Assembly (NCBI GenBank): GCA_015069485.1
Contig: SVIM01000004.1
Coordinates: 4,385 to 68,384 of the forward strand
Origin: Clostridiales bacterium
GTDB lineage: Bacteria > Bacillota > Clostridia > Christensenellales > Borkfalkiaceae
DNA length: 64,000 bases
Direction: 5' to 3'
A program made the position numbers and the translations under genes. Below, in pieces: positions 1 through 64,000 of the stretch (position 1 is the first letter of the stretch; every line of letters starts with the position of its first letter). A model generated the notes under the pieces. The model did no database searches. It saw only the letters and a list, made by a program, of their open reading frames with translations, and was not told the origin of the DNA.

Positions 1-3000
1 GTTTTTACGCTGTAAGGAAGAATTACCTTTTCGATTACGCCTTCTTCAAGGTTGCTAAACGACGCTGCCTTAACGGAAACGGTTTTTTCTAAAATGCTAT
101 AAACTCTTTGTCCGTCAACCGCTTCTGCTTGCTTTGCGCTGGGATATGCAACTAATTCGAAGGAATTATAATCGTATTCGTTTGCGCCGATTTTTATATA
201 CCTATATAATACACCATCTTCATCAAAATAGCAAGCGTTATCTTCAGAAACGGCAATTTTAATAAGGTTTTGTGATGCGCTAAACGCGCCGTAGCCAATT
301 TGCTTTACCGTTGCGGGAAGATTTACTTCCACTTCTTTGCCGTTTAAGAAGGCGTAGTCGCCGATTTCTTCAACCACGGGCATATTTATTGAGCTATAGC
401 CTTCGGTTGCGGAAATAGCAGAGTCGCTACCAAACGCCATTGCGCCTATTACCTTTGCGCTTTCAAGGTCGAGCTCTTCAATCGCAGTACAGTTATAGAA
501 CGCATATTCGCCGATGGAAATTAAGTTTTCGATACCGATTACGGTTTCGAGATTGTAACAGCCGTAGAAGGCGTTGTTGCCTACTGCCGTCGTATTTTTA
601 AGGTCGATTTCTCTAAGGTTTACACAGTTATAGAACGCGCGCGCGCCGATTTGTTCAACGCCTTCGCCCAAGGTTACGCTATTGAGTGACCTTAACGAAG
701 TGAAGGTGCTGCTTCCTATCGTAGTTGCGTTTTGACCAAAGGTTACGCTTCTTAAAGCGTTTGCGTTTCTGAAGGTGTTAGAGCCGAGAGTGTGAACGGA
801 AGGCATTTTTGCCGTTGTAAGAGCAATACAGCCGGAGAATACGCTGTTGCCCATTTCGGTTATTCCGTCGTATAAAGTTACCTCGGTAAGATTAGTACAA
901 CTTGCAAACGCGTTATTGCCTAACGAAGTACCCTTAAAGGTGTTTTCGGTAATCTTTGTAATAAGAGTGTTAGCAAACGCATAGTCGCCAATCTCTTTTA
1001 CGCTTGAAGGTAAGCTTACGCTAGATAATCTCGTGCCGTTAAAGGTGTACGCTTTAATTGCGGTAAGGCTTGAGCCTTGTTCAAAGGTTACGCTTGTTAA
1101 AGGCGTGCTTTGGAAGGCGTTTTCGCCTATTTCGTTTATTCTTGCAGGAATAGTTATAGTTGATATATTGCTACCTACAAAGGCGTAAGGCGCAATAGCC
1201 GTTACGGTTTGAGGGAAGCTGAATCCGGATTGAGGAACGGATAAAACCTTTAAAAGCTTGGTTGCGTCGCCGTTATAAATTGCGCCGTCTACTACCTTAT
1301 ACTTTGTAGAGCCTTCTGCAACGGAAACGGAAATTCTGCCGAATACGTTACCTACGCTTTCTAAAGAAGCGAGGTCAACGCTATCGTTTAATACGAGTTT
1401 AGATACGCCGGAGCCGTTTAAGATATTGCTACCGAGAATAGCCAAGCCTTGAGGGAAGGCAAACGAGGTTAAGCTTGCGGTGTTACCAAATGCTTCGTCG
1501 CCGATGCTTCTTACGCTTACTCCGTTAAAGTTAACGGTGCTTAAGCGAGCGCATCCGTAGAACGCACGGTAGCCGATATTGAACGCAACCTCTTCGCCTA
1601 CAGGGTTTTGGAAGTTAACGGTTGTAAGACGGGTACAGCCTTGGAACGCTCTTTCGCCGATATTAGGGGTTTTAAGCGTTATGGAGGTAAGTGAAGTACA
1701 GCCGTTGAACATACCCGTGCCGATTGCCGTAAACTTATCGGTGGTTACGCTTGAAAGCGAGGTACAACCGGAGAATACGCCCGTACCGCTCATATGAAGA
1801 CCGGAAAGGTCGATTGATTGAAGGGAAGTGCAACCGCCAAATGCATAGCTGTGCATAGTACCTATTTTTTGAGGGTCGAGTATGTTTTTAAGTGAAGTAC
1901 AGTTTGCAAACGCATAGTGAGCAACGGTGAAGATTTTACAGTTTCTAAAATCTATCGTTTCAAGTGAAGTACAGCCGTAGAACGCGTAAGGCTCAATCAT
2001 AGTAAGGTTTGCGTCGTCTACTTCCATTTCGTCTTCTTGAATAAATCTTACCGTTTTAAGCGCAGTACAGTTTTCAAACGCGCTTTCGTCGATATTAGTT
2101 ACCGTTTTAGGAATAATAACCTCGGTGATATAGTCGTTATCCTTAAAGGCATCCTCGCCGATAGTCATAATATTCATATCGTCGGGAATTACTACCACCT
2201 TATCTGCACCCGTATATTCGGTGAGAGTGAAATTAGAAACGGTAAATTCGTCCTGCACGTTTAATATTACGTTGGTTGAATAGCTTGTTAAGCCACCGTT
2301 AGCATCAAGAAGCTGAGCCTGAATAATTGCCATACCGTGCTTAACGCCGGTTACGTTACCGTTTTGGTCAACCTTTGCAACGGATTCGTCGGAGGAAGTC
2401 CATTTAATATTTAAGGTTTCAACGGGATAGTACCAAGGATCAGGTATAATTTTTAAGGTGAATTTTTGGTTAGCGTTTACGTTTACCGCACCTTCTGCCT
2501 TGCTTATTGATTCAAGCTCCGTTTCGATAGTGCCAAACGAAATAGAAGGCAAGGTAAGCTTTTTATTGCTTTCTACTACTTCTATTTCAATAGTCTTGTT
2601 TAAACCCTTACCGTTAGAAACCGTTACCCTTGCCTTGCCGGGCTTTAAGCCGACGATTTCGCCGTTTTTAACGTTAGCTACGGAGATGTTGTTAGAAGAC
2701 CAGTTAAAGTTAGAAATATTTGCGCTTCCTTCGTAATTTAAGGAAACCTTATGAGTTTCGTAAACGCCCAAGGTTATTTTATCTTCGCCTTCTGCAAGGT
2801 CGAATTCTTGAGGGGTTACGCTTGTATTTGCAGAGCCAGTAGTGCTTAAATCAAGCTGGAATACGCTGTGGTTTAAAGCGTAGTCGTCGATTTGCACGTA
2901 GAAGTTATAGCCTTCGTAGAAAAGGTCGGTTACTTCAACGGAAACGGTGGTCGTGCCGTTTTTATTTGCGTCTCTTATGGGGGTGATATAGTCCGTTGCA

Positions 3001-6000
3001 AGCTTAATGTAGTTTACGTCGTCAGAGCCCTTGTCGAGATAGCAAAGCATTAAGGATTGCGCGTAGTGATTATCGTACACGTCGAAATCGAGATATACGC
3101 GCTGTTTAATCTTGTTTCCGTCCTTATAATCGTAATATCTTACTCTTACGTCTTTAAGCACGGGTGCTTCGTAGTCAACGTAGAAGTCAAACGAGAAGGT
3201 GTTTTCTTCCCTATATTCCGATTCTTTGTCGAAGCGGAAGTCGAAGTTCATCGTATATTTACCGTTTGCAGCCAAGCCGTAATCGTCGGCAGTAAAGTCT
3301 AAATCGATAAATCCGGGACGAGCCTGACCGCCACCTGCGTACGCCTTACCTATACGGTATAGCGTATCTTTATTTATAATTTCGTTAGTGTCGGCGTTAA
3401 CTAAATCGTAATGAGCGTATCTTGCGTTTCTAAGCAAGCCTACGTAAACCGCCCTTATGCTTGCCGCCGTCATATAGTTATCAATATCGTCGGTGTATTC
3501 GTTATAGCAGGATATTGCTGCGTGATCCCTATCGGTATACATAGGATCTACGTCGTCGGGAAGAAGATATACGTAGTTGCCAAGGGGAATTACGTATTGG
3601 TTGTTATAGTAGCCTGCGTAAGCTTGGGTTGCCCAAACGCTTGCTTGAGGCTTTTCTTCTTCCTTTAAGGATGCGTCTTGCTCGAACGCCGCGATTTCGT
3701 AACAGTCGTAATCGAGCATAGGCGCTGACGACCAGTCGCCGTAGAAGCCCATAAAGGGAATAACTAAGTCGCATTGGCTGTCGTCTTGAGAGATAAGCTT
3801 ACAGAAGCCTTCTACGAACATACCGTTAATAAAGCTTTCGTCGATATATTGCTTTTCTTTATTAGAAAGCTCTACGGTTACGGTTACTTCTACTTGCTCG
3901 CCTGCGGCTACGGTGATGGCGGAAACCTCTGCCCCACCTACAGTCCAAACTGCGGGGATATCGTCAAGCATATAAGCTTGTTCTGCTACTGCAAGCTTGT
4001 CGCTTGCAAGCGTTTCGGTCATAAATAAGGTATTCGTTTTAAAGCTTAAAGACTTAGTACCCATATTATGAACCTTGAACGAGAAGGTGTATTTACCTTC
4101 CTTTTCTTTGTCGTCGCCAAGCTCAACCTTAGGTCTGTTATCAATAGCAATATCGGTGGAGATATATGCGTTTGAAGAAACTACGTTATGAAGGCTGCCT
4201 AAGCCTGCGCCCTGCTTACGGGGGGAATAGGGAAGGCCGTTTTCGTTATATACCGTCGTTGCAGTACTCATCATAAGCTGATTTGCAAGACGGGTAATTT
4301 CTTGGTTGGTGTATTCGGGGAATCTATCGTCAATGTAATCCCTTACGAGAGCCATAACGCCCGCCATATTAGGCGACGCCATTGAAGTACCGCTTTGCTC
4401 GTCGTATCCACCGGGAACGGTTGAGGTGATTTCGCCACCGTGCGCGGTTATTTCGGGTTTAATTTCAAGGTTAGGAGTTGCGCCCCAGGATGAGAAATCA
4501 CTCATAAAGGGTCCTGCGAGAAGGCTTGTATCAACTTTGATTTTACCTACTCTGTTCGTTGCGCCAGCTACCATTGCGTTGCCCGCATCCATAGTGATGG
4601 AAACTGCGGGGATAGGGTCGTCCACTTCGCCGAGGTTCATACGGATAGAGCCTGCAACGTTGTTGTAAACGATTATTGCAGATGCGCCCATTGCCATAGC
4701 TACTTCAACCTTTTCTTGGAAGGTTGTATTACCACGCTTAACGAGAGCTATTCTGCCGTTAACTAAATTTCTTACGGTAGAAGTATAGTCGGCTGCTTGT
4801 CCGATACCGGGAACTACTACGTATTCGAATTCGGCAGTAGTTTGTCCTTCTTCAAGCATCTCTTCCGCAAAGTCGTAGGGAACGGAGTTTTCGTCGCTCG
4901 CTTCGTTATAGAAGACTGCAGTTTCGTTGTTTGTGCCAGGATTAGCGAGCATATACTTTGCTTGCTGACCGCTTATGGAAGCAACCGAGAGAGCTGAAGT
5001 ATAGGTTGAAGGAGAGCCTACCGTACCGGAGTCGGGGTTAGATGCAAGGTTAGTACCGAATACGCCGCCGTAGCCGGAGCTATAGTCGTTACTTGCCGCA
5101 ACTATAAGGCTTATGCCTGCGTCCTGCACGGCTGTATATACTCTGTGTAAAGCCGTACCTTCTTCGTCGCCGTCGTCGGTGGTTGAGAAGCCTGCGGAAG
5201 TACCTAACGACATATTAATTACGTCAACGTTTAAAAGCACGCAGTCTTCTACCGCAGCCATAATATCTTCCGCCCTTGCACCGCCGATATCCGCGTCGTA
5301 CAAGTCGTCGGTAAAGGTTTTCATAATAACTAACTGCGCTTCGGGAGCAACGCCGATAAAGGGAATTTCTTCTCCGTTTTCGTCCACTTCAGTTTCGCCG
5401 TCCTTGTTGGTATAGCTATCTGCTTGACCTGCTACTATACCCGCAACGTGCGTACCGTGGTTGGAATAGGAAGGATATACGTCGGCGTCGTTATCAGCGT
5501 AGTCGTACGCGTAAGGAACTTTATTAGAAACGAATACGTCGTCTACGGTTAAGGAATCGCCACGAAGGGAAGTTCTAGTTTCTGCAACGAGGTCCTTTTG
5601 CTTTAAAATTTCCCTTACGTCGCTTTCCTTCATACCTAAAGCTTCTGAATTAGTGGGTTGAGTTTGGAAGGCTTCGTGAGTATAGTCTAATCCGGTATCG
5701 ATAACCGCTACTACCATGCCTTCGCCTTCGTATTCGCCTGCAAATTCTGAAGAATCGTAAATACCCGTTTTATAAACGCTGGTTTTGTTTACTACTGCAG
5801 AATCAACTACGCTACCGCCGTTGCCGTAAGCGGCGTACGCCGTTGCCGTGGTTTGGTTAACCGATTGAGGCGCTGCGTAAGTTCTGGAAATTTCTACACC
5901 CTTAACGCCCGATATACCTTTAATCGTTGAAACGTAAGAGGTGTTTATTTTAAGAGCGACTGCATTGATTACGGTGTTGTAGGTATCGACTATTTCGTAG

Positions 6001-6386
6001 TCGATTTTGTTGTCGTCAAGCGTTCCTAAAAAATCGCTTTGAGTTTTTTGGATAGCCTTTAACGCATTTTTACCCGTTTGAGTTGATAAAAATTCGGATG
6101 CAGTTTGGTCGTCCGCCTTTCTCTCGATAATAGAATCAGAATCTAAAGTAACGATAACTACCTTATTTTCGTAAGAAGTTTTTTCTGATTTTAATACCGA
6201 AGAATTTAAGTTTGCATTGCGGATATGGGATAAATCTACCTGCCCCGTTACGTTTTTAAACGAAGCTCCGCTTGCGTTATTTTCTAAACCTCCGCTTGCA
6301 AAGCCGAGTTGGCTTAAACCGAGCGAAAGAGACATAATGCAAGTTAAGCTTAAACAGGCAATACCCTTAATTCTTTTTTTATTCAT
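1..6386 (-). CDS. Secreted S8 (subtilisin/lactocepin-like) serine peptidase with Big_2-like Ig domain and C-terminal BspA-type leucine-rich repeats; 3'-partial (continues beyond window start)
   Basis: Not in the supplied ORF track, which lists no minus-strand ORF in 1-6509. I hand-translated the minus strand from ATG 6386 down to about 4,050 and from about 2,900 down to about 650 without meeting a stop, and I infer one frame open to position 1 (2,128 codons). GGAGGT lies 4 nt upstream of the ATG. Signal peptide MNKKRIKGIACLSLTC. Catalytic motifs: VAVIDTGLDYTHEAF (~5,697), NHGTHVAGIVAG (~5,450), GTSMASPNMAG (~4,380). Big_2-like SSDESVAKVDQNGNVTGVKHG (~2,350). From ~2,200 to 1 there are repeated units of the type IGxYAFxxCTSL (e.g. 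IGEYAFYNCTAIEELDL), typical of BspA-type LRRs. Confidence 0.85.
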   Translation of the reverse strand, partial: MNKKRIKGIACLSLTCIMSLSLGLSQLGFASGGLENNASGASFKNVTGQVDLSHIRNANLNSSVLKSEKTSYENKVVIVTLDSDSIIERKADDQTASEFLSTQTGKNALKAIQKTQSDFLGTLDDNKIDYEIVDTYNTVINAVALKINTSYVSTIKGISGVKGVEISRTYAAPQSVNQTTATAYAAYGNGGSVVDSAVVNKTSVYKTGIYDSSEFAGEYEGEGMVVAVIDTGLDYTHEAFQTQPTNSEALGMKESDVREILKQKDLVAETRTSLRGDSLTVDDVFVSNKVPYAYDYADNDADVYPSYSNHGTHVAGIVAGQADSYTNKDGETEVDENGEEIPFIGVAPEAQLVIMKTFTDDLYDADIGGARAEDIMAAVEDCVLLNVDVINMSLGTSAGFSTTDDGDEEGTALHRVYTAVQDAGISLIVAASNDYSSGYGGVFGTNLASNPDSGTVGSPSTYTSALSVASISGQQAKYMLANPGTNNETAVFYNEASDENSVPYDFAEEMLEEGQTTAEFEYVVVPGIGQAADYTSTVRNLVNGRIALVKRGNTTFQEKVEVAMAMGASAIIVYNNVAGSIRMNLGEVDDPIPAVSITMDAGNAMVAGATNRVGKIKVDTSLLAGPFMSDFSSWGATPNLEIKPEITAHGGEITSTVPGGYDEQSGTSMASPNMAGVMALVRDYIDDRFPEYTNQEITRLANQLMMSTATTVYNENGLPYSPRKQGAGLGSLHNVVSSNAYISTDIAIDNRPKVELGDDKEKEGKYTFSFKVHNMGTKSLSFKTNTLFMTETLASDKLAVAEQAYMLDDIPAVWTVGGAEVSAITVAAGEQVEVTVTVELSNKEKQYIDESFINGMFVEGFCKLISQDDSQCDLVIPFMGFYGDWSSAPMLDYDCYEIAAFEQDASLKEEEKPQASVWATQAYAGYYNNQYVIPLGNYVYLLPDDVDPMYTDRDHAAISCYNEYTDDIDNYMTAASIRAVYVGLLRNARYAHYDLVNADTNEIINKDTLYRIGKAYAGGGQARPGFIDLDFTADDYGLAANGKYTMNFDFRFDKESEYREENTFSFDFYVDYEAPVLKDVRVRYYDYKDGNKIKQRVYLDFDVYDNHYAQSLMLCYLDKGSDDVNYIKLATDYITPIRDANKNGTTTVSVEVTDLFYEGYNFYVQIDDYALNHSVFQLDLSTTGSANTSVTPQEFDLAEGEDKITLGVYETHKVSLNYEGSANISNFNWSSNNISVANVKNGEIVGLKPGKARVTVSNGKGLNKTIEIEVVESNKKLTLPSISFGTIETELESISKAEGAVNVNANQKFTLKIIPDPWYYPVETLNIKWTSSDESVAKVDQNGNVTGVKHGMAIIQAQLLDANGGLTSYSTNVILNVQDEFTVSNFTLTEYTGADKVVVIPDDMNIMTIGEDAFKDNDYITEVIIPKTVTNIDESAFENCTALKTVRFIQEDEMEVDDANLTMIEPYAFYGCTSLETIDFRNCKIFTVAHYAFANCTSLKNILDPQKIGTMHSYAFGGCTSLQSIDLSGLHMSGTGVFSGCTSLSSVTTDKFTAIGTGMFNGCTSLTSITLKTPNIGERAFQGCTRLTTVNFQNPVGEEVAFNIGYRAFYGCARLSTVNFNGVSVRSIGDEAFGNTASLTSFAFPQGLAILGSNILNGSGVSKLVLNDSVDLASLESVGNVFGRISVSVAEGSTKYKVVDGAIYNGDATKLLKVLSVPQSGFSFPQTVTAIAPYAFVGSNISTITIPARINEIGENAFQSTPLTSVTFEQGSSLTAIKAYTFNGTRLSSVSLPSSVKEIGDYAFANTLITKITENTFKGTSLGNNAFASCTNLTEVTLYDGITEMGNSVFSGCIALTTAKMPSVHTLGSNTFRNANALRSVTFGQNATTIGSSTFTSLRSLNSVTLGEGVEQIGARAFYNCVNLREIDLKNTTAVGNNAFYGCYNLETVIGIENLISIGEYAFYNCTAIEELDLESAKVIGAMAFGSDSAISATEGYSSINMPVVEEIGDYAFLNGKEVEVNLPATVKQIGYGAFSASQNLIKIAVSEDNACYFDEDGVLYRYIKIGANEYDYNSFELVAYPSAKQAEAVDGQRVYSILEKTVSVKAASFSNLEEGVIEKVILPYSVK

Positions 6387-6461
6387 ATATACCTCCAAGA
6401 CGATTTTTCGTCGTCCTTTGCGAAAAATTTTCTAATTTTAAATAATGCTTAAATACGCCCG

Positions 6462-6500
6462 AAAAGTATTCCCGCAAAATTTAGCGGAAATACTTTTTTT
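6462..6500 (-). terminator. Hairpin downstream of the GLUG-protein gene
   Basis: AAAAGTATTCCCGC (6462-6475) pairs with GCGGAAATACTTTT (6484-6497), with one G-T wobble. The U-tract is partly inside the stem. Confidence 0.45.
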
Positions 6501-6509
6501 AAGGCAATA

Positions 6510-9500
6510 TTATTCGTCAAAAGACAACGTGTAACGACCTTCTACCGAATAATCTAAAGTTACGTCGATTTCAGTATCGCCGTCGTAGAAGATTATCGTA
6601 GCGGTTAAATTTGCATTGAACGAAATTATATCGTATTTATAAGTTTTTATAACTTCTCCGTTTTTAGATACGGTTACCGTACCCTTGGTATCGCCGTAGC
6701 TCATACCGTCGAACAAGTATTCTGCGCCGTCTGCGTCGTAAGCGACCGTTCCGAATAACGAATCGATTTCTTTAAGGAGATACGCTTCTCCCGCTTCGCT
6801 GTCAACGTACGCACCCTCCGTATCAAGCTCGCAGGATTCGAGCTTGTAGTACTGAATAGTACCGCCGGTTGCATCTGCGTTCCACATAATATACGCGCCG
6901 TTTACGTAGCGATAATAATAAATAGTTTGAGTGGTGCTGTTAGATACCCTCGTGGTTATCATCGCTAAGCCGTAAGCATATTCGCAATAGCCCGTTCCAT
7001 CGAACTGAAGGGTGCTTTGACGGATTATAGAGCCGTTTCTTTGAACGGTTAAGTCAAAATTTTTGCCGAACATATCGTCCGTAGGAGTTGCAAACACGTA
7101 GTCGCCAATACCTAAATTTTCGTTGGGGGAGATTGCAATATTTTTGGTGTTTTCTCCACCTAAATAGAATACGTATAACTTCGTTCCCTGATATACGAAG
7201 GTTGCGTTTTCTTCGTCGATTAAGGTAACTTCTACGTCAGTTCCCAAATAGGTTGCCTGCATAACACCGTTTAAATCCATACTGCCAACTTCAAAGGTAT
7301 GGTATGCTTCGTTAATAGCCCATACGCCCGTGAAGTTAGAATAGATAAATAAGTTAGTGGTGTTTTGACCTGCGGTATATAAATAGCTGTTTTCGCCCCT
7401 TTGGATGGTTGCGTAAAGCTCGCCGTTTAAGTAAACGTCAGCGCCCGTGCCGTCAATCTTATAGCCGTATTCCGCTTCCTCTCCGTCTGCCGTAGTTACC
7501 GTTAACTTACCGCCGTTAGAAAGGTTGCCGTAGCCGTCGAATTTATAGGTTGCGCCTTGGCTGTCGGTTAAGGTTTGGTAGCCGAATATATCCTTGCGTT
7601 CAAGCGTAACGCTATTAGAGCCGTAGGTTATAGTTATAGTTTGAGTTTCGTCGTTGTAAGCGATAGCGTATTCAACGCCGTCGTATTCAAAAGTACCGTT
7701 TAAGGTGGAATTTAAAAGAGTGTATGCGGTAAAGCTATCGCCGATTTGAAGCTCGCCGCTAATGCCTTGTTCAACGTAATTGTAAGAGCCGTAGCCGTTG
7801 AAGGTTATAAGCTCGAAAAGATCGCTTTCGCTTATCCATTCGCCCAAGTAATCGTCGTAACGAACAAATTGAACGTTATCAGCAACGGCTGCGGTTGATG
7901 CAAGATAGGTGCTTGCGTTAAAGGTGTTAGACGCTCTGTTAAAGGTAAACACACCGTAAATTTCGCCGTCAACGTAAATGGAAATTACGTTTTCGCCGTA
8001 AACGTTATAGGTGATATCGTACTTATCTATGCCTACGTATTCTAAAGTACCAAAGCCTTCTCCGTCAAGGTTAATACCGTTTAAGGTAAGAACGATTTCG
8101 TCTTGAACGGTAGAGCTAGTTAAGGAAGTCCAAGTACCCTTAAAGCCGTATTGCTTTGAATAGGTTTGAGTGAGATTGCCGTTTACGATTACGAGATTGT
8201 TATCTTCGTCAAATGATGCGGTTGCACCGTTTGAAAGGGTTAAAGTTCCGTTAGGATTTACGGTGTAAGTACCGCTTTGTGAATCTAAAATATTATCGTC
8301 AACGTTAAATCCGCTTGAAACGTATTCGTAATATGCGTATTGCCAGTTGCCCATACCGTCGAAGTAGTACTGCTTGTTTATAGTTGCAGAAACTTCCCAA
8401 ACGCCTTCGTACTTATCGTAGGTATTTAAGGTTGAGCCGTTAATAGTTATTTGCTTACCGTCGCTAACGGTACCAGTTAAAATGCCGTCGCCAACGTACA
8501 TAAAGAGCAAGCCGTCCTCTACCTCGTAGGTGAACGCGTTGCCGTCGTATCTGCCGGTAGAGTCCGTTAAGAATTCAATAACCACGCTTGAACCGTCAAC
8601 GGTTGCGTAATATTCGCCCTTTAAGTTATAGTTTTTGTTTGCGATAAGGGGCTTAGATTCAAGCAAATAAGTGCCGTCGTAAATCTTTAAGCCGTCGGCG
8701 GTGATATTTGCCCTAAAATTCATAGTTTTAAGCGTATCCATAACCGTAACGTAGGTTATTCCGCCGTCTAACGAAACGCCTATTCTATCGGTAGCAAATC
8801 TCGCTAATCTTGCGTTTCTTAAGGTGATGTATTCGCCGTTGAAAACGTAGGTTGACCAAGCCGTTGCGTCGCCGTCGGGATAACTAAATCTTCCGTCTGC
8901 ATATAAGGTTAAGGGTAAAAGCTTTGAAGTTGAACCGTCAACGATATAGTAGTCGCCGGCAACCTCCGAATAATCCATAAAGCCAACGTACACGGTTACG
9001 TCGCGGGTTGCAACGTAAGCAAAAGGTACGGGAATAGTGCATTCTTTATCTAAGAAATATCCGTAGGATTGAGTATTATCGTCAGCGTTGAAGAATTCTT
9101 CGATATCTTCGTTTAAATACCAGAAGCCGAAGGGAACGTGGTAGCCGTCGATGGCTATGGATTGAGTTCCTCTACCGTTTACGGTTTTACCGTTAAAGTC
9201 AATAGTGATATCAAAGGTATCGTCGTCGTACTGACCGAAGTTAATTACGGGGTATTTAATAGGCTCGTTAGTGTTAGGGTCTAAAGTGATAACGATATCG
9301 CCGTTTTCGTCAAGATATTGATCGCCGTTAAAGTACCAGTCGTAATCGGGCCACTTTAAAGTTTCTCTTGCAAAGTCTGCAGAAGCCAAATCTACGCCGG
9401 AAGATTCGTGATAGCAGTTATAAACTATAGTAACGTTTGCGCTGGGAGCTGCGGTATTAGCTTCGTCGTACGAACCTAAAATATCGCCCGATTTAGCATA

Positions 9501-10997
9501 GCCGGAAAGCGCCGCTACCGCGTTGACTTCACCCGTTGCAAAGCTATCGGAAATAATGGTTTCGTTTTCGGCGTAGCCTACTAAACCACCCGCGCTTGCA
9601 TAGCTGAATTCAGGAATAAATTCAACGTCCGTTCTGGAGGTTTGAGCGTACACGTCAGCAAGTGAGTAGCTGTTTACTATTGCCGTGTAAGCGCCCATAG
9701 TACCAACTAAACCGCCCGAACGCATTGCGCCGGTTATCGTGCCCCTTGCGTAGCTGTTTGCCACGTAGGAGGTTGCTGTTTCGTCTTCTGCGTACATATA
9801 ACCAGCCAAGCTACCCGCCGAGAATACGAGACCGGAGTTTGCAAAGATATCTACTTCTACGTTAGCGTATGCGATAGAGGAAACGAATCTTACGTCGTAA
9901 TCAGCAAAGAAAGCAGATTGCTGAATACCGATTAAACCGCCTACGTACGCGGGGTTAACGTCGTTAGCGTATACGTTAATTTCACCGCCGATGGAACGAC
10001 ACGCCCATACGTTTGCGCCGTAGCCAAAGCCGATTATACCGCCTACGCCTATCGCGTAATCAGATTCGAAATCGCTGGTTATAGTTGCGTTTATTACGTA
10101 ATCTTCGATAGTTACGTTATAAATAGTACCGCCGTTGGAATCGTTGCCGTTAAACTGAACGATACCGAAAATACCAACGTAGGTTTGGTCAACGGCGTTA
10201 ATAACGAAGTTTTTTAACGTCCAGCTGTTACCGATAAAGTATCCGTTAAATACTGCAGTATCGATATTGCCGTCACCGATAATGGGGAATTCTTCACCCT
10301 TAAAGTCGATATCGTTATTAAGTCCGTAATAAGCGGAGGTAAAGTTAGGGTCGCCTTCGTTAATTCTGTCTGCGATATATTTGATATCCGTAGGGGAAGA
10401 AAGCCAGTAAAGATCGTCCACGCCGGTACCGCGACCTTGAATTTCTACTTGGTCTTCAATAACGCCTTCTACTCTAATTTCAACGTCTTCGGTTACGGTA
10501 ACTGAATATAAGCCGTTAGTACCAAGTATTTGCTCGTCGTTTGCAAAAACCTTAAAATTGGGAGTATCAATCAAGTAATAAGCACCGCAGTCAACGCTGA
10601 AATCTACCACCGTATTTGCGGGAACCTTACTGCCGGAAGCTACGTCGGTTAAGTATTTAACGCCCGCAACCGCGTCGCTAAAGGTTACGCTATAACCGGA
10701 AAGACCGCTTGAATAAATTGCAGTTAAGGTAACGTTTGAATTTACCGCTGAAGCAAAATCGTATTCGGATTCACCGTCGAGCGACCAGAATACGAAAGCA
10801 TCCCCTTCCTTAACGGGGTCGGTTTCGGGCTTAGATACAGCTTCGCCCTTTTCTACGGTTACGGTTTGTTCGCCTTGAAAAATACCGCCGTTTGCATCAA
10901 ACGTAACGGTACAGGAGGAATTGCCTGCGCAAGCAAAACCGAAAACCGCACATACACAGCTAATTGCCAACAAAATGGCTGCTAAAAATTTTTTCAT
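6510..10997 (-). CDS. Large secreted lipoprotein-like surface protein with an InlB B-repeat (Listeria-Bacteroides repeat) and GLUG motifs
   Basis: The track ORF is 6510-11009. I prefer ATG 10997 (MKKFLAAILLAISCVCAVFGFACAGN), which has GGAG 6 nt upstream. TVTFDANGGIFQGEQTVTVEKGEAVSKPETDPVKEGDAFVFWS matches the InlB B-repeat pattern. Repeated GGLIG/GGLVG/AGSLAG blocks (e.g. SAGGLVGYAENETIISDSFATGEVNA) match the GLUG motif. About 900 aa of degenerate beta-rich Y.FDG.G repeats follow. Confidence 0.8.
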   Translation of the reverse strand: MKKFLAAILLAISCVCAVFGFACAGNSSCTVTFDANGGIFQGEQTVTVEKGEAVSKPETDPVKEGDAFVFWSLDGESEYDFASAVNSNVTLTAIYSSGLSGYSVTFSDAVAGVKYLTDVASGSKVPANTVVDFSVDCGAYYLIDTPNFKVFANDEQILGTNGLYSVTVTEDVEIRVEGVIEDQVEIQGRGTGVDDLYWLSSPTDIKYIADRINEGDPNFTSAYYGLNNDIDFKGEEFPIIGDGNIDTAVFNGYFIGNSWTLKNFVINAVDQTYVGIFGIVQFNGNDSNGGTIYNVTIEDYVINATITSDFESDYAIGVGGIIGFGYGANVWACRSIGGEINVYANDVNPAYVGGLIGIQQSAFFADYDVRFVSSIAYANVEVDIFANSGLVFSAGSLAGYMYAEDETATSYVANSYARGTITGAMRSGGLVGTMGAYTAIVNSYSLADVYAQTSRTDVEFIPEFSYASAGGLVGYAENETIISDSFATGEVNAVAALSGYAKSGDILGSYDEANTAAPSANVTIVYNCYHESSGVDLASADFARETLKWPDYDWYFNGDQYLDENGDIVITLDPNTNEPIKYPVINFGQYDDDTFDITIDFNGKTVNGRGTQSIAIDGYHVPFGFWYLNEDIEEFFNADDNTQSYGYFLDKECTIPVPFAYVATRDVTVYVGFMDYSEVAGDYYIVDGSTSKLLPLTLYADGRFSYPDGDATAWSTYVFNGEYITLRNARLARFATDRIGVSLDGGITYVTVMDTLKTMNFRANITADGLKIYDGTYLLESKPLIANKNYNLKGEYYATVDGSSVVIEFLTDSTGRYDGNAFTYEVEDGLLFMYVGDGILTGTVSDGKQITINGSTLNTYDKYEGVWEVSATINKQYYFDGMGNWQYAYYEYVSSGFNVDDNILDSQSGTYTVNPNGTLTLSNGATASFDEDNNLVIVNGNLTQTYSKQYGFKGTWTSLTSSTVQDEIVLTLNGINLDGEGFGTLEYVGIDKYDITYNVYGENVISIYVDGEIYGVFTFNRASNTFNASTYLASTAAVADNVQFVRYDDYLGEWISESDLFELITFNGYGSYNYVEQGISGELQIGDSFTAYTLLNSTLNGTFEYDGVEYAIAYNDETQTITITYGSNSVTLERKDIFGYQTLTDSQGATYKFDGYGNLSNGGKLTVTTADGEEAEYGYKIDGTGADVYLNGELYATIQRGENSYLYTAGQNTTNLFIYSNFTGVWAINEAYHTFEVGSMDLNGVMQATYLGTDVEVTLIDEENATFVYQGTKLYVFYLGGENTKNIAISPNENLGIGDYVFATPTDDMFGKNFDLTVQRNGSIIRQSTLQFDGTGYCEYAYGLAMITTRVSNSTTQTIYYYRYVNGAYIMWNADATGGTIQYYKLESCELDTEGAYVDSEAGEAYLLKEIDSLFGTVAYDADGAEYLFDGMSYGDTKGTVTVSKNGEVIKTYKYDIISFNANLTATIIFYDGDTEIDVTLDYSVEGRYTLSFDE

Positions 10998-11359
10998 TAA
11001 GTACTCCATATATTCTTTAATTTTTTTACTTAATTTAACACTTTAAAGCCCTAAATTGCCACTTTTTTGGCTAAGGGCACAAAGTGAGAGTCTAAATAAT
11101 TATACAATAGTTTAATAAAAAATACAAGTAATTTACTCTTTCAAACACAAATTTATTCTTAATTTATGCATATAAATGTTGATATTTTTGCTATTATTTT
11201 ACTGCGCGGACTTTTTTAGCCGTCGCTTTACCATTTATTATAATATTTAATTAATTTAGTCGTTTTTGTGCATATTCTTTTATTCATACATTTATACATT
11301 TATTCATACAAAACTATACAATTATACATAATTTGTAAAACTGTTTTTGCGGTATTTGC

Positions 11360-11388
11360 TTGACTTAAAAAGCATTATAATATAAAAT
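11360..11388 (+). promoter_or_regulatory. Sigma-70-like promoter for the 11453-14051 operon
   Basis: TTGACT (11360-11365), 17-nt spacer, TAAAAT (11383-11388). It lies about 65 nt upstream of ATG 11453. Confidence 0.45.
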
Positions 11389-11452
11389 ATTCTTTAAGGC
11401 GAACGCCTAAATTTTTAGAGCGAAGCGTCTAAATTAAAGTTAAGGAGAAATT

Positions 11453-12334
11453 ATGACTGACAAAAAAGCGCGAAGCCTGCGCTTAATATACGGAATTTGC
11501 CTTTCGGTGCTAACCGTTATCGTCGCGTTGCTGTTTATTATTCAATCGCAGACTATATTTTGGCAAGGCGGTGGGATAGCCGGCTCTTACACCCGTGATA
11601 TTGTAGGGGAAAAGCTTTTGCAAATTTTAGCGCCCGTATTACTTTGGCTTGTTGCAGTTGTTGCAGGCGCAATTATTTGGAAGATTTATCCTGAAAAGCA
11701 AAGCAAGCTTTGCTCGTCGTTTAGCGAAAGGGAAAAGCTTGAAAGGATTAAAGGCAAGCTTCCGCAAAAGCTTGACGAGGACTGTTATTTAAAGGATATA
11801 ACGGCGTTAAACAACAAGGAGCTTTACCGTAAAGTAGTTTGGGGTGCGGTTTTTGCCGTATGCTTGTTCGCCACTATTATGTGCGCGATATACCTACTTA
11901 ACCCTGCAAATTATTCAAAGGCGGGCTCGGCGGAATTTAACCCTACGGCGGATACGATTAAAATGCTCCCCCACACTCTTCCCTACCTTTTCGCAGCCTT
12001 CGCTTGCCTTATAGGCGCAACTATTTACGAAGAAATTAACGCTAAAAAGCAATCTGAATTAGTTAAGGGCCTTATTAAAGCCGGAGCGAAAAACGGATTA
12101 AAGCTTAGCGCAGAAAAACAAAATACTACCCCCTGCAAATATAAGTTTATCGAAAATTTAATTAGCGTATGCAAAAAACACCAAAAGACTTTGTTGCTTG
12201 CCGTAAGATGCGCAATTTTGGTAGCAGGTATAACGCTTATAGTTTTAGATATTACGCTTTTAGGCGGAAAAGGAATTAGCGACGTTTTGCTTAAAGCCAT
12301 TAACATTTGTACGGAATGTATAGGTTTGGGGTGA
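11453..12334 (+). CDS. Polytopic membrane protein (about 5 TM) with a C-terminal CxxC tail (..AINICTECIGLG)
   Basis: AAGGAG lies 6 nt upstream of the ATG. Hydrophobic segments sit at about aa 11-31, 57-77, 127-148, 176-193 and 246-268. The protein ends in CTEC. Its stop is 4 nt before the next ATG, which implies coupling with 12339-14051. Confidence 0.75.
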   Translation: MTDKKARSLRLIYGICLSVLTVIVALLFIIQSQTIFWQGGGIAGSYTRDIVGEKLLQILAPVLLWLVAVVAGAIIWKIYPEKQSKLCSSFSEREKLERIKGKLPQKLDEDCYLKDITALNNKELYRKVVWGAVFAVCLFATIMCAIYLLNPANYSKAGSAEFNPTADTIKMLPHTLPYLFAAFACLIGATIYEEINAKKQSELVKGLIKAGAKNGLKLSAEKQNTTPCKYKFIENLISVCKKHQKTLLLAVRCAILVAGITLIVLDITLLGGKGISDVLLKAINICTECIGLG

Positions 12335-12338
12335 TAGT

Positions 12339-14051
12339 ATGAAATTTTTTAGTAAAGTAAAACAATGGTTTATTGATCATAAGCCCACGAAGAGAAGATT
12401 AATTCAAATTTATTCAGCGTTGCTTTACAACGCAAATATTAAAGGGTTTTTTACAGGACAAATTTCTAAAAGCAACTCTAAATTGGCGTGCGTGCCCGGC
12501 TTTAATTGCTATAGCTGTCCCGGTGCGATAGGCGCTTGCCCATTAGGCTCGTTACAAAACGCCTTGGCGGCCTCCGGAACTACTGCGCCAATGTACGTAA
12601 TAGGCATAATTTTGCTGTTTGGATTGTTGCTTGGACGCACTATATGCGGCTTCCTTTGCCCCGTTGGACTACTTCAAGAGTTAGCTTATAAAATTAAAAC
12701 GCCCAAGGTTAAAAAGGGTAAGGTTACAAGAGTACTTTCCTACCTTAAATACGTTTTGCTTATAGGCTTGGTAATTTGCATACCCGTAATGTATCAGGCG
12801 GGCGTACCTGCATTTTGTAAATACATATGCCCCGTAGGTACTTTGGAAGGCGGTATTGGAATTTTGGCAAACCCGAATAACGAAAACATGCTTTCTATGC
12901 TAGGCCCGTTATTCACTTGGAAGTTTTTAGTTTTAGTAGCGATTATCGTTGCCTGCATTTTTATTTACAGATTCTTTTGTAGATTCCTTTGCCCCCTTGG
13001 CGCAATTTACGGATTCTTTAACAAAATTTCTATTTTAGGCGTAAAGCTTGATAAAAATAAGTGTACCGATTGCGGACTTTGCGTTGCGCATTGTAAAATG
13101 GACATTAACCACGTTGGCGACCACGAATGTATTAGCTGTGGCGACTGCATTAAAATTTGCCCGGCAAACGCTATTTCGTGGAAGGGTTCTAAATTGTTTA
13201 TTCACCCTAACGCAATCGATACGACGCCCGTAAAGGAAGAAAAGGTTAACCTTTTAGCAATGGCTTCAAAGGTAACCGAAGAAACGGTTTTAGAAGAAGG
13301 CGCAACGGCACAAAGCGAAAATACGGTTGGTGCTGACAGCGCAAATATTAGCGAAAACACCGGCATATATGCCCAAACGAGCGAAATTTCGCAAGGTGAT
13401 TTTGCAAATGACAAAACGGTTAGCGACGATGGCGAAAAGCCCACCCTTACCCCCGAGCAAAAAATTAAAAAAAGAAATTTTTGGTTGGAATTTAGCGCTT
13501 GGGCAGTAGCCCTTGTAATTCTTGCAGGCGCTCTCGTTTATTATAATTTTATATTAAAGGACGAAGCGCCCGTAACTAACCTTGTGGGACAGGAGTGCCC
13601 CGAATTTACCGTAGAGCTTTTAGATGATTTTAGCGAGTACTCTCCTTCCGATTCAAGAGGAAAAATTACCATTTTAAACTTCTGGTACACGGACTGCGCG
13701 CCTTGCGTTGCAGAATTGCCCCACTTTGAAGAATTGTACGAGGATTTTGGTGAAGATATTTATATAGTTGCTCTTCATAGCTACGGCTTTAGCCAAATCG
13801 AGCAAGGCAGCACGCTTGTTGAAGATTATATTTACGACTGTGGTTGGGATAGCTGGAATATAAACTTTGCCATTGACGTTCCCCAACAGACTGAAGACGG
13901 ACAAAAAGAAATTTACGATTTGATGGGCGGAAGCAACGGCTCTTACCCTATGACCGTAATAGTTGACCAAGAAGGCGTAATTGTTTTCCATAAAATAGGT
14001 AGCGTAACCTACGACGAATTAGAAAAACAAATTAACGACCTTTTACAGTAA
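12339..14051 (+). CDS. NapH/MauN-like membrane polyferredoxin (CxxCP/CxxxCP motifs plus 2x[4Fe-4S] ferredoxin domain) fused by a linker and one extra TM to a TlpA/ResA-type thioredoxin-fold domain
   Basis: Motifs seen: CYSCPGAIGACPLG, CGFLCPVG, CKYICPVG, CRFLCPLG, then CTDCGLCVAHC...CISCGDCIKICP. A low-complexity linker of about 110 aa follows. Then comes the TM segment FWLEFSAWAVALVILAGALVYYNF. The last domain is thioredoxin-like, with ILNFWYTDCAPCVAELPHF (CxxC = CAPC). Confidence 0.85.
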   Translation: MKFFSKVKQWFIDHKPTKRRLIQIYSALLYNANIKGFFTGQISKSNSKLACVPGFNCYSCPGAIGACPLGSLQNALAASGTTAPMYVIGIILLFGLLLGRTICGFLCPVGLLQELAYKIKTPKVKKGKVTRVLSYLKYVLLIGLVICIPVMYQAGVPAFCKYICPVGTLEGGIGILANPNNENMLSMLGPLFTWKFLVLVAIIVACIFIYRFFCRFLCPLGAIYGFFNKISILGVKLDKNKCTDCGLCVAHCKMDINHVGDHECISCGDCIKICPANAISWKGSKLFIHPNAIDTTPVKEEKVNLLAMASKVTEETVLEEGATAQSENTVGADSANISENTGIYAQTSEISQGDFANDKTVSDDGEKPTLTPEQKIKKRNFWLEFSAWAVALVILAGALVYYNFILKDEAPVTNLVGQECPEFTVELLDDFSEYSPSDSRGKITILNFWYTDCAPCVAELPHFEELYEDFGEDIYIVALHSYGFSQIEQGSTLVEDYIYDCGWDSWNINFAIDVPQQTEDGQKEIYDLMGGSNGSYPMTVIVDQEGVIVFHKIGSVTYDELEKQINDLLQ

Positions 14052-14069
14052 AAATTTAAGTAAATTTTA

Positions 14070-14108
14070 GGGCGCAGATTTTTTAACTCTGCGCCCACCT
14101 TTTTTATT
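14070..14108 (+). terminator. Rho-independent terminator after 12339-14051
   Basis: GGGCGCAGA (14070-14078) pairs with TCTGCGCCC (14088-14096). A T-run follows at 14100-14105. Confidence 0.7.
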
Positions 14109-14205
14109 TAGCCACCTTTACCTTACTATTTTGCCCTATTATTATTCTACCTTTGTTTTATCGTTTTGCCCTGTTTTTTACGCCACGATAATAGACAAAA
14201 AGTAT

Positions 14206-14233
14206 TATTGCATAGCATATATGCTACGATTAA
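14206..14233 (+). repeat. Copy of the recurrent intergenic AT-core palindrome element
   Basis: TATTGCATAGCATATATGCTACGATTAA. It contains the perfect palindrome TAGCATATATGCTA (14213-14226). A terminator hairpin follows directly. Confidence 0.55.
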
Positions 14234-14265
14234 AAAAAACGCTAACAAACCGTTAGCGTTTTTTA
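14232..14265 (-). terminator. Bidirectional-type terminator downstream of the lipoprotein gene 14285-14935
   Basis: AACGCTAAC (14238-14246) pairs with GTTAGCGTT (14252-14260). It is flanked by an A-run and a T-run. Confidence 0.65.
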
Positions 14266-14284
14266 TTGCTTTAATTTTAATTTA

Positions 14285-14935
14285 TTATTCTTCGATAGCC
14301 TGAACCGTTACGGTTATTTCAGTTTTAGTTGCCGAAACGGCTACGTCGGAGGAAACGATTTCGTAATCTCTGCTAGACGCCGCGTTTAAGATTACAACGT
14401 AATCGTTAGGTACTGCGGAAATAGTAGCCTTTCCGTCGTCGCCCGTTCTTACGCCGTCGGTTTTATTGCTTTCGTTTGCAGCTTCTTGAAGTCTTACGCC
14501 AACGTTAGAAACTACCGCGCCGTCACCGTCAACCACGGTTATAACGTAATCGATAAGGTTTTTAACTACGATAGAATATTCGGAATCTTCTTTCGTAGTA
14601 GTAACCGCTGCCGTTGTTTCGAGCTGTTTTAAATCTTCGGTGAGAATATGAATTTCGTATTCAGCGGGATTAACGTGCAACACTAAAACGCCGTTTGCAT
14701 CGGTTTTTGCTTCTGACTGAAGGCAAGTATCGCCCAAGCAGTATTGAATATAATGATCCTTAACTGCGTTTCCGTCTTCGTCCTTTACGGTAAATTTATA
14801 AGATGCGGTAGTAGGGTCGCTATCTGCCCAATCTGCACCGCCGTCCGTATTTCCGCAAGCTACGAATAAAGACGCCGTGCAAGCCGTTAATACGGAAAGG
14901 CAACCAATAATTATTTTTTTAAATAAATTTTTCAT
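14285..14935 (-). CDS. Lipoprotein built from two prealbumin/carboxypeptidase-regulatory-like Ig-fold modules
   Basis: Signal peptide and lipobox: MKNLFKKIIIGCLSVLTACTASLFVAC|GN. The modules YKFTVKDEDGNAVKDHYIQ...EYEIHIL and YVITVVDGDGAVVSNVGVRL...DYVVIL are the same type as in the adjacent 15022-18522 protein. Confidence 0.75.
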   Translation of the reverse strand: MKNLFKKIIIGCLSVLTACTASLFVACGNTDGGADWADSDPTTASYKFTVKDEDGNAVKDHYIQYCLGDTCLQSEAKTDANGVLVLHVNPAEYEIHILTEDLKQLETTAAVTTTKEDSEYSIVVKNLIDYVITVVDGDGAVVSNVGVRLQEAANESNKTDGVRTGDDGKATISAVPNDYVVILNAASSRDYEIVSSDVAVSATKTEITVTVQAIEE

Positions 14936-15021
14936 AAATACTCCTTTTATCTTTCTTTCTAAAGGTTTATCGTTATACGGTTAGCTTACCCCACGGATTG
15001 CGGGGTAAGCGTATATACGGT

Positions 15022-18000
15022 TTATACTACGGCGTAGCTACAAGCAAGAAGCCAGCTGTTAGGCGACAAAATAGATTCGTCGGTGGGATGTGTGAAGATG
15101 CTGCGTGAGAAGAAGAGCATAATTTCGTAAAGCTGTTCGTCCACCGCAACGAAGCCTTCAAGGTTACCCTCGTTAGCTTCTGCTTCGGCAAGATATTCTT
15201 CCATTACGGAAGTCCAGTCTTCGCCGTAAACACCGCCTATTTGAACGTCTTCAAAGTTGAAGGTATGATATACTCCGTCGTCAACGGTAGTACGTCCGGT
15301 AATAAAGTCTGCAAGAACCTCGCCGTTAGAGAACATATAGGTTGTGCCAGTTAAGTTAAGGTAAATTAATCCGCCTTGACTGCCGTTATAAAGCTTATGG
15401 TGGTAATATCCGTCGTCACCGAGCATAAAGTCGATACAGTTTGCAGCATACCACTCGCCCGTTTCATCATCAAATACGTGAGGGCCTTCACCTGCAGCAA
15501 TTAACTCGCCTGAGCTTTCGTTACCGTAATGTGTTACCCTTACGTTAAAGTCGCCGGTTGCAGGATGAGCGTACATAGTTATAAGGAGATATACCTTTTC
15601 GCCTTGCTTAAGGTTAACTTCAAATCTAAAGTCTTCCATATAGCCTTCGGGGCCGAAGTAGCTGCTTGAGCCGTTAGTGCCTTGCATTACGTAGGATTTA
15701 AATCCGAACTCATCCACTACCTCGCGCATAATCCAAGCTTGAGATTGAGCGTTATCGGTGGACTTGAATTCGTAGAAGCCTGCTTCTTCTGCGGTAAATA
15801 CGTGGTAAATACCTCTAGGTACGGGCGTTTTGTTAATTACTACGTGGTTATCACCTTCGTGAAGCTCAATTGCGGTGTGAGTTGCAAGACCCTTAATGGG
15901 GTTTTCCATTTCTCCGCCCGCAGGTCCGTAATAATCGTAATAAACGCACATTTCAAGCCAAACTTCGTTTGCTTCGCCGGTAAATTCATTATACGTACCC
16001 TTTTGGTCGCCAAGGTTTGCAGCAATTAATTTTAACACGTCTGCCATTTCTTCGTTTACGGGAACGTAGCCTTCTATATCAGACCAAGCGGCAAGGTGCG
16101 CAAACGAGTTCGTTCCTGCTATAATTTCTTTATAGTCAACGCCGTTAAATACGCAATAGCCGTCGTCTGCAAGATTAAATATCGTGGTGTTGGGATTCCA
16201 CTGCGTGCCGTACTGAGTAATTACCGCCATAAGAAGAGGGCCGTTTTCGTTATAAACGTGATAGAAGCCGTCTTCTGCGTTAAACACTACGTCAACGTAG
16301 TGCTCGTATTTCATTTCGCTATTAGTTGCAGTATAATTTTCGTTAGCACCGAATGCTGCGTAACGGAAAATGCTTGTGGGAACATTGATTGCATCTTCGG
16401 TTAAAATACGCATATTGCTGATTTCAACCTTTTCGCCTTCATACGCCGTCGTGCGGTCTTTATTATAGCACAACGATAAAGTATATTCTCCGTCAACGGG
16501 TACAACGTAAGCGAAGCAAGTTCCACTTATCGTACCACTTAAACTTTGCATAATTTGATTATCGATTAATACGTATAATACGTCGTAACCGAATTCAGTA
16601 GAAATATTGTAATCGAAAGTAATTACGTCACCGGCTTTAGCAGTAAAATCAGAATGAATATTTGCGAAAGTAAAGTTTAATAATTTATCGCTTTGTCTTA
16701 CGTTACTTGCATGGATACCGTTTCCGTTTGCATTGGGAAGCCAAGGCCAAGCATATTCAAAGTCAGAAGAATCTTCAGACTCGAAATAGTAAGTAAAGTT
16801 ACAATTTTGACCGTTAAGCGCCTGAGCTACAGATTCAACGCTGGGATTGTCAATATCGGGCTTTATTCTTTCGCCAGAGTTATCGGGAAGAGGTTCCCCA
16901 CCGCCGCCAGAGCCACCGATTTGTTGAACGTAGTCGTCTGCAATATAACGGTCGAAAATTCTTGCCCATTCGCCTTGAACTACGATAGAGCCCGTGTGCG
17001 CTTCGGTTATAACGCCGTATCTATCGACAAATACGGTTGTGGGAATACCACCTGACGAGAAGCGTGAAAGCATTGAGTAAATGCCGTTATCTTCTGCAAA
17101 AGGCATACCGTTTAAGCCTTCGTCGGAGCTGAAGTCGTAGCATGCGTCTAACGAGTCGGAAGTAGAAACCGCAATAACTTCTACGACGTCGCTATACTGT
17201 AAATACGCGCCGTAAAGGGCGGGGAATTCACTTCTACAAGGACCGCACCAGGTTGCCCAAAGGTTGATTACTACAAGCTTCTTTTCTTCTAAAATTTCAG
17301 AAAGAGTTAATTCTCCTTCCGTAGTTTCGATAACGAGCTCGTACATAACGTCGCCGAGAGAGTAGGTAAAGTTTTTATCGGGGGTTTGATCCTTAATTAC
17401 TTCCGTGGTAAGGGTTGCGTAGCCTTGGCTGTTGCCTGCGGTGAGCTCAACGAAATCCGAGCCCTGCATTGCGTAGCCTAAATCAAGGTCTTCTACTGCT
17501 ACGTTATAAGTTGCAGCGGGAAGATAAACTATTGCAACGCCGTCGGAATTAGTGTTAGCGTGGCTTACGAAAGTATCTTCTAAATAGAAAGCAACCTTAA
17601 CGCCTTCCATTAAACGACCGCCGATATTATCTACGGTTAAGGAATATTCAATAGCTTCCGTGCCTTCGGGCGCAACGTTGATGGTTACGTCTTCGCCAAC
17701 TATTTTTAAGGTTTTGGAGTTTGCGCCTAAAACGGAGTAGCCTTGTAAGCTGCTTACTACCCTTAATTCGTATGCATAAGCGGGAAGGGTGAATTCTATT
17801 CTACCGTCACCGTCGGTGGTTAAGGTATCTACCACTTCTCCTCTTTTTAATACTTCTATTTCAGCGCCTTCTACAACCTCGCCTAAATGCGTTCTTACGG
17901 TTGCGCTATAGGTTACGTCTTGAACGTTAAGATTGATGGTAACGCTAGACTTTTCTTGGCTTACGGTGTAGTAGCCGTTGCTACCTTCTTCCGTATTAGC

Positions 18001-18522
18001 CACGAAAACGTAGGGAGCAGGAAGATCTAACGCAACAATATATTCGGCGTGAGCAACCTTTATGATTGCGCCGTTTTTCGTTGTAATACCAGAAGCGACC
18101 GTTTCGCCGGATGCGGTTTGAAGATATACTTCGATACCCGCAACGTGTTCGCCTTCGTGAAGCACGTTAATTCTGTAACCGTCGTCTTTAAGCGTAACGT
18201 TTACTTCAGAGCCTTGTTTATCAGTTGAGTAAGAGCCGTTTACAGCCATGCCTTGGGGCAAATTGGAAAGCTTAACCTCGTAAACGTCGGGGCTTGCCTG
18301 CATAACCGCTTTACCGTCACTACCGGTAACGCCACTCGCTTGCGCTTCTCCGTCGAGAACGAGTTCTACCGTAACTTCGCTAACCGCAGAGCCGTTGCTA
18401 TCTACGACGCTAACGGTGTAGCTAATAGGTTCGGGTTTTGCGCAACCGGAAAGCATAGCAAACCCTAAGCAAAGGGACAATACTAATGCAAAAGTTGCGA
18501 TAAGTCCGAGCACTTTTTTCAT
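15022..18522 (-). CDS. 1,166-aa surface lipoprotein: at least 4 Ig-like (carboxypeptidase-regulatory-like) modules, an embedded TlpA-type thioredoxin domain (WCGPC), and a C-terminal region of about 620 aa of unknown function
   Basis: The track ORF extends to 18621. I prefer ATG 18522 (MKKVLGLIATFALVLSLCLGFAMLSGC|AKP, a lipobox) with AGGAGG upstream. Repeated modules include YTVSVVDSNGSAVSEVTVEL and YRINVLHEGEHVAGIEVYL. Thioredoxin motif: LVVINLWATWCGPCRSEFPALYGAY. A Gly-rich linker GGSGGGGEP follows. The C-terminal part is jelly-roll/PPC-like, and I cannot assign it. Confidence 0.85.
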   Translation of the reverse strand: MKKVLGLIATFALVLSLCLGFAMLSGCAKPEPISYTVSVVDSNGSAVSEVTVELVLDGEAQASGVTGSDGKAVMQASPDVYEVKLSNLPQGMAVNGSYSTDKQGSEVNVTLKDDGYRINVLHEGEHVAGIEVYLQTASGETVASGITTKNGAIIKVAHAEYIVALDLPAPYVFVANTEEGSNGYYTVSQEKSSVTINLNVQDVTYSATVRTHLGEVVEGAEIEVLKRGEVVDTLTTDGDGRIEFTLPAYAYELRVVSSLQGYSVLGANSKTLKIVGEDVTINVAPEGTEAIEYSLTVDNIGGRLMEGVKVAFYLEDTFVSHANTNSDGVAIVYLPAATYNVAVEDLDLGYAMQGSDFVELTAGNSQGYATLTTEVIKDQTPDKNFTYSLGDVMYELVIETTEGELTLSEILEEKKLVVINLWATWCGPCRSEFPALYGAYLQYSDVVEVIAVSTSDSLDACYDFSSDEGLNGMPFAEDNGIYSMLSRFSSGGIPTTVFVDRYGVITEAHTGSIVVQGEWARIFDRYIADDYVQQIGGSGGGGEPLPDNSGERIKPDIDNPSVESVAQALNGQNCNFTYYFESEDSSDFEYAWPWLPNANGNGIHASNVRQSDKLLNFTFANIHSDFTAKAGDVITFDYNISTEFGYDVLYVLIDNQIMQSLSGTISGTCFAYVVPVDGEYTLSLCYNKDRTTAYEGEKVEISNMRILTEDAINVPTSIFRYAAFGANENYTATNSEMKYEHYVDVVFNAEDGFYHVYNENGPLLMAVITQYGTQWNPNTTIFNLADDGYCVFNGVDYKEIIAGTNSFAHLAAWSDIEGYVPVNEEMADVLKLIAANLGDQKGTYNEFTGEANEVWLEMCVYYDYYGPAGGEMENPIKGLATHTAIELHEGDNHVVINKTPVPRGIYHVFTAEEAGFYEFKSTDNAQSQAWIMREVVDEFGFKSYVMQGTNGSSSYFGPEGYMEDFRFEVNLKQGEKVYLLITMYAHPATGDFNVRVTHYGNESSGELIAAGEGPHVFDDETGEWYAANCIDFMLGDDGYYHHKLYNGSQGGLIYLNLTGTTYMFSNGEVLADFITGRTTVDDGVYHTFNFEDVQIGGVYGEDWTSVMEEYLAEAEANEGNLEGFVAVDEQLYEIMLFFSRSIFTHPTDESILSPNSWLLACSYAVV

Positions 18523-18737
18523 ATAATTCCTCCTATTTATTAAACTGAAATTCTTCCAATTCAAGCTTATAACTATTTTACAAGCATTTAATATTTTAAC
18601 AAATATTTGTGTGTTTTGCAACCATAATTATGCCTTAAATTAATATTTATTATATAATGTGGTACAAAAAGACATTAATTTTACCCAAATATGCATAAAT
18701 TTACAATTATACACAAAATTATGCATAAGTTTTTAAT

Positions 18738-18769
18738 CAAAAAATAAGCGATGCAAAACTGCACCGCTT
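18738..18769 (-). terminator. Rho-independent terminator about 215 nt downstream of the MBL-hydrolase stop
   Basis: On the minus strand: AAGCGGTGCA-GTTT-TGCATCGCTT (10 bp, one G-U pair), followed by ATTTTTTG. Confidence 0.55.
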
Positions 18770-18983
18770 GTTTTGTTGATATAAATTTTTAGGCGTTGTT
18801 CTATCGCATCCCCACACGTTGGAGAAAGTGATTTAAAAACTTTAGAGTTGCGAACAGTTCAAGGCGCGTGAGCATTTTTTTAAGGGAGTTTACAGTGACG
18901 TAAATGACCGTAAATAAAACGCAAAGGCGACACAGTAGTGCGACGCTTATACGCTTTTTAGCGACGCAAATATAAAGTTTTTA

Positions 18984-20186
18984 CTATGTTCTATTTTGGG
19001 CAAACCACTCCGTATCCTTCAACTTCGTAGTATTGTTGGAGCACCATAATTTTAAGCCGTTTTCATTTTCGGAAGATATGTAATAGAAAACGATATTGCC
19101 GTTCATTGAGGTATATTCGTGGTCGCCGTCCGTGCTTAAAGTGGTAACGTAAATACTGTTGGTATATTCAGATACTCTGTTGATAAACGCTTGCGTAGGG
19201 AAGGTATTTTGGTTATTTTCGGTGTATTCGTTAGAACCTGCGCAACAGCATACCGCTACGTGCTTGGGCTTTATAATGGATAAAAGCCCTTCGTTAGAAG
19301 AAGTTTTACTGCCGTGATGCCCCGCCTTAAAAAGTTCAACTTCGGGCAATTCGTTATATTCTACTAAATATTCTTCTCCCTTTTCTTCCAAATCGCCCGT
19401 AAATAAATAGTGGTTAGTTTTTGTACTATCTATTTCTTGCGATAAAAGCATACAAACTGAATAATCGTTTTCGTCGGAAGTTTGGTGCTCGTAATAGTAG
19501 TTGTATAAAATATTAAGCGAAATTTTGTTTTCTTCGTCCAAATAATACTGCTTTTGCGCACCGTCCGTTTGGTACCAGCATTGTTTTGCCGTATAAACCT
19601 TTGTGCCGTTATTTTGGCAATAATCTACGGCTTGGCAGAAATTATTATAAATTGTCGTAGTTTTGTTGGTCAGCGCAAATTGAATTAAGGTTTGCACTTG
19701 GTACTGATACAATAAACCGGTACGGGTTTCGCCACTTTTGTTACCCACAAACGCCGCTATATGGTCTTGGTCTGCGTGAGTTGCAATTACGTATTCCAAA
19801 ACGCCGTCCGTACAATAAGTATCCACGTAAGATTTTAAATACTCTGCGCTTCCTTGGCGGGAGCCCGCGTCTATTAAAACTTCGGTGTTGCCAACTTTTA
19901 TTAAGGTGCAGTCGCCCGTGTATTCGTTGCCAAGTTCCAAAAAGTGGATTGAAAGTTCGGCAGAAGAAATTTCGGCAAGCTCGCCATGTTCAATATTTCC
20001 GCCGTTTTCGCTACCGCCGTTAGAATCCTTGTTAATATACTCGATTATTTGATTGTAAATATTAATTACGAACTGTGGCTTTACTATGTATAGCACGATT
20101 GCCGCAATTATTAAAACGGTTATAATTGCAAGCAAAAAGCCTATTAAGCCGTTTTTATTTTTTTTGCTTTTTCTTTTTTTTGCCAT
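18984..20186 (-). CDS. Membrane-anchored extracytoplasmic MBL-fold metallo-hydrolase (resembles the ComEC C-terminal domain)
   Basis: N-terminal basic stretch plus TM: MAKKRKSKKNKNGLIGFLLAIITVLIIAAIVLYIV. The metallo-beta-lactamase HxHxDH-type motif is present as IATHADQDHIAAF, with AGHHGS later. Confidence 0.8.
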   Translation of the reverse strand: MAKKRKSKKNKNGLIGFLLAIITVLIIAAIVLYIVKPQFVINIYNQIIEYINKDSNGGSENGGNIEHGELAEISSAELSIHFLELGNEYTGDCTLIKVGNTEVLIDAGSRQGSAEYLKSYVDTYCTDGVLEYVIATHADQDHIAAFVGNKSGETRTGLLYQYQVQTLIQFALTNKTTTIYNNFCQAVDYCQNNGTKVYTAKQCWYQTDGAQKQYYLDEENKISLNILYNYYYEHQTSDENDYSVCMLLSQEIDSTKTNHYLFTGDLEEKGEEYLVEYNELPEVELFKAGHHGSKTSSNEGLLSIIKPKHVAVCCCAGSNEYTENNQNTFPTQAFINRVSEYTNSIYVTTLSTDGDHEYTSMNGNIVFYYISSENENGLKLWCSNNTTKLKDTEWFAQNRT

Positions 20187-20250
20187 ATAAAAAATCCCTT
20201 AAAAATTCAATTAGTTGGAGGATATTACGCCACCAATTTACTTTAACATT

Positions 20251-20281
20251 AAAAACGGGCGAAATTTTGCGCCCGTTTTTT
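20251..20281 (-). terminator. Terminator after valS
   Basis: On the minus strand: ACGGGCG-caaaatttc-CGCCCGT, followed by TTTTT. It starts 5 nt after the valS stop. Confidence 0.65.
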
Positions 20282-20285
20282 ACTT

Positions 20286-22901
20286 TTATAAATTGTTTAA
20301 TTGCTGTTGTATTTTTTCGCGAATTTCTAAATATTTATTTAATTTTTCGCGTTCTTCGTCAACGAGCTTTTTGGGCGCTTTTGCCATAAAGCCTTGGTTA
20401 TTTAACTTGCCTTCGGCACGGCGAATTTCAGAAAGAACCTTATCGAGCTCGCCTTCTAATCTTACCCTTTCCTTTTCGGCGTCGACTAATTCGCCCATAG
20501 GAATATAAATAGTTCCTATTGATAAAACCTTGGTTACGGTTTTTTCACCTGCTTCTTCGGGGGTGGAAATAAACTTGATTTCCGAAGCGCCTGCAAGCTT
20601 TAAAATACTGTCTTCGTTGGCAGATATTATACGCTTACTGTCGGTTACGATATAAAGGCTAACCTTTTTGGAGGGAGCGCAGTCCACTTCCTTTTTAACG
20701 GTACGAACTGCCTTTATAATATCCATAATTCCCGCAAACGCCGCCGCTTCCTTTTTGTAAGCAAGCTTGGAGTTATATCTGGGATAATCTTGTACCATTA
20801 TCGAGCCTTCCGTACCGAGAAGGTTTTTGTAAATTTCTTCCGTGATAAAGGGAATAAAGGGGTGTAAAAGCTTTATTGCGCTTTCTAACACGAACATTAA
20901 AACGGAAATTGCGTTGTCTTTTTTATTATTATCGTCAGACCAAAGCGCAGGCTTTGTAAGCTCGATATACCAGTCGCAGAAATCCGACCACATAAAGTCG
21001 TATAAAATTTGGCAGGCAATACCAAGCTCGAATTTGTTTAATGCAAGCGTTACGTCGCGTATAGTTGCTTGCAAACGGGAAATTATCCACTTGTCTGCGT
21101 GGGTTAATTTGCACTCCTTCAAGCTCTTAATATTTCTGCCTTCGGCGTTCATAATTACGTAGCGGCTTGCGTTCCAAATTTTGTTCATAAAGTTACGGCA
21201 AGCTTCTACCTTTGCATCAGAATAACGGGTATCGTTACCGGGCGCAACGCCTTGTAAAAGCGAGAAGCGAAGGCTGTCTGCGCCGTATTTATCAATTACG
21301 ATTAAGGGGTCAACGCCGTTGCCTAAAGACTTGGACATCTTTCTGCCTTGGTCGTCGCGCACGATTCCGTGAATTAAAACGTCACGGAAGGGAACTTTAC
21401 GCATATGCTCTATACCCGAGAACATCATTCTTGCAACCCAGAAGAAAATAATATCGTAGCCCGTTACTAAAACGTCCGTGGGATAGAAGTAATCTAAATC
21501 GGAAGTGTCTTCGGGATAGCCTAAGGTTGAGAAAGGCCAAAGCGCAGACGAGAACCAAGTATCTAAAACGTCTTCGTCCTGATATATGTTGGTGCTACCG
21601 CAGTCGCAAGCGTGGATATCTTCTTTAGAGCAAATAACCTTTCCGCAATCCTTGCAGTACCAAACGGGGATTCTGTGTCCCCACCAAAGCTGACGGGAAA
21701 TACACCAGTCCTTAACGTTTTCCATCCAGTTATAATAAATTTTTGCAAATCTTTCGGGAACGAAGGTCGTCTTTTTATCGATAACGGCGTTGATTGCGGG
21801 GCGTGCCAAAGGCTCCATTTTAACGAACCATTGCTTGGAAACGATAGGTTCTACCGAGGAGTGACATCTATAACAATGCCCTACGTTGTGGGCGTGAGGC
21901 TGAATTTTTATAAGATTGCCTAAAGCCTTAAGCTCTTCCACCACTTGCTTTCTGCACTCGTATCTGTCTAAGCCTGCAAATTTTCCGCAAAGCTCGTTCA
22001 TAGTGCCGTCGTCGTTCATAACCTTTACCACTTCCAAATTGTGGCGAAGCCCTACTTCAAAGTCGTTAGGGTCGTGAGCGGGGGTAATTTTTACGCAACC
22101 CGTTCCAAAAGTCATATCGGCGTGCATATCGCCCACTACGGGGATAGGCTTGTTAATAATAGGAAGGATTACGTTTTTACCGATTAAGTGCTTATATCTT
22201 TCGTCGTTGGGGTTTACCGCAACGGCCGTGTCGCCAAACATAGTTTCGGGACGGGTAGTTGCAACGATTAAGCCTTCTTCGTTAGAGCCTTCTACGAAAT
22301 ATTTTAAATGCCAAAAGCTTGACTGCTCTTCTGCGTATTCTACTTCAGCGTCAGAAAGAGCCGTTTTACAGCAAGGACACCAGTTAATAATTCTGCTACC
22401 CCTATAAATTAAGCCCTTGTTGTAAAGGTTTACGAATACTTCCCTTACCGCCTTAGAGCATTTTTCGTCCATAGTAAAGGAAAGGCGGGACCAATCGCAG
22501 GAAGAGCCCATCTTTTTAAGCTGGGTTACTATTCTTCCGCCGTACTGCTCCTTCCATTTCCAAGCGCGTTCTAAAAACTGTTCGCGCGTTAAATCTTCCT
22601 TTTTAATTCCTTCCTTTGCCATCTGCTCAACGATTTTAACCTCAGTTGCGATAGACGCGTGGTCGGTGCCGGGAAGCCAAAGGGCGCAATATCCCTGCAT
22701 GCGCTTAAAGCGAATAATACTGTCTTGCAAGGTGTTATCCATTGCGTGGCCCATGTGGAGCTGTCCTGTTATGTTGGGAGGGGGCATCATTATAGTAAAG
22801 GGTACTTTATTATCGTCCCTTATTGCCTTAAAATAGCCCTTTTCTTCCCATTCGTTATAAAGTTTATCTTCAAAACTTTTCGGATTGTAAGTCTTTTCCA
22901 T
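20286..22901 (-). CDS. valS: Valine--tRNA ligase
   Basis: 871 aa. HIGH-type motif PPPNITGQLHMGHA and KMSKS are present. It has a C-terminal coiled coil typical of ValRS. Confidence 0.97.
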   Translation of the reverse strand: MEKTYNPKSFEDKLYNEWEEKGYFKAIRDDNKVPFTIMMPPPNITGQLHMGHAMDNTLQDSIIRFKRMQGYCALWLPGTDHASIATEVKIVEQMAKEGIKKEDLTREQFLERAWKWKEQYGGRIVTQLKKMGSSCDWSRLSFTMDEKCSKAVREVFVNLYNKGLIYRGSRIINWCPCCKTALSDAEVEYAEEQSSFWHLKYFVEGSNEEGLIVATTRPETMFGDTAVAVNPNDERYKHLIGKNVILPIINKPIPVVGDMHADMTFGTGCVKITPAHDPNDFEVGLRHNLEVVKVMNDDGTMNELCGKFAGLDRYECRKQVVEELKALGNLIKIQPHAHNVGHCYRCHSSVEPIVSKQWFVKMEPLARPAINAVIDKKTTFVPERFAKIYYNWMENVKDWCISRQLWWGHRIPVWYCKDCGKVICSKEDIHACDCGSTNIYQDEDVLDTWFSSALWPFSTLGYPEDTSDLDYFYPTDVLVTGYDIIFFWVARMMFSGIEHMRKVPFRDVLIHGIVRDDQGRKMSKSLGNGVDPLIVIDKYGADSLRFSLLQGVAPGNDTRYSDAKVEACRNFMNKIWNASRYVIMNAEGRNIKSLKECKLTHADKWIISRLQATIRDVTLALNKFELGIACQILYDFMWSDFCDWYIELTKPALWSDDNNKKDNAISVLMFVLESAIKLLHPFIPFITEEIYKNLLGTEGSIMVQDYPRYNSKLAYKKEAAAFAGIMDIIKAVRTVKKEVDCAPSKKVSLYIVTDSKRIISANEDSILKLAGASEIKFISTPEEAGEKTVTKVLSIGTIYIPMGELVDAEKERVRLEGELDKVLSEIRRAEGKLNNQGFMAKAPKKLVDEEREKLNKYLEIREKIQQQLNNL

Positions 22902-23008
22902 AGTTTACCTCAATTTTTTGCCTATCTATTATAAAACAATTTATAAGCGTTGTCAATCGCAACGGGGTAAAGCATACAATGTATTATTAAAAATTTTAAG
23001 GAGAAATT

Positions 23009-24007
23009 ATGAAAAATAAATTAATTAGTATATTTTTAGCAGTAATTTGCGCAGCCTGTTTACCCTTTAGCTTGCTTGCCTGCAACAAAAGGACGGAGGT
23101 TTTAAAAATTAACGAGGTTACCCACAGCGTTTTTTACGCCCCTATGTATTTAGCCGAAGCGTTGGGCTATTTTAAGGACGAGGGCTTTGAGGTGGAATTC
23201 ACCAACGGTGGCGGTGCAGATAACACGATGGCGGCCGTTCTCTCAGGCGCGGCAGATATCGGCTTTTGCGGGCCCGAAGCACCCCTTTACGTGGCGATTG
23301 GAGGCTCTTCCGATACCCCCAAGGTGTTTGGTCAGTTAACTAAACGCGACGGTAGCTTTTTGGTTGGAAGGTACGACGAAAAACAAGATTTTTCGTGGCA
23401 AAATCTTCAAGGAAAGGAAATTTTAGCGGGCCGTAAAGGCGGAGTACCTGCTATGACCTTTGAGTACGTTTTAAAGCAAGACGGCGTTGAGGCAACCTTA
23501 AATTACGACGTTGCATTTAATATGATGACCTCTGCCTTTGAGGGCGGAATTGCTGACTACTGCACTATGTTCGAGCCGGCTGCAAGCGAGTACGAAAAGG
23601 CGGGTAAAGGCTACATAGTAGCGTCCGTAGGAGAAAAATCAGGCGAAATTCCCTACACCTGTTTTATGGCTAAATCGAGCTTTATTGAAAGCAATAGCGA
23701 CAAGGTTGAGGGCTTTTTAAGGGCTGTTACAAAGGCGATAAAATTTACCTTGGAAAATTCCTCTAAAACCGTGGCGGAATATCTTGTACCCTACTTTGAC
23801 GGAACTGCGCTTGACTCGATTGAAACCTCCGTGCAAAGCTATAAAAATATTGACGCGTGGGTTACGAATATGGCTATGAAGGAAAGCGCGCTTGACGCCT
23901 TGCAGGACGTTATTGAAAGTGCAGGCGAGCTGGAGAGAAGGGTGCAGTTTGACGAGCTAGTTTTAACGGAAACTGCCCAAAAAGTTTACGACGAAATTTA
24001 TGGTTGA
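23009..24007 (+). CDS. ABC transporter substrate-binding lipoprotein (NMT1/THI5-like, NitT/TauT family)
   Basis: Lipobox FSLLAC|NK. The protein has SsuA/THI5-like periplasmic-binding composition. It overlaps the following ATPase gene by 8 nt. Confidence 0.8.
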   Translation: MKNKLISIFLAVICAACLPFSLLACNKRTEVLKINEVTHSVFYAPMYLAEALGYFKDEGFEVEFTNGGGADNTMAAVLSGAADIGFCGPEAPLYVAIGGSSDTPKVFGQLTKRDGSFLVGRYDEKQDFSWQNLQGKEILAGRKGGVPAMTFEYVLKQDGVEATLNYDVAFNMMTSAFEGGIADYCTMFEPAASEYEKAGKGYIVASVGEKSGEIPYTCFMAKSSFIESNSDKVEGFLRAVTKAIKFTLENSSKTVAEYLVPYFDGTALDSIETSVQSYKNIDAWVTNMAMKESALDALQDVIESAGELERRVQFDELVLTETAQKVYDEIYG

Positions 24008-24725
24008 ATTTAAAGAAGTAAGCTATATATACCACACTAAAAACGGCGAAACCAAAGCCGTTGAAAATATGAGCTTTAGCGTAAAAAAAGGTCAGTTCGT
24101 TTCGGTAATAGGCCCTTCCGGTTGCGGTAAAACGACTATACTTTCGCTTGCGGCGGGACTATTAACCCCTTCTTACGGCAAGGTTGAAAAGCAAAGCAAC
24201 GAATACGGCTATATGCTTCAAAGGGACGCACTGTTCCCTTGGCGCACGGTTAGAGGAAATATTTTTTTACCGCTTGAAATTAAAAAAAGAAACAGCCCCA
24301 AAAACAGAGAGAACGCCCTTATGCTTGCCGAAAAATACGGCTTAAAGGATTTTTTAGATAAAACCCCAAACGAGCTTTCCGGGGGGATGAGGCAAAGAGT
24401 AGCGCTTATTAGAACGCTTGCCGCACAGCCGGATTTGCTTTTGCTTGACGAACCTTTTTCCGCCTTGGATTACCAAACGAGGCTAGAGGTTTGCGACGAC
24501 GTGCAGACAATTATTAAAAGCGAAAAAAAGACGGCGTTGCTCGTTACCCACGACATATCCGAGGCAATAGCCCTTTCAGATAAGGTGGTAGTGCTTTCGG
24601 CAAGGCCGGCAACGGTTATTGGCGAGCACAATATAGATTTTGGCGATAACAACCCCAAGCACCGTAGAGAGTGCCCCGAATTTGCCACTTGCTTTGAAGC
24701 CTTGCGCCGACAGCTTGGCATTTAA
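24000..24725 (+). CDS. ABC transporter ATP-binding protein (NitT/TauT family)
   Basis: Walker A GPSGCGKTT, signature LSGGMRQRVALIRTL, Walker B LLLLDEPFSALD. Confidence 0.9.
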   Translation: MVEFKEVSYIYHTKNGETKAVENMSFSVKKGQFVSVIGPSGCGKTTILSLAAGLLTPSYGKVEKQSNEYGYMLQRDALFPWRTVRGNIFLPLEIKKRNSPKNRENALMLAEKYGLKDFLDKTPNELSGGMRQRVALIRTLAAQPDLLLLDEPFSALDYQTRLEVCDDVQTIIKSEKKTALLVTHDISEAIALSDKVVVLSARPATVIGEHNIDFGDNNPKHRRECPEFATCFEALRRQLGI

Positions 24726-24751
24726 CCTTTACGCTAAATTAGGATAAACTT

Positions 24752-25555
24752 ATGAAAAACTTAAACTACTCCCCTCAACATTTAATTTATTTAAAAAAAA
24801 TAAAGCGCAATAAAATTTTCGTAAACTTTATGCGCTCGTTTATTTTAGTTTTGATTTTGGGCGTGTGGGAACTTTGCGCAGCCTTTAAAATTATCGACCC
24901 GTTTATAACCAGCTCCCCTTCAAGGGTGGTTAAAACGATTATCGACCTATATTTAAACGGCTCGCTGTTTTACCATATCGGCGTAACGCTTTTCGAAACG
25001 CTTTTAGGCTTTATTATTGCAATAGTTGCGGGATATTCCGTGGCCATTTTGCTTTGGATGAGTAATTCTGCACGAAAAATTTTCGAGCCGTATATAGTAG
25101 TTTTAAACTCTTTACCTAAAATTGCGCTTGGCCCTTTGATTATAATTTGGATTGGCACGGGCTATACGGCGATAATTTTTATGACTATACTCGTCGCCGT
25201 TATAGTTTGCATTATGAACACCTTAACAGGATTTTGCTCGGTTGATTCTACCATGCTGACTTTAATGAGGTCTATGGGCGCAAGCAAAATTTTAACGCTT
25301 AAAAAATTAATTATCCCAGCCTCTATTCCTGCCCTTATGAACACCTTAAAGGTTGCGGTTGGGCTTGCTTGGATAGGCTCGATTATGGGCGAATATATCG
25401 TTTCGCGCGCAGGGCTTGGGTATTTAATCGTTTACGGCGGTCAGGTTTTTAAGCTTGACTTGGTTATGACCGCTACCATTATTTTATGCGCCTTAGCAGG
25501 AGCAATGTACGGTGTAGTTGCACTTTTGGAAAAAAGACTTTTAAAGCTTTACTAA
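24752..25555 (+). CDS. ABC transporter permease (NitT/TauT family)
   Basis: 267 aa with about 6 TM segments. It is the third gene of the SBP-ATPase-permease set. Confidence 0.85.
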   Translation: MKNLNYSPQHLIYLKKIKRNKIFVNFMRSFILVLILGVWELCAAFKIIDPFITSSPSRVVKTIIDLYLNGSLFYHIGVTLFETLLGFIIAIVAGYSVAILLWMSNSARKIFEPYIVVLNSLPKIALGPLIIIWIGTGYTAIIFMTILVAVIVCIMNTLTGFCSVDSTMLTLMRSMGASKILTLKKLIIPASIPALMNTLKVAVGLAWIGSIMGEYIVSRAGLGYLIVYGGQVFKLDLVMTATIILCALAGAMYGVVALLEKRLLKLY

Positions 25556-25708
25556 AGCAAAAAAATAAAATTATAAACGGCGCAAAAAACCGCGCAAAAT
25601 GCCGTTAGTTAAAGCATATTACCCCATCAATTTAATATTTTACGGTTTGTGGGGCAGCATTTTTAGGTTGCCCCACGGCTTAATTTTTAACCTTAAAATA
25701 AACGCAAT

Positions 25709-25936
25709 TTAGTTTGCAAACGCCCTTTTAAACGCGCAATCACCCCTTCTAAAGGTAGCAAATTCGCTAAACCTACGCTCTGCCTTATTTAAGCCCTTAA
25801 GGTTATTTATTTCAGCAAAAATTTCTTCGCTCGATTTAACGGGAATAGACTGCGTGCCGTTAATTAAAAATTCTTCGCCGATATGACGGCTTCTTATTAT
25901 TTGTTTTTGGCGTTGAATATAGGAAATAAAGTTCAT
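25709..25936 (-). CDS. Small hypothetical protein (75 aa), divergent from the WYL regulator
   Basis: AGGGG lies 6 nt upstream of the ATG. I recognise no motif. Confidence 0.45.
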   Translation of the reverse strand: MNFISYIQRQKQIIRSRHIGEEFLINGTQSIPVKSSEEIFAEINNLKGLNKAERRFSEFATFRRGDCAFKRAFAN

Positions 25937-25983
25937 ATTTAGCCCCTTTAAATTATTTACACATATTATTTTAATTATAATAC

Positions 25984-26012
25984 TTGACAGAAGTTGTCAT
26001 GTATGATAAAAT
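25984..26012 (+). promoter_or_regulatory. Promoter of the WYL regulator, with an overlapping palindromic operator candidate
   Basis: TTGACA (25984-25989), 17 nt, TAAAAT (26007-26012). The inverted repeat TGACA-gaagt-TGTCA (25985-25999) overlaps the -35 box. Confidence 0.5.
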
Positions 26013-26052
26013 ATTTTTAATAATTTTAAAATAATTTATGCATGGTGAAAAT

Positions 26053-26970
26053 ATGAAATACCAAGTAATGATAAAAATTTTAATGCTACTGCTTGCAAGA
26101 AAAAAGGTTACTGCGGTGGAAATTGCTGAAAAATACGAAATTTCGGTTAGAAGCGTTTATCGATACGTAGAAGAGCTTTGCGTTGCAGGTATTCCCATTG
26201 ACGTTGCGCGCGGACGCTACGGTGGGCTTAGTATTGCCGATACCTTCAAACTGCCCGTAGGGTATTTTACTAAAGAAGAATATAATTCTACGGTAAACGC
26301 TTTAAACGCTATGCTTTCGCAGGTTAACGACCAGCACGCTTATCTTGCTTTAGAAAAATTGCAAAGGCAAATTAAAAACGAAAGGAGAGACCTTTCGGTT
26401 AGCGGAAATATTATAATTGACGGTGGCGCGTGGTGCGAAGGAAAAAGGTTTAGCGACAAGATGAGCGTTTGCGAAAAGGCGGTTAACGAAAGCTTACAGC
26501 TTTGCATTGATTATATTTCGAGAAGTGGCGAGCATAGCAAACGATATATTGACCCGCACGTTTTAATTTTTAAAGGCAACGTATGGTACGTTTACGCCTT
26601 TTGCCATAACAAGCAGGATTTTAGAACCTTTAAAATAGGTAGAATTAAGGACGCGAGATTTACGGGAGTTGGCTTTGTTAAAAAGAAGCTTATGCGTGAG
26701 GACATACCGTTAAGCTTTGCAAAGGATACCGCTAACAGCATTGATATTGTTTTAGAAATATCTCGCTCTGCCTTACCCGACGTTGAGGAGTGGCTTGGCG
26801 TTGACGAGGTTGAGCCGAGAAGAAACGGCTTTTATGCAGAAATTAATTTGCCGTTAGACAACGGGCTTGTAAACAAAATATTGAGCTTTGGGGGTGGAGT
26901 TAAGGTTGTTTCGCCCGAAAGCTTAAAGGCGCAGGTTAAGGAGGCAGCTTTAAAAATATTGCAGGATTAA
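26053..26970 (+). CDS. YafY-type HTH plus WYL domain transcriptional regulator
   Basis: N-terminal HTH: KVTAVEIAEKYEISVRSVYRYVEEL. WYL-domain core: RYIDPHVLIFKGNVWYVYAFCHNKQDFRTFKIGRI. I chose ATG 26053 (GGTG upstream) over the track start 26038. Confidence 0.85.
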   Translation: MKYQVMIKILMLLLARKKVTAVEIAEKYEISVRSVYRYVEELCVAGIPIDVARGRYGGLSIADTFKLPVGYFTKEEYNSTVNALNAMLSQVNDQHAYLALEKLQRQIKNERRDLSVSGNIIIDGGAWCEGKRFSDKMSVCEKAVNESLQLCIDYISRSGEHSKRYIDPHVLIFKGNVWYVYAFCHNKQDFRTFKIGRIKDARFTGVGFVKKKLMREDIPLSFAKDTANSIDIVLEISRSALPDVEEWLGVDEVEPRRNGFYAEINLPLDNGLVNKILSFGGGVKVVSPESLKAQVKEAALKILQD

Positions 26971-27005
26971 TGGAATTTACTTATTAAATGCTTTTAAAAT
27001 ATTTG

Positions 27006-27050
27006 GGGCGGGCGGAGCAAATGTATGCTCCGCCCGCCCTTAATTTTTTT
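27006..27050 (+). terminator. Rho-independent terminator after the WYL regulator
   Basis: GGGCGGGCGGAGC (27006-27018) pairs with GCTCCGCCCGCCC (27027-27039). TTAATTTTTTT follows. Confidence 0.8.
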
Positions 27051-27090
27051 GATTTTTATTGAATAGCGTTCAAATTTGAATAATATGAGC

Positions 27091-27125
27091 AAAAAAACTG
27101 CAGTAATTTTATGTTACCGCAGTTT
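27091..27125 (-). terminator. Terminator after the aldose-epimerase-family gene
   Basis: On the minus strand: CTGCGGTAA-cataaaa-TTACTGCAG (one mismatch), followed by TTTTTTT. Confidence 0.55.
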
Positions 27126-27130
27126 TTAAA

Positions 27131-27958
27131 TTAGTTTTTATTAATTTTTAAAGTATAGAAATATTCTACGCCATTTTCGTTTGCAAGGTTTATAAAGGGC
27201 TTTAATGTAATTTCGCGAGGAGCGCCGTCAAAATCGTTTATGCCCCACCACGGCTCTACGCAAACGTAATCACCGCCGTCCTCGTGCGACCAAAATGCAA
27301 CTACCGGACAGTCTGATTTAAAGGTGTAGGTATATCCGTCTTGTGTATGAGCGTAGATTTCCCCACCTGTAAGCGAGCCTAATTGAAAGGTTTTGCACTC
27401 TTTAAAAAATTCCTTGTCGGCAACGAAGCGTTGCAAGTTTTGCAAAGGAATTGCGTCGGCTGAATTTATAGGATAAATTATGGGGTTTTCAGTATTTTCA
27501 AATTCAATAACCGCACTACCGCCGGGTGCTTTTAAGCCGGGGTGACCGCCAAGGTAGAAGGGAATTTTACCCTGCTTTGACGCTACAAAATAGCTAACCT
27601 TTAAGGTATCGTCAAAAAGCTCGTAGGTTATTGCAAAATTAAATTCGTAAGGGTAGGTTTTTAAGGTTTCTTCGCTACTTTCTAATGCTAACTTAATTTT
27701 ACTTGCAGTTTTTTCTGCAACGGTCAAAACGGAATAGCGCACTACCCCGTGCGACTTGGGCGCGTATTCTTTTCCGCAAGACTTGTAGGGGTTGGCGTGC
27801 CCGATTATAGGAAAAATTACCACATCCCTACTCTTCCAAAATTCTTCGCCTTGCCACAATCTTTCTTCTCCCGTTTTTTTGTCGATAAGCGAAACTATAG
27901 TTCCACCTTCACAAGTTACGGTAAGCTGTAAAAATTCGTTTTCAATAATATGTATCAT
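27131..27958 (-). CDS. Aldose 1-epimerase family protein (LacX-like)
   Basis: I prefer ATG 27958 (MIHIIENEFLQLTV) with GGGGG upstream. The sequence ...LWQGEEFWKSRDVVIFPIIGH...YPYEFNFAITYEL...GGHPGLKAP fits the mutarotase-like fold family. Confidence 0.75.
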   Translation of the reverse strand: MIHIIENEFLQLTVTCEGGTIVSLIDKKTGEERLWQGEEFWKSRDVVIFPIIGHANPYKSCGKEYAPKSHGVVRYSVLTVAEKTASKIKLALESSEETLKTYPYEFNFAITYELFDDTLKVSYFVASKQGKIPFYLGGHPGLKAPGGSAVIEFENTENPIIYPINSADAIPLQNLQRFVADKEFFKECKTFQLGSLTGGEIYAHTQDGYTYTFKSDCPVVAFWSHEDGGDYVCVEPWWGINDFDGAPREITLKPFINLANENGVEYFYTLKINKN

Positions 27959-28077
27959 ATTTCCCCCTTTTAACTTTTTATTATTAGCCAAAAGCAGTTA
28001 AGCGGTACGCTTACCTTGATATACTGTCGGCTTGTAAACCGCTACGGCTATTAAGATATTACGGTTAAGCGGTACGC

Positions 28078-28416
28078 TTACCAAGGCAAAATTTCGCCAC
28101 CCATAATATGAATATGAACGTGGAAAACCGTTTGCCCTGCGCTTTCGCCCTGATTTATAATTAAGCGGTAGCCGTTTTCGCAACCGTTTTCTTTTGCGAT
28201 TTGCGGAATTTTTTTAAGCATATATGCGATTAATTCTGTCTGCTCGCCATCCATACCGTCAAGGTAAGGGAAATGGTTTTTAGCGATTGCTAAAAGGTGC
28301 ACCTTTGCCTTGGGTTGAATATCTTTAAAAACGAGCATTTTTTCATCCTCGTAAACCTTTGCCGAAGGGATTTCACCCTTAATTATTTTACAAAATATGC
28401 AATTATTATCTAACAT
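28078..28416 (-). CDS. HIT family (histidine triad) protein
   Basis: 112 aa. It contains CIFCKII and the histidine triad HVHIHIMGG. Confidence 0.9.
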   Translation of the reverse strand: MLDNNCIFCKIIKGEIPSAKVYEDEKMLVFKDIQPKAKVHLLAIAKNHFPYLDGMDGEQTELIAYMLKKIPQIAKENGCENGYRLIINQGESAGQTVFHVHIHIMGGEILPW

Positions 28417-28502
28417 AACTTTCTCCTTAAAAACAAATATATTTACCTTTAATTTTGTTTTTTATGCGCACTTTTTCGCTCTTAAATTTTTTAAAGGCGC
28501 AA

Positions 28503-29726
28503 CTATATTAGCGTTGCAATAGCGCCATCTTTATATAATTGGGTGGCAACTATGTTGCAAATACTGCCGGATTGAATTATATTTTTTGCGTAAATTTTTA
28601 TATAATTTTGGCTGTATCCCCAGCTGTATTCGCCATCAGTTTCTTCGAAAATAACCGAAAGATTTTTACCTAAAAAGCTTTTAATATACCTCTCTTCCGC
28701 GGCTTTGGCAACGGATAAAAGCTTATGCAATCGCTCGCTTTTAATTTTAGCGTCAATATCCTTTAATTTAAACGCCACCGTTCCTTCCCTTGGCGAAAAA
28801 GCAAACGCGTGCACGCGGGCAAAACCTACCTCGTCGATTATAGATAGGCTTTGGTTAAAATCCTCTTCCGTTTCTCCGCAAAAGCCTGCAATAATATCGG
28901 TAGTAATTGCCGCGTCGGGGAAAAATCGATAAATTAATTTGCACTTTTCAATATATTCTTCACGGGTGTATTTACGGTTCATTGCCCTTAAAGTATTGCT
29001 AGAGCCACTTTGTAGCGAAAGGTGAAATTGGGGGGCGAAATCGGGCAAGCTTTTAAGCGCTTTTAAAAATTGGGGCGATACTATGCGGCATTCAATGCTA
29101 CCCAAGCGCACCCTTTTGTTTACTTTATTAAGGGCAAGAATAAGGTCGGTTAAGGTTTCTTCCCCCTGCGACCACGCCGAAATGTTAATGCCCGTTAAAA
29201 CCACTTCTGGGCAATTCGTCGCCGTAATTTCTTCTAAAATATCTTCTTTTGTTCTGCTTTGCACCCTACCCCTTAAATAGGGAATTATGCAATAGGAGCA
29301 AAAGTTGTTGCAACCGTCTTCTATTTTTATAAACGCCCTTGTTTTAACCTGTTTAGGAAAGGGCAAGGAGGAATATTGCTTTTGCATAAGCCCGAATTTT
29401 TGTGCTACCGCCAAAAGCACCTGCTCCTTTTTGTTTGCGCCACAAATAAAGGTTACGCCCTGCTTGTTAAACTGCTCGCTGTTTTTTTGCGACGCGCACC
29501 CACACACGAAAATTTGCGCTTCGCTATTAAATTTTTTTACCCTTGCGATTAATTGTCGGCTCTTTTTTTCCGCCTCTTTAGTAACGGCGCAGGTGTTTAA
29601 AACGAATATATCTGCGGGGGAAAGCTTGTCGGAAACGGTAAAGCCCATATCCTCCAACGCCGCCATAATGGAAGCCGATTCTACTTCGTTAACCTTACAG
29701 CCAAGGGTAAATACTACTGCCTTCAT
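28503..29726 (-). CDS. mtaB: tRNA (N6-threonylcarbamoyladenosine) methylthiotransferase MtaB (radical SAM MTTase)
   Basis: Radical SAM motif CNNFCSYCIIPYLRG and an N-terminal MTTase domain. The gene order prmA-rsmE-mtaB matches Bacillus yqeT-yqeU-yqeV. Confidence 0.88.
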   Translation of the reverse strand: MKAVVFTLGCKVNEVESASIMAALEDMGFTVSDKLSPADIFVLNTCAVTKEAEKKSRQLIARVKKFNSEAQIFVCGCASQKNSEQFNKQGVTFICGANKKEQVLLAVAQKFGLMQKQYSSLPFPKQVKTRAFIKIEDGCNNFCSYCIIPYLRGRVQSRTKEDILEEITATNCPEVVLTGINISAWSQGEETLTDLILALNKVNKRVRLGSIECRIVSPQFLKALKSLPDFAPQFHLSLQSGSSNTLRAMNRKYTREEYIEKCKLIYRFFPDAAITTDIIAGFCGETEEDFNQSLSIIDEVGFARVHAFAFSPREGTVAFKLKDIDAKIKSERLHKLLSVAKAAEERYIKSFLGKNLSVIFEETDGEYSWGYSQNYIKIYAKNIIQSGSICNIVATQLYKDGAIATLI

Positions 29727-30454
29727 TTAAGCTCTCCCAGCGCGAACATAACCAGCGAGCAAGTGGCTATTGCCGCAGTTTCGGCGCGGAGTATGCGCTT
29801 GCCAAGCGTTATTCCGTCAAAGCCGTAACCGTTTTTTGCAAGCAAAAATTCTTCTTCACAAAAACCGCCTTCGCTACCTACGACTATTGCCGTAGAGCCG
29901 TTAAGTACGGAAATATCCGTATCGGAAGAGGTTGCAAATTCGCAAGCAAAAAGCTTGTTATTATAATCTTGCGCCGACTTTAACGCTTCGTCGAATTTAT
30001 TAAAGTATTCCACCTTGGGCGCAACCTGCCTTAGGCATTGCTTTGCCGCTTCCTTGGCAACCTTATTTAAGCGTTCAAGCTTGTTTTCGTTCATATAAGC
30101 AGAGCAATATTTAGAATTAAATACGCCTATTTTATGCACGCCAAGCTCGGTAGCCTTTTGCACGACGAGCTCGGTTTTATCGCCCTTTAACGCACCGCAT
30201 AAAAGGTAAACTTCAGTCAACGCCTCGCGCGAGGTTTCGTTTACCCCCACAATATGCGCCAACAAACGCTTTTTTTCGATTTTTGCAACTATGGCGGAAA
30301 ACTCTTTACCGCTATTATCTAACAAAACTATTTCTGCGCCTTCTTCAAGCCTTAAAACGGTTTTTGCGTGGGTAAATTCTTCCCCTTCTAAAAAGATCTC
30401 GCAATTATCGGGGTATTCAATTTTGTCTATAAAAAATCTTTTAGGGGCACTCAT
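29723..30454 (-). CDS. rsmE: 16S rRNA (uracil1498-N3)-methyltransferase RsmE
   Basis: 243 aa. It has an N-terminal PUA-like region and a C-terminal SPOUT-type region (IVVGSEGGF..E). Its ends overlap prmA and mtaB by 4 nt each. Confidence 0.88.
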   Translation of the reverse strand: MSAPKRFFIDKIEYPDNCEIFLEGEEFTHAKTVLRLEEGAEIVLLDNSGKEFSAIVAKIEKKRLLAHIVGVNETSREALTEVYLLCGALKGDKTELVVQKATELGVHKIGVFNSKYCSAYMNENKLERLNKVAKEAAKQCLRQVAPKVEYFNKFDEALKSAQDYNNKLFACEFATSSDTDISVLNGSTAIVVGSEGGFCEEEFLLAKNGYGFDGITLGKRILRAETAAIATCSLVMFALGELK

Positions 30455-31398
30455 AAACTTTTAAACGCCAAGGCGTACCATTCTCCCTTTTTTACCTGTT
30501 TATCTAAAGTTAAGTCTTGCTCGCCATACGCTTTTAAAACTAAATCTAATTTACTTTCGATAATACCGCTTAAAATTAGCGTTCCGCCCTTTTTTAAATT
30601 TTTAGGAATAGAGGGCGCAAGCATTTGCAAAATGTCTGCAGTTATATTTGCAAGCATAATATCGCCACAAACCTCGCTATTATCTAAAAGATTAGAGTGG
30701 GCAACCGTAACCTTTTGCGCAACGCCGTTTAGGTCGCAGTTGTGCTTGGCGCTTTCTACTGCAACGTAGTCAATATCAGTTAAATAAGCGTACTTTGCGC
30801 CAAGCTTAACGGCAGATATGCCCAAAATACCGCTTCCACAGCCAACGTCTATGCACACGCTTTTATCGGTTAAATATTCCTGCAAAAGCTCTAAGCACAT
30901 AGAGGTCGTTTCGTGCTCGCCCGTGCCGAACGCCATATTAGAATCAAGCTTTACAATCTCTTCAAAGTCCTGCTTTTCGTAAGCAATCCACTCGGGCACG
31001 ACTACGATTTTACTGCCGATATGCAAGGGACGGAAGTGCTTTTTCCAAATTTCAATCCAGTCGTCCCCTTCGATTTCACGCTTGGTCATCTCTAACGAGC
31101 CAAGGGGCATACAGCCACCGCAGTTTGCTTGCATCTCTTCTATATCCTGTCTAATTTTAGGTATCGTTTCGTCAGCAATATCGGTTGCGACGAAAGCCTT
31201 TACCATAACGTCGCCCGAAAGATCGGCAGTTAATTCATCGTCCATATAATCCCAATACATCACCTTATTTTCTTGTAAGGCGATTACGTCCTTTACGTCG
31301 GAAATAGCCACGCCGTAATTGGTATAGCGCCACATAATATCGGCAATAAGCTCGCTACCTTCGGTTGAAGTATGTACTGTAAGTTCAATAAATTTCAT
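30451..31398 (-). CDS. prmA: Ribosomal protein L11 methyltransferase PrmA
   Basis: 315 aa. It shows PrmA N-terminal features and the SAM motif IDVGCGSGILGI. Confidence 0.92.
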   Translation of the reverse strand: MKFIELTVHTSTEGSELIADIMWRYTNYGVAISDVKDVIALQENKVMYWDYMDDELTADLSGDVMVKAFVATDIADETIPKIRQDIEEMQANCGGCMPLGSLEMTKREIEGDDWIEIWKKHFRPLHIGSKIVVVPEWIAYEKQDFEEIVKLDSNMAFGTGEHETTSMCLELLQEYLTDKSVCIDVGCGSGILGISAVKLGAKYAYLTDIDYVAVESAKHNCDLNGVAQKVTVAHSNLLDNSEVCGDIMLANITADILQMLAPSIPKNLKKGGTLILSGIIESKLDLVLKAYGEQDLTLDKQVKKGEWYALAFKSL

Positions 31399-31484
31399 AA
31401 ATATTTCCTTAAAAAGTTTTTACCCTTTTATTTTAACACACTAAAACGGCGTTTGCAAGTAAAAAATATAAATAGGCTTGTAAG

Positions 31485-31531
31485 TAATAAATATCGCCCG
31501 AGGGCATCTTAAAAAAATTGCCCTCGGGCGA
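31485..31531 (-). terminator. Terminator after the TrxR-like gene
   Basis: 13-bp stem: TCGCCCGAGGGCA (31494-31506) pairs with TGCCCTCGGGCGA (31519-31531). On the minus strand it is followed by TATTTATTAC. Confidence 0.55.
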
Positions 31532-31547
31532 AAATACAAAGCGGAAT

Positions 31548-32402
31548 TTATGCTTTTGTAGCTAAAAATTCTATTACGGAGTGCGCGGCAACGTTGCCTT
31601 CGCCTATAGCCTTTGCGTATTGATAGGGCATACCCGTACAGTCGCCCGCCGCAAACACGCCCGAAATATTGGTTGCTTGCTTACGGTTTACCATTATATG
31701 CCCTTGCTCGTTTACGGCAAGCCCACTCATAAGCGTAGTTGGAGAAACCGAGCCCTTTAAAATAAACATACCGTCCACCTCGGCAACTCCGTCCTTAAAA
31801 ATAATTTTGTTAAGGCGCAAACCGCCTTCAAGCCTTTTGGGCTTTTGCAAAACTATTTTTACGTTTGTTGCCTGCACGTCAAAATCCTTATAAAGGGGCA
31901 TAACATACGCAAATTTTGCAAGCGAGCACAAATATTCAAGCTCGTGCTCAAAGCGTTTTTCCGTGCATAATATACCTATGGTTTTGCCCTTATACAAATT
32001 TCCGTCGCAGGTTGCGCAATAGCTTACGCCCCTACCTAAAAGCTCAAGCTCGCCTTCTATCGGCTTTGCCGTTTCTACGCCCGTACATATAATAACGCTT
32101 TTTGCGTCGTACTGATTATCGTTTGCTATAAGGGTAAATTTTTCGCCTAAATCGTAAACGCCAGTAACCACCTCGTCACAAATTTCAAGCCCCATACGCT
32201 CGGCGTGGTGCATAAACGCAAAGTTTAGCTGAGCGCCCGTAACCTCGGGTAGCCCTAAATAGTTTAAAACGAGCTCTGCCCTATCAACCTTTTTAGAGCC
32301 CCTTGCGCTGCCAAACCAAATTATTTTTTTATTGTGAATTTTTAAGTTTATTGCCGCGGAAACGCCTGCCGGCCCCGTACCTATTATAGCTGCGTCGTAC
32401 AT
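31548..32402 (-). CDS. Thioredoxin-reductase-like flavoprotein that lacks the NADPH-binding glycine motif (FFTR/DDOR-like)
   Basis: FAD motif IIGTGPAG, redox-active CATCDG, and GDCTG are present. Where NTRs carry VIGGGNSAxEEA and HRRxxxR, this protein has TIGILCTEKRFEHELEYL. Confidence 0.8.
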   Translation of the reverse strand: MYDAAIIGTGPAGVSAAINLKIHNKKIIWFGSARGSKKVDRAELVLNYLGLPEVTGAQLNFAFMHHAERMGLEICDEVVTGVYDLGEKFTLIANDNQYDAKSVIICTGVETAKPIEGELELLGRGVSYCATCDGNLYKGKTIGILCTEKRFEHELEYLCSLAKFAYVMPLYKDFDVQATNVKIVLQKPKRLEGGLRLNKIIFKDGVAEVDGMFILKGSVSPTTLMSGLAVNEQGHIMVNRKQATNISGVFAAGDCTGMPYQYAKAIGEGNVAAHSVIEFLATKA

Positions 32403-32472
32403 ACACTCTCCTACTATTATTATATCCGCGTCAAAATTTATAAAACGCGGATATTTTTGTTAAAAATTATAT

Positions 32473-32498
32473 TAATTGAGCCATATATGGGGGTTAAT
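32473..32498 (+). repeat. Copy of the recurrent AT-core palindrome element; overlaps the hydrogenase stop codon
   Basis: TAATTGAGCCATATATGGGGGTTAAT. The hydA-like stop (32494-32496) lies inside GGTTAAT. The hairpin ATATCCGCGT/ACGCGGATAT at 32422-32454 is adjacent. Confidence 0.55.
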
Positions 32499-34008
32499 CC
32501 ATTTTTGTTAAGCGTTCGGCAACCTCTAACAAGTCGTTTGAAGGAAGCTTAGGCTCGCTGTTTTTTACAACCTGACCTACTAAAATTTTAGCCTTTTCGG
32601 GGGGGATAATCGTGCCTACGCCGGCAACGCATCCACCGAGACAGCCCATACCTTCTATCATGCTTCCGTTAAGCTTGCCCGCCTTTGCGAGATTAAGCAT
32701 CATTTTGCAATCTGAAAGCCCTTCGGCGTGATGAATAGTAACGGTCGTTTCGGGGTAGAATTCGTTTATTGCACAGCGTATTGCCTCGGCTACGCCACCT
32801 GCCACGGCATAACCTCTGCCTGCGCCTGAAGCGTTAGTGTTTACGACGGATTCTTCTAATCCTTCCAAATCAATTTCCTTTGCGTCAAAAATTCCGGCAA
32901 GCTCTTCAAAGGTTATAACGAAGTCCACGTGGCTTCTTACCGCCTTTCTGGAGGCTTCTAATTTTTTAGCGGCGCAAGGACCGATAAACACTACCCTCGC
33001 TTCGGGAACTTCTTCCTTAATTTTACGCGCCGTTGCAACCATAGGCGTAAGCTCGCTTGAAACCTCGGATGCTATCGTGGGGAACTGCGATTTTATAAGC
33101 GAAGCCCAAGCAGGGCAGCAGCTTGTAAGCAAGAAGGGCATTTTACCCGTTTTTACGGTGTTTACGTAATGGTGTGCTTCTGCAATACAGCCCATGTCTG
33201 CGCCTTCGGCTACCTCGTACATATCGGCAAAGCCAAGCTTTAAAAGTGCAGTTTTTATTTTGCCCAAGTTAACCTTTACGCCAAACTGACCTGCTATTGC
33301 AGGAGCAACTGCGGCAATTACCTTATCGCCCTTTTTAATTGCCTGAATAAGCTGGAATATTTGCGATTTATCGGCAATAGCGCCAAAGGGACAAGCCGAC
33401 ATACATTGACCGCAAGCAACGCATTTATCGTTGTCTATGCTCGCCCTGCCAAATTCGTCTGTGGATATGGCCTTTATACCACACGCGCTTGCGCAAGGGC
33501 GAACCTTATGAGCAATAGCGTCGTAAGGGCAAGCCGCTTTGCACTTTCCGCATTTTATACATTTTTCCTTATCGATAAACGACTTGCCGTTTACCACCGA
33601 AATTGCGCCTTTAGGACAAGCCTTTATGCAATAGTGAGCAACGCAGTTACGGCATTGATTAGTAACCTCGTACTCGTTTTCAGGGCACTTGTCGCACGCA
33701 GAGGGAATAACCTGCATTAAAGGCGGTTCGTAATACTTATCGGAAACGTTGCTTTTCGTTACGCCCGAGGTTATATGAACTGGCTTATTTGCAGGACGAA
33801 GGGAAAGCCCCATTGCAAGGCGCACCCTTTCTGCCGCTATTTGCCTTTCTCTATAAATACTTTCCCTATATTTAGGCTCTTCGTCGGGAGTTATAGTGTA
33901 TGGAATTGCTTCTATATCGCTTTTTATATCCTTTGACTTGTAAGCAACCCTTGCAACTTCAGCAAAAATTTTTCTTCTTATTTCCGTTACGACACTTTGT
34001 GATTTCAT
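32494..34008 (-). CDS. [FeFe]-hydrogenase catalytic-subunit-like protein with an N-terminal multi-[4Fe-4S] region
   Basis: H-cluster motifs: LTSCCPAW, GPCAAKKLE, EGMGCLGGCVAGVG. N-terminal ferredoxin motifs: CIKCGKCKAACP, CVACGQCMSACP. I prefer ATG 34008 (MKSQSVV) with GAGG 6 nt upstream, over the track start 34062. Confidence 0.85.
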   Translation of the reverse strand: MKSQSVVTEIRRKIFAEVARVAYKSKDIKSDIEAIPYTITPDEEPKYRESIYRERQIAAERVRLAMGLSLRPANKPVHITSGVTKSNVSDKYYEPPLMQVIPSACDKCPENEYEVTNQCRNCVAHYCIKACPKGAISVVNGKSFIDKEKCIKCGKCKAACPYDAIAHKVRPCASACGIKAISTDEFGRASIDNDKCVACGQCMSACPFGAIADKSQIFQLIQAIKKGDKVIAAVAPAIAGQFGVKVNLGKIKTALLKLGFADMYEVAEGADMGCIAEAHHYVNTVKTGKMPFLLTSCCPAWASLIKSQFPTIASEVSSELTPMVATARKIKEEVPEARVVFIGPCAAKKLEASRKAVRSHVDFVITFEELAGIFDAKEIDLEGLEESVVNTNASGAGRGYAVAGGVAEAIRCAINEFYPETTVTIHHAEGLSDCKMMLNLAKAGKLNGSMIEGMGCLGGCVAGVGTIIPPEKAKILVGQVVKNSEPKLPSNDLLEVAERLTKMD

Positions 34009-34122
34009 AAAAAACCTCACTAAATTCACACACATTATAGCACACTTTATTTTTTGTTGCAATAGTAAAGCTATAAATTTTTAATTAATATATTTTTATT
34101 GATTACAACCGTGCAAATTTAA

Positions 34123-34151
34123 ATGACAAAGCTTGGCTTCAATGATATAAT
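34123..34151 (+). promoter_or_regulatory. Promoter for the CDF transporter gene
   Basis: ATGACA (34123-34128), 17 nt, TATAAT (34146-34151). Confidence 0.45.
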
Positions 34152-34178
34152 AACACTATAACCTTAAAGGATTTTTTT

Positions 34179-35369
34179 ATGCTTATTAATTTTTTGGTTA
34201 AAAGATATACTAAAGACGGAAAGGATATAAACTGCCCCGAGGTGCGCGCAAAAATAGGCAAAGCTTCGGGCATAGTAGGCATCATATGCAATATTTTGCT
34301 GTTTGCGGCAAAGCTGTTTGCAGGCATAATTTCTTTCTCGGTTGCCATTATTGCAGATGCAATTAACAATATTTCCGACGCTTCGAGCAATATCGTAAGC
34401 TTTTTCGGCTTTAAGCTTGCAAGCCGTCCTGCCGATAAGGAGCACCCCTACGGCCACGGCAGATACGAATACCTTGCCGCCCTAACCGTCGCCCTTTTAA
34501 TTATGGTTATAGGCGTTGAGCTTATGCGCACGGGCATAGAAAAGATTATTGCACCGCAAAACCTCGTCGTTTTAAACGCCGTAACTATTGCCATTATGTG
34601 CGCTTCCATTATTATTAAGCTTTGGCTATGCTTATTTTATTCAAGACTTGGCAAAAAGATTAATTCCAACGCGCTTATAGCCGCCTCCGCCGATTCGAGA
34701 AACGACGTAATCGCAACCTCCGTCGTTCTTGTAACCGCAATAATTTCCCATTTTATAGAAATTGAATTAGACGGTTATATGACGGTTGCCGTGGCTTTAT
34801 TCGTGTTATATAGTGGTTTTTGCTTGGTTAAGGATACGCTTAATCCACTACTTGGAAAAGCGCCCGACGAAGAGCTTTGCGAAGATATTAGATTGAGGAT
34901 ATTAGCCCACGAAGGCGTTTTAGGCACGCACGATTTAATGGTGCACGACTATGGTGTAGGAAGGCAATTTGCCAGCGTTCATATAGAGGTTGACGCAGAT
35001 TTAGGTATAGTTGCCGCGCACGAAATTTGCGACGCAATAGAGCGTGATTTTTTAGAAAGCGATAATCTGCACATGGTCGTTCATTTAGACCCTATTGCCC
35101 ACGACGACGAAGAAGGCAAAATAAGAAATTTTATTTTGGGAAAGGTAAAGAATTTCAACGGTAATCTTACTATTCACGATTTAAAAATTTTGCGTTGCAA
35201 CGAAAAAAGAAAGTGCTTTTTTGACTGCGTTATTCCAAAGGAGTTTGAAGGCGACGAAGCCGAGCTAGTTGAAAAAATTAAGATGGCAATTAAGCTTGAC
35301 CAGCCTGACTTGGAGTGCGAAATTACCATAGATAAAAACTTTGCCGCGCTCCCTCACCAAAAGCGATAA
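34179..35369 (+). CDS. Cation diffusion facilitator (CDF) family metal efflux transporter
   Basis: 396 aa. The TM domain carries the AIIADAINNISD and SRNDVIAT motifs. A C-terminal cytoplasmic domain (HDLMVHDYG...VHLDP) is present. Confidence 0.9.
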   Translation: MLINFLVKRYTKDGKDINCPEVRAKIGKASGIVGIICNILLFAAKLFAGIISFSVAIIADAINNISDASSNIVSFFGFKLASRPADKEHPYGHGRYEYLAALTVALLIMVIGVELMRTGIEKIIAPQNLVVLNAVTIAIMCASIIIKLWLCLFYSRLGKKINSNALIAASADSRNDVIATSVVLVTAIISHFIEIELDGYMTVAVALFVLYSGFCLVKDTLNPLLGKAPDEELCEDIRLRILAHEGVLGTHDLMVHDYGVGRQFASVHIEVDADLGIVAAHEICDAIERDFLESDNLHMVVHLDPIAHDDEEGKIRNFILGKVKNFNGNLTIHDLKILRCNEKRKCFFDCVIPKEFEGDEAELVEKIKMAIKLDQPDLECEITIDKNFAALPHQKR

Positions 35370-35410
35370 AAGCTTTTATTTTAAGCCCTAAAAATTGCAA
35401 TAATACGCTT

Positions 35411-35440
35411 TATTTGCGCCATATAGGCTAGGCAATTAAA
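35411..35440 (+). repeat. Copy (degenerate) of the recurrent AT-core palindrome element
   Basis: TATTTGCGCCATATAGGCTAGGCAATTAAA. It lies 42 nt after the CDF stop and is followed by the hairpin AGGGAGTAAAAA/TTTTTACTCCCT (35446-35470). Confidence 0.45.
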
Positions 35441-35493
35441 TTTATAGGGAGTAAAAATTTTTTACTCCCTGTAAAATATTAAATGCAAAACGA

Positions 35494-35522
35494 TTGACAT
35501 TTTTAGTCCTTTTTAATAAAAT
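35494..35522 (+). promoter_or_regulatory. Promoter for tRNA-Leu
   Basis: TTGACA (35494-35499), 17 nt, TAAAAT (35517-35522). It ends 18 nt before the tRNA 5' end. Confidence 0.55.
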
Positions 35523-35540
35523 TAATATACAAAATAATTT

Positions 35541-35623
35541 GCACTCATGGCGGAATTGGCAGACGCGCTGGACTTAGAATCCAGTGGATTCCCGTGCAGG
35601 TTCAACTCCTGTTGAGTGCACCA
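35541..35623 (+). tRNA. tRNA-Leu (anticodon UAG), class II with long variable arm, CCA encoded
   Basis: Acceptor stem GCACTCA/TGAGTGC. D arm GCG-GAATTGGCAGA-CGC. Anticodon stem-loop CTGGA-CTTAGAA-TCCAG. T arm GCAGG-TTCAACT-CCTGT. The 3' end is ACCA. Confidence 0.9.
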
Positions 35624-35627
35624 AAAT

Positions 35628-35660
35628 AAGCGGAACGGTTTTTATCCGTTCCGCTTTTTT
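35628..35660 (+). terminator. Rho-independent terminator after tRNA-Leu
   Basis: AAGCGGAACGG (35628-35638) pairs with CCGTTCCGCTT (35646-35656). TTTT follows. Confidence 0.75.
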
Positions 35661-35911
35661 GTATAATTATGATTTCTACTAAAATTAGTGTGCGACAAAG
35701 GTGAGCGAAGTGAATTTAATTACACAAAAAGAGCTTAGGAATTACCCTACCTTTTTAGAAAAGTTTAAATGCGGTTTGGTAGGGGTTAATTTTAATAGTC
35801 CAAATGGGGGGTTAGTATAAAATTTAAACTAAAAATATAATTTTACCCTTGTATTTACGGCTTTTATAATTTATAATAAATTTGTTATAAAATTTTTACA
35901 AAGGAACAAAT

Positions 35912-37060
35912 ATGAAAGCTATAGTTAAAGGCTTTGGTAAAATTATTGCGCTTTTTTTGGCGTTGTTTACTTGCTTTATAACGGCGTATAGCGTATGCAC
36001 GGATGCCCATAAGAGCACCGTTTGCGCACGCGCCGAAACACAAAGCGAGCCTAAAAGGGTTGTAGGGTATTTACCTAACTGGTCGTACAAGGCGTACGAA
36101 GATATTGATTTTTCTGCGCTGACGCATATTAATATTGCTTTTTGCAACTTAAATTCGAGCGGGGAATTTTATAGCGGAATACCCGACGAGGATATGTATG
36201 CGTTAGTAAATAAAGCGCACGCGCACGGCGTTAAAATTATGGCTGCGCTTGGTGGCGGGGGCTATGGCGACCCCTACCGCGCGTTAATTGCAGGCACGGA
36301 AAAAATTAATTTGTTAAACGGGAAGTTGGAGCATTTTTGCGAAAAGTACTCGCTTGACGGAATTGACCTTGATATTGAGCTTGCTTCTTCTGACAGTATT
36401 TGGAATTATTACGGAGAGTGGGTTAGCGCACTTAGAAGTATTTGCAACAGGCACGGTTGGATTTTAAGCACGGCAACGGCTCAATGGGTGGCAGGCACCG
36501 TAACGGCAGAAACCTTTGCGCTTTTTGATTTTGTAAGCGTTATGGCGTACGACAACGACGGTTGGAATTATAATTCCCACTCCTCATACGATTTTTCAAT
36601 AGAGTGTTTAAATTATTTTAATATTCAAAAGGAAATACCCAAAGAAAATTTAGTGCTTGGCGTTCCATTTTACGGAAGGGGCTATACGAGTAGCGGTGCG
36701 CTTGACTGGAATTCATATCTTTCGTTTAAGGATTTAATAAGCGCCGATATAGAGAATTACGACAGGGACGAATATAACGGCATAGCCTATAACGGAGCAA
36801 GCACTATGCAAAAAAAATGCGAGCTTGCAAAAGAATACGGCGGAATTATGATTTGGGAAATTACCTTGGACGCGCAGGGAGAATATTCTTTATTAGACTT
36901 AATAAAGCAAGAATTAATACCTGCCCCTAAAGACGAATTACAACAAAACGACGGCGTAAAAAAAGATGAATTTTTAGTTTATATAATTATCGGGGTAAGC
37001 GCAATAGCCGTTATTGCTTTGGCGGTTATTTTAATAGCGAAAAGGATTAAAAAAAGATAA
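35912..37060 (+). CDS. Glycoside hydrolase family 18 (chitinase / endo-beta-N-acetylglucosaminidase-like), with N-terminal signal and C-terminal TM anchor
   Basis: The catalytic DxxDxDxE motif appears as LDGIDLDIE. N-terminal hydrophobic signal: GKIIALFLALFTCFITAYS. C-terminal TM: FLVYIIIGVSAIAVIALAVILIA, followed by KRIKKR. Confidence 0.85.
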   Translation: MKAIVKGFGKIIALFLALFTCFITAYSVCTDAHKSTVCARAETQSEPKRVVGYLPNWSYKAYEDIDFSALTHINIAFCNLNSSGEFYSGIPDEDMYALVNKAHAHGVKIMAALGGGGYGDPYRALIAGTEKINLLNGKLEHFCEKYSLDGIDLDIELASSDSIWNYYGEWVSALRSICNRHGWILSTATAQWVAGTVTAETFALFDFVSVMAYDNDGWNYNSHSSYDFSIECLNYFNIQKEIPKENLVLGVPFYGRGYTSSGALDWNSYLSFKDLISADIENYDRDEYNGIAYNGASTMQKKCELAKEYGGIMIWEITLDAQGEYSLLDLIKQELIPAPKDELQQNDGVKKDEFLVYIIIGVSAIAVIALAVILIAKRIKKR

Positions 37061-37067
37061 AAAATTA

Positions 37068-37093
37068 TAATTGCCCCATATATATGCCCTAAA
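37068..37093 (+). repeat. Copy (degenerate) of the recurrent AT-core palindrome element
   Basis: TAATTGCCCCATATATATGCCCTAAA. It lies 8 nt after the GH18 stop, just before terminator 37113-37141. Confidence 0.45.
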
Positions 37094-37112
37094 CAGTTAA
37101 AGTGAAATTAAA

Positions 37113-37141
37113 GGCGCGGACGGCTTTTTGCCGTCCGCGCC
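37113..37141. terminator. Bidirectional terminator between convergent genes
   Basis: 12-bp GC-rich stem: GGCGCGGACGGC (37113-37124) pairs with GCCGTCCGCGCC (37130-37141), with loop TTTTT. Confidence 0.7.
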
Positions 37142-37190
37142 ACGCTTCTTTTTATATAAAATATCTAATTAAAATGGCTGTTACTTTTTA

Positions 37191-37838
37191 TTATTGTTCT
37201 ATTATATCGTTAATAGCTTCTAAATTTTTAAGGCAGATTAACACTAACGCTTCTTCGCTATCTATAAAGCAATTGATGCGTTCGGCAGTTTTTATAATTG
37301 CGCCCTTATAGCCCAAAGCATATTCCTTTTCTACGGGAGTATCGTAGTCCAGCTTTTTTAAGATTGAGTTATAGCAAGCTATGTCCGCCTTACAGATTTT
37401 TGCAATTTCTTTAATATATTCTTCTTTTTCGCCTTCAAAAACGATTTCGATATCTTCCTTTGTAACAGCTAAATCGTCAGCGTCAACGAAGTAATCGGTG
37501 CTAAATACCGTGTCCACTCCCCTTTCCTTTACAAAACGAACGAATTCGTCTAAAAACATAGTAATACCGTTGCCGTTTTGCGAAACTTCGTCAACGCCGT
37601 AAACGCTTACGCCTTCAAAGTCGGTAAAAACCTTTTCGTCGCCAACGCACTTTAACGAATCTTCAAATTCGACTAAAGCGTCTTCGAAAAGCGTTTCAAG
37701 CCACTCCGTTTTAAAAAATACTTCGCCCTGCTTATATAAATCTAAAGCCTTGTTGATTTCGTTAATAAATAAAATTTCTTTTGTGGTGAGCTGTTTTCCG
37801 TTTTTTAAATATAAAGTAATAACCTCTGCATTAGCCAT
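37191..37838 (-). CDS. Acidic cytoplasmic hypothetical protein (215 aa), no recognisable domain
   Basis: The complete ORF has AAGGAG upstream (revcomp of ctcctt at 37848-37853). There is no signal peptide or TM segment. Confidence 0.6.
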   Translation of the reverse strand: MANAEVITLYLKNGKQLTTKEILFINEINKALDLYKQGEVFFKTEWLETLFEDALVEFEDSLKCVGDEKVFTDFEGVSVYGVDEVSQNGNGITMFLDEFVRFVKERGVDTVFSTDYFVDADDLAVTKEDIEIVFEGEKEEYIKEIAKICKADIACYNSILKKLDYDTPVEKEYALGYKGAIIKTAERINCFIDSEEALVLICLKNLEAINDIIEQ

Positions 37839-37961
37839 AAAATTTCTCCTTATAGTGGTTTAGTAAGCTTATTATACTATATATTGAAAAAAATTTCAAT
37901 ACCTATTTTAAAATTTTTTAACTGAATATTGCACAGTTTGCGCCTTTAAAGAATTTTTGCA

Positions 37962-37990
37962 TTGACAAATAGATATAATTAAAATATAAT
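37962..37990 (+). promoter_or_regulatory. Consensus sigma-70 promoter for the DUF368 gene
   Basis: TTGACA (37962-37967), 17 nt, TATAAT (37985-37990). Confidence 0.6.
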
Positions 37991-38010
37991 TGTCGTATAC
38001 GGAGCTTAAA

Positions 38011-38880
38011 ATGAAAGATTTTTTAAAATTGTTTTTATGCGGCGCAGCCATTGGCACGGGCATGATTATTCCAGGGGTTAGCGGTGGTACTATTGCCGTT
38101 ATAATGCGAATTTACGATAAGCTAATAAACGCAATAACTTCGCTTAAATCGGACTTTAAAAACAGCGTAAAATTTTTATTTCCGATTTTGCTTGGCGCAA
38201 TAGTCGGCATTGGGGTAACTTTTATACCGTTAAAGCTTGCGCTTGAATACGCGCCCCTTCCCACCGTTTTACTTTTCGTTGGTTTTATGCTTGGAAGCCT
38301 GCCCGATATTATAGGCGAAGCCAAACAGCTTGGCATTAAAGGCGTGGACTGGTTTTTGGTTATAGCCACGCTTTCCATTACGGTAGGAATTTGCTTTATA
38401 CCCGGGCTTGGAAGCGTTGACCTTTCTGCAACGATGGCTTGGTGGCAATATATACTGCTGTTTTTGGTAGGGCTACTCGCTTCGTGCGCGTTGGTTATTC
38501 CCGGTATAAGCGGATCTATGCTACTTTTAATTTTAGGTTATTATCAGCCTATTTTTAACACCATTACCCTGTTGTTTACCGGCGATTTTTTGCACAGTTT
38601 TATAGTGCTTGCCGTTTTCGGTTTAGGTATAATTGTAGGATTTTTTACCGTAGCCAAAATTATGCAATATTTATTGAATAAATTTGAAAGGGCTACCCGT
38701 TGGGCAATTTTAGGGTTTGTAATAGGCTCTGTCCCCGCAATTTTAATAACCTTTGATTATGCTAATTCCCCCCTTAATATACCCCAAATAATAGTTGCAA
38801 TTGTACTTTTAATTTTGGGTTGCGCCGTATCGTATTATATTTCTTACCTAGGAAAAAAGCGAACAAAATTAGACGAGTAA
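38011..38880 (+). CDS. DUF368 family membrane protein (family recently linked to undecaprenyl-phosphate recycling)
   Basis: The duplicated signature IPGVSGGTIAV and IPGISGSMLLLILGYY is present. I prefer ATG 38011 (GGAG 6 nt upstream) over the TTG at 37990 used in the track. Confidence 0.85.
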   Translation: MKDFLKLFLCGAAIGTGMIIPGVSGGTIAVIMRIYDKLINAITSLKSDFKNSVKFLFPILLGAIVGIGVTFIPLKLALEYAPLPTVLLFVGFMLGSLPDIIGEAKQLGIKGVDWFLVIATLSITVGICFIPGLGSVDLSATMAWWQYILLFLVGLLASCALVIPGISGSMLLLILGYYQPIFNTITLLFTGDFLHSFIVLAVFGLGIIVGFFTVAKIMQYLLNKFERATRWAILGFVIGSVPAILITFDYANSPLNIPQIIVAIVLLILGCAVSYYISYLGKKRTKLDE

Positions 38881-38909
38881 AATTGATTAAATAATAGTAA
38901 AAGCTTAAA

Positions 38910-38937
38910 TAGTTGCGCCATATATGGCGGTTAATTA
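38910..38937 (+). repeat. Best-preserved copy of the recurrent AT-core palindrome element
   Basis: TAGTTGCGCCATATATGGCGGTTAATTA. It contains the perfect 14-nt palindrome CGCCATATATGGCG (38916-38929). Confidence 0.6.
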
Positions 38938-38968
38938 AAAAACGCAGTGCTGTTGCACTGCGTTTTTA
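38936..38968. terminator. Bidirectional terminator between the DUF368 gene and rpoC
   Basis: ACGCAGTGC (38942-38950) pairs with GCACTGCGT (38955-38963). AAAAA and TTTTT flank it. Confidence 0.75.
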
Positions 38969-38975
38969 CTATTTA

Positions 38976-41900
38976 TTATTCTTCAACGGTTTCTTCAATT
39001 TTAAGGTCGGGTGCGGTTACAATGCTATTAAAGTTAGAATTGATAACGGGGGACATATTTTTATAGTCCTTAACGCCCGTACCTGCAGGGATAAGCTTAC
39101 CGATAATAACGTTTTCTTTAAGGCCCATAAGGGGGTCAACCTTATTTTTGATTGCCGCGTCGGTTAATACCCTTGCAGTTTCCTGGAAGGATGCTGCAGA
39201 CAAGAAGGAATCGGTGGAAAGGGCTGCTTTAGTAATACCTAAAAGCACACGCTTTTGAAGCGCGGGAGTACCGCCGTTTTCGATTGCCTTGGTATTTTCT
39301 TCTTCAACGGTGAACATATCAACCGTTTCGCCGGGAAGAAGCGAGGTTGAGCCTGCGGATTCAATACGAACCTTTCTGAGCATTTGACGAACGATAATTT
39401 CTACGTGCTTATCGTTAATATCTACGCCCTGTGAACGGTATACGGACTGAACTTGCGTTAAGATATAGTCTTGAACGCCCTTAACACCGGAAATTCTTAA
39501 AATATCCTGAGGATATACAGAACCGGTATTAAGCTGGGTGCCGGGAGCAACTACGTCGCCATCCTTAACCTTAAGCTCTGCGTTGAAGGGAAGAACGTAT
39601 TCCTTCTTCTGTTCGCCGGTGATTTGATCTTTAACGATAATATGCTTCATATTGTCGCTATCGTCTAAGCGAACTACGCCGGAAACTTCGCAAAGGGTTG
39701 CGCAACCCTTGGGTTTACGCGCTTCGAAAAGTTCTTCGACACGGGGAAGACCTTGGGTAATGTCGCCCGTTGCTGCGATACCGCCGGTGTGGAAGGTACG
39801 CATCGTAAGCTGAGTACCGGGTTCACCGATGGACTGCGCCGCAATTACGCCGACAGCTTCGCCAGCCTGTACGGGAGTGTTGGTTGCCATGTTTTTACCA
39901 TAGCACTTTGCACATACGCCGTAGCGGGAGGTACAGCTGAATACCGAACGGATAGAAACGGCTTCTACGCCGGCATCTACTACTGCTTTTGCAAGCTCGT
40001 CGGTAACGAATTCGTTCATTGCAACGATAATATTGCCGTCCTTATCCTTAACGTCTTCTGCTACGAATCTGCCTTGGATTCTATCTTCAAGTCCTTCAAT
40101 AACTTCACCGTTAGGGCCGATTATTGACCTAACTACCATACCGCGAGGCTTTTTGCTGCCTGCCATACAGTCATCTTCACGAACGATAACGTCTTGAGCA
40201 ACGTCAACTAAACGACGGGTTAAATAACCGGAGTCCGCAGTTTTTAACGCCGTATCTGCAAGACCTTTACGGCCACCGTGAGAGGAGATGAAATATTCGA
40301 GAACGGAAAGACCTTGTCTAAAGCAAGACTTAACGGGAACTTCGATCTTTTTACCTTGGGGGTTAACCATTAGGCCACGCATACCGGAAAGCTGCTTCAT
40401 CTGGTCGATAGAGCCACGTGCACCCGAGTTTGCCATCATCCAAATAGGATTGAACTTATCGAGTGATTTTTTAAGCGCGTCGGTAACTTGGTTGGTTGCG
40501 TTATCCCAAGCGTCGATAACTGCGTTATATCTTTCTTCTTCTCTTAAAAGACCTCTTTGATATTTCTTTTCGATTTTGAATACCTTTTCTTCCGTTTCTT
40601 TAATAATTTCCGTTTTTGCTTCGGGAATATGCATATCGAATACGGAGGTAGTAATTGCGCCTACCGTGGAATATTTGTAGCCGAGAGCCTTGATTTTATC
40701 AAGGATAACAGCCGCCTTAGGCGCGCTACCCGTTTTGAAGCAACGGGCTACGATTTTGCCAAGCTGCTTTTTACCAACTGCAACTGCGCCACCCAAGAAT
40801 TCGTAAGAAATTTCGTATTTAAGGTAATCTTCTTTATTAACTCTTTTAACCAAGCCTAAATCCTGAGGCATTTCGTTATTGAAGATAATTCTGCCTACGG
40901 TGGTTTTTACAAGGCCTTGTACCGTTTCTCCGTAGAAGGGAGAGTTTTTATCGTCGATAGTAACGGTACGGCGAACGTAAATTTCGTCCTGCATATGAAT
41001 ATGCTTGGTTTGGTAAGCCATCATGGCTTCGTCCTCGGAGATATATTTGCCGGGGATATATTTTTCTGCGCCGTCGTCGTAGGGCTGGCATTCGTAATAT
41101 CTGTCGCCAACGTACTTATAGAACTTGCCTTCCTCTCTTCTAATAATAGTAAGGTAATATGCGCCGATTACCATATCCTGTGCAGGCTGCATAACGGGCT
41201 TACCGTCGGAAAGCTTTAAGATGTTGTTGGTGGAAAGCATTAAGAATCTTGCTTCTGCCTGAGCTTCGATGGAAAGAGGTACGTGAACTGCCATCTGGTC
41301 GCCGTCGAAGTCAGCGTTGAACGCCGTACATACTAAGGGGTGAATTTTAATTGCTCTGCCTTCAATAAGCACGGGCTCGAAGGCCTGAATAGAAAGACGG
41401 TGCAAGGTAGGCGCACGGTTTAAAAGAACGGGGTGTTCTTTAATTACGCCTTCTAATACGTCCCAAACGAAGGGCTTAGCCTTTTCAACGGTGCGCTTTG
41501 CGCTTTTAATGTTGTGGCATTGACCGCTTTCAACAAGCTTTTTCATTACGAAGGGCTTGAAAAGCTCGATAGCCATTTCCTTGGGAAGACCGCATTGATA
41601 CAACTTAAGCTCGGGACCAACTACGATAACCGAACGGCCGGAATAGTCAACACGCTTACCGAGCAAGTTTTGACGGAAGCGACCTTGCTTACCGCGAAGC
41701 ATTGCGGAAAGAGATTTTAATTCCCTGTTAGAAGGACCGGATAACGCCTTGCCTCTTCTACCGTTATCGATAAGGGCGTCAACCGCTTCCTGTAACATTC
41801 TCTTTTCGTTTTTAACGATCATATCGGGAGCGCCGAGCTCCATCATTCTCTTTAAACGGTTGTTGCGGTTGATAACTCTACGGTATAAGTCGTTGATATC

Positions 41901-42674
41901 AGAGGTTGCAAATCTGCCACCGTCAAGCTGAACCATAGGACGAATATCGGGGGGAAGCACGGGAAGAACGGTTAATACCATCCACTCGGGGCGGTTGCCA
42001 CTCTTTCTAAAGGATTCCAACACTTCGATACGCTTAACGGCCTTAACGCGCTTTTGACCTGCTTGATTATTTTCGATAATCTTTCTGGTTTCTTCGCATT
42101 CCTTATCTAAATCAACAGCCATTAAAAGCTCGCGAATTGCTTCTGCGCCCATACCAACCTTAAGGCCGGTTACTTCGCTTTCGCCGTATTTTTCTTCGAT
42201 TTCTCTAAGTTCTTTATCGTTGATAACCTGCTTGTATTCAAGAACGGGAACGGTACCGGGGTTAATTACTACGTAAGCCGCAAAGTAAATAACCTGCTCT
42301 AACGCCTTAGGGCTCATATCAAGCACTAAGCCTATTCTGGAAGGAACGCCCCTAAAATACCAAATGTGGGAAACGGGAGCAGCTAATTCAATATGTCCCA
42401 TTCTTTCCCTTCTAACCTTTGCACGGGTAACTTCTACGCCGCACTTTTCGCAGGTGATACCCTTATAACGAATACGCTTATATTTACCGCAATGACATTC
42501 CCAGTCCTTCATAGGTCCAAAAATTCTTTCGCAGAATAAACCGTCGCGTTCGGGTTTTTGCGTTCTGTAATTTATAGTTTCGGGCTTGGTTACTTCGCCC
42601 TTGGAAAGTTCCCTGATTTTTTCGGGAGAAGCCACGCTGATTTTAATTGAACAAAAATCGTTTAATTCAAACAC
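38976..42674 (-). CDS. rpoC: DNA-directed RNA polymerase subunit beta'
   Basis: 1,232 aa. It contains the zinc-binding [23 protein letters not shown] and the catalytic [12 protein letters not shown]. Confidence 0.98.
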
Positions 42675-42692
42675 TTAAAATACCTCCCTTAA

Positions 42693-45600
42693 TTAAACTT
42701 CGTCGTCTTCGTCGAATAAGCTGAACTTATCGTCAAAGTCTTCTTCGTCGTCGTAGTCGTCCAAGTCTTCGTAATCGTCGAAGTCGTCGTCTTCGTCGCC
42801 GTCAGAGAACAATTCTTTAGAAGCAAATTCGTCTTCGTCGTCCGTTTCGAAGATGGATACGAATTCGTCGTCTTCGTCGTCTTCGTCGTCGGCGGAGAAG
42901 TCTAATTCTTCAGGTTCAGACTTATCTTCATCAGTATCCTTTGCTCTAACGGGAGGAACGTAATCGTCTTCGTCGTCAAGTTCTCTAATAATCAACTCGT
43001 CGTTGTTTTCCGTTAATACCTTAACGTCGAGCGCGAGCGATTGTAATTCCTTTAACAATACCTTAAACGCTTCGGGGATACCGGGCTCGGAGATATTGTT
43101 GCCCTTAACGATGGATTCGTAGGTTTTTACACGGCCTACGATATCGTCCGACTTAACGGTTAAAATTTCTTGCAAGATGTGCGCTGCGCCGTATGCTTCG
43201 AGCGCCCAAACTTCCATTTCACCGAAACGCTGACCGCCGAACTGCGCTTTACCGCCGAGGGGCTGTTGAGTTACGAGCGCGTAAGGACCGATGGAACGAG
43301 CGTGGATTTTATCGTCAACGAGGTGGTTAAGCTTAATCATATACTGTACGCCGACGGTAACTCTGTTTTCGAAGGGTTCACCCGTTCTGCCGTCGTATAC
43401 CTGGATTTTGCCGTCAACCTTACCTTCGGGGTTGAGTATGTTGTTTTCTTGGAAAAGCTTTTTAATATCTTTTTCGTTTGCGCCGTCGAATACGGGGGTA
43501 GCAATCTTCCAGCCGAGTTGCTTACAAACTAAACCTAAATGCACTTCGAGAACCTGACCGATATTCATACGGGAAGGAACGCCGAGGGGGTTTAATACGA
43601 TTTGTAAGGGAGTACCGTCTGCAAGGAAGGGCATGTCTGCTTGGGAAAGCACGCGGGAAATAACGCCCTTGTTACCGTGACGGCCCGCCATCTTATCGCC
43701 GACCTGAATTTTACGCTTTTGCGCGATATATACGCGAACGAGTTTGTTTACGCCGGGGGAAAGCTCGTCTTTGTTTTCGCGGGTGAATACCTTTACGTCA
43801 ACTACTATACCGCCTTCACCGTGAGGAACCTTTAAGGAAGTATCTCTAACTTCCCTTGCCTTTTCGCCGAAAATTGCACGGAGAAGTCTTTCTTCGGGGG
43901 TAAGCTCTGCTTCGCCCTTAGGGGTAACCTTACCTACGAGAATATCGCCCGTAGAAACTTCTGCGCCTACTCGTATAATGCCGTTTTCGTCCAAGTCTTT
44001 AAGCGCGTCTTCGCCAACGTTGGGGATATCACGGGTAATTTCTTCTTCGCCGAGCTTGGTATCTCTGGCTTCCGTTTCGAGTTCTTCGATATGGATAGAA
44101 GTAAATACGTCGTTTTGAACGAGCTTTTCGGAAATGAGGATAGCGTCTTCGTAGTTATAGCCTTCCCATTCCATATAGCCGATTAAAATATTTTTACCGA
44201 GAGCGAGCTCGCCGTTGTTAGTTGCGGGGCCGTCTGCAATAATTTCACCTTCTTCCACTCTGTCGCCAGTGTTTACGATAGGACGCTGGTTAAGACAAGT
44301 GGATTGGTTGGAGCGTTCGAACTTTTTAAGCTTATATTCGGTAATGAAGCCGTTATCTTCTTGTACTTTAATTAAGTCGGAGGAAACGCCCACTACTACG
44401 CCCGCCTTTTTAGCGCGAACCATTACGCCCGAATCGCGAGCGATAGCCGCTTCGATACCGGTTGCTACGATAGCAGATTCAGTCTTCATAAGGGGAACTG
44501 CCTGACGTTGCATGTTAGAGCCCATTAACGCACGGTTGGTATCGTCGTTTTCAAGGAAGGGAATAAGCGCGGTTGCAACGGAAACGAGCTGCTTGGGAGA
44601 AACGTCCATATAGTCCATCTTATCAGCGGAAAGCTGAGTGATTAATTCCTTATGACGGCAACCGATATGCTCGTTTAAGAAATGTCCTTTTTCATCCAAG
44701 GGTTCGTTTGCCTGAGCAACGATATATTTATCTTCTTCGTCCGCGGTTAAATAATCTACGTGATCGGTTACGAAAGGTACGCCGCTTTCATCCCTTTCTA
44801 CCTTTCTGTAGGGGGACATAATAAAGCCGTATTCGTTTACGCGGGAGAAGGTTGCAAGTGAGGAAATAAGACCGATATTTTGACCTTCGGGGGTTTCGAT
44901 AGGGCACATTCTGCCGTAGTGAGAGTGGTGAACGTCACGCACTTCGAAGGTTGCTCTGTCACGGTTTAAGCCGCCGGGGCCGAGTGCTGAAAGCTTGCGC
45001 TTGTGGGTGAGCTCTGCCGCGGGGTTGGTTTGGTCCATAAATTGGGAAAGCTGTGAAGAACCGAAGAATTCACGGATTACCGCCGATACGGGACGAACGT
45101 TAACGAGTCCGGAAGGAGTAATTTCCATAGCGTCTTGGGTTGCCATTCTTTCCTTGATTAATTTTTCAAGCCTTGCAATACCTATACGGAGTTGGTTTTG
45201 TAACAATTCGCCAACGGAACGAACGCGACGGTTGCCGAGGTGGTCGATATTGTCGATAGTGCCGATACCGTACTGCAAGTCGATATTAGTGGAGATGGAC
45301 GCAACGATATCGTCCACGGTGATATGTTTGTGGTTTAATTTTTCGATAACGGGCTTAATCGTCTTCTTTTCTTCGGCGTCAAGCTCGGTAACGTCGCTAT
45401 TAATAAGAGCATAGAAAAGCTTACAAGCTGCAACGAACTTGTTTCTTTGTTCCCTTCTCTTTTCTCTGTTCTTCTTTTCTTCAGGGCGTTCGTCTTCCGT
45501 TTCGTAAACTTCTACGGTGTAGTAAATAGAGTTGATTTCGTCAATATACTTATCCGCAACCTCTTCAATAGACAACGAATCGCATTCTTGCGCAATTTGT

Positions 45601-46727
45601 TGCATAAATTTAAAGTTAGGATAGTAAATCGTGGGAAGAAGCCCGAATATTTTAGGATCTTTTTGCGAAACTGCCGTAAAGTTTACGGTGTTGTTTGCAA
45701 TAATTTTATGCTTAATTTCGCCCTGTTCCGCATCGGAAACTAATACGAATACTTCGTTGATACCTGCATCTTGAATTTCAACAGCCTTAACGCCGTCAAC
45801 GATTTCGCCTGCGCGGGCTAAAATTTCTCCCGTTTCGGGATTTACGATATCTTCTGCAAGCTTGCATCCTGCAAGACGGTACGCAAGGTTAAGCTTTTTG
45901 TTGAACTTATATCTACCAACCTTAACGACGTCGTATCTTCTAGGGTCGAAGAAAAGGTTGTTTAAGTGTTGTTTTACAGATGCTTCGGTGGGTACTTCAC
46001 CGGGACGAAGGCGTCTGTAAAGCTCAATCAAGCCGTCGGATTCGGATTTAGTGGTATCTTTAGCGATAGTGTTTTCGATCATCTTATCGCCGGCGAATAA
46101 GTTTAATAACGCCCTGTCAGAGCCGAAGCCGAGTGCGCGCAAAAGAACGGTTGCACAAATTTTACGCTTTCTGTCTACGTGAACCCACATAACACCCTGT
46201 GCGTCCTGCTCGAGCTCGAGCCATGCGCCACGGTTGGGAATTACGGTAGTACCGAACATTTCCTTACCGGTTTTATCGACGGTTTTCGCGTTATATACAC
46301 CGGGGGAACGAACGAGCTGGGAAACGATAACGCGCTCTGCACCGTTAATAATGAAGGAACCGCTATCAGTCATAAGGGGGAATTCGCCCATAAATACGGG
46401 TTGGTCGATTACCTCGTCCTTAACCTTGTTTACCAAACGAACGGTTACGTGCAAGGGAAGCGCGTAGGTTGCGTCGCGGTTTCTGCATTCCTTTTCGTCA
46501 TACTTAGGGGTTTTGTCGAACCAGTGATTTAAAAAATATAGTTCGTAGTGATCGGAATAGTCGGTTATAGGGGAAAAGTCTTCAAAAACTTCAGCAATGC
46601 CTTCGTTAATAAACGATTCGTAGCTGGACTTTTGAATTTCAACGAGATCGGGGATATCGATTACTTCGTTAATTTTACCGAACTTTCTTCTTTCTGTTTT
46701 GCCATACTTGTGAACGGGTAAATTCAT
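42693..46727 (-). CDS. rpoB: DNA-directed RNA polymerase subunit beta, with a lineage-specific insertion and an extended poly-acidic C-terminal tail
   Basis: 1,344 aa. Conserved blocks include [18 protein letters not shown] and [12 protein letters not shown]. The tail of about 97 aa is very rich in D and E. Confidence 0.98.
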
Positions 46728-46957
46728 CAGAACAAAATACTCCTTTAAAGTTTGAATTTATTTGCACATTGTGGCGATTATCCGTATATATCTTTTCACC
46801 GGAAAAAATCTAATGTTACCGAAAATTAGCGCACTTTTTTAAGCCGTGCGAAAGCCCTTTATATTTTTTAAAAAAATTTTTTTTGGGTATTGACAAATTT
46901 TTAGGCTTGCCGTTGAAAAAAATTTTTATGAAAATTAATAAAACTATTTGTGTGTAC

Positions 46958-46986
46958 TTTACAAATTTATAAATATAGTGTATAAT
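46958..46986 (+). promoter_or_regulatory. Promoter-like element upstream of rqcP
   Basis: TTTACA (46958-46963), 17 nt, TATAAT (46981-46986). It would give a leader of about 150 nt. Confidence 0.4.
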
Positions 46987-47142
46987 TTGCAATAGTTTAG
47001 TGGTTTTTTTCGTCGAACTTTGACGCTTGATTTTTTGCTAAATTTTGGTAAAAAACGCAAAAAGGGCAAATTACGCATTATAATATACTTTACCATTATA
47101 AAATAGTAAATTTTCGTTGTCAAGCGTTTTTTTGGTATAATT

Positions 47143-47385
47143 ATGAGAATAGATAAATTTTTAAAGGTTTCGAGAATTTTAAAGCGCAGAACCGTTGCGC
47201 AGGAAGCGTGCGACAACGGAAAGGTTTTGGTAAATTTTAAAGAAGTAAAGCCTTCACACAGAATAAAAGCGGGCGATACGGTGGAAATTGTTTATAGAAC
47301 GGGCTCGCTTAAATTTAAAATTTTAGAAGTAAAGGAGCACGTTAAAAAGGACGAAGCAGCCTCCCTTTACGAGGTTATTGAATAA
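47143..47385 (+). CDS. rqcP: S4-domain RNA-binding protein, RqcP (YabO)-like ribosome quality control factor
   Basis: 80 aa. MRIDKFLKVSRILKRRTVAQEACDNGKVLVN closely resembles B. subtilis YabO as I remember it. No obvious SD lies upstream. Confidence 0.75.
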   Translation: MRIDKFLKVSRILKRRTVAQEACDNGKVLVNFKEVKPSHRIKAGDTVEIVYRTGSLKFKILEVKEHVKKDEAASLYEVIE

Positions 47386-47403
47386 TTGTTTAGGAGTATA
47401 GTA

Positions 47404-48447
47404 TTGGAAAAAGTAAAACGCGAAAACAAATACGGGCTTAAGCTTTCAAACTTTATAATGCTTATAATAGCCGGGGCAATTAACGCCGTGGGCGTAACTT
47501 TATTGCTTGCCCCGCTTAATTTATACGATAGCGGTATTTCGGGGTTATCTATGTTTATCGATATGATTCTACCCTTCGAAACCTCGATGCTGTGGCTATT
47601 TTTAATCGTATTAAACTTCCCCATATTTTTATTTGGGCTTAAAATGCAGGGCGTAGCCTTTACCATTTATTCCATTTTTGCAATTACTATGTATTCACTT
47701 TTTGCAGCGCTGTACCAAAATATTTTACCCTTGTTTATCACTTTTACGGAAGGTGAATCGATTATAGCGGGCGGTGAAATAATTTTATGCGCCGTATTCG
47801 GCGGCGGGCTTTCGGGCGTGGGAAGCGGTATGACTATTCGCTACGGCGGAGCTTTGGACGGAATTGAACAGCTGGCGGTAATTTTTGCAAAAAGGCTTAA
47901 CCTTACGGTAGGAAACTTCGTAATGATTTTTAACGTAATTTTATATATTGTTATCGGAGCGTACTTCCAGTCGTTTATTCTTCCCCTTTATTCTATCGTT
48001 GCTTACTTCGTAGCGTCCAAGGCGGTGGACTTTATTTCACAGGGGATTGACCAAGCAAAGGGCGCGCTTATTATTACTAACCATTACGACGAGGTTGCGG
48101 CGGCGCTATCCTCGGAATTCGGTAGGGGACTTACCGTTTTAGACGCAAAGGGATATTATTCAAACACCCACAAAAGCGTAATATATTGCGTTGTAAACCG
48201 CTTTCAGGTGGCAAAATTAAGGAACATTATCGCCGCTACCGACAAGCGAGCCTTCGTTACCATTATGGAAATAGCCGACGTATTTGGCACAAGCGTAAAA
48301 TACAGCCGTGCTGACGATAAGAAGAGAAGAAAAAAATTAAAGGAACAAAAAGCCGAGCACAAGGCGGAAATTAAAGCTGAAAGGCTACAAAAAAGGGAAG
48401 AACAAATTTCAATTAACGAATTTTTAACGGACGGTAATAAAAAATGA
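47404..48447 (+). CDS. YitT family membrane protein (with C-terminal DUF2179-like domain)
   Basis: About 5 TM segments, then a soluble domain LIITNHYDEVAAALSSEFGRGLTVLDAKGYYS, then a basic tail. The start is uncertain. TTG 47404 has AGGAG 7 nt upstream, whereas the track uses TTG 47386. Confidence 0.8.
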   Translation: MEKVKRENKYGLKLSNFIMLIIAGAINAVGVTLLLAPLNLYDSGISGLSMFIDMILPFETSMLWLFLIVLNFPIFLFGLKMQGVAFTIYSIFAITMYSLFAALYQNILPLFITFTEGESIIAGGEIILCAVFGGGLSGVGSGMTIRYGGALDGIEQLAVIFAKRLNLTVGNFVMIFNVILYIVIGAYFQSFILPLYSIVAYFVASKAVDFISQGIDQAKGALIITNHYDEVAAALSSEFGRGLTVLDAKGYYSNTHKSVIYCVVNRFQVAKLRNIIAATDKRAFVTIMEIADVFGTSVKYSRADDKKRRKKLKEQKAEHKAEIKAERLQKREEQISINEFLTDGNKK

Positions 48448-49586
48448 TAACCGCAATTATTTGCGCTGCCGGCAAGGGCGAAAGGGCGGGCTTTAACAAG
48501 AACAAGGTTTTAGCACCCCTTTTTGGCGAGCCGGTGCTTTACCTTACATTAAAAAAATTTAATATTGAGTACATTGACGAGATAATAGTTACCTGTTCCC
48601 CCCAAGATATGACGGAAATATCGGCAATTTGCAAGCCCTTTAACGCCAAAGTCGTTTTAGGGGGAGCGACCAGGACGGAAAGCGTTTTTTGCGCCCTTAA
48701 GGAAGCGTTAGGCGATATCGTTTTAATACACGACGGCGCAAGACCTTTCGTTTCGGAAAAAATTATTTTGGATTGTATAAAAAGCGTAAAAGCGCACGGA
48801 AGCGGAATTTGCTGTACGCCCTTGACGGATACTGCAATAATTTCAAATAGCGGAAAAACCGTTGATAAAGCCGTAGACAGAAGCACACTTTTTGCCGTAC
48901 AAACACCGCAGGGCTTTTTGACGAAAGATATTATTAGGGCGCATACTATGGCGCAATTAAGCGGTTTAACCTTTACTGACGACAGCGCAATTTATTCTAA
49001 ATACATTGCCCCTGCACGCTTATTTGAAGGCGAAAGCGCAAACAAAAAACTTACCTTTAAAAACGATTTTTACACCCTTCCCCCACTTAATATTTCCGGC
49101 GATATAAAAATTGGCTACGGCGTTGACACGCACGCTTTTGGTAGCGAAAACAATTTCGTTACGCTTTGCGGAGAAAAAATTGAGTGCGATAATGGCCTTA
49201 TTGCCCACAGCGACGGCGACGTTGCAGTACACGCGGTTATGGATGCGATTTTATCGGGCGCGGGGCTTAAGGATATTGGGCACTACTTCCCCGACACGGA
49301 CGAAAAATTTAAGGGCGCAAGTAGCCTTAAAATGCTTGAAAAGGTTGTTGAATTAGCGTTAGATAAGGGATATTGCGTGGGCAATTTAAGCTTGACCATA
49401 CAAGCGGAAAAACCTCGACTTGCAAAACACATTGATAAAATGGTAAAAAATTTGGCTACCGTTTTACAGATTGAAGATAAAAATATAACGGTTTCGGCAG
49501 GCACCTGCGAAGGCTTGGGCTTCGTTGGCGAAGGCTTGGGAATATGCGCGACCGCCGTAGCTTGCCTTAAAACGGCGACGGTTTAA
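48444..49586 (+). CDS. ispDF: Bifunctional IspD/IspF (MEP cytidylyltransferase / MEcPP synthase)
   Basis: IspD N-terminus: ITAIICAAGKGERAG. IspF half: GYGVDTHAF...HSDGDVAVHA... Confidence 0.93.
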   Translation: MITAIICAAGKGERAGFNKNKVLAPLFGEPVLYLTLKKFNIEYIDEIIVTCSPQDMTEISAICKPFNAKVVLGGATRTESVFCALKEALGDIVLIHDGARPFVSEKIILDCIKSVKAHGSGICCTPLTDTAIISNSGKTVDKAVDRSTLFAVQTPQGFLTKDIIRAHTMAQLSGLTFTDDSAIYSKYIAPARLFEGESANKKLTFKNDFYTLPPLNISGDIKIGYGVDTHAFGSENNFVTLCGEKIECDNGLIAHSDGDVAVHAVMDAILSGAGLKDIGHYFPDTDEKFKGASSLKMLEKVVELALDKGYCVGNLSLTIQAEKPRLAKHIDKMVKNLATVLQIEDKNITVSAGTCEGLGFVGEGLGICATAVACLKTATV

Positions 49587-49643
49587 AAAATTAACTTTAA
49601 GGGGCGAAATATCGCCCCACTAACTTTATATAAGGTATATATT

Positions 49644-51008
49644 ATGGCAAAAACTACTACATTGTTTGCTTGCACGGAGTGTGGCGCAACAAGCCCGAGA
49701 TGGCTTGGCAAATGCCCCGCGTGCGGAAAATTTAATACTATGGCTGAAGAAATAATTTATAATAAAGCCACGGCAAACGATAAAAACACCCGCACATATG
49801 GCGCAGCGAAGGCAAAACCTCTTTCGCAAATCGCCTTTGAAAAAGTTACGAGAACTCCTTCAGGAATTTCGGAATTCGACACGGTTTTAGGGGGCGGAAT
49901 TGTAAACGGCTCGCTCGTTTTACTCGGTGGCGACCCCGGTATTGGCAAATCGACGATTCTTACGCAAATAGCGGCACACCTTTCAAGCAACCATAAGGTT
50001 TTATACTTTTCGGCAGAGGAAAGCTGTTATCAGGTTAAGATGCGCGCGGAGCGTCTTGGTTTAAAATCGGATAACCTTTTGCTTATTAATTCCACTTGCA
50101 TTGACGAGCTTGAAAACGAATTAGACGGCGTGGAGTTTTGCGTTATCGACTCTATTCAAGCCGTTTACACGGACGATTTATCTTCTTCTGCAGGCTCGGT
50201 TGGGCAGGTTAGAGAGTGTGCCTCCAAGCTAATGCGAATTGCAAAAAGCAAGGGAATAACCTTTTTTATAATAGGGCACGTAACCAAGGAAGGCGCGCTT
50301 GCAGGCCCTAAGGTTTTAGAGCATATTATGGATACCGTGCTTTATTTTGAAGGGGAAAACCAAGAAAATTTTAGAATTTTACGCGCTGTTAAAAATAGGT
50401 TTGGCAACGTTTCGGAAGTAGGTGTTTTTGAAATGACGGGCGAAGGAATTATCGCCGTTACCGACTATTCGGGCATATTTTTATCGGAAAGCCGAGGCGA
50501 GGAAGCAGGCTCGGTTGTAACGCCTGCGCAAACCGGCAATAGGTGTATGAACGTAGAAATTCAAACGCTTATATCAAAAACCTCGTTTGGGCAACCGAGA
50601 AGGATGCCCTTGGGCGTTGACTATAATAAGTTGGTACTACTTTTGGCAGTTTTAGATAAGAGATGCGGAATTAATTTATCGACCTACGACGTTTACTTAA
50701 ACGCGATGGGCGGAATTAAGCTTAGCGAGCCTGCAACTGATTTGGCAGTATGCGCAGCGCTTGCCTCCGCTTACTTTGGACAACCGATTGACAAATACAC
50801 GGCTGCCTTTGGCGAGGTTGGTTTAACGGGCGAGGTAAGGGCGGTATCGTATGCAGAAAAGCGTGTTGCCGAGTGCGTAAAAATGGGATTTAAAAAGGTT
50901 TTAGTGCCCGCTAAAAATATGAAGTCTATGACGAAGTTTATGGACAAAATAAAAATCGTTCCCGTTTTATACTTAAATACAATGATTAAAAATTTGTTTA
51001 AAGATTAA
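49644..51008 (+). CDS. radA: DNA repair protein RadA/Sms
   Basis: Zinc finger CTECGATSPRWLGKCPACGKFNT, Walker A GGDPGIGKSTIL, KNRFG motif, and a Lon-like C-terminal domain. Confidence 0.96.
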   Translation: MAKTTTLFACTECGATSPRWLGKCPACGKFNTMAEEIIYNKATANDKNTRTYGAAKAKPLSQIAFEKVTRTPSGISEFDTVLGGGIVNGSLVLLGGDPGIGKSTILTQIAAHLSSNHKVLYFSAEESCYQVKMRAERLGLKSDNLLLINSTCIDELENELDGVEFCVIDSIQAVYTDDLSSSAGSVGQVRECASKLMRIAKSKGITFFIIGHVTKEGALAGPKVLEHIMDTVLYFEGENQENFRILRAVKNRFGNVSEVGVFEMTGEGIIAVTDYSGIFLSESRGEEAGSVVTPAQTGNRCMNVEIQTLISKTSFGQPRRMPLGVDYNKLVLLLAVLDKRCGINLSTYDVYLNAMGGIKLSEPATDLAVCAALASAYFGQPIDKYTAAFGEVGLTGEVRAVSYAEKRVAECVKMGFKKVLVPAKNMKSMTKFMDKIKIVPVLYLNTMIKNLFKD

Positions 51009-51037
51009 ACCTTGACTCTTAACGATATTATATATAA

Positions 51038-51079
51038 CTACGCCTCCGAGCTATTTTGCTCGGCGGCGTAGTTTTTTTT
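51038..51079 (+). terminator. Rho-independent terminator after radA
   Basis: CTACGCCTCCGAGC pairs with GCTCGGCGGCGTAG (one mismatch). TTTTTTTT follows. Confidence 0.75.
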
Positions 51080-51122
51080 AAAGCGCTATGCGCTTACAGC
51101 TATACACTCCCCTTTCCTACTT

Positions 51123-51151
51123 TTAACCGCCATATACCTTACTGCGCTAAT
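51123..51151 (-). repeat. Copy (reverse orientation, degenerate) of the recurrent AT-core palindrome element
   Basis: The reverse complement reads ATTAGCGCAGTAAGGTATATGGCGGTTAA. Confidence 0.4.
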
Positions 51152-51264
51152 ATTTACTTTTATATTGAATATCGTTCAAATAATACATATTTCCACATTT
51201 TACCATAAATTTTTTGCATATTAAGTAATGCTTTGTAGCAAGATAATTTGTACGGAGGAACACT

Positions 51265-51903
51265 ATGCAGTTTGACGAAACCAAGACTTACAAAAACTTA
51301 GCGAGAAGCTTCGCAGGGGAATCGCAAGCCGGAATGCGCTATCAAATAACTGCAAGGCTTGCGCAAGAGCAAGGCTATGCAGAGCTTAGCAAAACTATTA
51401 AAATGCTTGCAAAGAACGAAACGGAGCACGCAAGACGCTTTTTTGAGGAGCTTAACAAAAGGGGAAAGATGCTTGAAAATATTAATTTGGACGCAGGCTA
51501 CCCCTTTCACGGCGGCACGCTTGAGGAGTGCTTAAAAAACGCAGCGAAGGATGAACACGAGGAACACAGTAGAATTTACCCTGCGTTTGCTAAGGACGCC
51601 GAAGACGAAGGCTTTAAGGACGTTGCCGCTTTGTATAGGCTTATAGCCAAGGTAGAAAAGCATCACGAGCAAATTTTTTGCTACCTTTACGAAGCGTTTA
51701 AAAAAGGCGCTTTATACAAGAACGAATCGCCTATGCTTTATATTTGTAGCGAGTGCGGACACATGCACACCGCAACCAAGGCTTGGGATATTTGCCCGCT
51801 TTGTGGGGCAAGCCAAGGATTCGTTGAGCTGCACCTTCCGTATAAGCAGGTTGGACCTAATTCTACCGAGTGCTGTTTTGAAAGAATAAACGAGAATATT
51901 TAG
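51265..51903 (+). CDS. rbr: Rubrerythrin
   Basis: Diiron ferritin-like motifs ETEHARRF and EEHSRIY...EKHHEQ. A C-terminal rubredoxin-type CSECGH...CPLCG is also present. Confidence 0.92.
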   Translation: MQFDETKTYKNLARSFAGESQAGMRYQITARLAQEQGYAELSKTIKMLAKNETEHARRFFEELNKRGKMLENINLDAGYPFHGGTLEECLKNAAKDEHEEHSRIYPAFAKDAEDEGFKDVAALYRLIAKVEKHHEQIFCYLYEAFKKGALYKNESPMLYICSECGHMHTATKAWDICPLCGASQGFVELHLPYKQVGPNSTECCFERINENI

Positions 51904-51927
51904 GTCCACCTAAAATAAGGAGAGTTT

Positions 51928-52041
51928 ATGAAAAACAACAATGAAAACAAGCAACAGAGCAACCAGAGCAAGAACAAGAGCCAAAGCAACAAAAACAAAA
52001 CCTCTGACTGCGGAAACAAAAGCTCGAAAAGCTGCAATTAA
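51928..52041 (+). CDS. Candidate 37-aa N/K/Q/S-rich small protein with two C-terminal Cys; overlaps track ORF 51941-52138 in another frame
   Basis: AAGGAG lies 5 nt upstream of ATG 51928. Translation: MKNNNENKQQSNQSKNKSQSNKNKTSDCGNKSSKSCN. The competing +1 frame (ATG 51941) has no SD. Confidence 0.3.
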   Translation: MKNNNENKQQSNQSKNKSQSNKNKTSDCGNKSSKSCN

Positions 52042-52165
52042 TTTTGCGTTTTTTAGCAAAGACGACCCTAACGGCAGTTACACGGGCGTACCACAAAACG
52101 TTAACGATACGCCGGTTCAGGACGTTGACGATTTGTAAAAATTTATAATTTCGTAAACACTGCCA

Positions 52166-52196
52166 AAAGGGCGCGGGACATTGTCCCGCGCCCTTT
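52166..52196. terminator. Bidirectional terminator between the small ORF and ftsY
   Basis: 14-bp stem: AAAGGGCGCGGGAC (52166-52179) pairs with GTCCCGCGCCCTTT (52183-52196). Confidence 0.7.
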
Positions 52197-52211
52197 AACC
52201 GCTATATTTAA

Positions 52212-52282
52212 TAATTAACCGCATACTATGCGCCATCTATTAGGATTTAGAGCATGCTATGCCCCATCTATTAGGCTTAATA
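52212..52282 (-). repeat. Two tandem 31-nt variant copies of the recurrent element downstream of ftsY
   Basis: GCATACTATGCGCCATCTATTAGGATTTAGA (52221-52251) and GCATGCTATGCCCCATCTATTAGGCTTAATA (52252-52282). TTAATTAACC flanks them at 52212-52220. Confidence 0.5.
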
Positions 52283-52293
52283 GTGCACGCGCT

Positions 52294-53190
52294 TTATACG
52301 ATATTATCTATAAAATCTTCAGGGTTAAAAAGCTCTAAATCTTCAAGCTTTTCGCCAACGCCTGCAAACATTACGGGTATGCCTAATTCCCCGCAAAGAG
52401 AAATTACGAAGCCACCCTTTGCCGAGCCGTCGAGCTTGGTTAAAACTATTCCGTCAAGCTCTACCGCCTCGTCAAACACTTGCGCTTGATTTACCGCGTT
52501 GTGGCCCGTGGTTGCATCTAAAATTAACAGCTTATAGAAATTCGCCGTGGGATATTCCCTTTCCACCACCCTCGACATCTTTTTAAGCTCTTCCATAAGG
52601 TTCGCCTTAACGTGCAATCTGCCTGCCGTATCTATTATTACGACGTCCGTTTTTTTGGCTTTTGCCGAAGATATAGCGTCATATACCACAGCAGAAGGGT
52701 CGCTACCCTCCTCGTGCTTAACTATTCTAACGCTTGCCCTTTCTGCCCAAACGGTTAACTGGTCAGCCGCGGCAGCACGGAAGGTATCGGCGGCAGCCAC
52801 CGTAACGGACTTTTTGTTTTTTAAAAAATAATTTGCAAGCTTTCCGACGGTAGTAGTTTTTCCAACGCCGTTAACGCCGACGAGCATTATAACGGCAGGA
52901 TATTTAATTTCGGGAATTTCCGCTTCGGTAAGCTTTTCCTCCAAAACGTCTTTTAAAAGGTCGATTACGAATTGCTTGTCTTTTATTTTATCGTGCTTTG
53001 CTTCGGCGCGAATTTCTTCAACGACTTCCGTTGCCGTGTTAATTGATATATCTGCCTCTATTAAAATTTCTTCAAGCTCGTCGTAAAATTCATCCCCGAT
53101 TTTATTTTTTGAAAAAAGGTTTGATAACGCCTTACCTAAACCTTCGCGCGTTTTTTTTAGCGCGTTTGCAATTTTAGAAAAAAAACCCAT
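52294..53190 (-). CDS. ftsY: Signal recognition particle receptor FtsY (short form, NG domain only)
   Basis: 298 aa. GTPase motifs GVNGVGKTTT, DTAGR and TKLDG are present. Confidence 0.95.
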   Translation of the reverse strand: MGFFSKIANALKKTREGLGKALSNLFSKNKIGDEFYDELEEILIEADISINTATEVVEEIRAEAKHDKIKDKQFVIDLLKDVLEEKLTEAEIPEIKYPAVIMLVGVNGVGKTTTVGKLANYFLKNKKSVTVAAADTFRAAAADQLTVWAERASVRIVKHEEGSDPSAVVYDAISSAKAKKTDVVIIDTAGRLHVKANLMEELKKMSRVVEREYPTANFYKLLILDATTGHNAVNQAQVFDEAVELDGIVLTKLDGSAKGGFVISLCGELGIPVMFAGVGEKLEDLELFNPEDFIDNIV

Positions 53191-53262
53191 ACTTCCTCTT
53201 ATAAACTTTTTATTTTAACGCCTTCCCTAACGGTTTAGGGAAGGCTATTTTTTGATTATTTA

Positions 53263-53292
53263 TTAAATTACCCCTTATATATGTGGCAACTA
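53263..53292 (-). repeat. Copy (reverse orientation) of the recurrent AT-core palindrome element immediately after the smc stop
   Basis: The reverse complement reads TAGTTGCCACATATATAAGGGGTAATTTAA. The hairpin CCTTCCCTAA/TTAGGGAAGG (53221-53244) follows it on the minus strand. Confidence 0.5.
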
Positions 53293-56200
53293 TTACTCTA
53301 CGGTATCCCCACCAAGCTTTTCTTGAACCTCGGAAAGCTTTACGGAAACGATTTTAGAAACACCCTTTTCTTCCATAGTAACACCGAATAAAACGTCGGC
53401 GTTTTCCATAGTAGGCTTACGGTGAGTAATTACTATAAACTGCGTTTCTTGGCTAAACTTTTTAAGGTATCTTGCATATCTACCTACGTTTGCTTCGTCA
53501 AGCGCAGCTTCGATTTCGTCGAGTACGCAGAAGGGCATAGGACGCATTTGTATAATTGCAAACAAAATTGCAATTGCCGTTAACGCCTGTTCGCCACCTG
53601 ATAAAAGTGATATCTTTTTAAGCGACTTGCCGGGAGGGCAAGCAACGATTTCTACGCCTGCATTTAAGGGATCGTCGCAGTCGGTATAGTCAAGCTGAAG
53701 CTCTGCCTTACCGCCGCCAAAAAGCTCTTTAAAGGTACGCTTAAAGTTTTCGTTGATGGTATTAAAGCCTTCGTCGAATATTTTAAGCATTTCTGAACGA
53801 ATATCCTCAAGCGCGGTAGTTAAGTCGGCAATACCCTTTTCAAGGTCTTCCTTTTCTACCGTCATTTTTTGGTAGCGTTCGTTAATTTCGTCGTATTCTA
53901 CGATTGCGTTATGGTTTACGGGACCAAGCATAGTAAGCTGACGCTTGCAGTTTGCAATTTGCGCGGGTGCTTGGGTTATATCGTAGCCTTCTTCCTTATA
54001 TTGCAAGCATCCTTCGTAAGTTTCGCCGTATTCTTCGCTTATACGAACTTGCATATTTTCAAGGTCGGAATCGATTTTTGCAAGCGCCATTTCGGCGTTA
54101 TGTACCCTTACCTTTAAGTTTTCACTTTCCTCGTAAGAAGAAAGTCTTTCAGCGTCGATTTGCTTAATTCTTTCGTTTAATTGCACCTTAGAGAAGGACA
54201 CCTTGTCTTGCTGGCGTCTTAAATCGTCAACGACTGCCTGCTCTTCTGCCGTGAGCGCGGAGTGCTCCGCCTGCATATTGAGCTCGGAAAGCTCCTTTTC
54301 GATTTGAGGAATAACCTCGCGGGTTTTTGCAATTTTTAAAAGAAGGGTTTCCTTTTCCCCGTTAAGCCTTTCTACCGTTTGTCCGCTCGCCTTAACGGCA
54401 CTTTCAAGCGAAGCGACCTCCACGTTACCGCGGTTTAATTTTTCCAGCTTTTGAGTGCGTTCTTTTATTAGCTTTTCGTATTCTATAGATAAATCTTCGA
54501 TAGCGTCGTTAGCTTCCGTAGAAAGCGCAGAAAGATTGCTTGCGCCCTTACTGGTTGAGGTATATTCGCTATCCAATTCTAAAAGTCGCTCTTCTAAAGC
54601 CCTATACGACTGCGAATATGCAGAGTATTCTGCTTCGCTGGAAGCAACCTGCTTTAATAAAAGCGATTGTCTTTCTTCGATAGCGGCAAGCTCTACTTTA
54701 GAGTTTTGTAATCTTCCGCGTAATTGCTCAAGCTCGTATTCGGCGTTGTTCTTATCTTCTTCCGTCGTGTCGCGCTTAATTTCAGCACGCTTTACCTGTT
54801 CTTCACGCTCGATAATAAGATCTTCCGTTTCTTTAATACGGCGTTCTACCGCAAGCAAGTTGCCCGCTTGTTCCTTTCTGGAACCGCCCGACATTGAGCC
54901 GGTGGTAGAAATCACGTCGCCGTCTAAGGTTACTATTTTAAACGCGCGGGGGAAGCGAGTTGCTATTATGGTTGCGTTAGTAATATTATCTACGATAAGC
55001 GTATTGCCAAGCAAGTTGTGAATTACGTTTTCGTATTTTTTATTGAATTTTACAAGATTTACCGCAAAGCCGATTGCTCCCCTTTCACGGGTAGCAAGCT
55101 TAATTTGCTCGTTTTCAAATCTGGGGCGTAACGCTTCGATAGGAAGGAAGGTTACCTGACCTGCACGGGTGCGCTTTAAGTATTCGATTAAATATTTAGC
55201 GTCGTCCCTCGTTGCAGTAATGACGTTTTGCATTGCCCCACCGAACGCCGTTTCGATTGCTACCTCGTATTCCTTGGGGGTAGAAACGACGTCGGCGATT
55301 AAGCCTTGAATACGGCTGGAAAGCTCGCCGTTACTTTTTGCGGCGTTTAAAAGGTTTTTAACGGAATAAGTATAGCCTTCAAACCTTTCGCGGAGAGAGC
55401 GACTGGTTATTAAGCTTTCTTTAAGCGAAGATATTTGCGCCTTAATATCGTAAATTTGCTTAATTAAAAGCTGTAATCTTTCGGAAGATTCCCTAACCTT
55501 TTCGTTGGCTTCTTCTAAAACGCTGGCTTCCGAGCCAAGGAAAGCCGAAAGCTCGCCTTGAAGCTTTAACGACTCGCTATACTCGTTCTTTTTATCTTCC
55601 CAATTAAACTTAACCTTTTCCATCGCTTCGCCCATTTCGGTAAGGCGCTCTTTAATTAAGTCCTTTTGCGCTGAAAGCGAGCCCATATTTTGGCGAAGGT
55701 CGGATAAATCCTTAAAGGTATCTAAAACCTTTTTTCTATGCTCGCCCGTTCTGTATTCGTAATCGGCAATCTGCTTGGAAATAAGGTTAATTTCTTCAGA
55801 AAGCTGAGCGCAAGCGTTTTTAATGGCGTTCATTCTGTCGGAATTTTTGCCGTTATAATCTTCGCTTCTTCTTATTTCCCTTTCAATTTCTTCAATACGC
55901 TTTGCGGAATAGGAAATATCTTCCCTTGCGGCAAGGAGCTTTGATTTTACAGAATTTGCCTTTTCCTTTAAAACCCTTGCTTCACCGCTCTTATGCTCGA
56001 TACCTACGGTGTAGCGCAAAAGTCTTTCGTTTAAATCCTTTAAGACGTCGTCTGCACGAGTAAGCTCGTCACGCTTATCGGTATATTCCTTTAAAAGTCC
56101 GTCCAAATGCGCAGTAAGCGTTGCTATTTGGGCGTTAATTTTTTCAATTTTGTCGTTATATTTCTTTCTTTCGTCAGCAGCGCCGTCGTGCCTGATTATG

Positions 56201-56892
56201 TACTGATTCATTTCGTGATGGCGAAGCTGTGAATATAATTCTTGGTATTTTCTTGCGTTTTCCGCCGCCTTTGCCAAGGGAGCAAGCTGACGCTCTACCT
56301 CTTGCATTCTTTGGCAGAATACGAACAGGTTGTCCTTTGAATACGCAAGCTTTCTTTCCGCGTCGGCTTTTCTGTCTTTAAACACGACGATACCCGTCGC
56401 TTCTTCAAAAATAGAACGGCGTTCTTCGGGACGGGAATTCATAATTTGCGCAATTCTGCCCTGACCGATAATGGAATAGCCTTCCTTTGCAGCGCCTGCG
56501 CCGTGCAAAAGCCCCGTTAAAACCTTCATACGGGAAGGTTGACGGTTTAAAAGATATTCGCTGTCGCCGTCGCGGTATAATCTTCTCGTCATTTCTACTT
56601 CGTCGCAGTCAATATCGAAAATCCTATTAGTGTTGTCGAAGGTAAGCGTTACTTCGCAAAAGCTCATTTGCTTACGCTTTTCAGTACCGCCGAAAATAAC
56701 GTCCGTCATTTGCGTACCACGCATAGTTTTTGCAGACTGCTCGCCAAGAACCCAACGGATAGAGTCGGCAACGTTTGATTTACCGCATCCGTTAGGACCA
56801 ACTATACAAGTTACGCCCTCGGTTAAGGGAATTGTAGTTTTGTCGGCAAACGACTTGAAGCCGACGAGTTGAATTTGTTTAAAAGATACCAT
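53293..56892 (-). CDS. smc: Chromosome segregation protein SMC
   Basis: 1,199 aa. It has Walker A GPNGCGKSN, long coiled coils, a hinge, the signature LSGGEQALTAIA and Walker B FCVLDEIEAALD. Confidence 0.97.
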   Translation of the reverse strand: MVSFKQIQLVGFKSFADKTTIPLTEGVTCIVGPNGCGKSNVADSIRWVLGEQSAKTMRGTQMTDVIFGGTEKRKQMSFCEVTLTFDNTNRIFDIDCDEVEMTRRLYRDGDSEYLLNRQPSRMKVLTGLLHGAGAAKEGYSIIGQGRIAQIMNSRPEERRSIFEEATGIVVFKDRKADAERKLAYSKDNLFVFCQRMQEVERQLAPLAKAAENARKYQELYSQLRHHEMNQYIIRHDGAADERKKYNDKIEKINAQIATLTAHLDGLLKEYTDKRDELTRADDVLKDLNERLLRYTVGIEHKSGEARVLKEKANSVKSKLLAAREDISYSAKRIEEIEREIRRSEDYNGKNSDRMNAIKNACAQLSEEINLISKQIADYEYRTGEHRKKVLDTFKDLSDLRQNMGSLSAQKDLIKERLTEMGEAMEKVKFNWEDKKNEYSESLKLQGELSAFLGSEASVLEEANEKVRESSERLQLLIKQIYDIKAQISSLKESLITSRSLRERFEGYTYSVKNLLNAAKSNGELSSRIQGLIADVVSTPKEYEVAIETAFGGAMQNVITATRDDAKYLIEYLKRTRAGQVTFLPIEALRPRFENEQIKLATRERGAIGFAVNLVKFNKKYENVIHNLLGNTLIVDNITNATIIATRFPRAFKIVTLDGDVISTTGSMSGGSRKEQAGNLLAVERRIKETEDLIIEREEQVKRAEIKRDTTEEDKNNAEYELEQLRGRLQNSKVELAAIEERQSLLLKQVASSEAEYSAYSQSYRALEERLLELDSEYTSTSKGASNLSALSTEANDAIEDLSIEYEKLIKERTQKLEKLNRGNVEVASLESAVKASGQTVERLNGEKETLLLKIAKTREVIPQIEKELSELNMQAEHSALTAEEQAVVDDLRRQQDKVSFSKVQLNERIKQIDAERLSSYEESENLKVRVHNAEMALAKIDSDLENMQVRISEEYGETYEGCLQYKEEGYDITQAPAQIANCKRQLTMLGPVNHNAIVEYDEINERYQKMTVEKEDLEKGIADLTTALEDIRSEMLKIFDEGFNTINENFKRTFKELFGGGKAELQLDYTDCDDPLNAGVEIVACPPGKSLKKISLLSGGEQALTAIAILFAIIQMRPMPFCVLDEIEAALDEANVGRYARYLKKFSQETQFIVITHRKPTMENADVLFGVTMEEKGVSKIVSVKLSEVQEKLGGDTVE

Positions 56893-56955
56893 AATATTAC
56901 CTATTTAAGGATTAGTTATAAGTAGTTAAGGGCTGTCGCCCTAAAACTTTTTGCT

Positions 56956-57582
56956 TTATTTTTTATTTAAAAGCGATAAGGCTTTTTTTGCAACGGCTTG
57001 CTCGGCTTCCCTTACGCTTTTGCCCTTTGCAAACAAGGCTTTGCCAAATATTTTAAGCGTGGCAACAAACTGTGGATTTTGTGGCGTGCCTATATTTTCA
57101 CGCTGGTATTCGGGCAATCCTTCCCCTTTGGCTTGAAGCCACTCCTGAAGCTCGCCCTTATAGTTTTTGTTGGATTTTTTATAGGTAAAATCGGCCGTTT
57201 GCAAAACGAATTTTTTTGCCTCCTCAAAACCGCCGTCCATATAAATAGCGGCGGTTACCGCCTCGTAAACGGAAGAGATCGCCTTTTGATTATTCGTATC
57301 GCCCTTGCCCTTTATTAAAACCTTATCGAGCCCTAACCTTTTAGACGCCCTTTCAAGCCCTTCGGCAGAAACCACGCTTTGTCTGCGCTCCGTCATTACG
57401 CCTTCGTCCCCGCCGTCTAAAAACAGCTTTTCCGAAACGACAAGCTGAATTACCGAGTCGCCAAAAAATTCTAACCTTTCGTTATTGTCTTCCGACGCAG
57501 ACGATAGGGTTAGCGCCCTTTTTAAAAGGCTTTTATTTTTAAAGGCGTAGCCGATATTTTTTTCTATAAAAGAAAAATCCAT
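56956..57582 (-). CDS. rnc: Ribonuclease III
   Basis: The RNase III signature ERLEFFGDSVIQL and a C-terminal dsRBD are present. Confidence 0.93.
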   Translation of the reverse strand: MDFSFIEKNIGYAFKNKSLLKRALTLSSASEDNNERLEFFGDSVIQLVVSEKLFLDGGDEGVMTERRQSVVSAEGLERASKRLGLDKVLIKGKGDTNNQKAISSVYEAVTAAIYMDGGFEEAKKFVLQTADFTYKKSNKNYKGELQEWLQAKGEGLPEYQRENIGTPQNPQFVATLKIFGKALFAKGKSVREAEQAVAKKALSLLNKK

Positions 57583-57587
57583 TTATA

Positions 57588-58628
57588 TTATTCCTCTTCG
57601 GATTTTACTAAATTATCTAAATCAATCTTTTCTAAATTACCTGCAACATTTGCAACTAAATTAGATTTAACCGCCATATATGCGTCGTTTATTGCAGCTT
57701 CGATTGCAGAAGCCTTGGAAGAACCGTGACTTTTTATAACGGGCTTTTTAAGGCCTAAAAGTATTGCGCCGCCTATTTTTTCAAAGTCTAATTCCGTTCT
57801 CATACGCTTAATTGCTCCCAATAAGAATAAGCTTCCTATTTTAGAAGAAAGGGAGGAGGTGAATTGCTTTTTCATAACCTTAAGCATCATTTTTGCAGTA
57901 CCTTCAATGGATTTAACGGCAATATTACCCGAAAATCCGTCGCATACCACAACGTCAACGTCGCCGATTAAAGTATCTCTTCCTTCAACGTTACCGATAA
58001 AATTAATACAGTCGATAGAAGATAATAATTTATAGGTTTCTTGATGTAAAGGGTCCCCCTTATGCTCTTCCGTGCCGTTGTTTAAAAGCCCAACCTTGGG
58101 GTGCTTAATACCAAAGGCAACGCTTGCATAAGCAGAAGCCAACACGGCAAACTGGCAAAGCATTATAGGCTTGCACTCTGCGTTTGCACCGCAGTCGCAA
58201 AGAAGAGTTTTTTTGCCCTCTTCTCCACTTACGTTGGGAATCATACAGCATAACGCAGGGCGTTTAACGCCTTTAATTCTTCCTAAAATAAGCTGACCGC
58301 CCGCAATAGCCGCACCCGTAGAGCCGGCGGTTACGAAAGCGTCTAACTCTTCTTGCTTTTTAAGCATCCAATACGCCGTCATCATAGAAGTACCCTTTCT
58401 TCTAACGGCTTCCGTGGGGATATCGTTCATATCGATAACGTCGGGGCAATCTACTATTTCCACTCGGGATTTATCGTATGTATATTTTTTAAGCTCTGCT
58501 TCCACCTCGTTTTGCCTGCCACATAATACGAGCTCTATTTCACTATTTTTATTAAGCGCGGCAACCACACCTTCGATAATCGCCGCGGGGGCGTTATCGC
58601 CACCCATCGCATCAACTAAAATTTTCAT
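57588..58628 (-). CDS. plsX: Phosphate acyltransferase PlsX
   Basis: 346 aa. It starts MKILVDAMGGDNAP and contains DGFSGN. Confidence 0.95.
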   Translation of the reverse strand: MKILVDAMGGDNAPAAIIEGVVAALNKNSEIELVLCGRQNEVEAELKKYTYDKSRVEIVDCPDVIDMNDIPTEAVRRKGTSMMTAYWMLKKQEELDAFVTAGSTGAAIAGGQLILGRIKGVKRPALCCMIPNVSGEEGKKTLLCDCGANAECKPIMLCQFAVLASAYASVAFGIKHPKVGLLNNGTEEHKGDPLHQETYKLLSSIDCINFIGNVEGRDTLIGDVDVVVCDGFSGNIAVKSIEGTAKMMLKVMKKQFTSSLSSKIGSLFLLGAIKRMRTELDFEKIGGAILLGLKKPVIKSHGSSKASAIEAAINDAYMAVKSNLVANVAGNLEKIDLDNLVKSEEE

Positions 58629-58719
58629 AATTTACACCTTTTATTTAGGTTTTCGTTTTATATTAATTTTATTTTCGACCGCACTCTTATCGACTGCACT
58701 CTCTAAAAAATTTTCTTCG

Positions 58720-59014
58720 GGCGTTAAGAAATTTACGACCGCAGCAACCTCACGGAATTTTTGCGCAAGGCAAAAATTCGTGAACTATTTTTTATTTTTC
58801 TTTTGCCGAAAATTTCAAGCCTAAATTTATTTTAGGCGTTAAGAAATTTACGACCGCAGCAACCTCACGGAATTTTTGCGCAAGGCAAAAATTCGTGAAC
58901 TATTTTTTATTTTTCTTTTGCCGAAAATTTCAAGCCTAAATTTACTTTAGGCGTTAAGAAATTTACGACCGCAGCAGCCTCACGGAATTTTTGCGCAAGG
59001 CAAAAATTCGTGAA
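58720..59014. repeat. 115-bp tandem repeat, 2.6 copies, in the asnS-plsX intergenic region
   Basis: Copies start at 58720, 58835 and 58950 (the last is 65 nt, partial). Adjacent copies differ by 1 nt each. Each unit holds the interrupted hairpin CACG(G)AATTTTTGC-GCAAG-GCAAAAATTCGTG. Unit junctions form GCCTAAA-N5-TTTAGGC. Confidence 0.9.
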
Positions 59015-59016
59015 TA

Positions 59017-60399
59017 TTAATAATTGCAATTTCCAACCGTTCTGGGGAAAGGAATTACGTCGCGGATGTTTGCAACGCCCGTTAAGTACATAATCATTCT
59101 TTCAAAGCCCAAGCCAAAGCCGGAGTGAACGCAACCGCCGTACTTTCTTAAATCCGTATAGAATTCGTAATCTTCGGCGTTAAGTCCGCATTCTTGCATA
59201 CGCTTTAATAAAACTTCCATTCTTTCTTCACGCTGTGAACCGCCTACGAGCTCGCCAATGCCGGGCACTAACAAATCGGCTGCGGCAACGGTTTTATTAT
59301 CGTCGTTTAAACGCATATAGAAGGCTTTAATTTCCTTGGGATAGTCGGTAAGGAACACGGGCTTTTTGTAAACCTGTTCGGTTATATAGCGTTCGTGCTC
59401 GCTTTGCAAGTCGCAGCCCCAATATACGGGGAATTCAAACTGCACGCCGTTTGCCTTTGCTTCTTCTAAAATTTCGATTGCCTTGGTGTAGGTTAAACGA
59501 ACGAAGTCGCTATCCTTTACTAAGTTAAGCCTTTCTAAAAGTCCCTTATCTACGAAGTTATTTAAAAATTCAAGCTCGGGCTTGCAGGTATTCATTACGT
59601 GGCTAATAACGTGCTTAACCATACCTTCGGCAACGTCCATATCGCCGGCTAAATCGCAAAACGCCATTTCAGGCTCTATCATCCAGAATTCTGCGGCGTG
59701 CCTTGCCGTGTTAGATTTTTCTGCACGGAAGGTAGGGCCAAAGGTATATACGTTTGCAAACGCCATTGCGTAAGTTTCTACGTTGAGCTGACCGGAAACG
59801 GTAAGACTTGCTTTTTTGCCAAAGAAATCGTTTTTATAGTCGGGCTTTTCGCCTAAATCAAGCGTGGTTACCTGGAACATAGCGCCCGCGCCTTCGCAGT
59901 CGGAGCCGGTTATTATAGGGGTATGAACGTAAACGAAGCCGTTTTGATTAAAGTAGGTATGAATTGCAAACGCCGCTTCGCTCCTTATTCTAAACACGGC
60001 GGAAAAAAGATTCGTTCTGGGGCGAAGATGCGCAATCTCACGCAAAAATTCTACGCTGTGACGCTTTTTCTGCAAAGGGTAATCGGGGGTGGATTCACCC
60101 AAAACGGTTACCTTTTCGGCGTGAATTTCAAAGGGTTGACGCATTTCGGGCGTCAATAAAACCTCGCCTTCAATTTCCAAGCTTGCGCCTACGTTTTGGT
60201 GAGCAACCTCGTCGTAATTATCTATTTTATCTCTTGAAAAAACGACTTGGCAATTTTTAAAATAGCTACCGTCGTTAAGTTCGATAAATCCAAAGGATTT
60301 AGAATCGCGAAGGGTTTTTACCCAACCGCAAATTTTAATTTTTTTTGCAGAATACGCCTGCATATCGGAATATAGGCTTTTAATGTAAATTCTTCCCAT
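59017..60399 (-). CDS. asnS: Asparagine--tRNA ligase
   Basis: 460 aa, class IIb aaRS. It has an N-terminal OB fold, and the C-terminal motif 3 is [15 protein letters not shown]. Confidence 0.95.
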
Positions 60400-60549
60400 A
60401 ATTTTACCAACCTGTCAAATTATTAATTATTCTTTATTATACCATATCGATATTAAAAAAACAATCGTATTAAACCAGTTTTTACTAAAGTAAAAGGGGG
60501 CAAAAACACAATTTTTTTAAATTTTTAGCAATTTTTATAAACTTTTAGC

Positions 60550-61812
60550 CTACGGCGTTATTTTTTTGCCTTTTACCACTACGCCACGGACGGCAGAATA
60601 ACTATCGGTGCGAATTTTTTTACTTTCCGTTTTTCCGTTTTTCGTTACGAGCAAATACCCCTCGCTTTTAGCACCGCTTTTTTCCTTTACCAAAACCCCT
60701 TCGCTTTTTCCTTCGATTTCTTCGGGCGGGGGCGGGGCAATCTCTTTTAAAAGTGCAGATAAAAATTGATATTTTGCGCCGTCGCTTTTGCCGTAAACCT
60801 CACAGCAAAGCTTGCCCATATTTGCACTTGCGCGAATATACAAGGGGTACGCGCTTGAATTTTTAAATTTCAAATCAAAGTAATTACCGCTTACCATTGC
60901 GTCGCGGGAAGGGGCTACGTAGCCCACCATTAACGAGTGGGGATGAAATTCCAAAATTTCACAACCCGAAAGAATTGCCGCGTTGTAAAGCGTGGTGCTA
61001 ACCTGACAAACACCGCCGCCCAAGCCGTCGACAAACCTACCGCCTTCAATTATTTTTGCAGGCAAAAAGCCGTTGGCTTGCGTCCTTGCGCCGACGGTAT
61101 CGTTAAAGGAAAAAACCTTACCCCCCTGCAAAACCGTGCCGTTAATTTTATTGCACGCGCGCTTAACGTTACTGCTTCTTGCAAAATTATCCTCGTCGTA
61201 TTCGGTGATAAACTTTTTTAATAAAACCGTTTTTTCCTTTATTGAGGACAGGGAATTTTTATAGGAAATATAAACGCCCTCCGCCACGACGGGGCTAAAG
61301 CTTCCGTTTATGGAATTAATTATATCCTGCTCTATTTTAACCGCGTTAATTGAATATCCGTTTTGCCCTTCAATATAGGTAAACGGCTCGCCAGACTTAT
61401 TAAAAATGGCGTAAGGCTCTACCGCATTTTTATTTACGTCCGCACATATAGCCGAAATAACTTCGTTAATGCCGTTTAAATGATAGGTGATTTTAAAGGT
61501 ATAGTCACCGCTTTTTTTAACCGACTTTATATCGTTGTTAAGGGTATCGCGCCAAGTGATTTCCGGATAGGTATATTCGTAGATATTATCACCTGCACAC
61601 ACCTGCAACTGTTTATTTATAAGCTCGTTTTTAATATTTTGCCTAACCTTTTCAACCGCCTGCTTTCTGTTTAAGCCACCTACGCTAACTCCGTTTATTT
61701 TAGTGTTTTTAGGAAGCCCCAAAAAAAACGCTACGTTTAAAAAAATTATGCCCGCAATATAAGCGAGCATAATAAAAGCTATATAAAATTTTATAAGTCT
61801 TTGTTTTTTCAA
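60550..61812 (-). CDS. VanW family protein with N-terminal TM anchor
   Basis: VanW core: FSFNDTVGARTQANGFLPAKII..GGGVCQVSTTLYNAAILSG. TM: FYIAFIMLAYIAGIIFLNVAFFLG. Confidence 0.85.
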   Translation of the reverse strand: MKKQRLIKFYIAFIMLAYIAGIIFLNVAFFLGLPKNTKINGVSVGGLNRKQAVEKVRQNIKNELINKQLQVCAGDNIYEYTYPEITWRDTLNNDIKSVKKSGDYTFKITYHLNGINEVISAICADVNKNAVEPYAIFNKSGEPFTYIEGQNGYSINAVKIEQDIINSINGSFSPVVAEGVYISYKNSLSSIKEKTVLLKKFITEYDEDNFARSSNVKRACNKINGTVLQGGKVFSFNDTVGARTQANGFLPAKIIEGGRFVDGLGGGVCQVSTTLYNAAILSGCEILEFHPHSLMVGYVAPSRDAMVSGNYFDLKFKNSSAYPLYIRASANMGKLCCEVYGKSDGAKYQFLSALLKEIAPPPPEEIEGKSEGVLVKEKSGAKSEGYLLVTKNGKTESKKIRTDSYSAVRGVVVKGKKITP

Positions 61813-62639
61813 TTTATTTTTAACGCCGATAAAAGCTTTTCGTCGGGGTAAAATTCGGGAGTACCGATGCTTCGGTTACCTTCTTTAAAATGCGTATCCG
61901 ACCCCCCTGTAACAAATAGCGAAAACCTTTCGGCAAGCTCCTTAAAATATGCCGTTTCCCCAATAGTATGCCCCGAATAACACGCTTCTATGCCACCCAA
62001 GCCACAGTTTATAAGGCGTATTATAAGCTCGTTTTTATTTTCGTTCGAAAGGGAAATTCTTCCGGGGTGCGCAAGCGAAGCCACCCCACCGCAATCAGTT
62101 ATAATTTTTACCGCCTCTTCCGGCGTGGGACGGCACAAATCGGAATATGCGCACTTGCCCATATTTAAATAATCGACGTAAAATTTATAAGGGCTGCTTG
62201 AATAACCCTTTCTGCTCGCCGCGCGCGCAACGTAGGACGAGTGCAGGGGCGAGGTTTTAATTTTGCGCTCCCTTTCAACGTCTTGTAAGGTTAAATGTAT
62301 TCCGCGCCTTGCAAGCTTTTTTAAGCTATCCTTAACGCGCTCCTCCGCGCCGAAAATACAACGGCTGTAATATTGTTTAAAGCGTTCGCAATCCGTGTTT
62401 AGGTTATAGCCTAAAACGTGTACCTTTACGCCCTCGTAGGCAGAAATTTCTATACCGTCAACGGCACATATCCCTGCATCAATCGCCAAATTTTTAATAA
62501 TTTTACTTGCGCCCATACAGTCGTGGTCGGTTACGGAAAGCATTTTAACGCCGTTTTGCTTTGCAATACTTATTACTTCTTCCGGGGTAAGCAAGCCGTC
62601 TGAATACAATGTGTGAATATGCAAATCAGCACGCATCAT
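61809..62639 (-). CDS. PHP domain metal-dependent phosphoesterase (TrpH/YciV-like)
   Basis: ADLHIHTLYSDG...SVTDHD. It overlaps both neighbours by 4 nt. Confidence 0.85.
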   Translation of the reverse strand: MMRADLHIHTLYSDGLLTPEEVISIAKQNGVKMLSVTDHDCMGASKIIKNLAIDAGICAVDGIEISAYEGVKVHVLGYNLNTDCERFKQYYSRCIFGAEERVKDSLKKLARRGIHLTLQDVERERKIKTSPLHSSYVARAASRKGYSSSPYKFYVDYLNMGKCAYSDLCRPTPEEAVKIITDCGGVASLAHPGRISLSNENKNELIIRLINCGLGGIEACYSGHTIGETAYFKELAERFSLFVTGGSDTHFKEGNRSIGTPEFYPDEKLLSALKIN

Positions 62640-63721
62640 CTTTTAATTTTACCCCCTTCTATTTTTATTTTATTTACTTCCTTGCCGTACAAAACCCTTT
62701 CGGCGTGGGTGCATGTTAAAATAGTTTGCAAGCCTTGGGTGCGCTCTACCAGCTTTTTGCGACGGGGAAGATCTAACTCACTCATAACGTCGTCCAAAAT
62801 TAAAACGGGGTATTCACCGCTAATTTCCTTAAAAATTTCCACTTCAGCAAGCTTAATAGAAAGCGCAGCCGTCCTTGTTTGCCCCTGCGACGCAAAAATT
62901 TTAGCGTCCAAGCCGTTAATATCTATACCGATATCGTCACGGTGAGGGCCCGACGCCGTATAGCCCAAGCGAATATCCCTTTCGTAGTTTGCTTCCAGCT
63001 CGCTAAAAAGCCTTTTTGCAAGTTCAAGCTCGTCCCCCTTATATTTTTTTTCGGGGTAAACACAAAGCTCTTCTTTATTATCCGTTAAAAAAGCGTGCGT
63101 GCTTTTTGCAAGAGGAGCAAGGCTTTCGATAAATTCTGCGCGCTTTCTGGCAATGGTGGACGCGTACTTACACAACTGCTCGTCCCACACGGGTAAAGTG
63201 TCGTAAATCAAGGATATATCGCGGTTTTTTAATAAATTGTTGCGCTGTTCTAAAATTTTATTGTAGCGCATAAGCGCAGTATAATAGGGCTTTGAAAGCT
63301 GTGATATAGATACGTTTAAAAACCTTCTTCTCTCGTCGGGGCCGTCCTGAATAAGACGCAATTCGTGCGGGGAGAAAAACACGGCGAAAATGTTACCCAA
63401 AAGGTCGGCGTTTTTGCTTATTTTATTGCCGTTTACCCTAACCTCTCTGCCGTTATCCATAATTTTAGCGTAAAGGTTTACTTCGCCGTATCTGCCTTCT
63501 GCCACCGTGGAAATTTCGGCAAATTCAGCGCCGTCGCGGATTAATTGCTTTTCCCTACGGGCGCGCGGAGAAACGCCGGTGCAAAGGTAAAAAACTGCTT
63601 CGGCGCAGTTGGTTTTGCCCTGCGCGTTTTTGCCGAACAGAACGTTTAACCCATCCGAAAAGGAAAAATCCTCCTCCAAATAATTTCTAAAATTTTTCAA
63701 ATTCAAATTTTTTATCCGCAT
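62636..63721 (-). CDS. recF: DNA replication and repair protein RecF
   Basis: The protein starts MRIKNLNLKNFRNY. Walker A: GKNAQGKTN. Signature: SQGQTRTAALSIKLAE. Walker B: ILILDDVMSELD. Confidence 0.93.
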   Translation of the reverse strand: MRIKNLNLKNFRNYLEEDFSFSDGLNVLFGKNAQGKTNCAEAVFYLCTGVSPRARREKQLIRDGAEFAEISTVAEGRYGEVNLYAKIMDNGREVRVNGNKISKNADLLGNIFAVFFSPHELRLIQDGPDERRRFLNVSISQLSKPYYTALMRYNKILEQRNNLLKNRDISLIYDTLPVWDEQLCKYASTIARKRAEFIESLAPLAKSTHAFLTDNKEELCVYPEKKYKGDELELAKRLFSELEANYERDIRLGYTASGPHRDDIGIDINGLDAKIFASQGQTRTAALSIKLAEVEIFKEISGEYPVLILDDVMSELDLPRRKKLVERTQGLQTILTCTHAERVLYGKEVNKIKIEGGKIKR

Positions 63722-63896
63722 TTTAGCCCAAAATACTTTATTTTAATGATTTTTTATATTATAATAAAGTAGTAAAGATTTTCTTAACGGTTTTAAAGCT
63801 TTTTTGGGCAATTTTATTGCCGATTTGCTTTTTTTATAAAACCATTTTTATTATATCAAATTTTAAGCAAAAAAACAAAGGATTTAAGGTGAAAAT

Positions 63897-64000
63897 ATGA
63901 CTGAAAAAGGGAACTTTGACTTTTTATATAACCCCATAAAAGAAAAGATGAAGGAAATTATTTCTCCCATTACTTTTAGTACTTACATCGAAAACCTTGA
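63897..64000 (+). CDS. 5'-partial view of a gene whose N-terminus resembles DnaA domain I (runs off window end)
   Basis: AAGGTG lies 5 nt upstream of ATG 63897. MTEKGNFDFLYNPIKEKMKEIISPITFSTYIENL resembles the ..W..l..l...ls...F.TWI..l pattern of DnaA N-termini. Only 34 codons are visible. Confidence 0.35.
   Translation, partial: MTEKGNFDFLYNPIKEKMKEIISPITFSTYIENL

Follow-up and report, generated by a model that had tools for sequence, protein, structure and literature searches.

Thioredoxin-fold proteins of the group formed by ResA (Bacillus subtilis), TlpA, CcmG and StoA share a CxxCxxExP active site with a buried glutamate, a cis-proline loop and an extracytoplasmic membrane anchor. They are small proteins (140-220 aa) held near the membrane; they receive electrons from CcdA or DsbD and serve the maturation of cytochrome c, CuA/Sco or the spore cortex. 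In Streptococcus pneumoniae, Etrx1 and Etrx2 (PMC3914529; PDB 4hqz, 2yp6) are Gram-positive surface lipoproteins of about 185 aa with a TlpA-like thioredoxin domain, encoded beside a membrane donor; they receive electrons from CcdA1/2 and reduce surface MsrAB2. The stretch of 64,000 nucleotides analysed here (the window) encoded a thioredoxin lipoprotein that resembles both groups in fold and membrane anchoring, and ResA also in its active site, but that runs to 1,166 aa and includes a stalk of four modules and a tail of tandem modules. Its genome (1.52 Mb, 97% complete) contained no CcdA/DsbD (DsbD_TM), cytochrome c assembly (Cytochrom_C_asm), MsrA or MsrB genes and, unlike in Etrx, the neighbouring donor candidate was an Fe-S NapH-like protein.

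The lipoprotein and its locus

The window contained the following features around the lipoprotein gene:

1..6386, minus strand: giant S8 protease of 2,440 aa, continuing past the window start (contig read and relatives)
11453..12334, plus strand: CD1871A-type membrane protein ending in a CxxC tail, which partners the NapH-like protein (weak NCBIfam NF040920 match)
12339..14051, plus strand: NapH-like 4Fe-4S membrane protein with a fused outward TlpA domain, CAPC...E.P (Pfam Fer4_5, Redoxin)
14234..14264, no strand: hairpin between the convergent operons, 13-bp stem with A and T runs on both sides (terminator scan)
14285..14935, minus strand: 216-aa lipoprotein gene, two Ig-like modules (translation, Pfam)
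15022..18522, minus strand, stop codon included: 1,166-aa surface lipoprotein gene (ORF list, translation, homologues)

The large lipoprotein ORF spanned 15022-18621 on the minus strand. Translation likely begins at ATG 18522, as an AGGAGG ribosome-binding site lies 6 nt 5' of this codon. The 216-aa lipoprotein gene is co-transcribed with it and encodes two modules of the type found in the stalk (Pfam; pairwise alignment, z up to 12.5), as an earlier sequence-only reading of this DNA had described. That reading also had the lipoprotein gene converging on the polyferredoxin-Trx operon (11453-14051, plus strand), which we confirmed for the two-gene unit; the hairpin between unit and operon is likely a bidirectional terminator. 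Within the 1,166-aa protein we delimited these parts:

18442..18522, minus strand: lipoprotein signal peptide, aa 1-27 (read from translation)
17389..18435, minus strand: stalk of four Ig-like modules, aa 30-378 (Pfam, pairwise module alignments)
16933..17370, minus strand: ResA/TlpA-class thioredoxin domain, aa 385-530 (Pfam, NCBIfam, PDB profile, phmmer, Foldseek)
15913..16845, minus strand: C-terminal module A, aa 560-870, jelly-roll beta-sandwich and DGYYH copy 1 (AlphaFold2, hhalign, domain HMM)
15910-16314, minus strand: DGYYH copy 1, aa 737-871 (domain HMM)
15025..15912, minus strand: C-terminal module B, aa 871-1166, second jelly-roll and DGYYH copy 2 (hhalign against module A; HMM)
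15025-15450, minus strand: DGYYH copy 2, aa 1025-1166 (domain HMM match 4.5e-16)

The signal peptide closed with the lipobox LSGC (Cys27), which predicts a surface location, and most family members carried a comparable lipobox or an N-terminal transmembrane helix. Pfam matches to Big_1, CarboxypepD_reg and SdrD_B fell within aa 30-380, and when the stalk was divided into four pieces of ~87 aa, four of the six module pairs aligned at z 6-8, with lower values for M2-M4 (4.6) and M2-M3 (1.4), in keeping with the at least four Ig-like modules counted earlier. Redoxin, AhpC-TSA and Thioredoxin matches spanned aa 400-512 around the active site NLWATWCGPCRSEFPAL (Cys426 and Cys429; WCGPC at 17236-17250), with Glu432 and cis-Pro494 as the other key residues, and a GGSGGGG linker (pLDDT about 41 in the model) followed C-terminally, so that the canonical thioredoxin site and glycine linker of the sequence-only reading were both borne out.

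The best sequence and fold matches of the domain were ResA, TlpA, StoA and Etrx2, with ResA at E 1e-13 (phmmer/PDB profile) and TM 0.82-0.85, and Etrx at TM about 0.79 (Foldseek). NCBIfam scores lay far under every equivalog cut-off (ResA 59.9 vs 170, TlpA 48 vs 230, StoA 31 vs 210). C-G-P-C-R-S-E-F-P paired with ResA C-E-P-C-K-K-E-F-P, making Glu432 the counterpart of ResA Glu80, and IPTT matched the cis-Pro loop. The reductase-type signature CxxCxxExP was kept in 111/111 relatives, among which the CxxC dipeptide was GP in 43 (that of classical thioredoxin), SW in 40, TW in 8, TY in 8 and PH in one, the last giving a DsbA-like CPHC motif. The redox potential and direction that we infer for the domain are read from these motifs. 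The variability of the dipeptide across the family speaks against a reductase role.

A duplicated C-terminal region in a gut Clostridia family

Neither Pfam nor NCBIfam gave a match at E<=0.1 for the region from aa 560 to 1166 (about 610 aa), and the PDB contained no sequence relative. The region had initially been called an orphan, which needs correcting: it recurred in more than 100 protein clusters and is an internal tandem duplication of a ~300-aa module (hhalign E 2e-18, probability 99%). The lipoprotein family comprised 115 homologous protein clusters and occurred exclusively in gut Clostridia, in no fewer than 391 species genomes. Each module consists of a jelly-roll followed by a ~125-aa alpha/beta 'DGYYH...W..C.YY' domain, and both module and domain are new and undescribed. 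The AlphaFold2 model of the tail (pLDDT 84) contained two beta-sandwiches at the places where they had been guessed. A Foldseek search against PDB and BFVD, proposed with the sequence-only reading, matched no known enzyme fold and gave only weak hits, to tandem jelly-roll, CBM, CUB, collagen-binding and phage receptor-binding-type sandwiches (TM <=0.2 over the whole query). Going by these modelled folds, the tandem modules are read as a putative target-binding part.

His755, Cys859 and Tyr861 of module A were invariant among relatives (Cys859 in 100%), and Cys1161 of module B was kept in 97%. In each DGYYH domain the invariant cysteine was paired with a second one in most relatives (68% at the column of aa 820, 82% at that of aa 1124), and the first jelly-roll carried a cysteine pair in 81% and 69%; the window protein lacked the partner cysteine of both DGYYH pairs, with Val820 and Phe1124 in their places. 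The domains found together with DGYYH were limited to redoxin, Ig-like, LRR_5, collagen and dockerin domains.

Most family members were ~940 aa long with one Ig module, compared with four in the window. The stalk-displayed thioredoxin, at first thought unusual, is a real architecture, though a less singular one than supposed. Of 84 related loci, 80 had an ORF with an Ig-like domain downstream on the same strand, no more than 4.3 kb away, and in about half it was the immediate neighbour. Single-module DGYYH paralogues adjoined the family gene in 75 of the 84, and none was found in the window's locus or genome; their absence from the window locus is a point against the reductase proposal.

Candidate electron donor, protease and peptide uptake

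Linkage to NapH and S8 genes was counted within a 10-kb radius in the 45 related loci with full flanks. The NapH-like Fe-S protein and CxxC-tailed membrane protein occurred as a pair in 26 of these, so the two thioredoxin-bearing genes co-occur elsewhere; about 40% of the loci had no NapH system in this radius. Wherever the NapH-like gene was present in full-flank loci (26/26), the CxxC-tailed gene accompanied it. The NapH-like protein was fused to TlpA in 24/34 cases, and of the 10 unfused ones nine had a separate ~200-aa TlpA gene alongside and one was cut by the locus end. In the window's genome the product of 12339..14051 was the sole Fer4_5 protein, and the only two redoxin domains were those of the lipoprotein and the NapH-fused TlpA. 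Within the genus, one genome had both the lipoprotein and NapH-like genes and one lacked both. In a class-wide sample of Clostridia, the family-positive genomes G222 and G145 carried the closest, fused NapH forms, and no NapH system was found in G055, which is family-positive but fragmented. Across this sample the NapH system occurred in about 19% of genomes vs about 1% for the lipoprotein family and, being far more widespread, it serves other clients. The pairing of a membrane donor with a distal surface reductase, suggested in the sequence-only reading, is well supported by this comparison, given the absence of CcdA/DsbD, the presence of only two redoxin domains and the NapH linkage; the Fe-S membrane protein probably powers the surface thioredoxin.

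A gene for a giant protease of the S8-PA-fn3_5-LRR_5 kind lay within 10 kb of the family gene in 24/45 full-flank loci. Relatives of the window protease in loci L001, L002 and L004 carried Peptidase_S8-PA-fn3_5-Big_2-LRR_5, and the window protease itself contained 24 cysteines beyond its signal peptide, many at regular intervals in the part that corresponds to LRR_5 of relatives. Opp and SBP_bac_5 genes were present on the window's own contig as well as in L002, L003 and L004. Reading the contig beyond the window start revealed a 448-aa lipoprotein and another lipoprotein past the S8 protease gene, the second of which is, by position and homology, the counterpart of the Opp-type binding protein (SBP_bac_5) found in related loci. 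A homologue of this binding protein was found by homology search in 9/84 loci. The giant protease and the surface thioredoxin may cooperate.

Proposed role and comparison with known systems

We tentatively favour, at slightly less than an even chance, a ResA/TlpA-class thiol-disulfide reductase, lipid-anchored and raised on a stalk, that is fed by NapH and opens disulfides of extracellular proteins for the S8 protease and Opp. The four Ig-like modules would hold the WCGPC domain off the membrane. Cytoplasmic electrons would pass through the 4Fe-4S clusters and cysteine motifs of the NapH-like protein, with its CxxC-tailed partner, to the fused outward TlpA domain and from there to the lipoprotein CGPC, so that reducing power would come from the convergent operon rather than from CcdA/DsbD. 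Beyond the flexible glycine linker, the tandem modules would bind the target, and the reduced enzyme would open disulfide bonds of extracellular proteins. The likeliest targets are proteins and peptides of host or dietary origin that are rich in disulfides. Once opened, these could be digested by the neighbouring protease and imported by the Opp-type transporter. Action on extracellular macromolecules, as first proposed, stands as a suggestion drawn from the binding-type folds and the S8 and Opp linkage. Counting against the favoured role are the full-flank loci and the G055 genome in which no NapH system was found nearby or at all, respectively, the far wider spread of that system, and the low TM-scores of the tail's fold matches; in addition, a dedicated reductase would be less necessary in the gut lumen, where conditions are reducing anyway. 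A precedent for extracellular action of a bacterial thioredoxin on a host protein is A. baumannii TrxA, which is reported to act on secretory IgA (PMC6050963).

A less likely alternative, at perhaps half the weight, is a maintenance enzyme that keeps the cell's own cysteine-bearing surface machinery (the S8 protease, DGYYH proteins and its own tail) reduced after exposure to oxygen or oxidants, the modules docking onto partners. The cysteines of the protease and the near-invariant ones of the DGYYH domains would suit it, and the paralogues beside most family genes are consistent with a multi-protein surface assembly. However, the window's genome has no such paralogue, S8 linkage is limited to about half of full-flank loci, two large binding-type modules seem too much for docking alone, and extracellular repair is rare among strict anaerobes, here with a genome devoid of Msr genes. 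Improbable, in our view, is a role in sulfur nutrition, with cystine, glutathione disulfide or disulfide-bridged peptides reduced at the surface and then taken up by Opp-type or other transporters. CGPC is typical of general disulfide reductases, Opp and SBP_bac_5 genes are linked, and the small genome suggests reliance on imported nutrients; yet small molecules need neither about 600 aa of binding-type modules nor a long stalk, the locus has no cystine- or glutathione-specific gene, and Opp linkage is confined to a minority of loci.

Alternatively, and a shade less credibly still, the thioredoxin domain might make or shuffle disulfides in co-encoded DGYYH proteins, with NapH as an electron sink or keeping an isomerase reduced. 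The common cysteine pairs of the DGYYH domains and first jelly-roll and the single CPHC relative point this way, but the invariant glutamate of CxxCxxExP marks the reducing ResA/CcmG/TlpA group, the window protein has lost both partner cysteines with its thioredoxin domain intact, no DsbB- or VKOR-type partner was met while reading the loci (without a dedicated search), and the host belongs to a strict-anaerobe lineage. Scarcely conceivable is ordinary ResA/CcmG/StoA/Etrx housekeeping (cytochrome c maturation, spore cortex synthesis or methionine sulfoxide repair) by a protein with extra domains. Its top matches are indeed these proteins, but the equivalog scores are far too low, nothing in those systems corresponds to the conserved 600-aa tail or its synteny, and the missing CcdA/DsbD, cytochrome c assembly and Msr genes exclude the usual functions of ResA, CcmG and Etrx.

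Beyond ResA and Etrx, the proposed surface reductase resembles the C-terminal region of DipZ (Mycobacterium tuberculosis; PDB 5cyy, 2hyx), in which a thioredoxin-like domain precedes a CBM-like jelly-roll (Foldseek E 1e-8 over 342 columns, with poor overall superposition, rmsd 17.8 A). DipZ has a single sandwich and carries a fused transmembrane domain of the DsbD/CcdA type, whereas the window lipoprotein has no DsbD domain and two sandwiches, each with a DGYYH domain. Its candidate donor follows the NapH/NosR-type Fer4_5 system, known in a three-gene form (CxxC-tailed membrane protein, NapH-like protein and TlpA) and here in the fused form, with related loci fused or split. As most NapH genomes sampled lack the lipoprotein family, that system is not defined by the lipoprotein, which is one of its clients or outputs. 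The protease side recalls lactococcal PrtP-Opp, where a large S8 protease of the cell surface, containing PA and fn3_5 domains, is encoded with an SBP_bac_5/Opp transporter. PrtP-Opp is not known to include a disulfide reductase or an Fe-S membrane protein. Unlike PrtP, the window protease is about 2,400 aa long, and its relatives have a tail of BspA-type LRRs.

The lipid-anchored thioredoxin and its gene

The 1,166-aa lipoprotein and a 216-aa lipoprotein were encoded as one unit, which converged on the operon of the NapH-like protein (a 4Fe-4S membrane protein fused to TlpA) and its CxxC-tailed membrane partner, with ~230 bp between the stop codons of the two units:

15022-18621, - strand: ORF of the 1,166-aa lipoprotein, with its likely start at ATG 18522, downstream of an AGGAGG site
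14285-14935, - strand: gene of the 216-aa lipoprotein, with its own ribosome-binding site, a lipobox and two Ig-like modules
14234-14264: hairpin with flanking A and T runs, ending the lipoprotein unit and common to it and the convergent operon 11453-14051

The larger protein began with a lipoprotein signal peptide (lipobox LSGC, Cys27), followed in Pfam searches by Big_1, CarboxypepD_reg and SdrD_B-type Ig-like modules at aa 30-380 and by Redoxin, AhpC-TSA and Thioredoxin matches at aa 400-512. Four ~87-aa N-terminal pieces aligned with one another with z-scores of 6-8 in four of six pairs, and with the two modules of the downstream protein with z-scores of up to 12.5. Translation, Pfam and these alignments bore out the sequence-only reading of a 1,166-aa lipoprotein with Ig-like modules and a Trx domain, while Pfam and the alignments upheld its description of the downstream protein as two modules of the same type, and the gene layout agreed with its claim that the lipoprotein gene converges on the polyferredoxin-Trx operon. 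The lipoprotein is predicted to lie outside the cytoplasmic membrane by virtue of its N-terminal anchor, relatives carrying either a lipobox or a TM helix, and it is a long-stalk variant of its family.

The Trx domain exceeded the cut-offs of both Redoxin (PF08534, 36.6 bits) and AhpC-TSA (PF00578, 43.3 bits). Its nearest relative was ResA, both by sequence (phmmer E 1e-13; profile E 1e-27) and by fold (Foldseek TM 0.82-0.85 on target), followed in fold by TlpA, StoA and pneumococcal Etrx2. The active site, NLWATWCGPCRSEFP, aligned to ResA NFWGTWCEPCKKEFP, placing Glu432 of the lipoprotein on the Glu (of KKEFP) that is mutated in the ResA E80Q structure 2h1b, and IPTT aligned to the ResA cis-Pro loop LPTT. 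Cys426 and Cys429 were invariant in the family, and the motif C-x-x-C-x-x-E-x-P was found in all 111 of 111 relatives, with Glu and Pro both kept; the dipeptide within CxxC was variable (GP 43, SW 40, TW 8, TY 8 and a few others). The domain carries the reductase-type signature CxxCxxExP, including the equivalent of ResA Glu80, together with the cis-Pro loop. Scores fell far under the NCBIfam equivalog cut-offs for ResA, TlpA, DsbE and StoA (ResA 59.9 vs a cut-off of 170; DsbE 39.5 vs 123). The domain is a member of the ResA/TlpA class and the orthologue of no named enzyme.

Two features of the downstream gene and its spacer are recorded here. A 9-bp GC-rich hairpin (GCTTACCCC-N9-GGGGTAAGC; window 14984-15010, - strand transcript) with no T-run was situated inside the 86-nt spacer separating the two lipoprotein genes, and could act as an RNA-stability or partial-termination element setting the ratio of both lipoproteins. 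The first Ig-like module of the 216-aa lipoprotein contained a CX4C hairpin, IQYCLGDTCLQ (Cys66 and Cys71; window 14723-14740, aa 66-71). The corresponding motif, Q[FYL]C....C..P..TD..G, was present in downstream Ig-domain ORFs (142-889 aa) of about 12-13 of 84-85 related loci and was conserved wherever present. A general role of the small Ig lipoprotein as a DsbD-alpha-like relay via CX4C was rejected, as only ~13 of 85 loci had the motif.

The duplicated tail and the DGYYH domain

The region C-terminal to the thioredoxin (aa 560-1166) had no Pfam or NCBIfam match at E<=0.1, and the tails of relatives matched no Pfam family in precomputed Pfam lists or in scans of proteins bearing the DGYYH domain described below. 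Beyond the Trx domain, neither the family profile nor the tail by itself nor the DGYYH profile had a significant sequence match in the PDB. As a query, aa 560-1166 recovered 115 protein clusters, at 26-37% identity and with E-values from 1e-81 to 1e-20. Nearly all had redoxin Pfam matches, and nearly all were ~940 aa long and combined the tail and a redoxin domain with a single Ig-like module and either a lipobox or a TM helix. The few that had a source name were called 'redoxin domain-containing protein' or 'TlpA family protein disulfide reductase' and came from MAGs of Clostridia, Clostridiales and Roseburia. Since nearly all of these clusters join a redoxin domain to the tail, the Trx domain and the tail are conserved partners, and the earlier description of this ~620-aa region as an orphan did not hold. 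The tail is a tandem duplication of a ~300-aa module, with its halves matching in a profile-profile comparison (hhalign) at 99% probability, E 2e-18, over 251 columns.

AlphaFold2 models of the lipoprotein were built from 62-64 homologues (pLDDT 84; pTM 0.65 with the Trx domain included, 0.76 for the tail alone). Each tail module was modelled as a beta-sandwich and, after it, a small strand-plus-helix domain, and the GGSGGGG linker C-terminal to the Trx domain as disordered. Foldseek with the Trx-containing model returned almost exclusively ResA/TlpA chains and little on the tail. The tail alone had no good match in the PDB (best E 6e-7 to 1e-3, TM <=0.2 on query), the best being tandem jelly-roll, CBM or CUB sandwiches: EngBF, reelin, Cry1 C-terminal domains, BcsB, the CUB domains of cubilin and MASP, the ColG collagen-binding domain and VesC. 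Matches in BFVD were generic CUB, CBM, tail-fibre or receptor-binding proteins. A known enzyme in the C-terminal region that explained the thioredoxin would have refuted the sequence-only reading, and neither database gave an enzyme fold. The family permanently couples a thioredoxin to a new module, present twice and containing sandwiches of the binding type.

The strand-plus-helix part of each module, here called the DGYYH domain, is ~125 aa long with the motif DGYYH...GP.L...G..PVT.EL...L...WL..C.YY. An HMM of the domain recovered both copies in the lipoprotein (E 8e-32 and 5e-16) and, across 75 of the 84 related loci, another 96 ORFs, mostly ~420 aa and encoded directly after the family gene, with some larger; unlike these 75 loci, the window's genome had no single-DGYYH protein. 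Proteins with a single domain, near the C-terminus, ranged from 354 to 1,450 aa, the commonest being ~420 aa without a Pfam match, for example:

L036:3310-4569: single-DGYYH protein of a related locus
L004:12940-14196: single-DGYYH protein of a second related locus
L076:11912-13210: single-DGYYH protein of a third related locus

Against 1.84 billion representatives, the DGYYH profile (alignment A3) matched 1,820 clusters at E<=1e-3, of which 1,289 reached E<=1e-10. In 17 atypical matches, the only Pfam companions were Redoxin/AhpC-TSA/Thioredoxin, Ig-like domains (Big_1, CarboxypepD_reg, MG4 and Invasin_D3), LRR_5, a collagen repeat and dockerin. The domain behaves as a mobile one. It spans ~1,800 representative clusters, is missing from Pfam, has no solved structure and merits definition as a family of its own. 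Among individual clusters, P0132 (636 aa) combined the domain with a type I dockerin, and P0217 (1,288 aa) combined it with redoxin, a collagen repeat and LRR_5 of the BspA type; within the set of P0132, P0217, P0123 and P0129 there were 1,674-1,816-aa DGYYH proteins in which the redoxin domain was N-terminal to the Ig modules.

Tail residues that were invariant or nearly so in the family were Trp592, Asp647, Lys688, Tyr742, Tyr754, His755, Trp855, Cys859, Tyr861 and Cys1161; within the first DGYYH copy, Tyr754, His755, Cys859 and Tyr861 were invariant and Trp855 nearly so. Most relatives had a second Cys able to pair with Cys859 and another able to pair with Cys1161. In the window protein these partner positions are Val820 and Phe1124, so a structural disulfide cannot explain the conservation of Cys859 and Cys1161 there. 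The Cys pairs were also considered as a pointer to an oxidase role, and this was rejected because both pairs are missing their partner Cys in the window protein. A bolder reading makes DGYYH, rather than a passive binder, a new redox or catalytic domain that depends on cysteine, is centred on Tyr754, His755, Cys859, Tyr861 and Trp855, and is recycled by the fused thioredoxin, much as thioredoxin recycles Msr or peroxiredoxins. The lipoprotein would on this reading be a new type of extracellular enzyme, complete in itself and driven across the membrane by an Fe-S protein rather than CcdA/DsbD, and its thioredoxin would also serve the single-module paralogues of related loci, themselves enzymes. 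We regard this as unlikely.

Distribution and gene neighbourhood

Relatives of the lipoprotein turned up in 391 genomes when one genome per GTDB species was scanned by pattern plus tblastn. The best 80 of these were MAGs of Clostridia without exception and came, with few exceptions, from gut or faecal samples; their top identity was 34%, and they included Candidatus Scatosoma, Oscillospiraceae, Faecousia, Acutalibacteraceae, Ruminococcus, Roseburia, Agathobacter and Christensenellaceae. Of 301 genomes sampled evenly across the class, 4 had the family, and strong NapH-like orthologues, mostly unfused proteins of ~300 aa, were present in roughly 57 of 300; the NapH system is therefore much wider than the lipoprotein family. 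One genome of this sample (G145) had both on one contig, ~6 kb apart, and in another, fragmented genome (G055) the lipoprotein was found and no NapH was seen. A genome of the same genus (G222) encoded a lipoprotein orthologue and the fused form of NapH, with 30% identity in the tail (against 15025-16845) and 70% identity in the NapH-like protein (against 12339-13238); a third congeneric genome (G274) had neither. This divergence fits a fast-evolving exposed protein, evolving much faster than its NapH-like neighbour.

Stop-to-stop ORFs of 84 related loci were searched with the window proteins by jackhmmer, and 45 of these loci, with about 9-10 kb on each side, formed a full-flank set. An Ig-like-domain ORF was found on the same strand, <=4.3 kb downstream, in 80 of the 84 loci and was directly adjacent in about half; its counterpart in the window is the 216-aa lipoprotein. 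In the full-flank set, a NapH-like protein lay within 10 kb in 26 loci, always with the CxxC-tailed membrane protein; a giant S8 protease was present in 24 and a ~450-aa lipoprotein following the protease in 22. Either NapH or S8 was found in 33 of the 45, and both in 17. Of 34 NapH-like neighbours, 24 were fused to TlpA as in the window, nine were followed by a separate ~200-aa TlpA gene and one was cut by the locus end. In 11 loci with a GLUG-type protein, as in the window, the gene order was that of the window. Precomputed Pfam tables gave the protease of three loci (L001, L002 and L004) as Peptidase_S8-PA-fn3_5-Big_2-LRR_5 (2,400-2,483 aa), and listed Opp genes in three (L002, L003 and L004), comprising SBP_bac_5, two permeases and two ATPases. 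The window's own contig continued beyond the window start as follows:

C39:1-4384: S8 gene (2,440 aa, start at window 6386), then a 448-aa lipoprotein, then a large lipoprotein truncated at the end of the contig

Position and homology make the last of these the counterpart of the SBP_bac_5 (Opp-type) binding protein in L002 and L004. Across hundreds of species, the lipoprotein is genetically tied to a small Ig lipoprotein, DGYYH paralogues, a NapH-like Fe-S system with an outward TlpA, and a giant surface protease with peptide-uptake genes.

Electron supply, function and known systems

The genome assembly comprised 1.52 Mb in 46 contigs and was 97% complete with 0.01% contamination. DsbD_TM/CcdA (PF02683) was absent from it, in a search for which the control was positive in 10 of 14 reference genomes, and neither Cytochrom_C_asm (PF01578) nor MsrA (PMSR) and MsrB (SelR) had a match; control genomes gave the expected positives in every one of these searches. 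Redoxin domains were found in exactly two proteins, the lipoprotein and the NapH fusion, and Fer4_5 in one. The genome's entire extracytoplasmic redoxin-domain complement was situated in one locus. The lipoprotein is an exported, lipid-anchored thioredoxin of the ResA/TlpA class in a genome from which the classical donor and clients are absent.

As the most parsimonious mechanism, we propose that cytoplasmic electrons would pass to the Fe-S protein and on to its TlpA domain, which would reduce the stalked CGPC domain of the lipoprotein, a transfer between two Trx-like folds for which TlpA and ScoI (PDB 4txo, listed among the Foldseek matches) are a precedent. The CGPC domain might then reduce disulfides in proteins captured by the tail, aiding proteolysis and peptide import. 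We infer the direction of electron flow, the TlpA-to-Trx hand-over, the ligand and the substrate. The sequence-only reading had proposed a membrane donor with a distal surface reductase acting on extracellular macromolecules; had the two Trx-bearing genes never co-occurred, the pairing would have failed, and they were within 10 kb of each other in the NapH-bearing loci counted above. The donor/acceptor pairing is well supported, whereas the macromolecular substrate is plausible but unproven.

The main alternative is that the lipoprotein may keep the bacterium's own Cys-bearing surface proteins reduced, and the S8 protease, with 24 Cys beyond its signal peptide, would be a candidate for such maintenance. 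Reduction of cystine or of peptide disulfides by the lipoprotein is less likely, as is an oxidase or isomerase role.

Extracytoplasmic thioredoxins are known as small, membrane-proximal maturation factors fed by CcdA/DsbD. The family described here, from hundreds of uncultured gut Clostridia species, departs from this pattern in three ways: its stalk, its two copies of a new module and its tie to an Fe-S membrane protein, found in genomes without CcdA/DsbD. A literature search found no paper on the lipoprotein family or on 'CD1871A'. If the proposed reading is correct, Gram-positive anaerobes may have a second, iron-sulfur-based means of exporting reducing power, and there may be a 'reduce then digest' way of harvesting host or dietary proteins rich in disulfides (mucins, IgA, digestive enzymes, defensins) in the gut.

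With the ResA/TlpA/CcmG class the lipoprotein shares the Trx fold, the CxxC and an anchor on the outside of the membrane, but not reduction by CcdA/DsbD. The client of ResA and CcmG is a cytochrome c assembly system (ResBC or CcmF/CcsA), of which this genome has none, and Etrx1/Etrx2 work with an MsrA/MsrB partner and a CcdA donor, whereas both are missing here. What appears to be new in this extracytoplasmic reductase of the TlpA class is its accessory architecture, together with a proposed donor other than CcdA.

Follow-up and report, generated by a model that had tools for sequence, protein, structure and literature searches.

At positions 38910-38968 of a 64,000-nt stretch of a Clostridiales genome (hereafter the window), a short sequence and a hairpin separate the convergent 3' ends of two genes, and the short sequence recurs elsewhere in the same stretch. 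The locus therefore raises the question of what kind of signal is written so often into one bacterial chromosome. A preliminary description of the window had listed copies at eight loci, all regarded as intergenic and close to stop codons and terminator hairpins, and had proposed a REP-like repeat, a 3'-UTR stability or processing signal, or a binding site for a termination or nucleoid factor.

A recurrent word in the window and the source genome

The index copy (38910-38935) lies 30 nt 3' of the stop codon of a VCA0040-like gene (37990-38880, +) that encodes an undecaprenyl-phosphate translocase-like membrane protein. It is directly followed by a hairpin (38940-38968), the terminator common to this gene and the convergent rpoC (38976-42674, -). 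The consensus first proposed for the element matched exactly at 32473-32498 and 38910-38935, and was found 0 times in 100 shuffles, confirming that a recurrent element had been recognized and correctly placed. To define it, we iterated a weight matrix across the whole source assembly (G000; 1.52 Mb in 46 contigs, the window being C39:4385-68384), which converged on a stable 30-column model. At a threshold of at least 10 bits, where about 30 chance matches are expected per genome, the assembly yielded 506 matches versus 28, 41 and 27 in reversed, Markov-3 and Markov-5 controls, respectively; at 18 bits or more the figures were 273 versus 1 in the control. The genome-wide excess, a check that the preliminary description had itself named, is thus large. 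Removal of overlaps left 496 copies.

The window holds 24 matrix copies, roughly 15 of them within genes (Table 1). The copies originally listed were recovered at six of eight loci (32473, 35411, 37070 on the minus strand, 38910, 52214 on the minus strand and 53267 on the minus strand), with genome-wide matrix scores of 17-30 bits. The locus at 51123-51151 scored -14 bits and holds no copy, while 14206 (8.6 bits) and a second unit at 52246-52282 (9.0 bits) were marginal. The copy at 37070 is quasi-palindromic; it had been read on the plus strand, and the matrix favors the minus strand.

Table 1. Copies of the word located by the matrix in the 64-kb window, with one adjoining degenerate unit
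Position	Strand	Score (bits)	Location and sequence
11786-11811	+	18.4	Within gene 11453-12334
20212-20237	+	27.6	Intergenic, flanked by two minus-strand genes
25023-25048	+	24.2	Within ABC permease gene, sense
25606-25631	+	27.9	Intergenic, 3' of ABC permease gene (24752-25555)
28538-28563	-	17.0	Within radical-SAM (MiaB-like) gene 28503-29726
29069-29094	-	24.5	Second copy within the same radical-SAM (MiaB-like) gene
30240-30265	-	23.5	Within rsmE-like methyltransferase gene (29723-30454)
32473-32498	+	29.3	Over stop codon of [FeFe]-hydrogenase-like gene (32494-34062, -)
35411-35436	+	21.1	Intergenic, 42 nt past stop of gene 34179-35369
37070-37095	-	17.6	Intergenic, 3' of GH18 gene (35912-37060)
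38765-38790	-	31.3	Within VCA0040-like gene, antisense; TATTTGGGGTATATTAAGGGGGGAAT
38910-38935	+	30.4	Index copy, intergenic; TAGTTGCGCCATATATGGCGGTTAAT
48934-48959	-	21.8	Within ispDF (48444-49586), antisense
49360-49385	+	28.1	Within ispDF, sense
49784-49809	-	19.3	Within radA (49644-51008)
52214-52239	-	28.1	Intergenic, downstream of ftsY (52294-53190, -)
52245-52270		9.0	Degenerate second unit beside copy 52214
53267-53292	-	24.2	Immediately after stop codon of smc (53293-56892, -)
57666-57691	-	21.1	Within plsX (57588-58628)
13355-13380 (-), 41145-41170 (-), 48595-48620 (-), 61434-61459 (-), 61954-61979 (-), 63204-63229 (+)		11-15	Weaker matches, some perhaps due to chance

The position of the index copy is not conserved in 29 related genomes, some of which carry an unrelated copy elsewhere 3' of rpoC, at non-homologous positions. 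No described element had been thought to share the consensus, and this view stands: the two loci run against Rfam gave no match, and the literature searched contained no such word and no comparable regional word in Clostridia.

Anatomy, placement and making of the copies

The word is asymmetric and 26-34 bp long, with the consensus gcgT-TAATTrsGGCATATwwnGGGGGCAATT (positions -4 to +29: ncnT-TAaTTnnGGCATATttngGGGgcAATT). T0, A10-T11-A12 and A23-A24-T25 are nearly invariant, and positions 5-9 and 16-22 require only G or C. Three A/T blocks (T-AATT, C-ATA-T and C-AAT-T) follow one another at intervals of roughly one helical turn, and the G/C-rich spacers between them are free in sequence. The G-richness of the two arms usually falls on the same strand, so that they cannot pair. 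Mutual information calculated over 260 copies revealed neighbor dependencies only and no covariation between arms. Thus, the complementary arms noticed in the two best copies of the window are not a family feature; complementarity applies to a few copies, two of them perfect, and fails for the family as a whole. Together, mutual information and the same-strand G-richness of the arms rule out a general hairpin.

The order in the word extends far into its surroundings. On either side of copies, an 11-bp periodicity in A/T content can be followed for 130 nt or more, so that the word sits in the middle of 250 bp or more of less strongly phased DNA. Fourier power at 11 bp in the flanks was 2.6-5.2 at copies versus 0.0-0.6 at control CATAT, CAATT and ATA-N10-AAT sites. 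The same phasing was seen with 134 isolated copies whose flanks of 150 nt on both sides lie inside one ORF (power 2.9-4.9 versus a noise floor of 0.7 and maximum of 1.2). Where the word forms tandem arrays, the period is 31-32 nt, or three helical turns, which places all copies on one face of the helix.

Placement was assessed with crude ORF-based gene calls (1,273 genes over 88% of the source assembly). Of 496 copies, 335 (68%) fall fully inside ORFs, where they occupy all six frame-and-orientation classes (42-70 each) and are spread fairly evenly along gene length; the impression that all copies are intergenic holds neither genome-wide nor in the window. Per kb, convergent spacers contain 1.46 copies and tandem spacers 1.20, against 0.28 for divergent spacers and 0.33 for coding DNA. 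Intergenic copies thus favor 3' and convergent spacers and avoid divergent, promoter-bearing ones. The noted proximity to stop codons is real, with a median stop-to-motif distance of 43 nt. Proximity to a terminator hairpin, ascribed earlier to every copy, is not a property of the element: a terminator-like hairpin lies within 60 nt of 18% of non-divergent intergenic copies versus 16% of random positions in the same spacers. Orientation is mixed, as first described: the majority gene strand carries 172 copies and the other strand 167, and 73 copies in tandem spacers run with the upstream gene and 57 against it.

The density by spacer type, combined with this lack of polarity, excludes a promoter and an oriented RNA element. 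Sigma-70, sigma-54-like and Bacteroidetes-type promoters were each rejected because their hexamer spacings misfit the word and copies are depleted in divergent spacers. By eye, we take the word to resemble promoters of the T3/K11 type. A phage-type RNA polymerase promoter was nonetheless rejected on the random orientation of copies; a search for single-subunit RNA polymerase (PF00940) found no match in the source genome or in any control genome and is therefore uninformative.

Protein-coding copies permitted comparison with orthologues. Codon alignment of ispDF across 30 species of the genus placed copies of the source genome and of other species in stretches without indels, where they differ from orthologous sequence by several substitutions, some of them amino-acid-changing. 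At 48934 the encoded peptide is IIRAHTMAQLS versus IKKAYELAxxD in orthologues, with no indel, and the copy at 49360 was likewise made by substitutions, without an indel, at a variable stretch of the protein. These indel-free, substitution-only copies indicate that the word arises by point mutation at positions where the protein can accommodate it. Some copy sites in the alignment are common to close relatives and most are not. The last ~2.7 kb of rpoC, a gene 75-82% identical between species, contains no copy in the 29 species aligned. Judging from these alignments, turnover of the word is faster than the divergence of species.

Regional distribution, replication origin and taxonomic range

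Contigs of the source genome are bimodal with respect to the word. Contigs C1, C6, C20, C24, C26, C35, C36, C40 and C45, totaling 355 kb or 23% of the assembly, are motif-free: at 18 bits or more they contain 2 copies versus 82 expected, and the other 1.17 Mb contains 271. They carry the single-copy core genes uvrA, mfd, dnaE, polA, carB and ispH-rpsA. Because UvrA, encoded by a single-copy gene on C36, is 83-89% identical to orthologues of the genus, the empty contigs are not contamination.

Like the source assembly, all genomes compared are draft MAGs, and one of them, G004, contains the motif border within a single contig. On its 355-kb contig C1, six copies lie within the initial 15.4 kb, and the following 340 kb contain none of at least 15 bits (one match scores 14.2 bits), giving the domain a sharp edge; all other matches in this genome are on C3, C5-C11 and C14. 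Few or no copies occur in the uvrA neighborhoods of G007 and G028 either, and G007 has long empty stretches on C1, C2 and C4. A chimeric MAG was rejected as the source of the motif-free contigs on the single-copy uvrA, the emptiness of its neighborhood in three other species and the border inside a G004 contig. By synteny, empty contigs of the source genome map mainly to G004 C1 at 250-347 kb, and its motif-rich contigs C3, C27 and C13 map to 39-209 kb of the same contig, which is empty in G004. Position, not gene, thus decides whether the motif is present. Protein identity between the two genomes is similar, at 60-74%, whether blocks are rich-rich, rich-free or free-free. This speaks against recent introgression, and an introgressed mosaic was rejected on these grounds. 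The motif-free fraction differs strongly between species, at 0%, about 23%, about 50% and 100%.

The window ends just left of dnaA, which is divergent from recF. The replication origin of the source genome is not beside dnaA. It lies on contig C14, where 8 DnaA boxes occur in 5 kb versus 0.9 expected, in a region with dnaN, rsmG, yidC, jag, parAB and four canonical parS sites. Within this oriC is a four-copy tandem array of the word (C14:29020-29155, 31-nt period), interleaved with three DnaA boxes. In G004, DnaA-box clusters at C3:230.6-235.2 kb have five copies between them, parB and parS lie at 232-242 kb, and 32-nt arrays are found at 245.4 and 249.0 kb on C3, 10-14 kb from the origin. A DnaA-box oriC is present without an array in the motif-free species G005. 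Sporulation-type genes also occur near oriC in this genus, namely a YyaC-like DUF1256 gene (by Pfam) and a SpoIIR-like gene (by reading of the ORF).

Gene orientation provides a guide to the opposite side of the chromosome. In G004, homology-mapped gene strands on C3 run towards lower coordinates away from the origin, and the contig is motif-rich for 230 kb; genes of C1 are co-oriented throughout, with the motif-rich end upstream. On motif-free contig C40 of the source genome, genes change cleanly from the plus to the minus strand at ~14.5 kb, a pattern that a terminus would produce. From the co-orientation on C3 and C1 and the switch on C40, we infer that the empty domain is the terminus-proximal side of the chromosome, differing in size between species. 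GC skew follows transcription in these genomes and is therefore unusable for this purpose, and dif was discarded as a terminus marker because candidates were ambiguous.

The source genome is a MAG of an uncultured member of the gut Clostridia. The closest named records to its AsnS, at 72-76% identity, are 'uncultured Clostridia bacterium' and Candidatus Scatosoma. To delimit the taxonomic range of the word, we used a sequence-only covariance model (R1). Matches were found in 24 of 24 genus genomes searched, mostly with 30 to more than 150 listed, falling to 14-33 in the clade of G010, G030 and G032 and to only 2-6 in G005, G022 and G025. Sixteen other families of the order gave 0-4 matches, which is background, and background counts were likewise obtained by scanning G005 (300 kb) and G025 (100 kb) directly. 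Because motif-poor species are nested among rich ones on the rpoC tree, their distribution would imply several losses, or dialects that escaped detection by k-mer and gapped-word scans. By these searches the word appears to be genus-specific, with losses.

Possible readers of the word and comparison with known systems

Collectively, the copies form a DNA-level word that is orientation-neutral, written by substitution, avoided in promoter spacers, regional with a sharp boundary, arrayed in oriC and helically phased. Its phased A/T blocks and long flanks, together with promoter avoidance, oriC arrays and the empty domain, point to the site of a bending or wrapping protein. We tentatively favor, at slightly less than an even chance, the reading that copies are sites of a putative architectural DNA-binding protein acting on the origin-proximal chromosome. 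Both binding by a protein and a cellular function are what we infer from this pattern. The word is a signal in double-stranded DNA, not RNA, and would then probably be a high-affinity bending or wrapping site for a sequence-specific protein that would nucleate on the arrays in oriC and leave the terminus-proximal side site-free. A plausible job would be a timing or nucleoid-occlusion device like those of Noc and SlmA; compaction or anchoring of the origin domain may be another. A third might be titration or regulation of replication initiation, which would favor early-replicated sites and origin arrays. The earlier suggestion of a site for a termination or nucleoid factor accordingly divides: DNA-level recognition, phasing, promoter avoidance, oriC arrays and regionality fit a nucleoid factor, and termination is unsupported.

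No partner protein emerged among the candidates tested (ParB, HU/IHF, histone, YpsA-like and RAYT). Each genome encodes one ParB, with canonical parS, and no Noc-type second ParB. The word was rejected as the parS or Noc-binding site (NBS) of the genus since canonical parS occurs near parB in motif-rich and motif-free species alike. The genus mostly lacks HU; neither HU/IHF nor a bacterial histone was found in the source genome, and HU presence does not track the motif. A YpsA-like SLOG gene beside the oriC array was dismissed, being present in motif-free species and missing from motif-rich G007 and G021. SlmA is assumed to be absent from the lineage on the basis of its general distribution. 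Two findings sit uneasily with an architectural protein. The ~500 strong sites are 7-20 times as many as in known domain-specific systems, which counts against it, and a motif-free fraction varying from 0% to 100% between species is not obviously predicted by a conserved cellular role.

Of known systems, the site sets of Noc (B. subtilis and S. aureus) and SlmA (E. coli) would be the nearest functional analogues. About 70 NBS and 24-52 SlmA-binding sites (SBS) are scattered in both orientations, are under-represented or missing in Ter, and act with their proteins as a division timing device (PMC4726725). The word described here is comparable in having scattered sites in both orientations, a large empty domain and an oriC within motif-rich DNA; it is also lineage-specific, and in the known cases unrelated proteins do the same job in different phyla. 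It differs from NBS and SBS, which are palindromic and only 12-16 bp long, in being asymmetric, 26-34 bp long and present in ~500 copies with long phased flanks, in a genus that lacks a Noc-type second ParB and has separate canonical parS sites. Origin-centered systems of spore formers offer a further parallel: RacA with ram and RefZ with RBM are proteins whose sites are confined to the origin-centered part of the chromosome, and the genus studied here has sporulation-type genes near oriC. RefZ is named in a preprint (bioRxiv 10.1101/2022.01.13.476237). Those systems comprise 5-25 sites, however, and the word differs from them in sequence and number (~500).

The nearest anatomical analogue would be the E. 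coli gyrase motif, with periodic flanks and an Ori-over-Ter bias (PMC6379681). Like REP/BIME-2 and IHF-containing BIMEs, this motif combines a center with periodic A/T-G/C flanks, implying DNA laid on a protein surface, and shares an extragenic 3' preference and a bias of Ori over Ter (PMC6379681). The resemblance invites the alternative that copies are preferred sites of a universal enzyme that wraps DNA, with DNA gyrase the foremost candidate, or, in a variant, that they are curved DNA that pins supercoil loops independently of any protein. In either case, selection would act where positive supercoils accumulate through transcription. A role as preferred gyrase site has been demonstrated for REP/BIME-2 and for the strong gyrase site of Mu. 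We consider this account unlikely. The gyrase motif has a ~36-bp center and two periodic G/C-A/T flanks, 130 bp in all, and cleavage sites in E. coli are rich in the Ori macrodomain, poor in Ter and enriched in BIME-2 (PMC6379681); correspondingly, the word has flanks phased at 11 bp, is enriched in convergent and 3' spacers and does not occur on what is presumed to be the terminus side. Sister species G005, G022 and G025, however, lack copies although gyrase is universal. Furthermore, phasing to 130-150 nt on either side of an asymmetric center exceeds the 130-bp footprint, in which each flank is periodic for ~47 bp. Gyrase sites are dyad-symmetric and so degenerate that the motif does not stand out, whereas the word is strong and has conserved single bases (T0, ATA and AAT) in an asymmetric arrangement. 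The sharp-edged 340-kb absence is also far stronger than the mild Ter depletion of E. coli, and arrays inside oriC are unexpected of gyrase sites.

A more improbable account, in our estimation, is a 'self' tag resembling uptake signals (USS of Pasteurellaceae or DUS of Neisseriaceae), which would accumulate by biased uptake or biased recombination, a molecular drive with no cellular function. H. influenzae has 1,471 USS, 65% of them in ORFs at poorly conserved residues (PMC2817400). Shared with USS and DUS are hundreds of copies on both strands, about two thirds of them in ORFs, formation by substitution at tolerant, poorly conserved protein positions, lineage specificity, enrichment in 3' spacers and dialects or losses between relatives; USS also has a helically phased A/T flank (PMC2817400). 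ComEC is encoded by 29 of 31 genus genomes. A type IV pilus or ComGA-type ATPase (PF00437), however, scored above cut-off in just 3 of the 31; most motif-rich genomes lack it, and in the source genome it lies on a motif-free contig. The host, unlike those of USS and DUS, belongs to a Gram-positive Clostridia lineage, which is not known to show uptake specificity. Uptake would not account for a sharply bounded, empty 340-kb domain of co-oriented core genes, nor for the dependence of copies on position or the arrays interspersed with DnaA boxes. An even spread over the core genome is not seen (271 copies in 1.17 Mb versus 2 in 0.355 Mb at 18 bits or more), and phasing to 130 nt on each side is much longer than the flank of USS. 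Two further accounts have very little probability. One is the transcribed 3'-UTR hairpin or processing signal of the preliminary description, working with intrinsic terminators. In the window, several intergenic copies do have a stop codon on one side and a terminator hairpin on the other, the median distance to stop codons is short (43 nt) and two copies have perfectly complementary arms. The family has no arm covariation in 260 copies and mostly same-strand G-rich arms, 68% of copies are in ORFs, in both orientations and six frames, tandem spacers show mixed orientation (73 versus 57), and copies are as near to terminators as random positions in spacers are. Nor would an mRNA signal make any sense of the regional distribution or of the arrays in oriC. 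The other is a mobile miniature element, a REP with its RAYT transposase or a MITE, spreading by insertion. In its favor, the repeat is short, dispersed and commoner in spacers, and longer identical flanks are shared by a few copies (C7:37006 and C14:4821). Coding copies lack indels relative to orthologues, there are no terminal repeats or target duplications, and the word is degenerate in its spacers. REPs are palindromes found strictly outside genes and spread together with RAYT transposases, whereas the word is mostly intragenic, made by substitution and devoid of a general palindrome; with 68% of copies in ORFs and no Y1 transposase (PF01797) in the source genome, though control genomes gave matches, the proposed REP-like intergenic repeat was rejected.

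Should the word indeed mark sites of an architectural protein, a broader proposition follows, which we regard as possible but doubtful: a new protein-DNA system that marks the origin-proximal chromosome in a genus of small-genome, spore-former-like gut Clostridia, with ~500 phased sites, arrays in oriC and a bare terminus. Such a system would be an analogue, by way of an unrelated protein, of nucleoid occlusion, origin-domain organization or initiator titration. It would represent a new way of writing chromosome geography into bacterial sequence, through a word so strong that it prevails over the choice of amino acids in housekeeping genes, carries phasing across more than 250 bp and is restricted to a single part of the replichore. 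It would further provide a handle on how Clostridia without Noc, and mostly without HU, organize or time their chromosome, and would allow origin, terminus and domain borders to be read from sequence alone in uncultured genomes.

Genome-wide words written by substitution are not automatically uptake signals, and uptake and chromosome-organizing readings can be told apart cheaply by testing for regional distribution and arrays at the origin. Whatever the function, the regional pattern is relevant to work with MAGs, as motif content varies sharply, and composition slightly, among the contigs of a single genome.

Position of dnaA relative to the replication origin

The window ends within dnaA, which is transcribed divergently from recF, and contains DnaA boxes only at chance level. 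DnaA-box clusters are instead found on another contig of the same genome, G000, together with dnaN, rsmG, yidC, jag, parAB and parS. The genus therefore has dnaA at a distance from both oriC and dnaN. In the related genome G004, dnaA and the origin set share one contig, with approximately 230 kb between them.

A gene encoding a YpsA-like SLOG protein (PF06908) lies 170 nt from the four-copy motif array at oriC and is retained in the origin region throughout the genus. Overproduced YpsA of Bacillus inhibits division. A tie between this gene and the motif was rejected, as presence and absence of the two do not co-vary. Also near the origin are a SpoIIR-like ORF, recognized by eye from its translation, and a YyaC-like protein (DUF1256, Pfam), so judging from gene content the genus probably comprises spore formers or their descendants.

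Candidate terminus marks were located on contig C40. A dif-like sequence, TGTTCTCCTAATATATATTATGTAAAAT, matches B. subtilis dif at 21 of 28 positions and overlaps a ribosome-binding site within a glycogen operon. Gene orientation switches cleanly from plus to minus 7 kb away.

Coordinates of features in the window and in related loci
Feature	Location	Remark
recF	window 62636-63721	divergent from dnaA
dnaA-recF spacer	window 63722-63896	
dnaA	window 63897-64000	runs past window end
Origin gene set	G000:C14, 16.7-35.7 kb	
YyaC-like gene	G000:C14:27009-27557	
YpsA-like gene	G000:C14:29325-29780	
SpoIIR-like ORF	L215 15686-16294	
dif-like candidate	G000:C40:7323-7350	
Orientation switch	G000:C40, ~14.5 kb	
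Tandem motif array	G004:C3:248967-249144	32-nt period
PF00437 ATPase gene	G000:C1:18163-19287	

Nucleoid proteins of the genus

No match to the HU/IHF family (PF00216) was found in G000, which is 97% complete, while the same search was positive in nine control genomes. The family was not detected in 25 of the 31 genus genomes searched. A genus nearly devoid of HU needs another major nucleoid protein; a histone fold was sought in G000 and none was found.

Motif distribution and base composition

No copy of the motif lies in the window's initial ~11.7 kb (1-11700), compared with roughly 4 per 10 kb in the remaining contig. This copy-free part encodes a giant S8 protease and GLUG surface proteins; the lack of copies would be consistent with accessory DNA that is younger or evolves fast. 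Tandem arrays of the motif differ in period, from ~75 nt downstream of rpoC in G046 (locus L114) to that tabulated for G004, which suggests local copy expansion in some spacers.

Motif-free contigs of G000 (C1, C6, C24, C26, C36, C40 and C45) have a G+C content 2-6 points below the rest and split from other contigs along a tetranucleotide axis. Neither contrast was seen between motif-free and other DNA of G004 or G007. Such a contrast could lead binning or contamination screening astray. Just three of the 31 genomes in the genus, G000, G032 and G044, encode an ATPase of the type IV pilus or ComGA type (PF00437).
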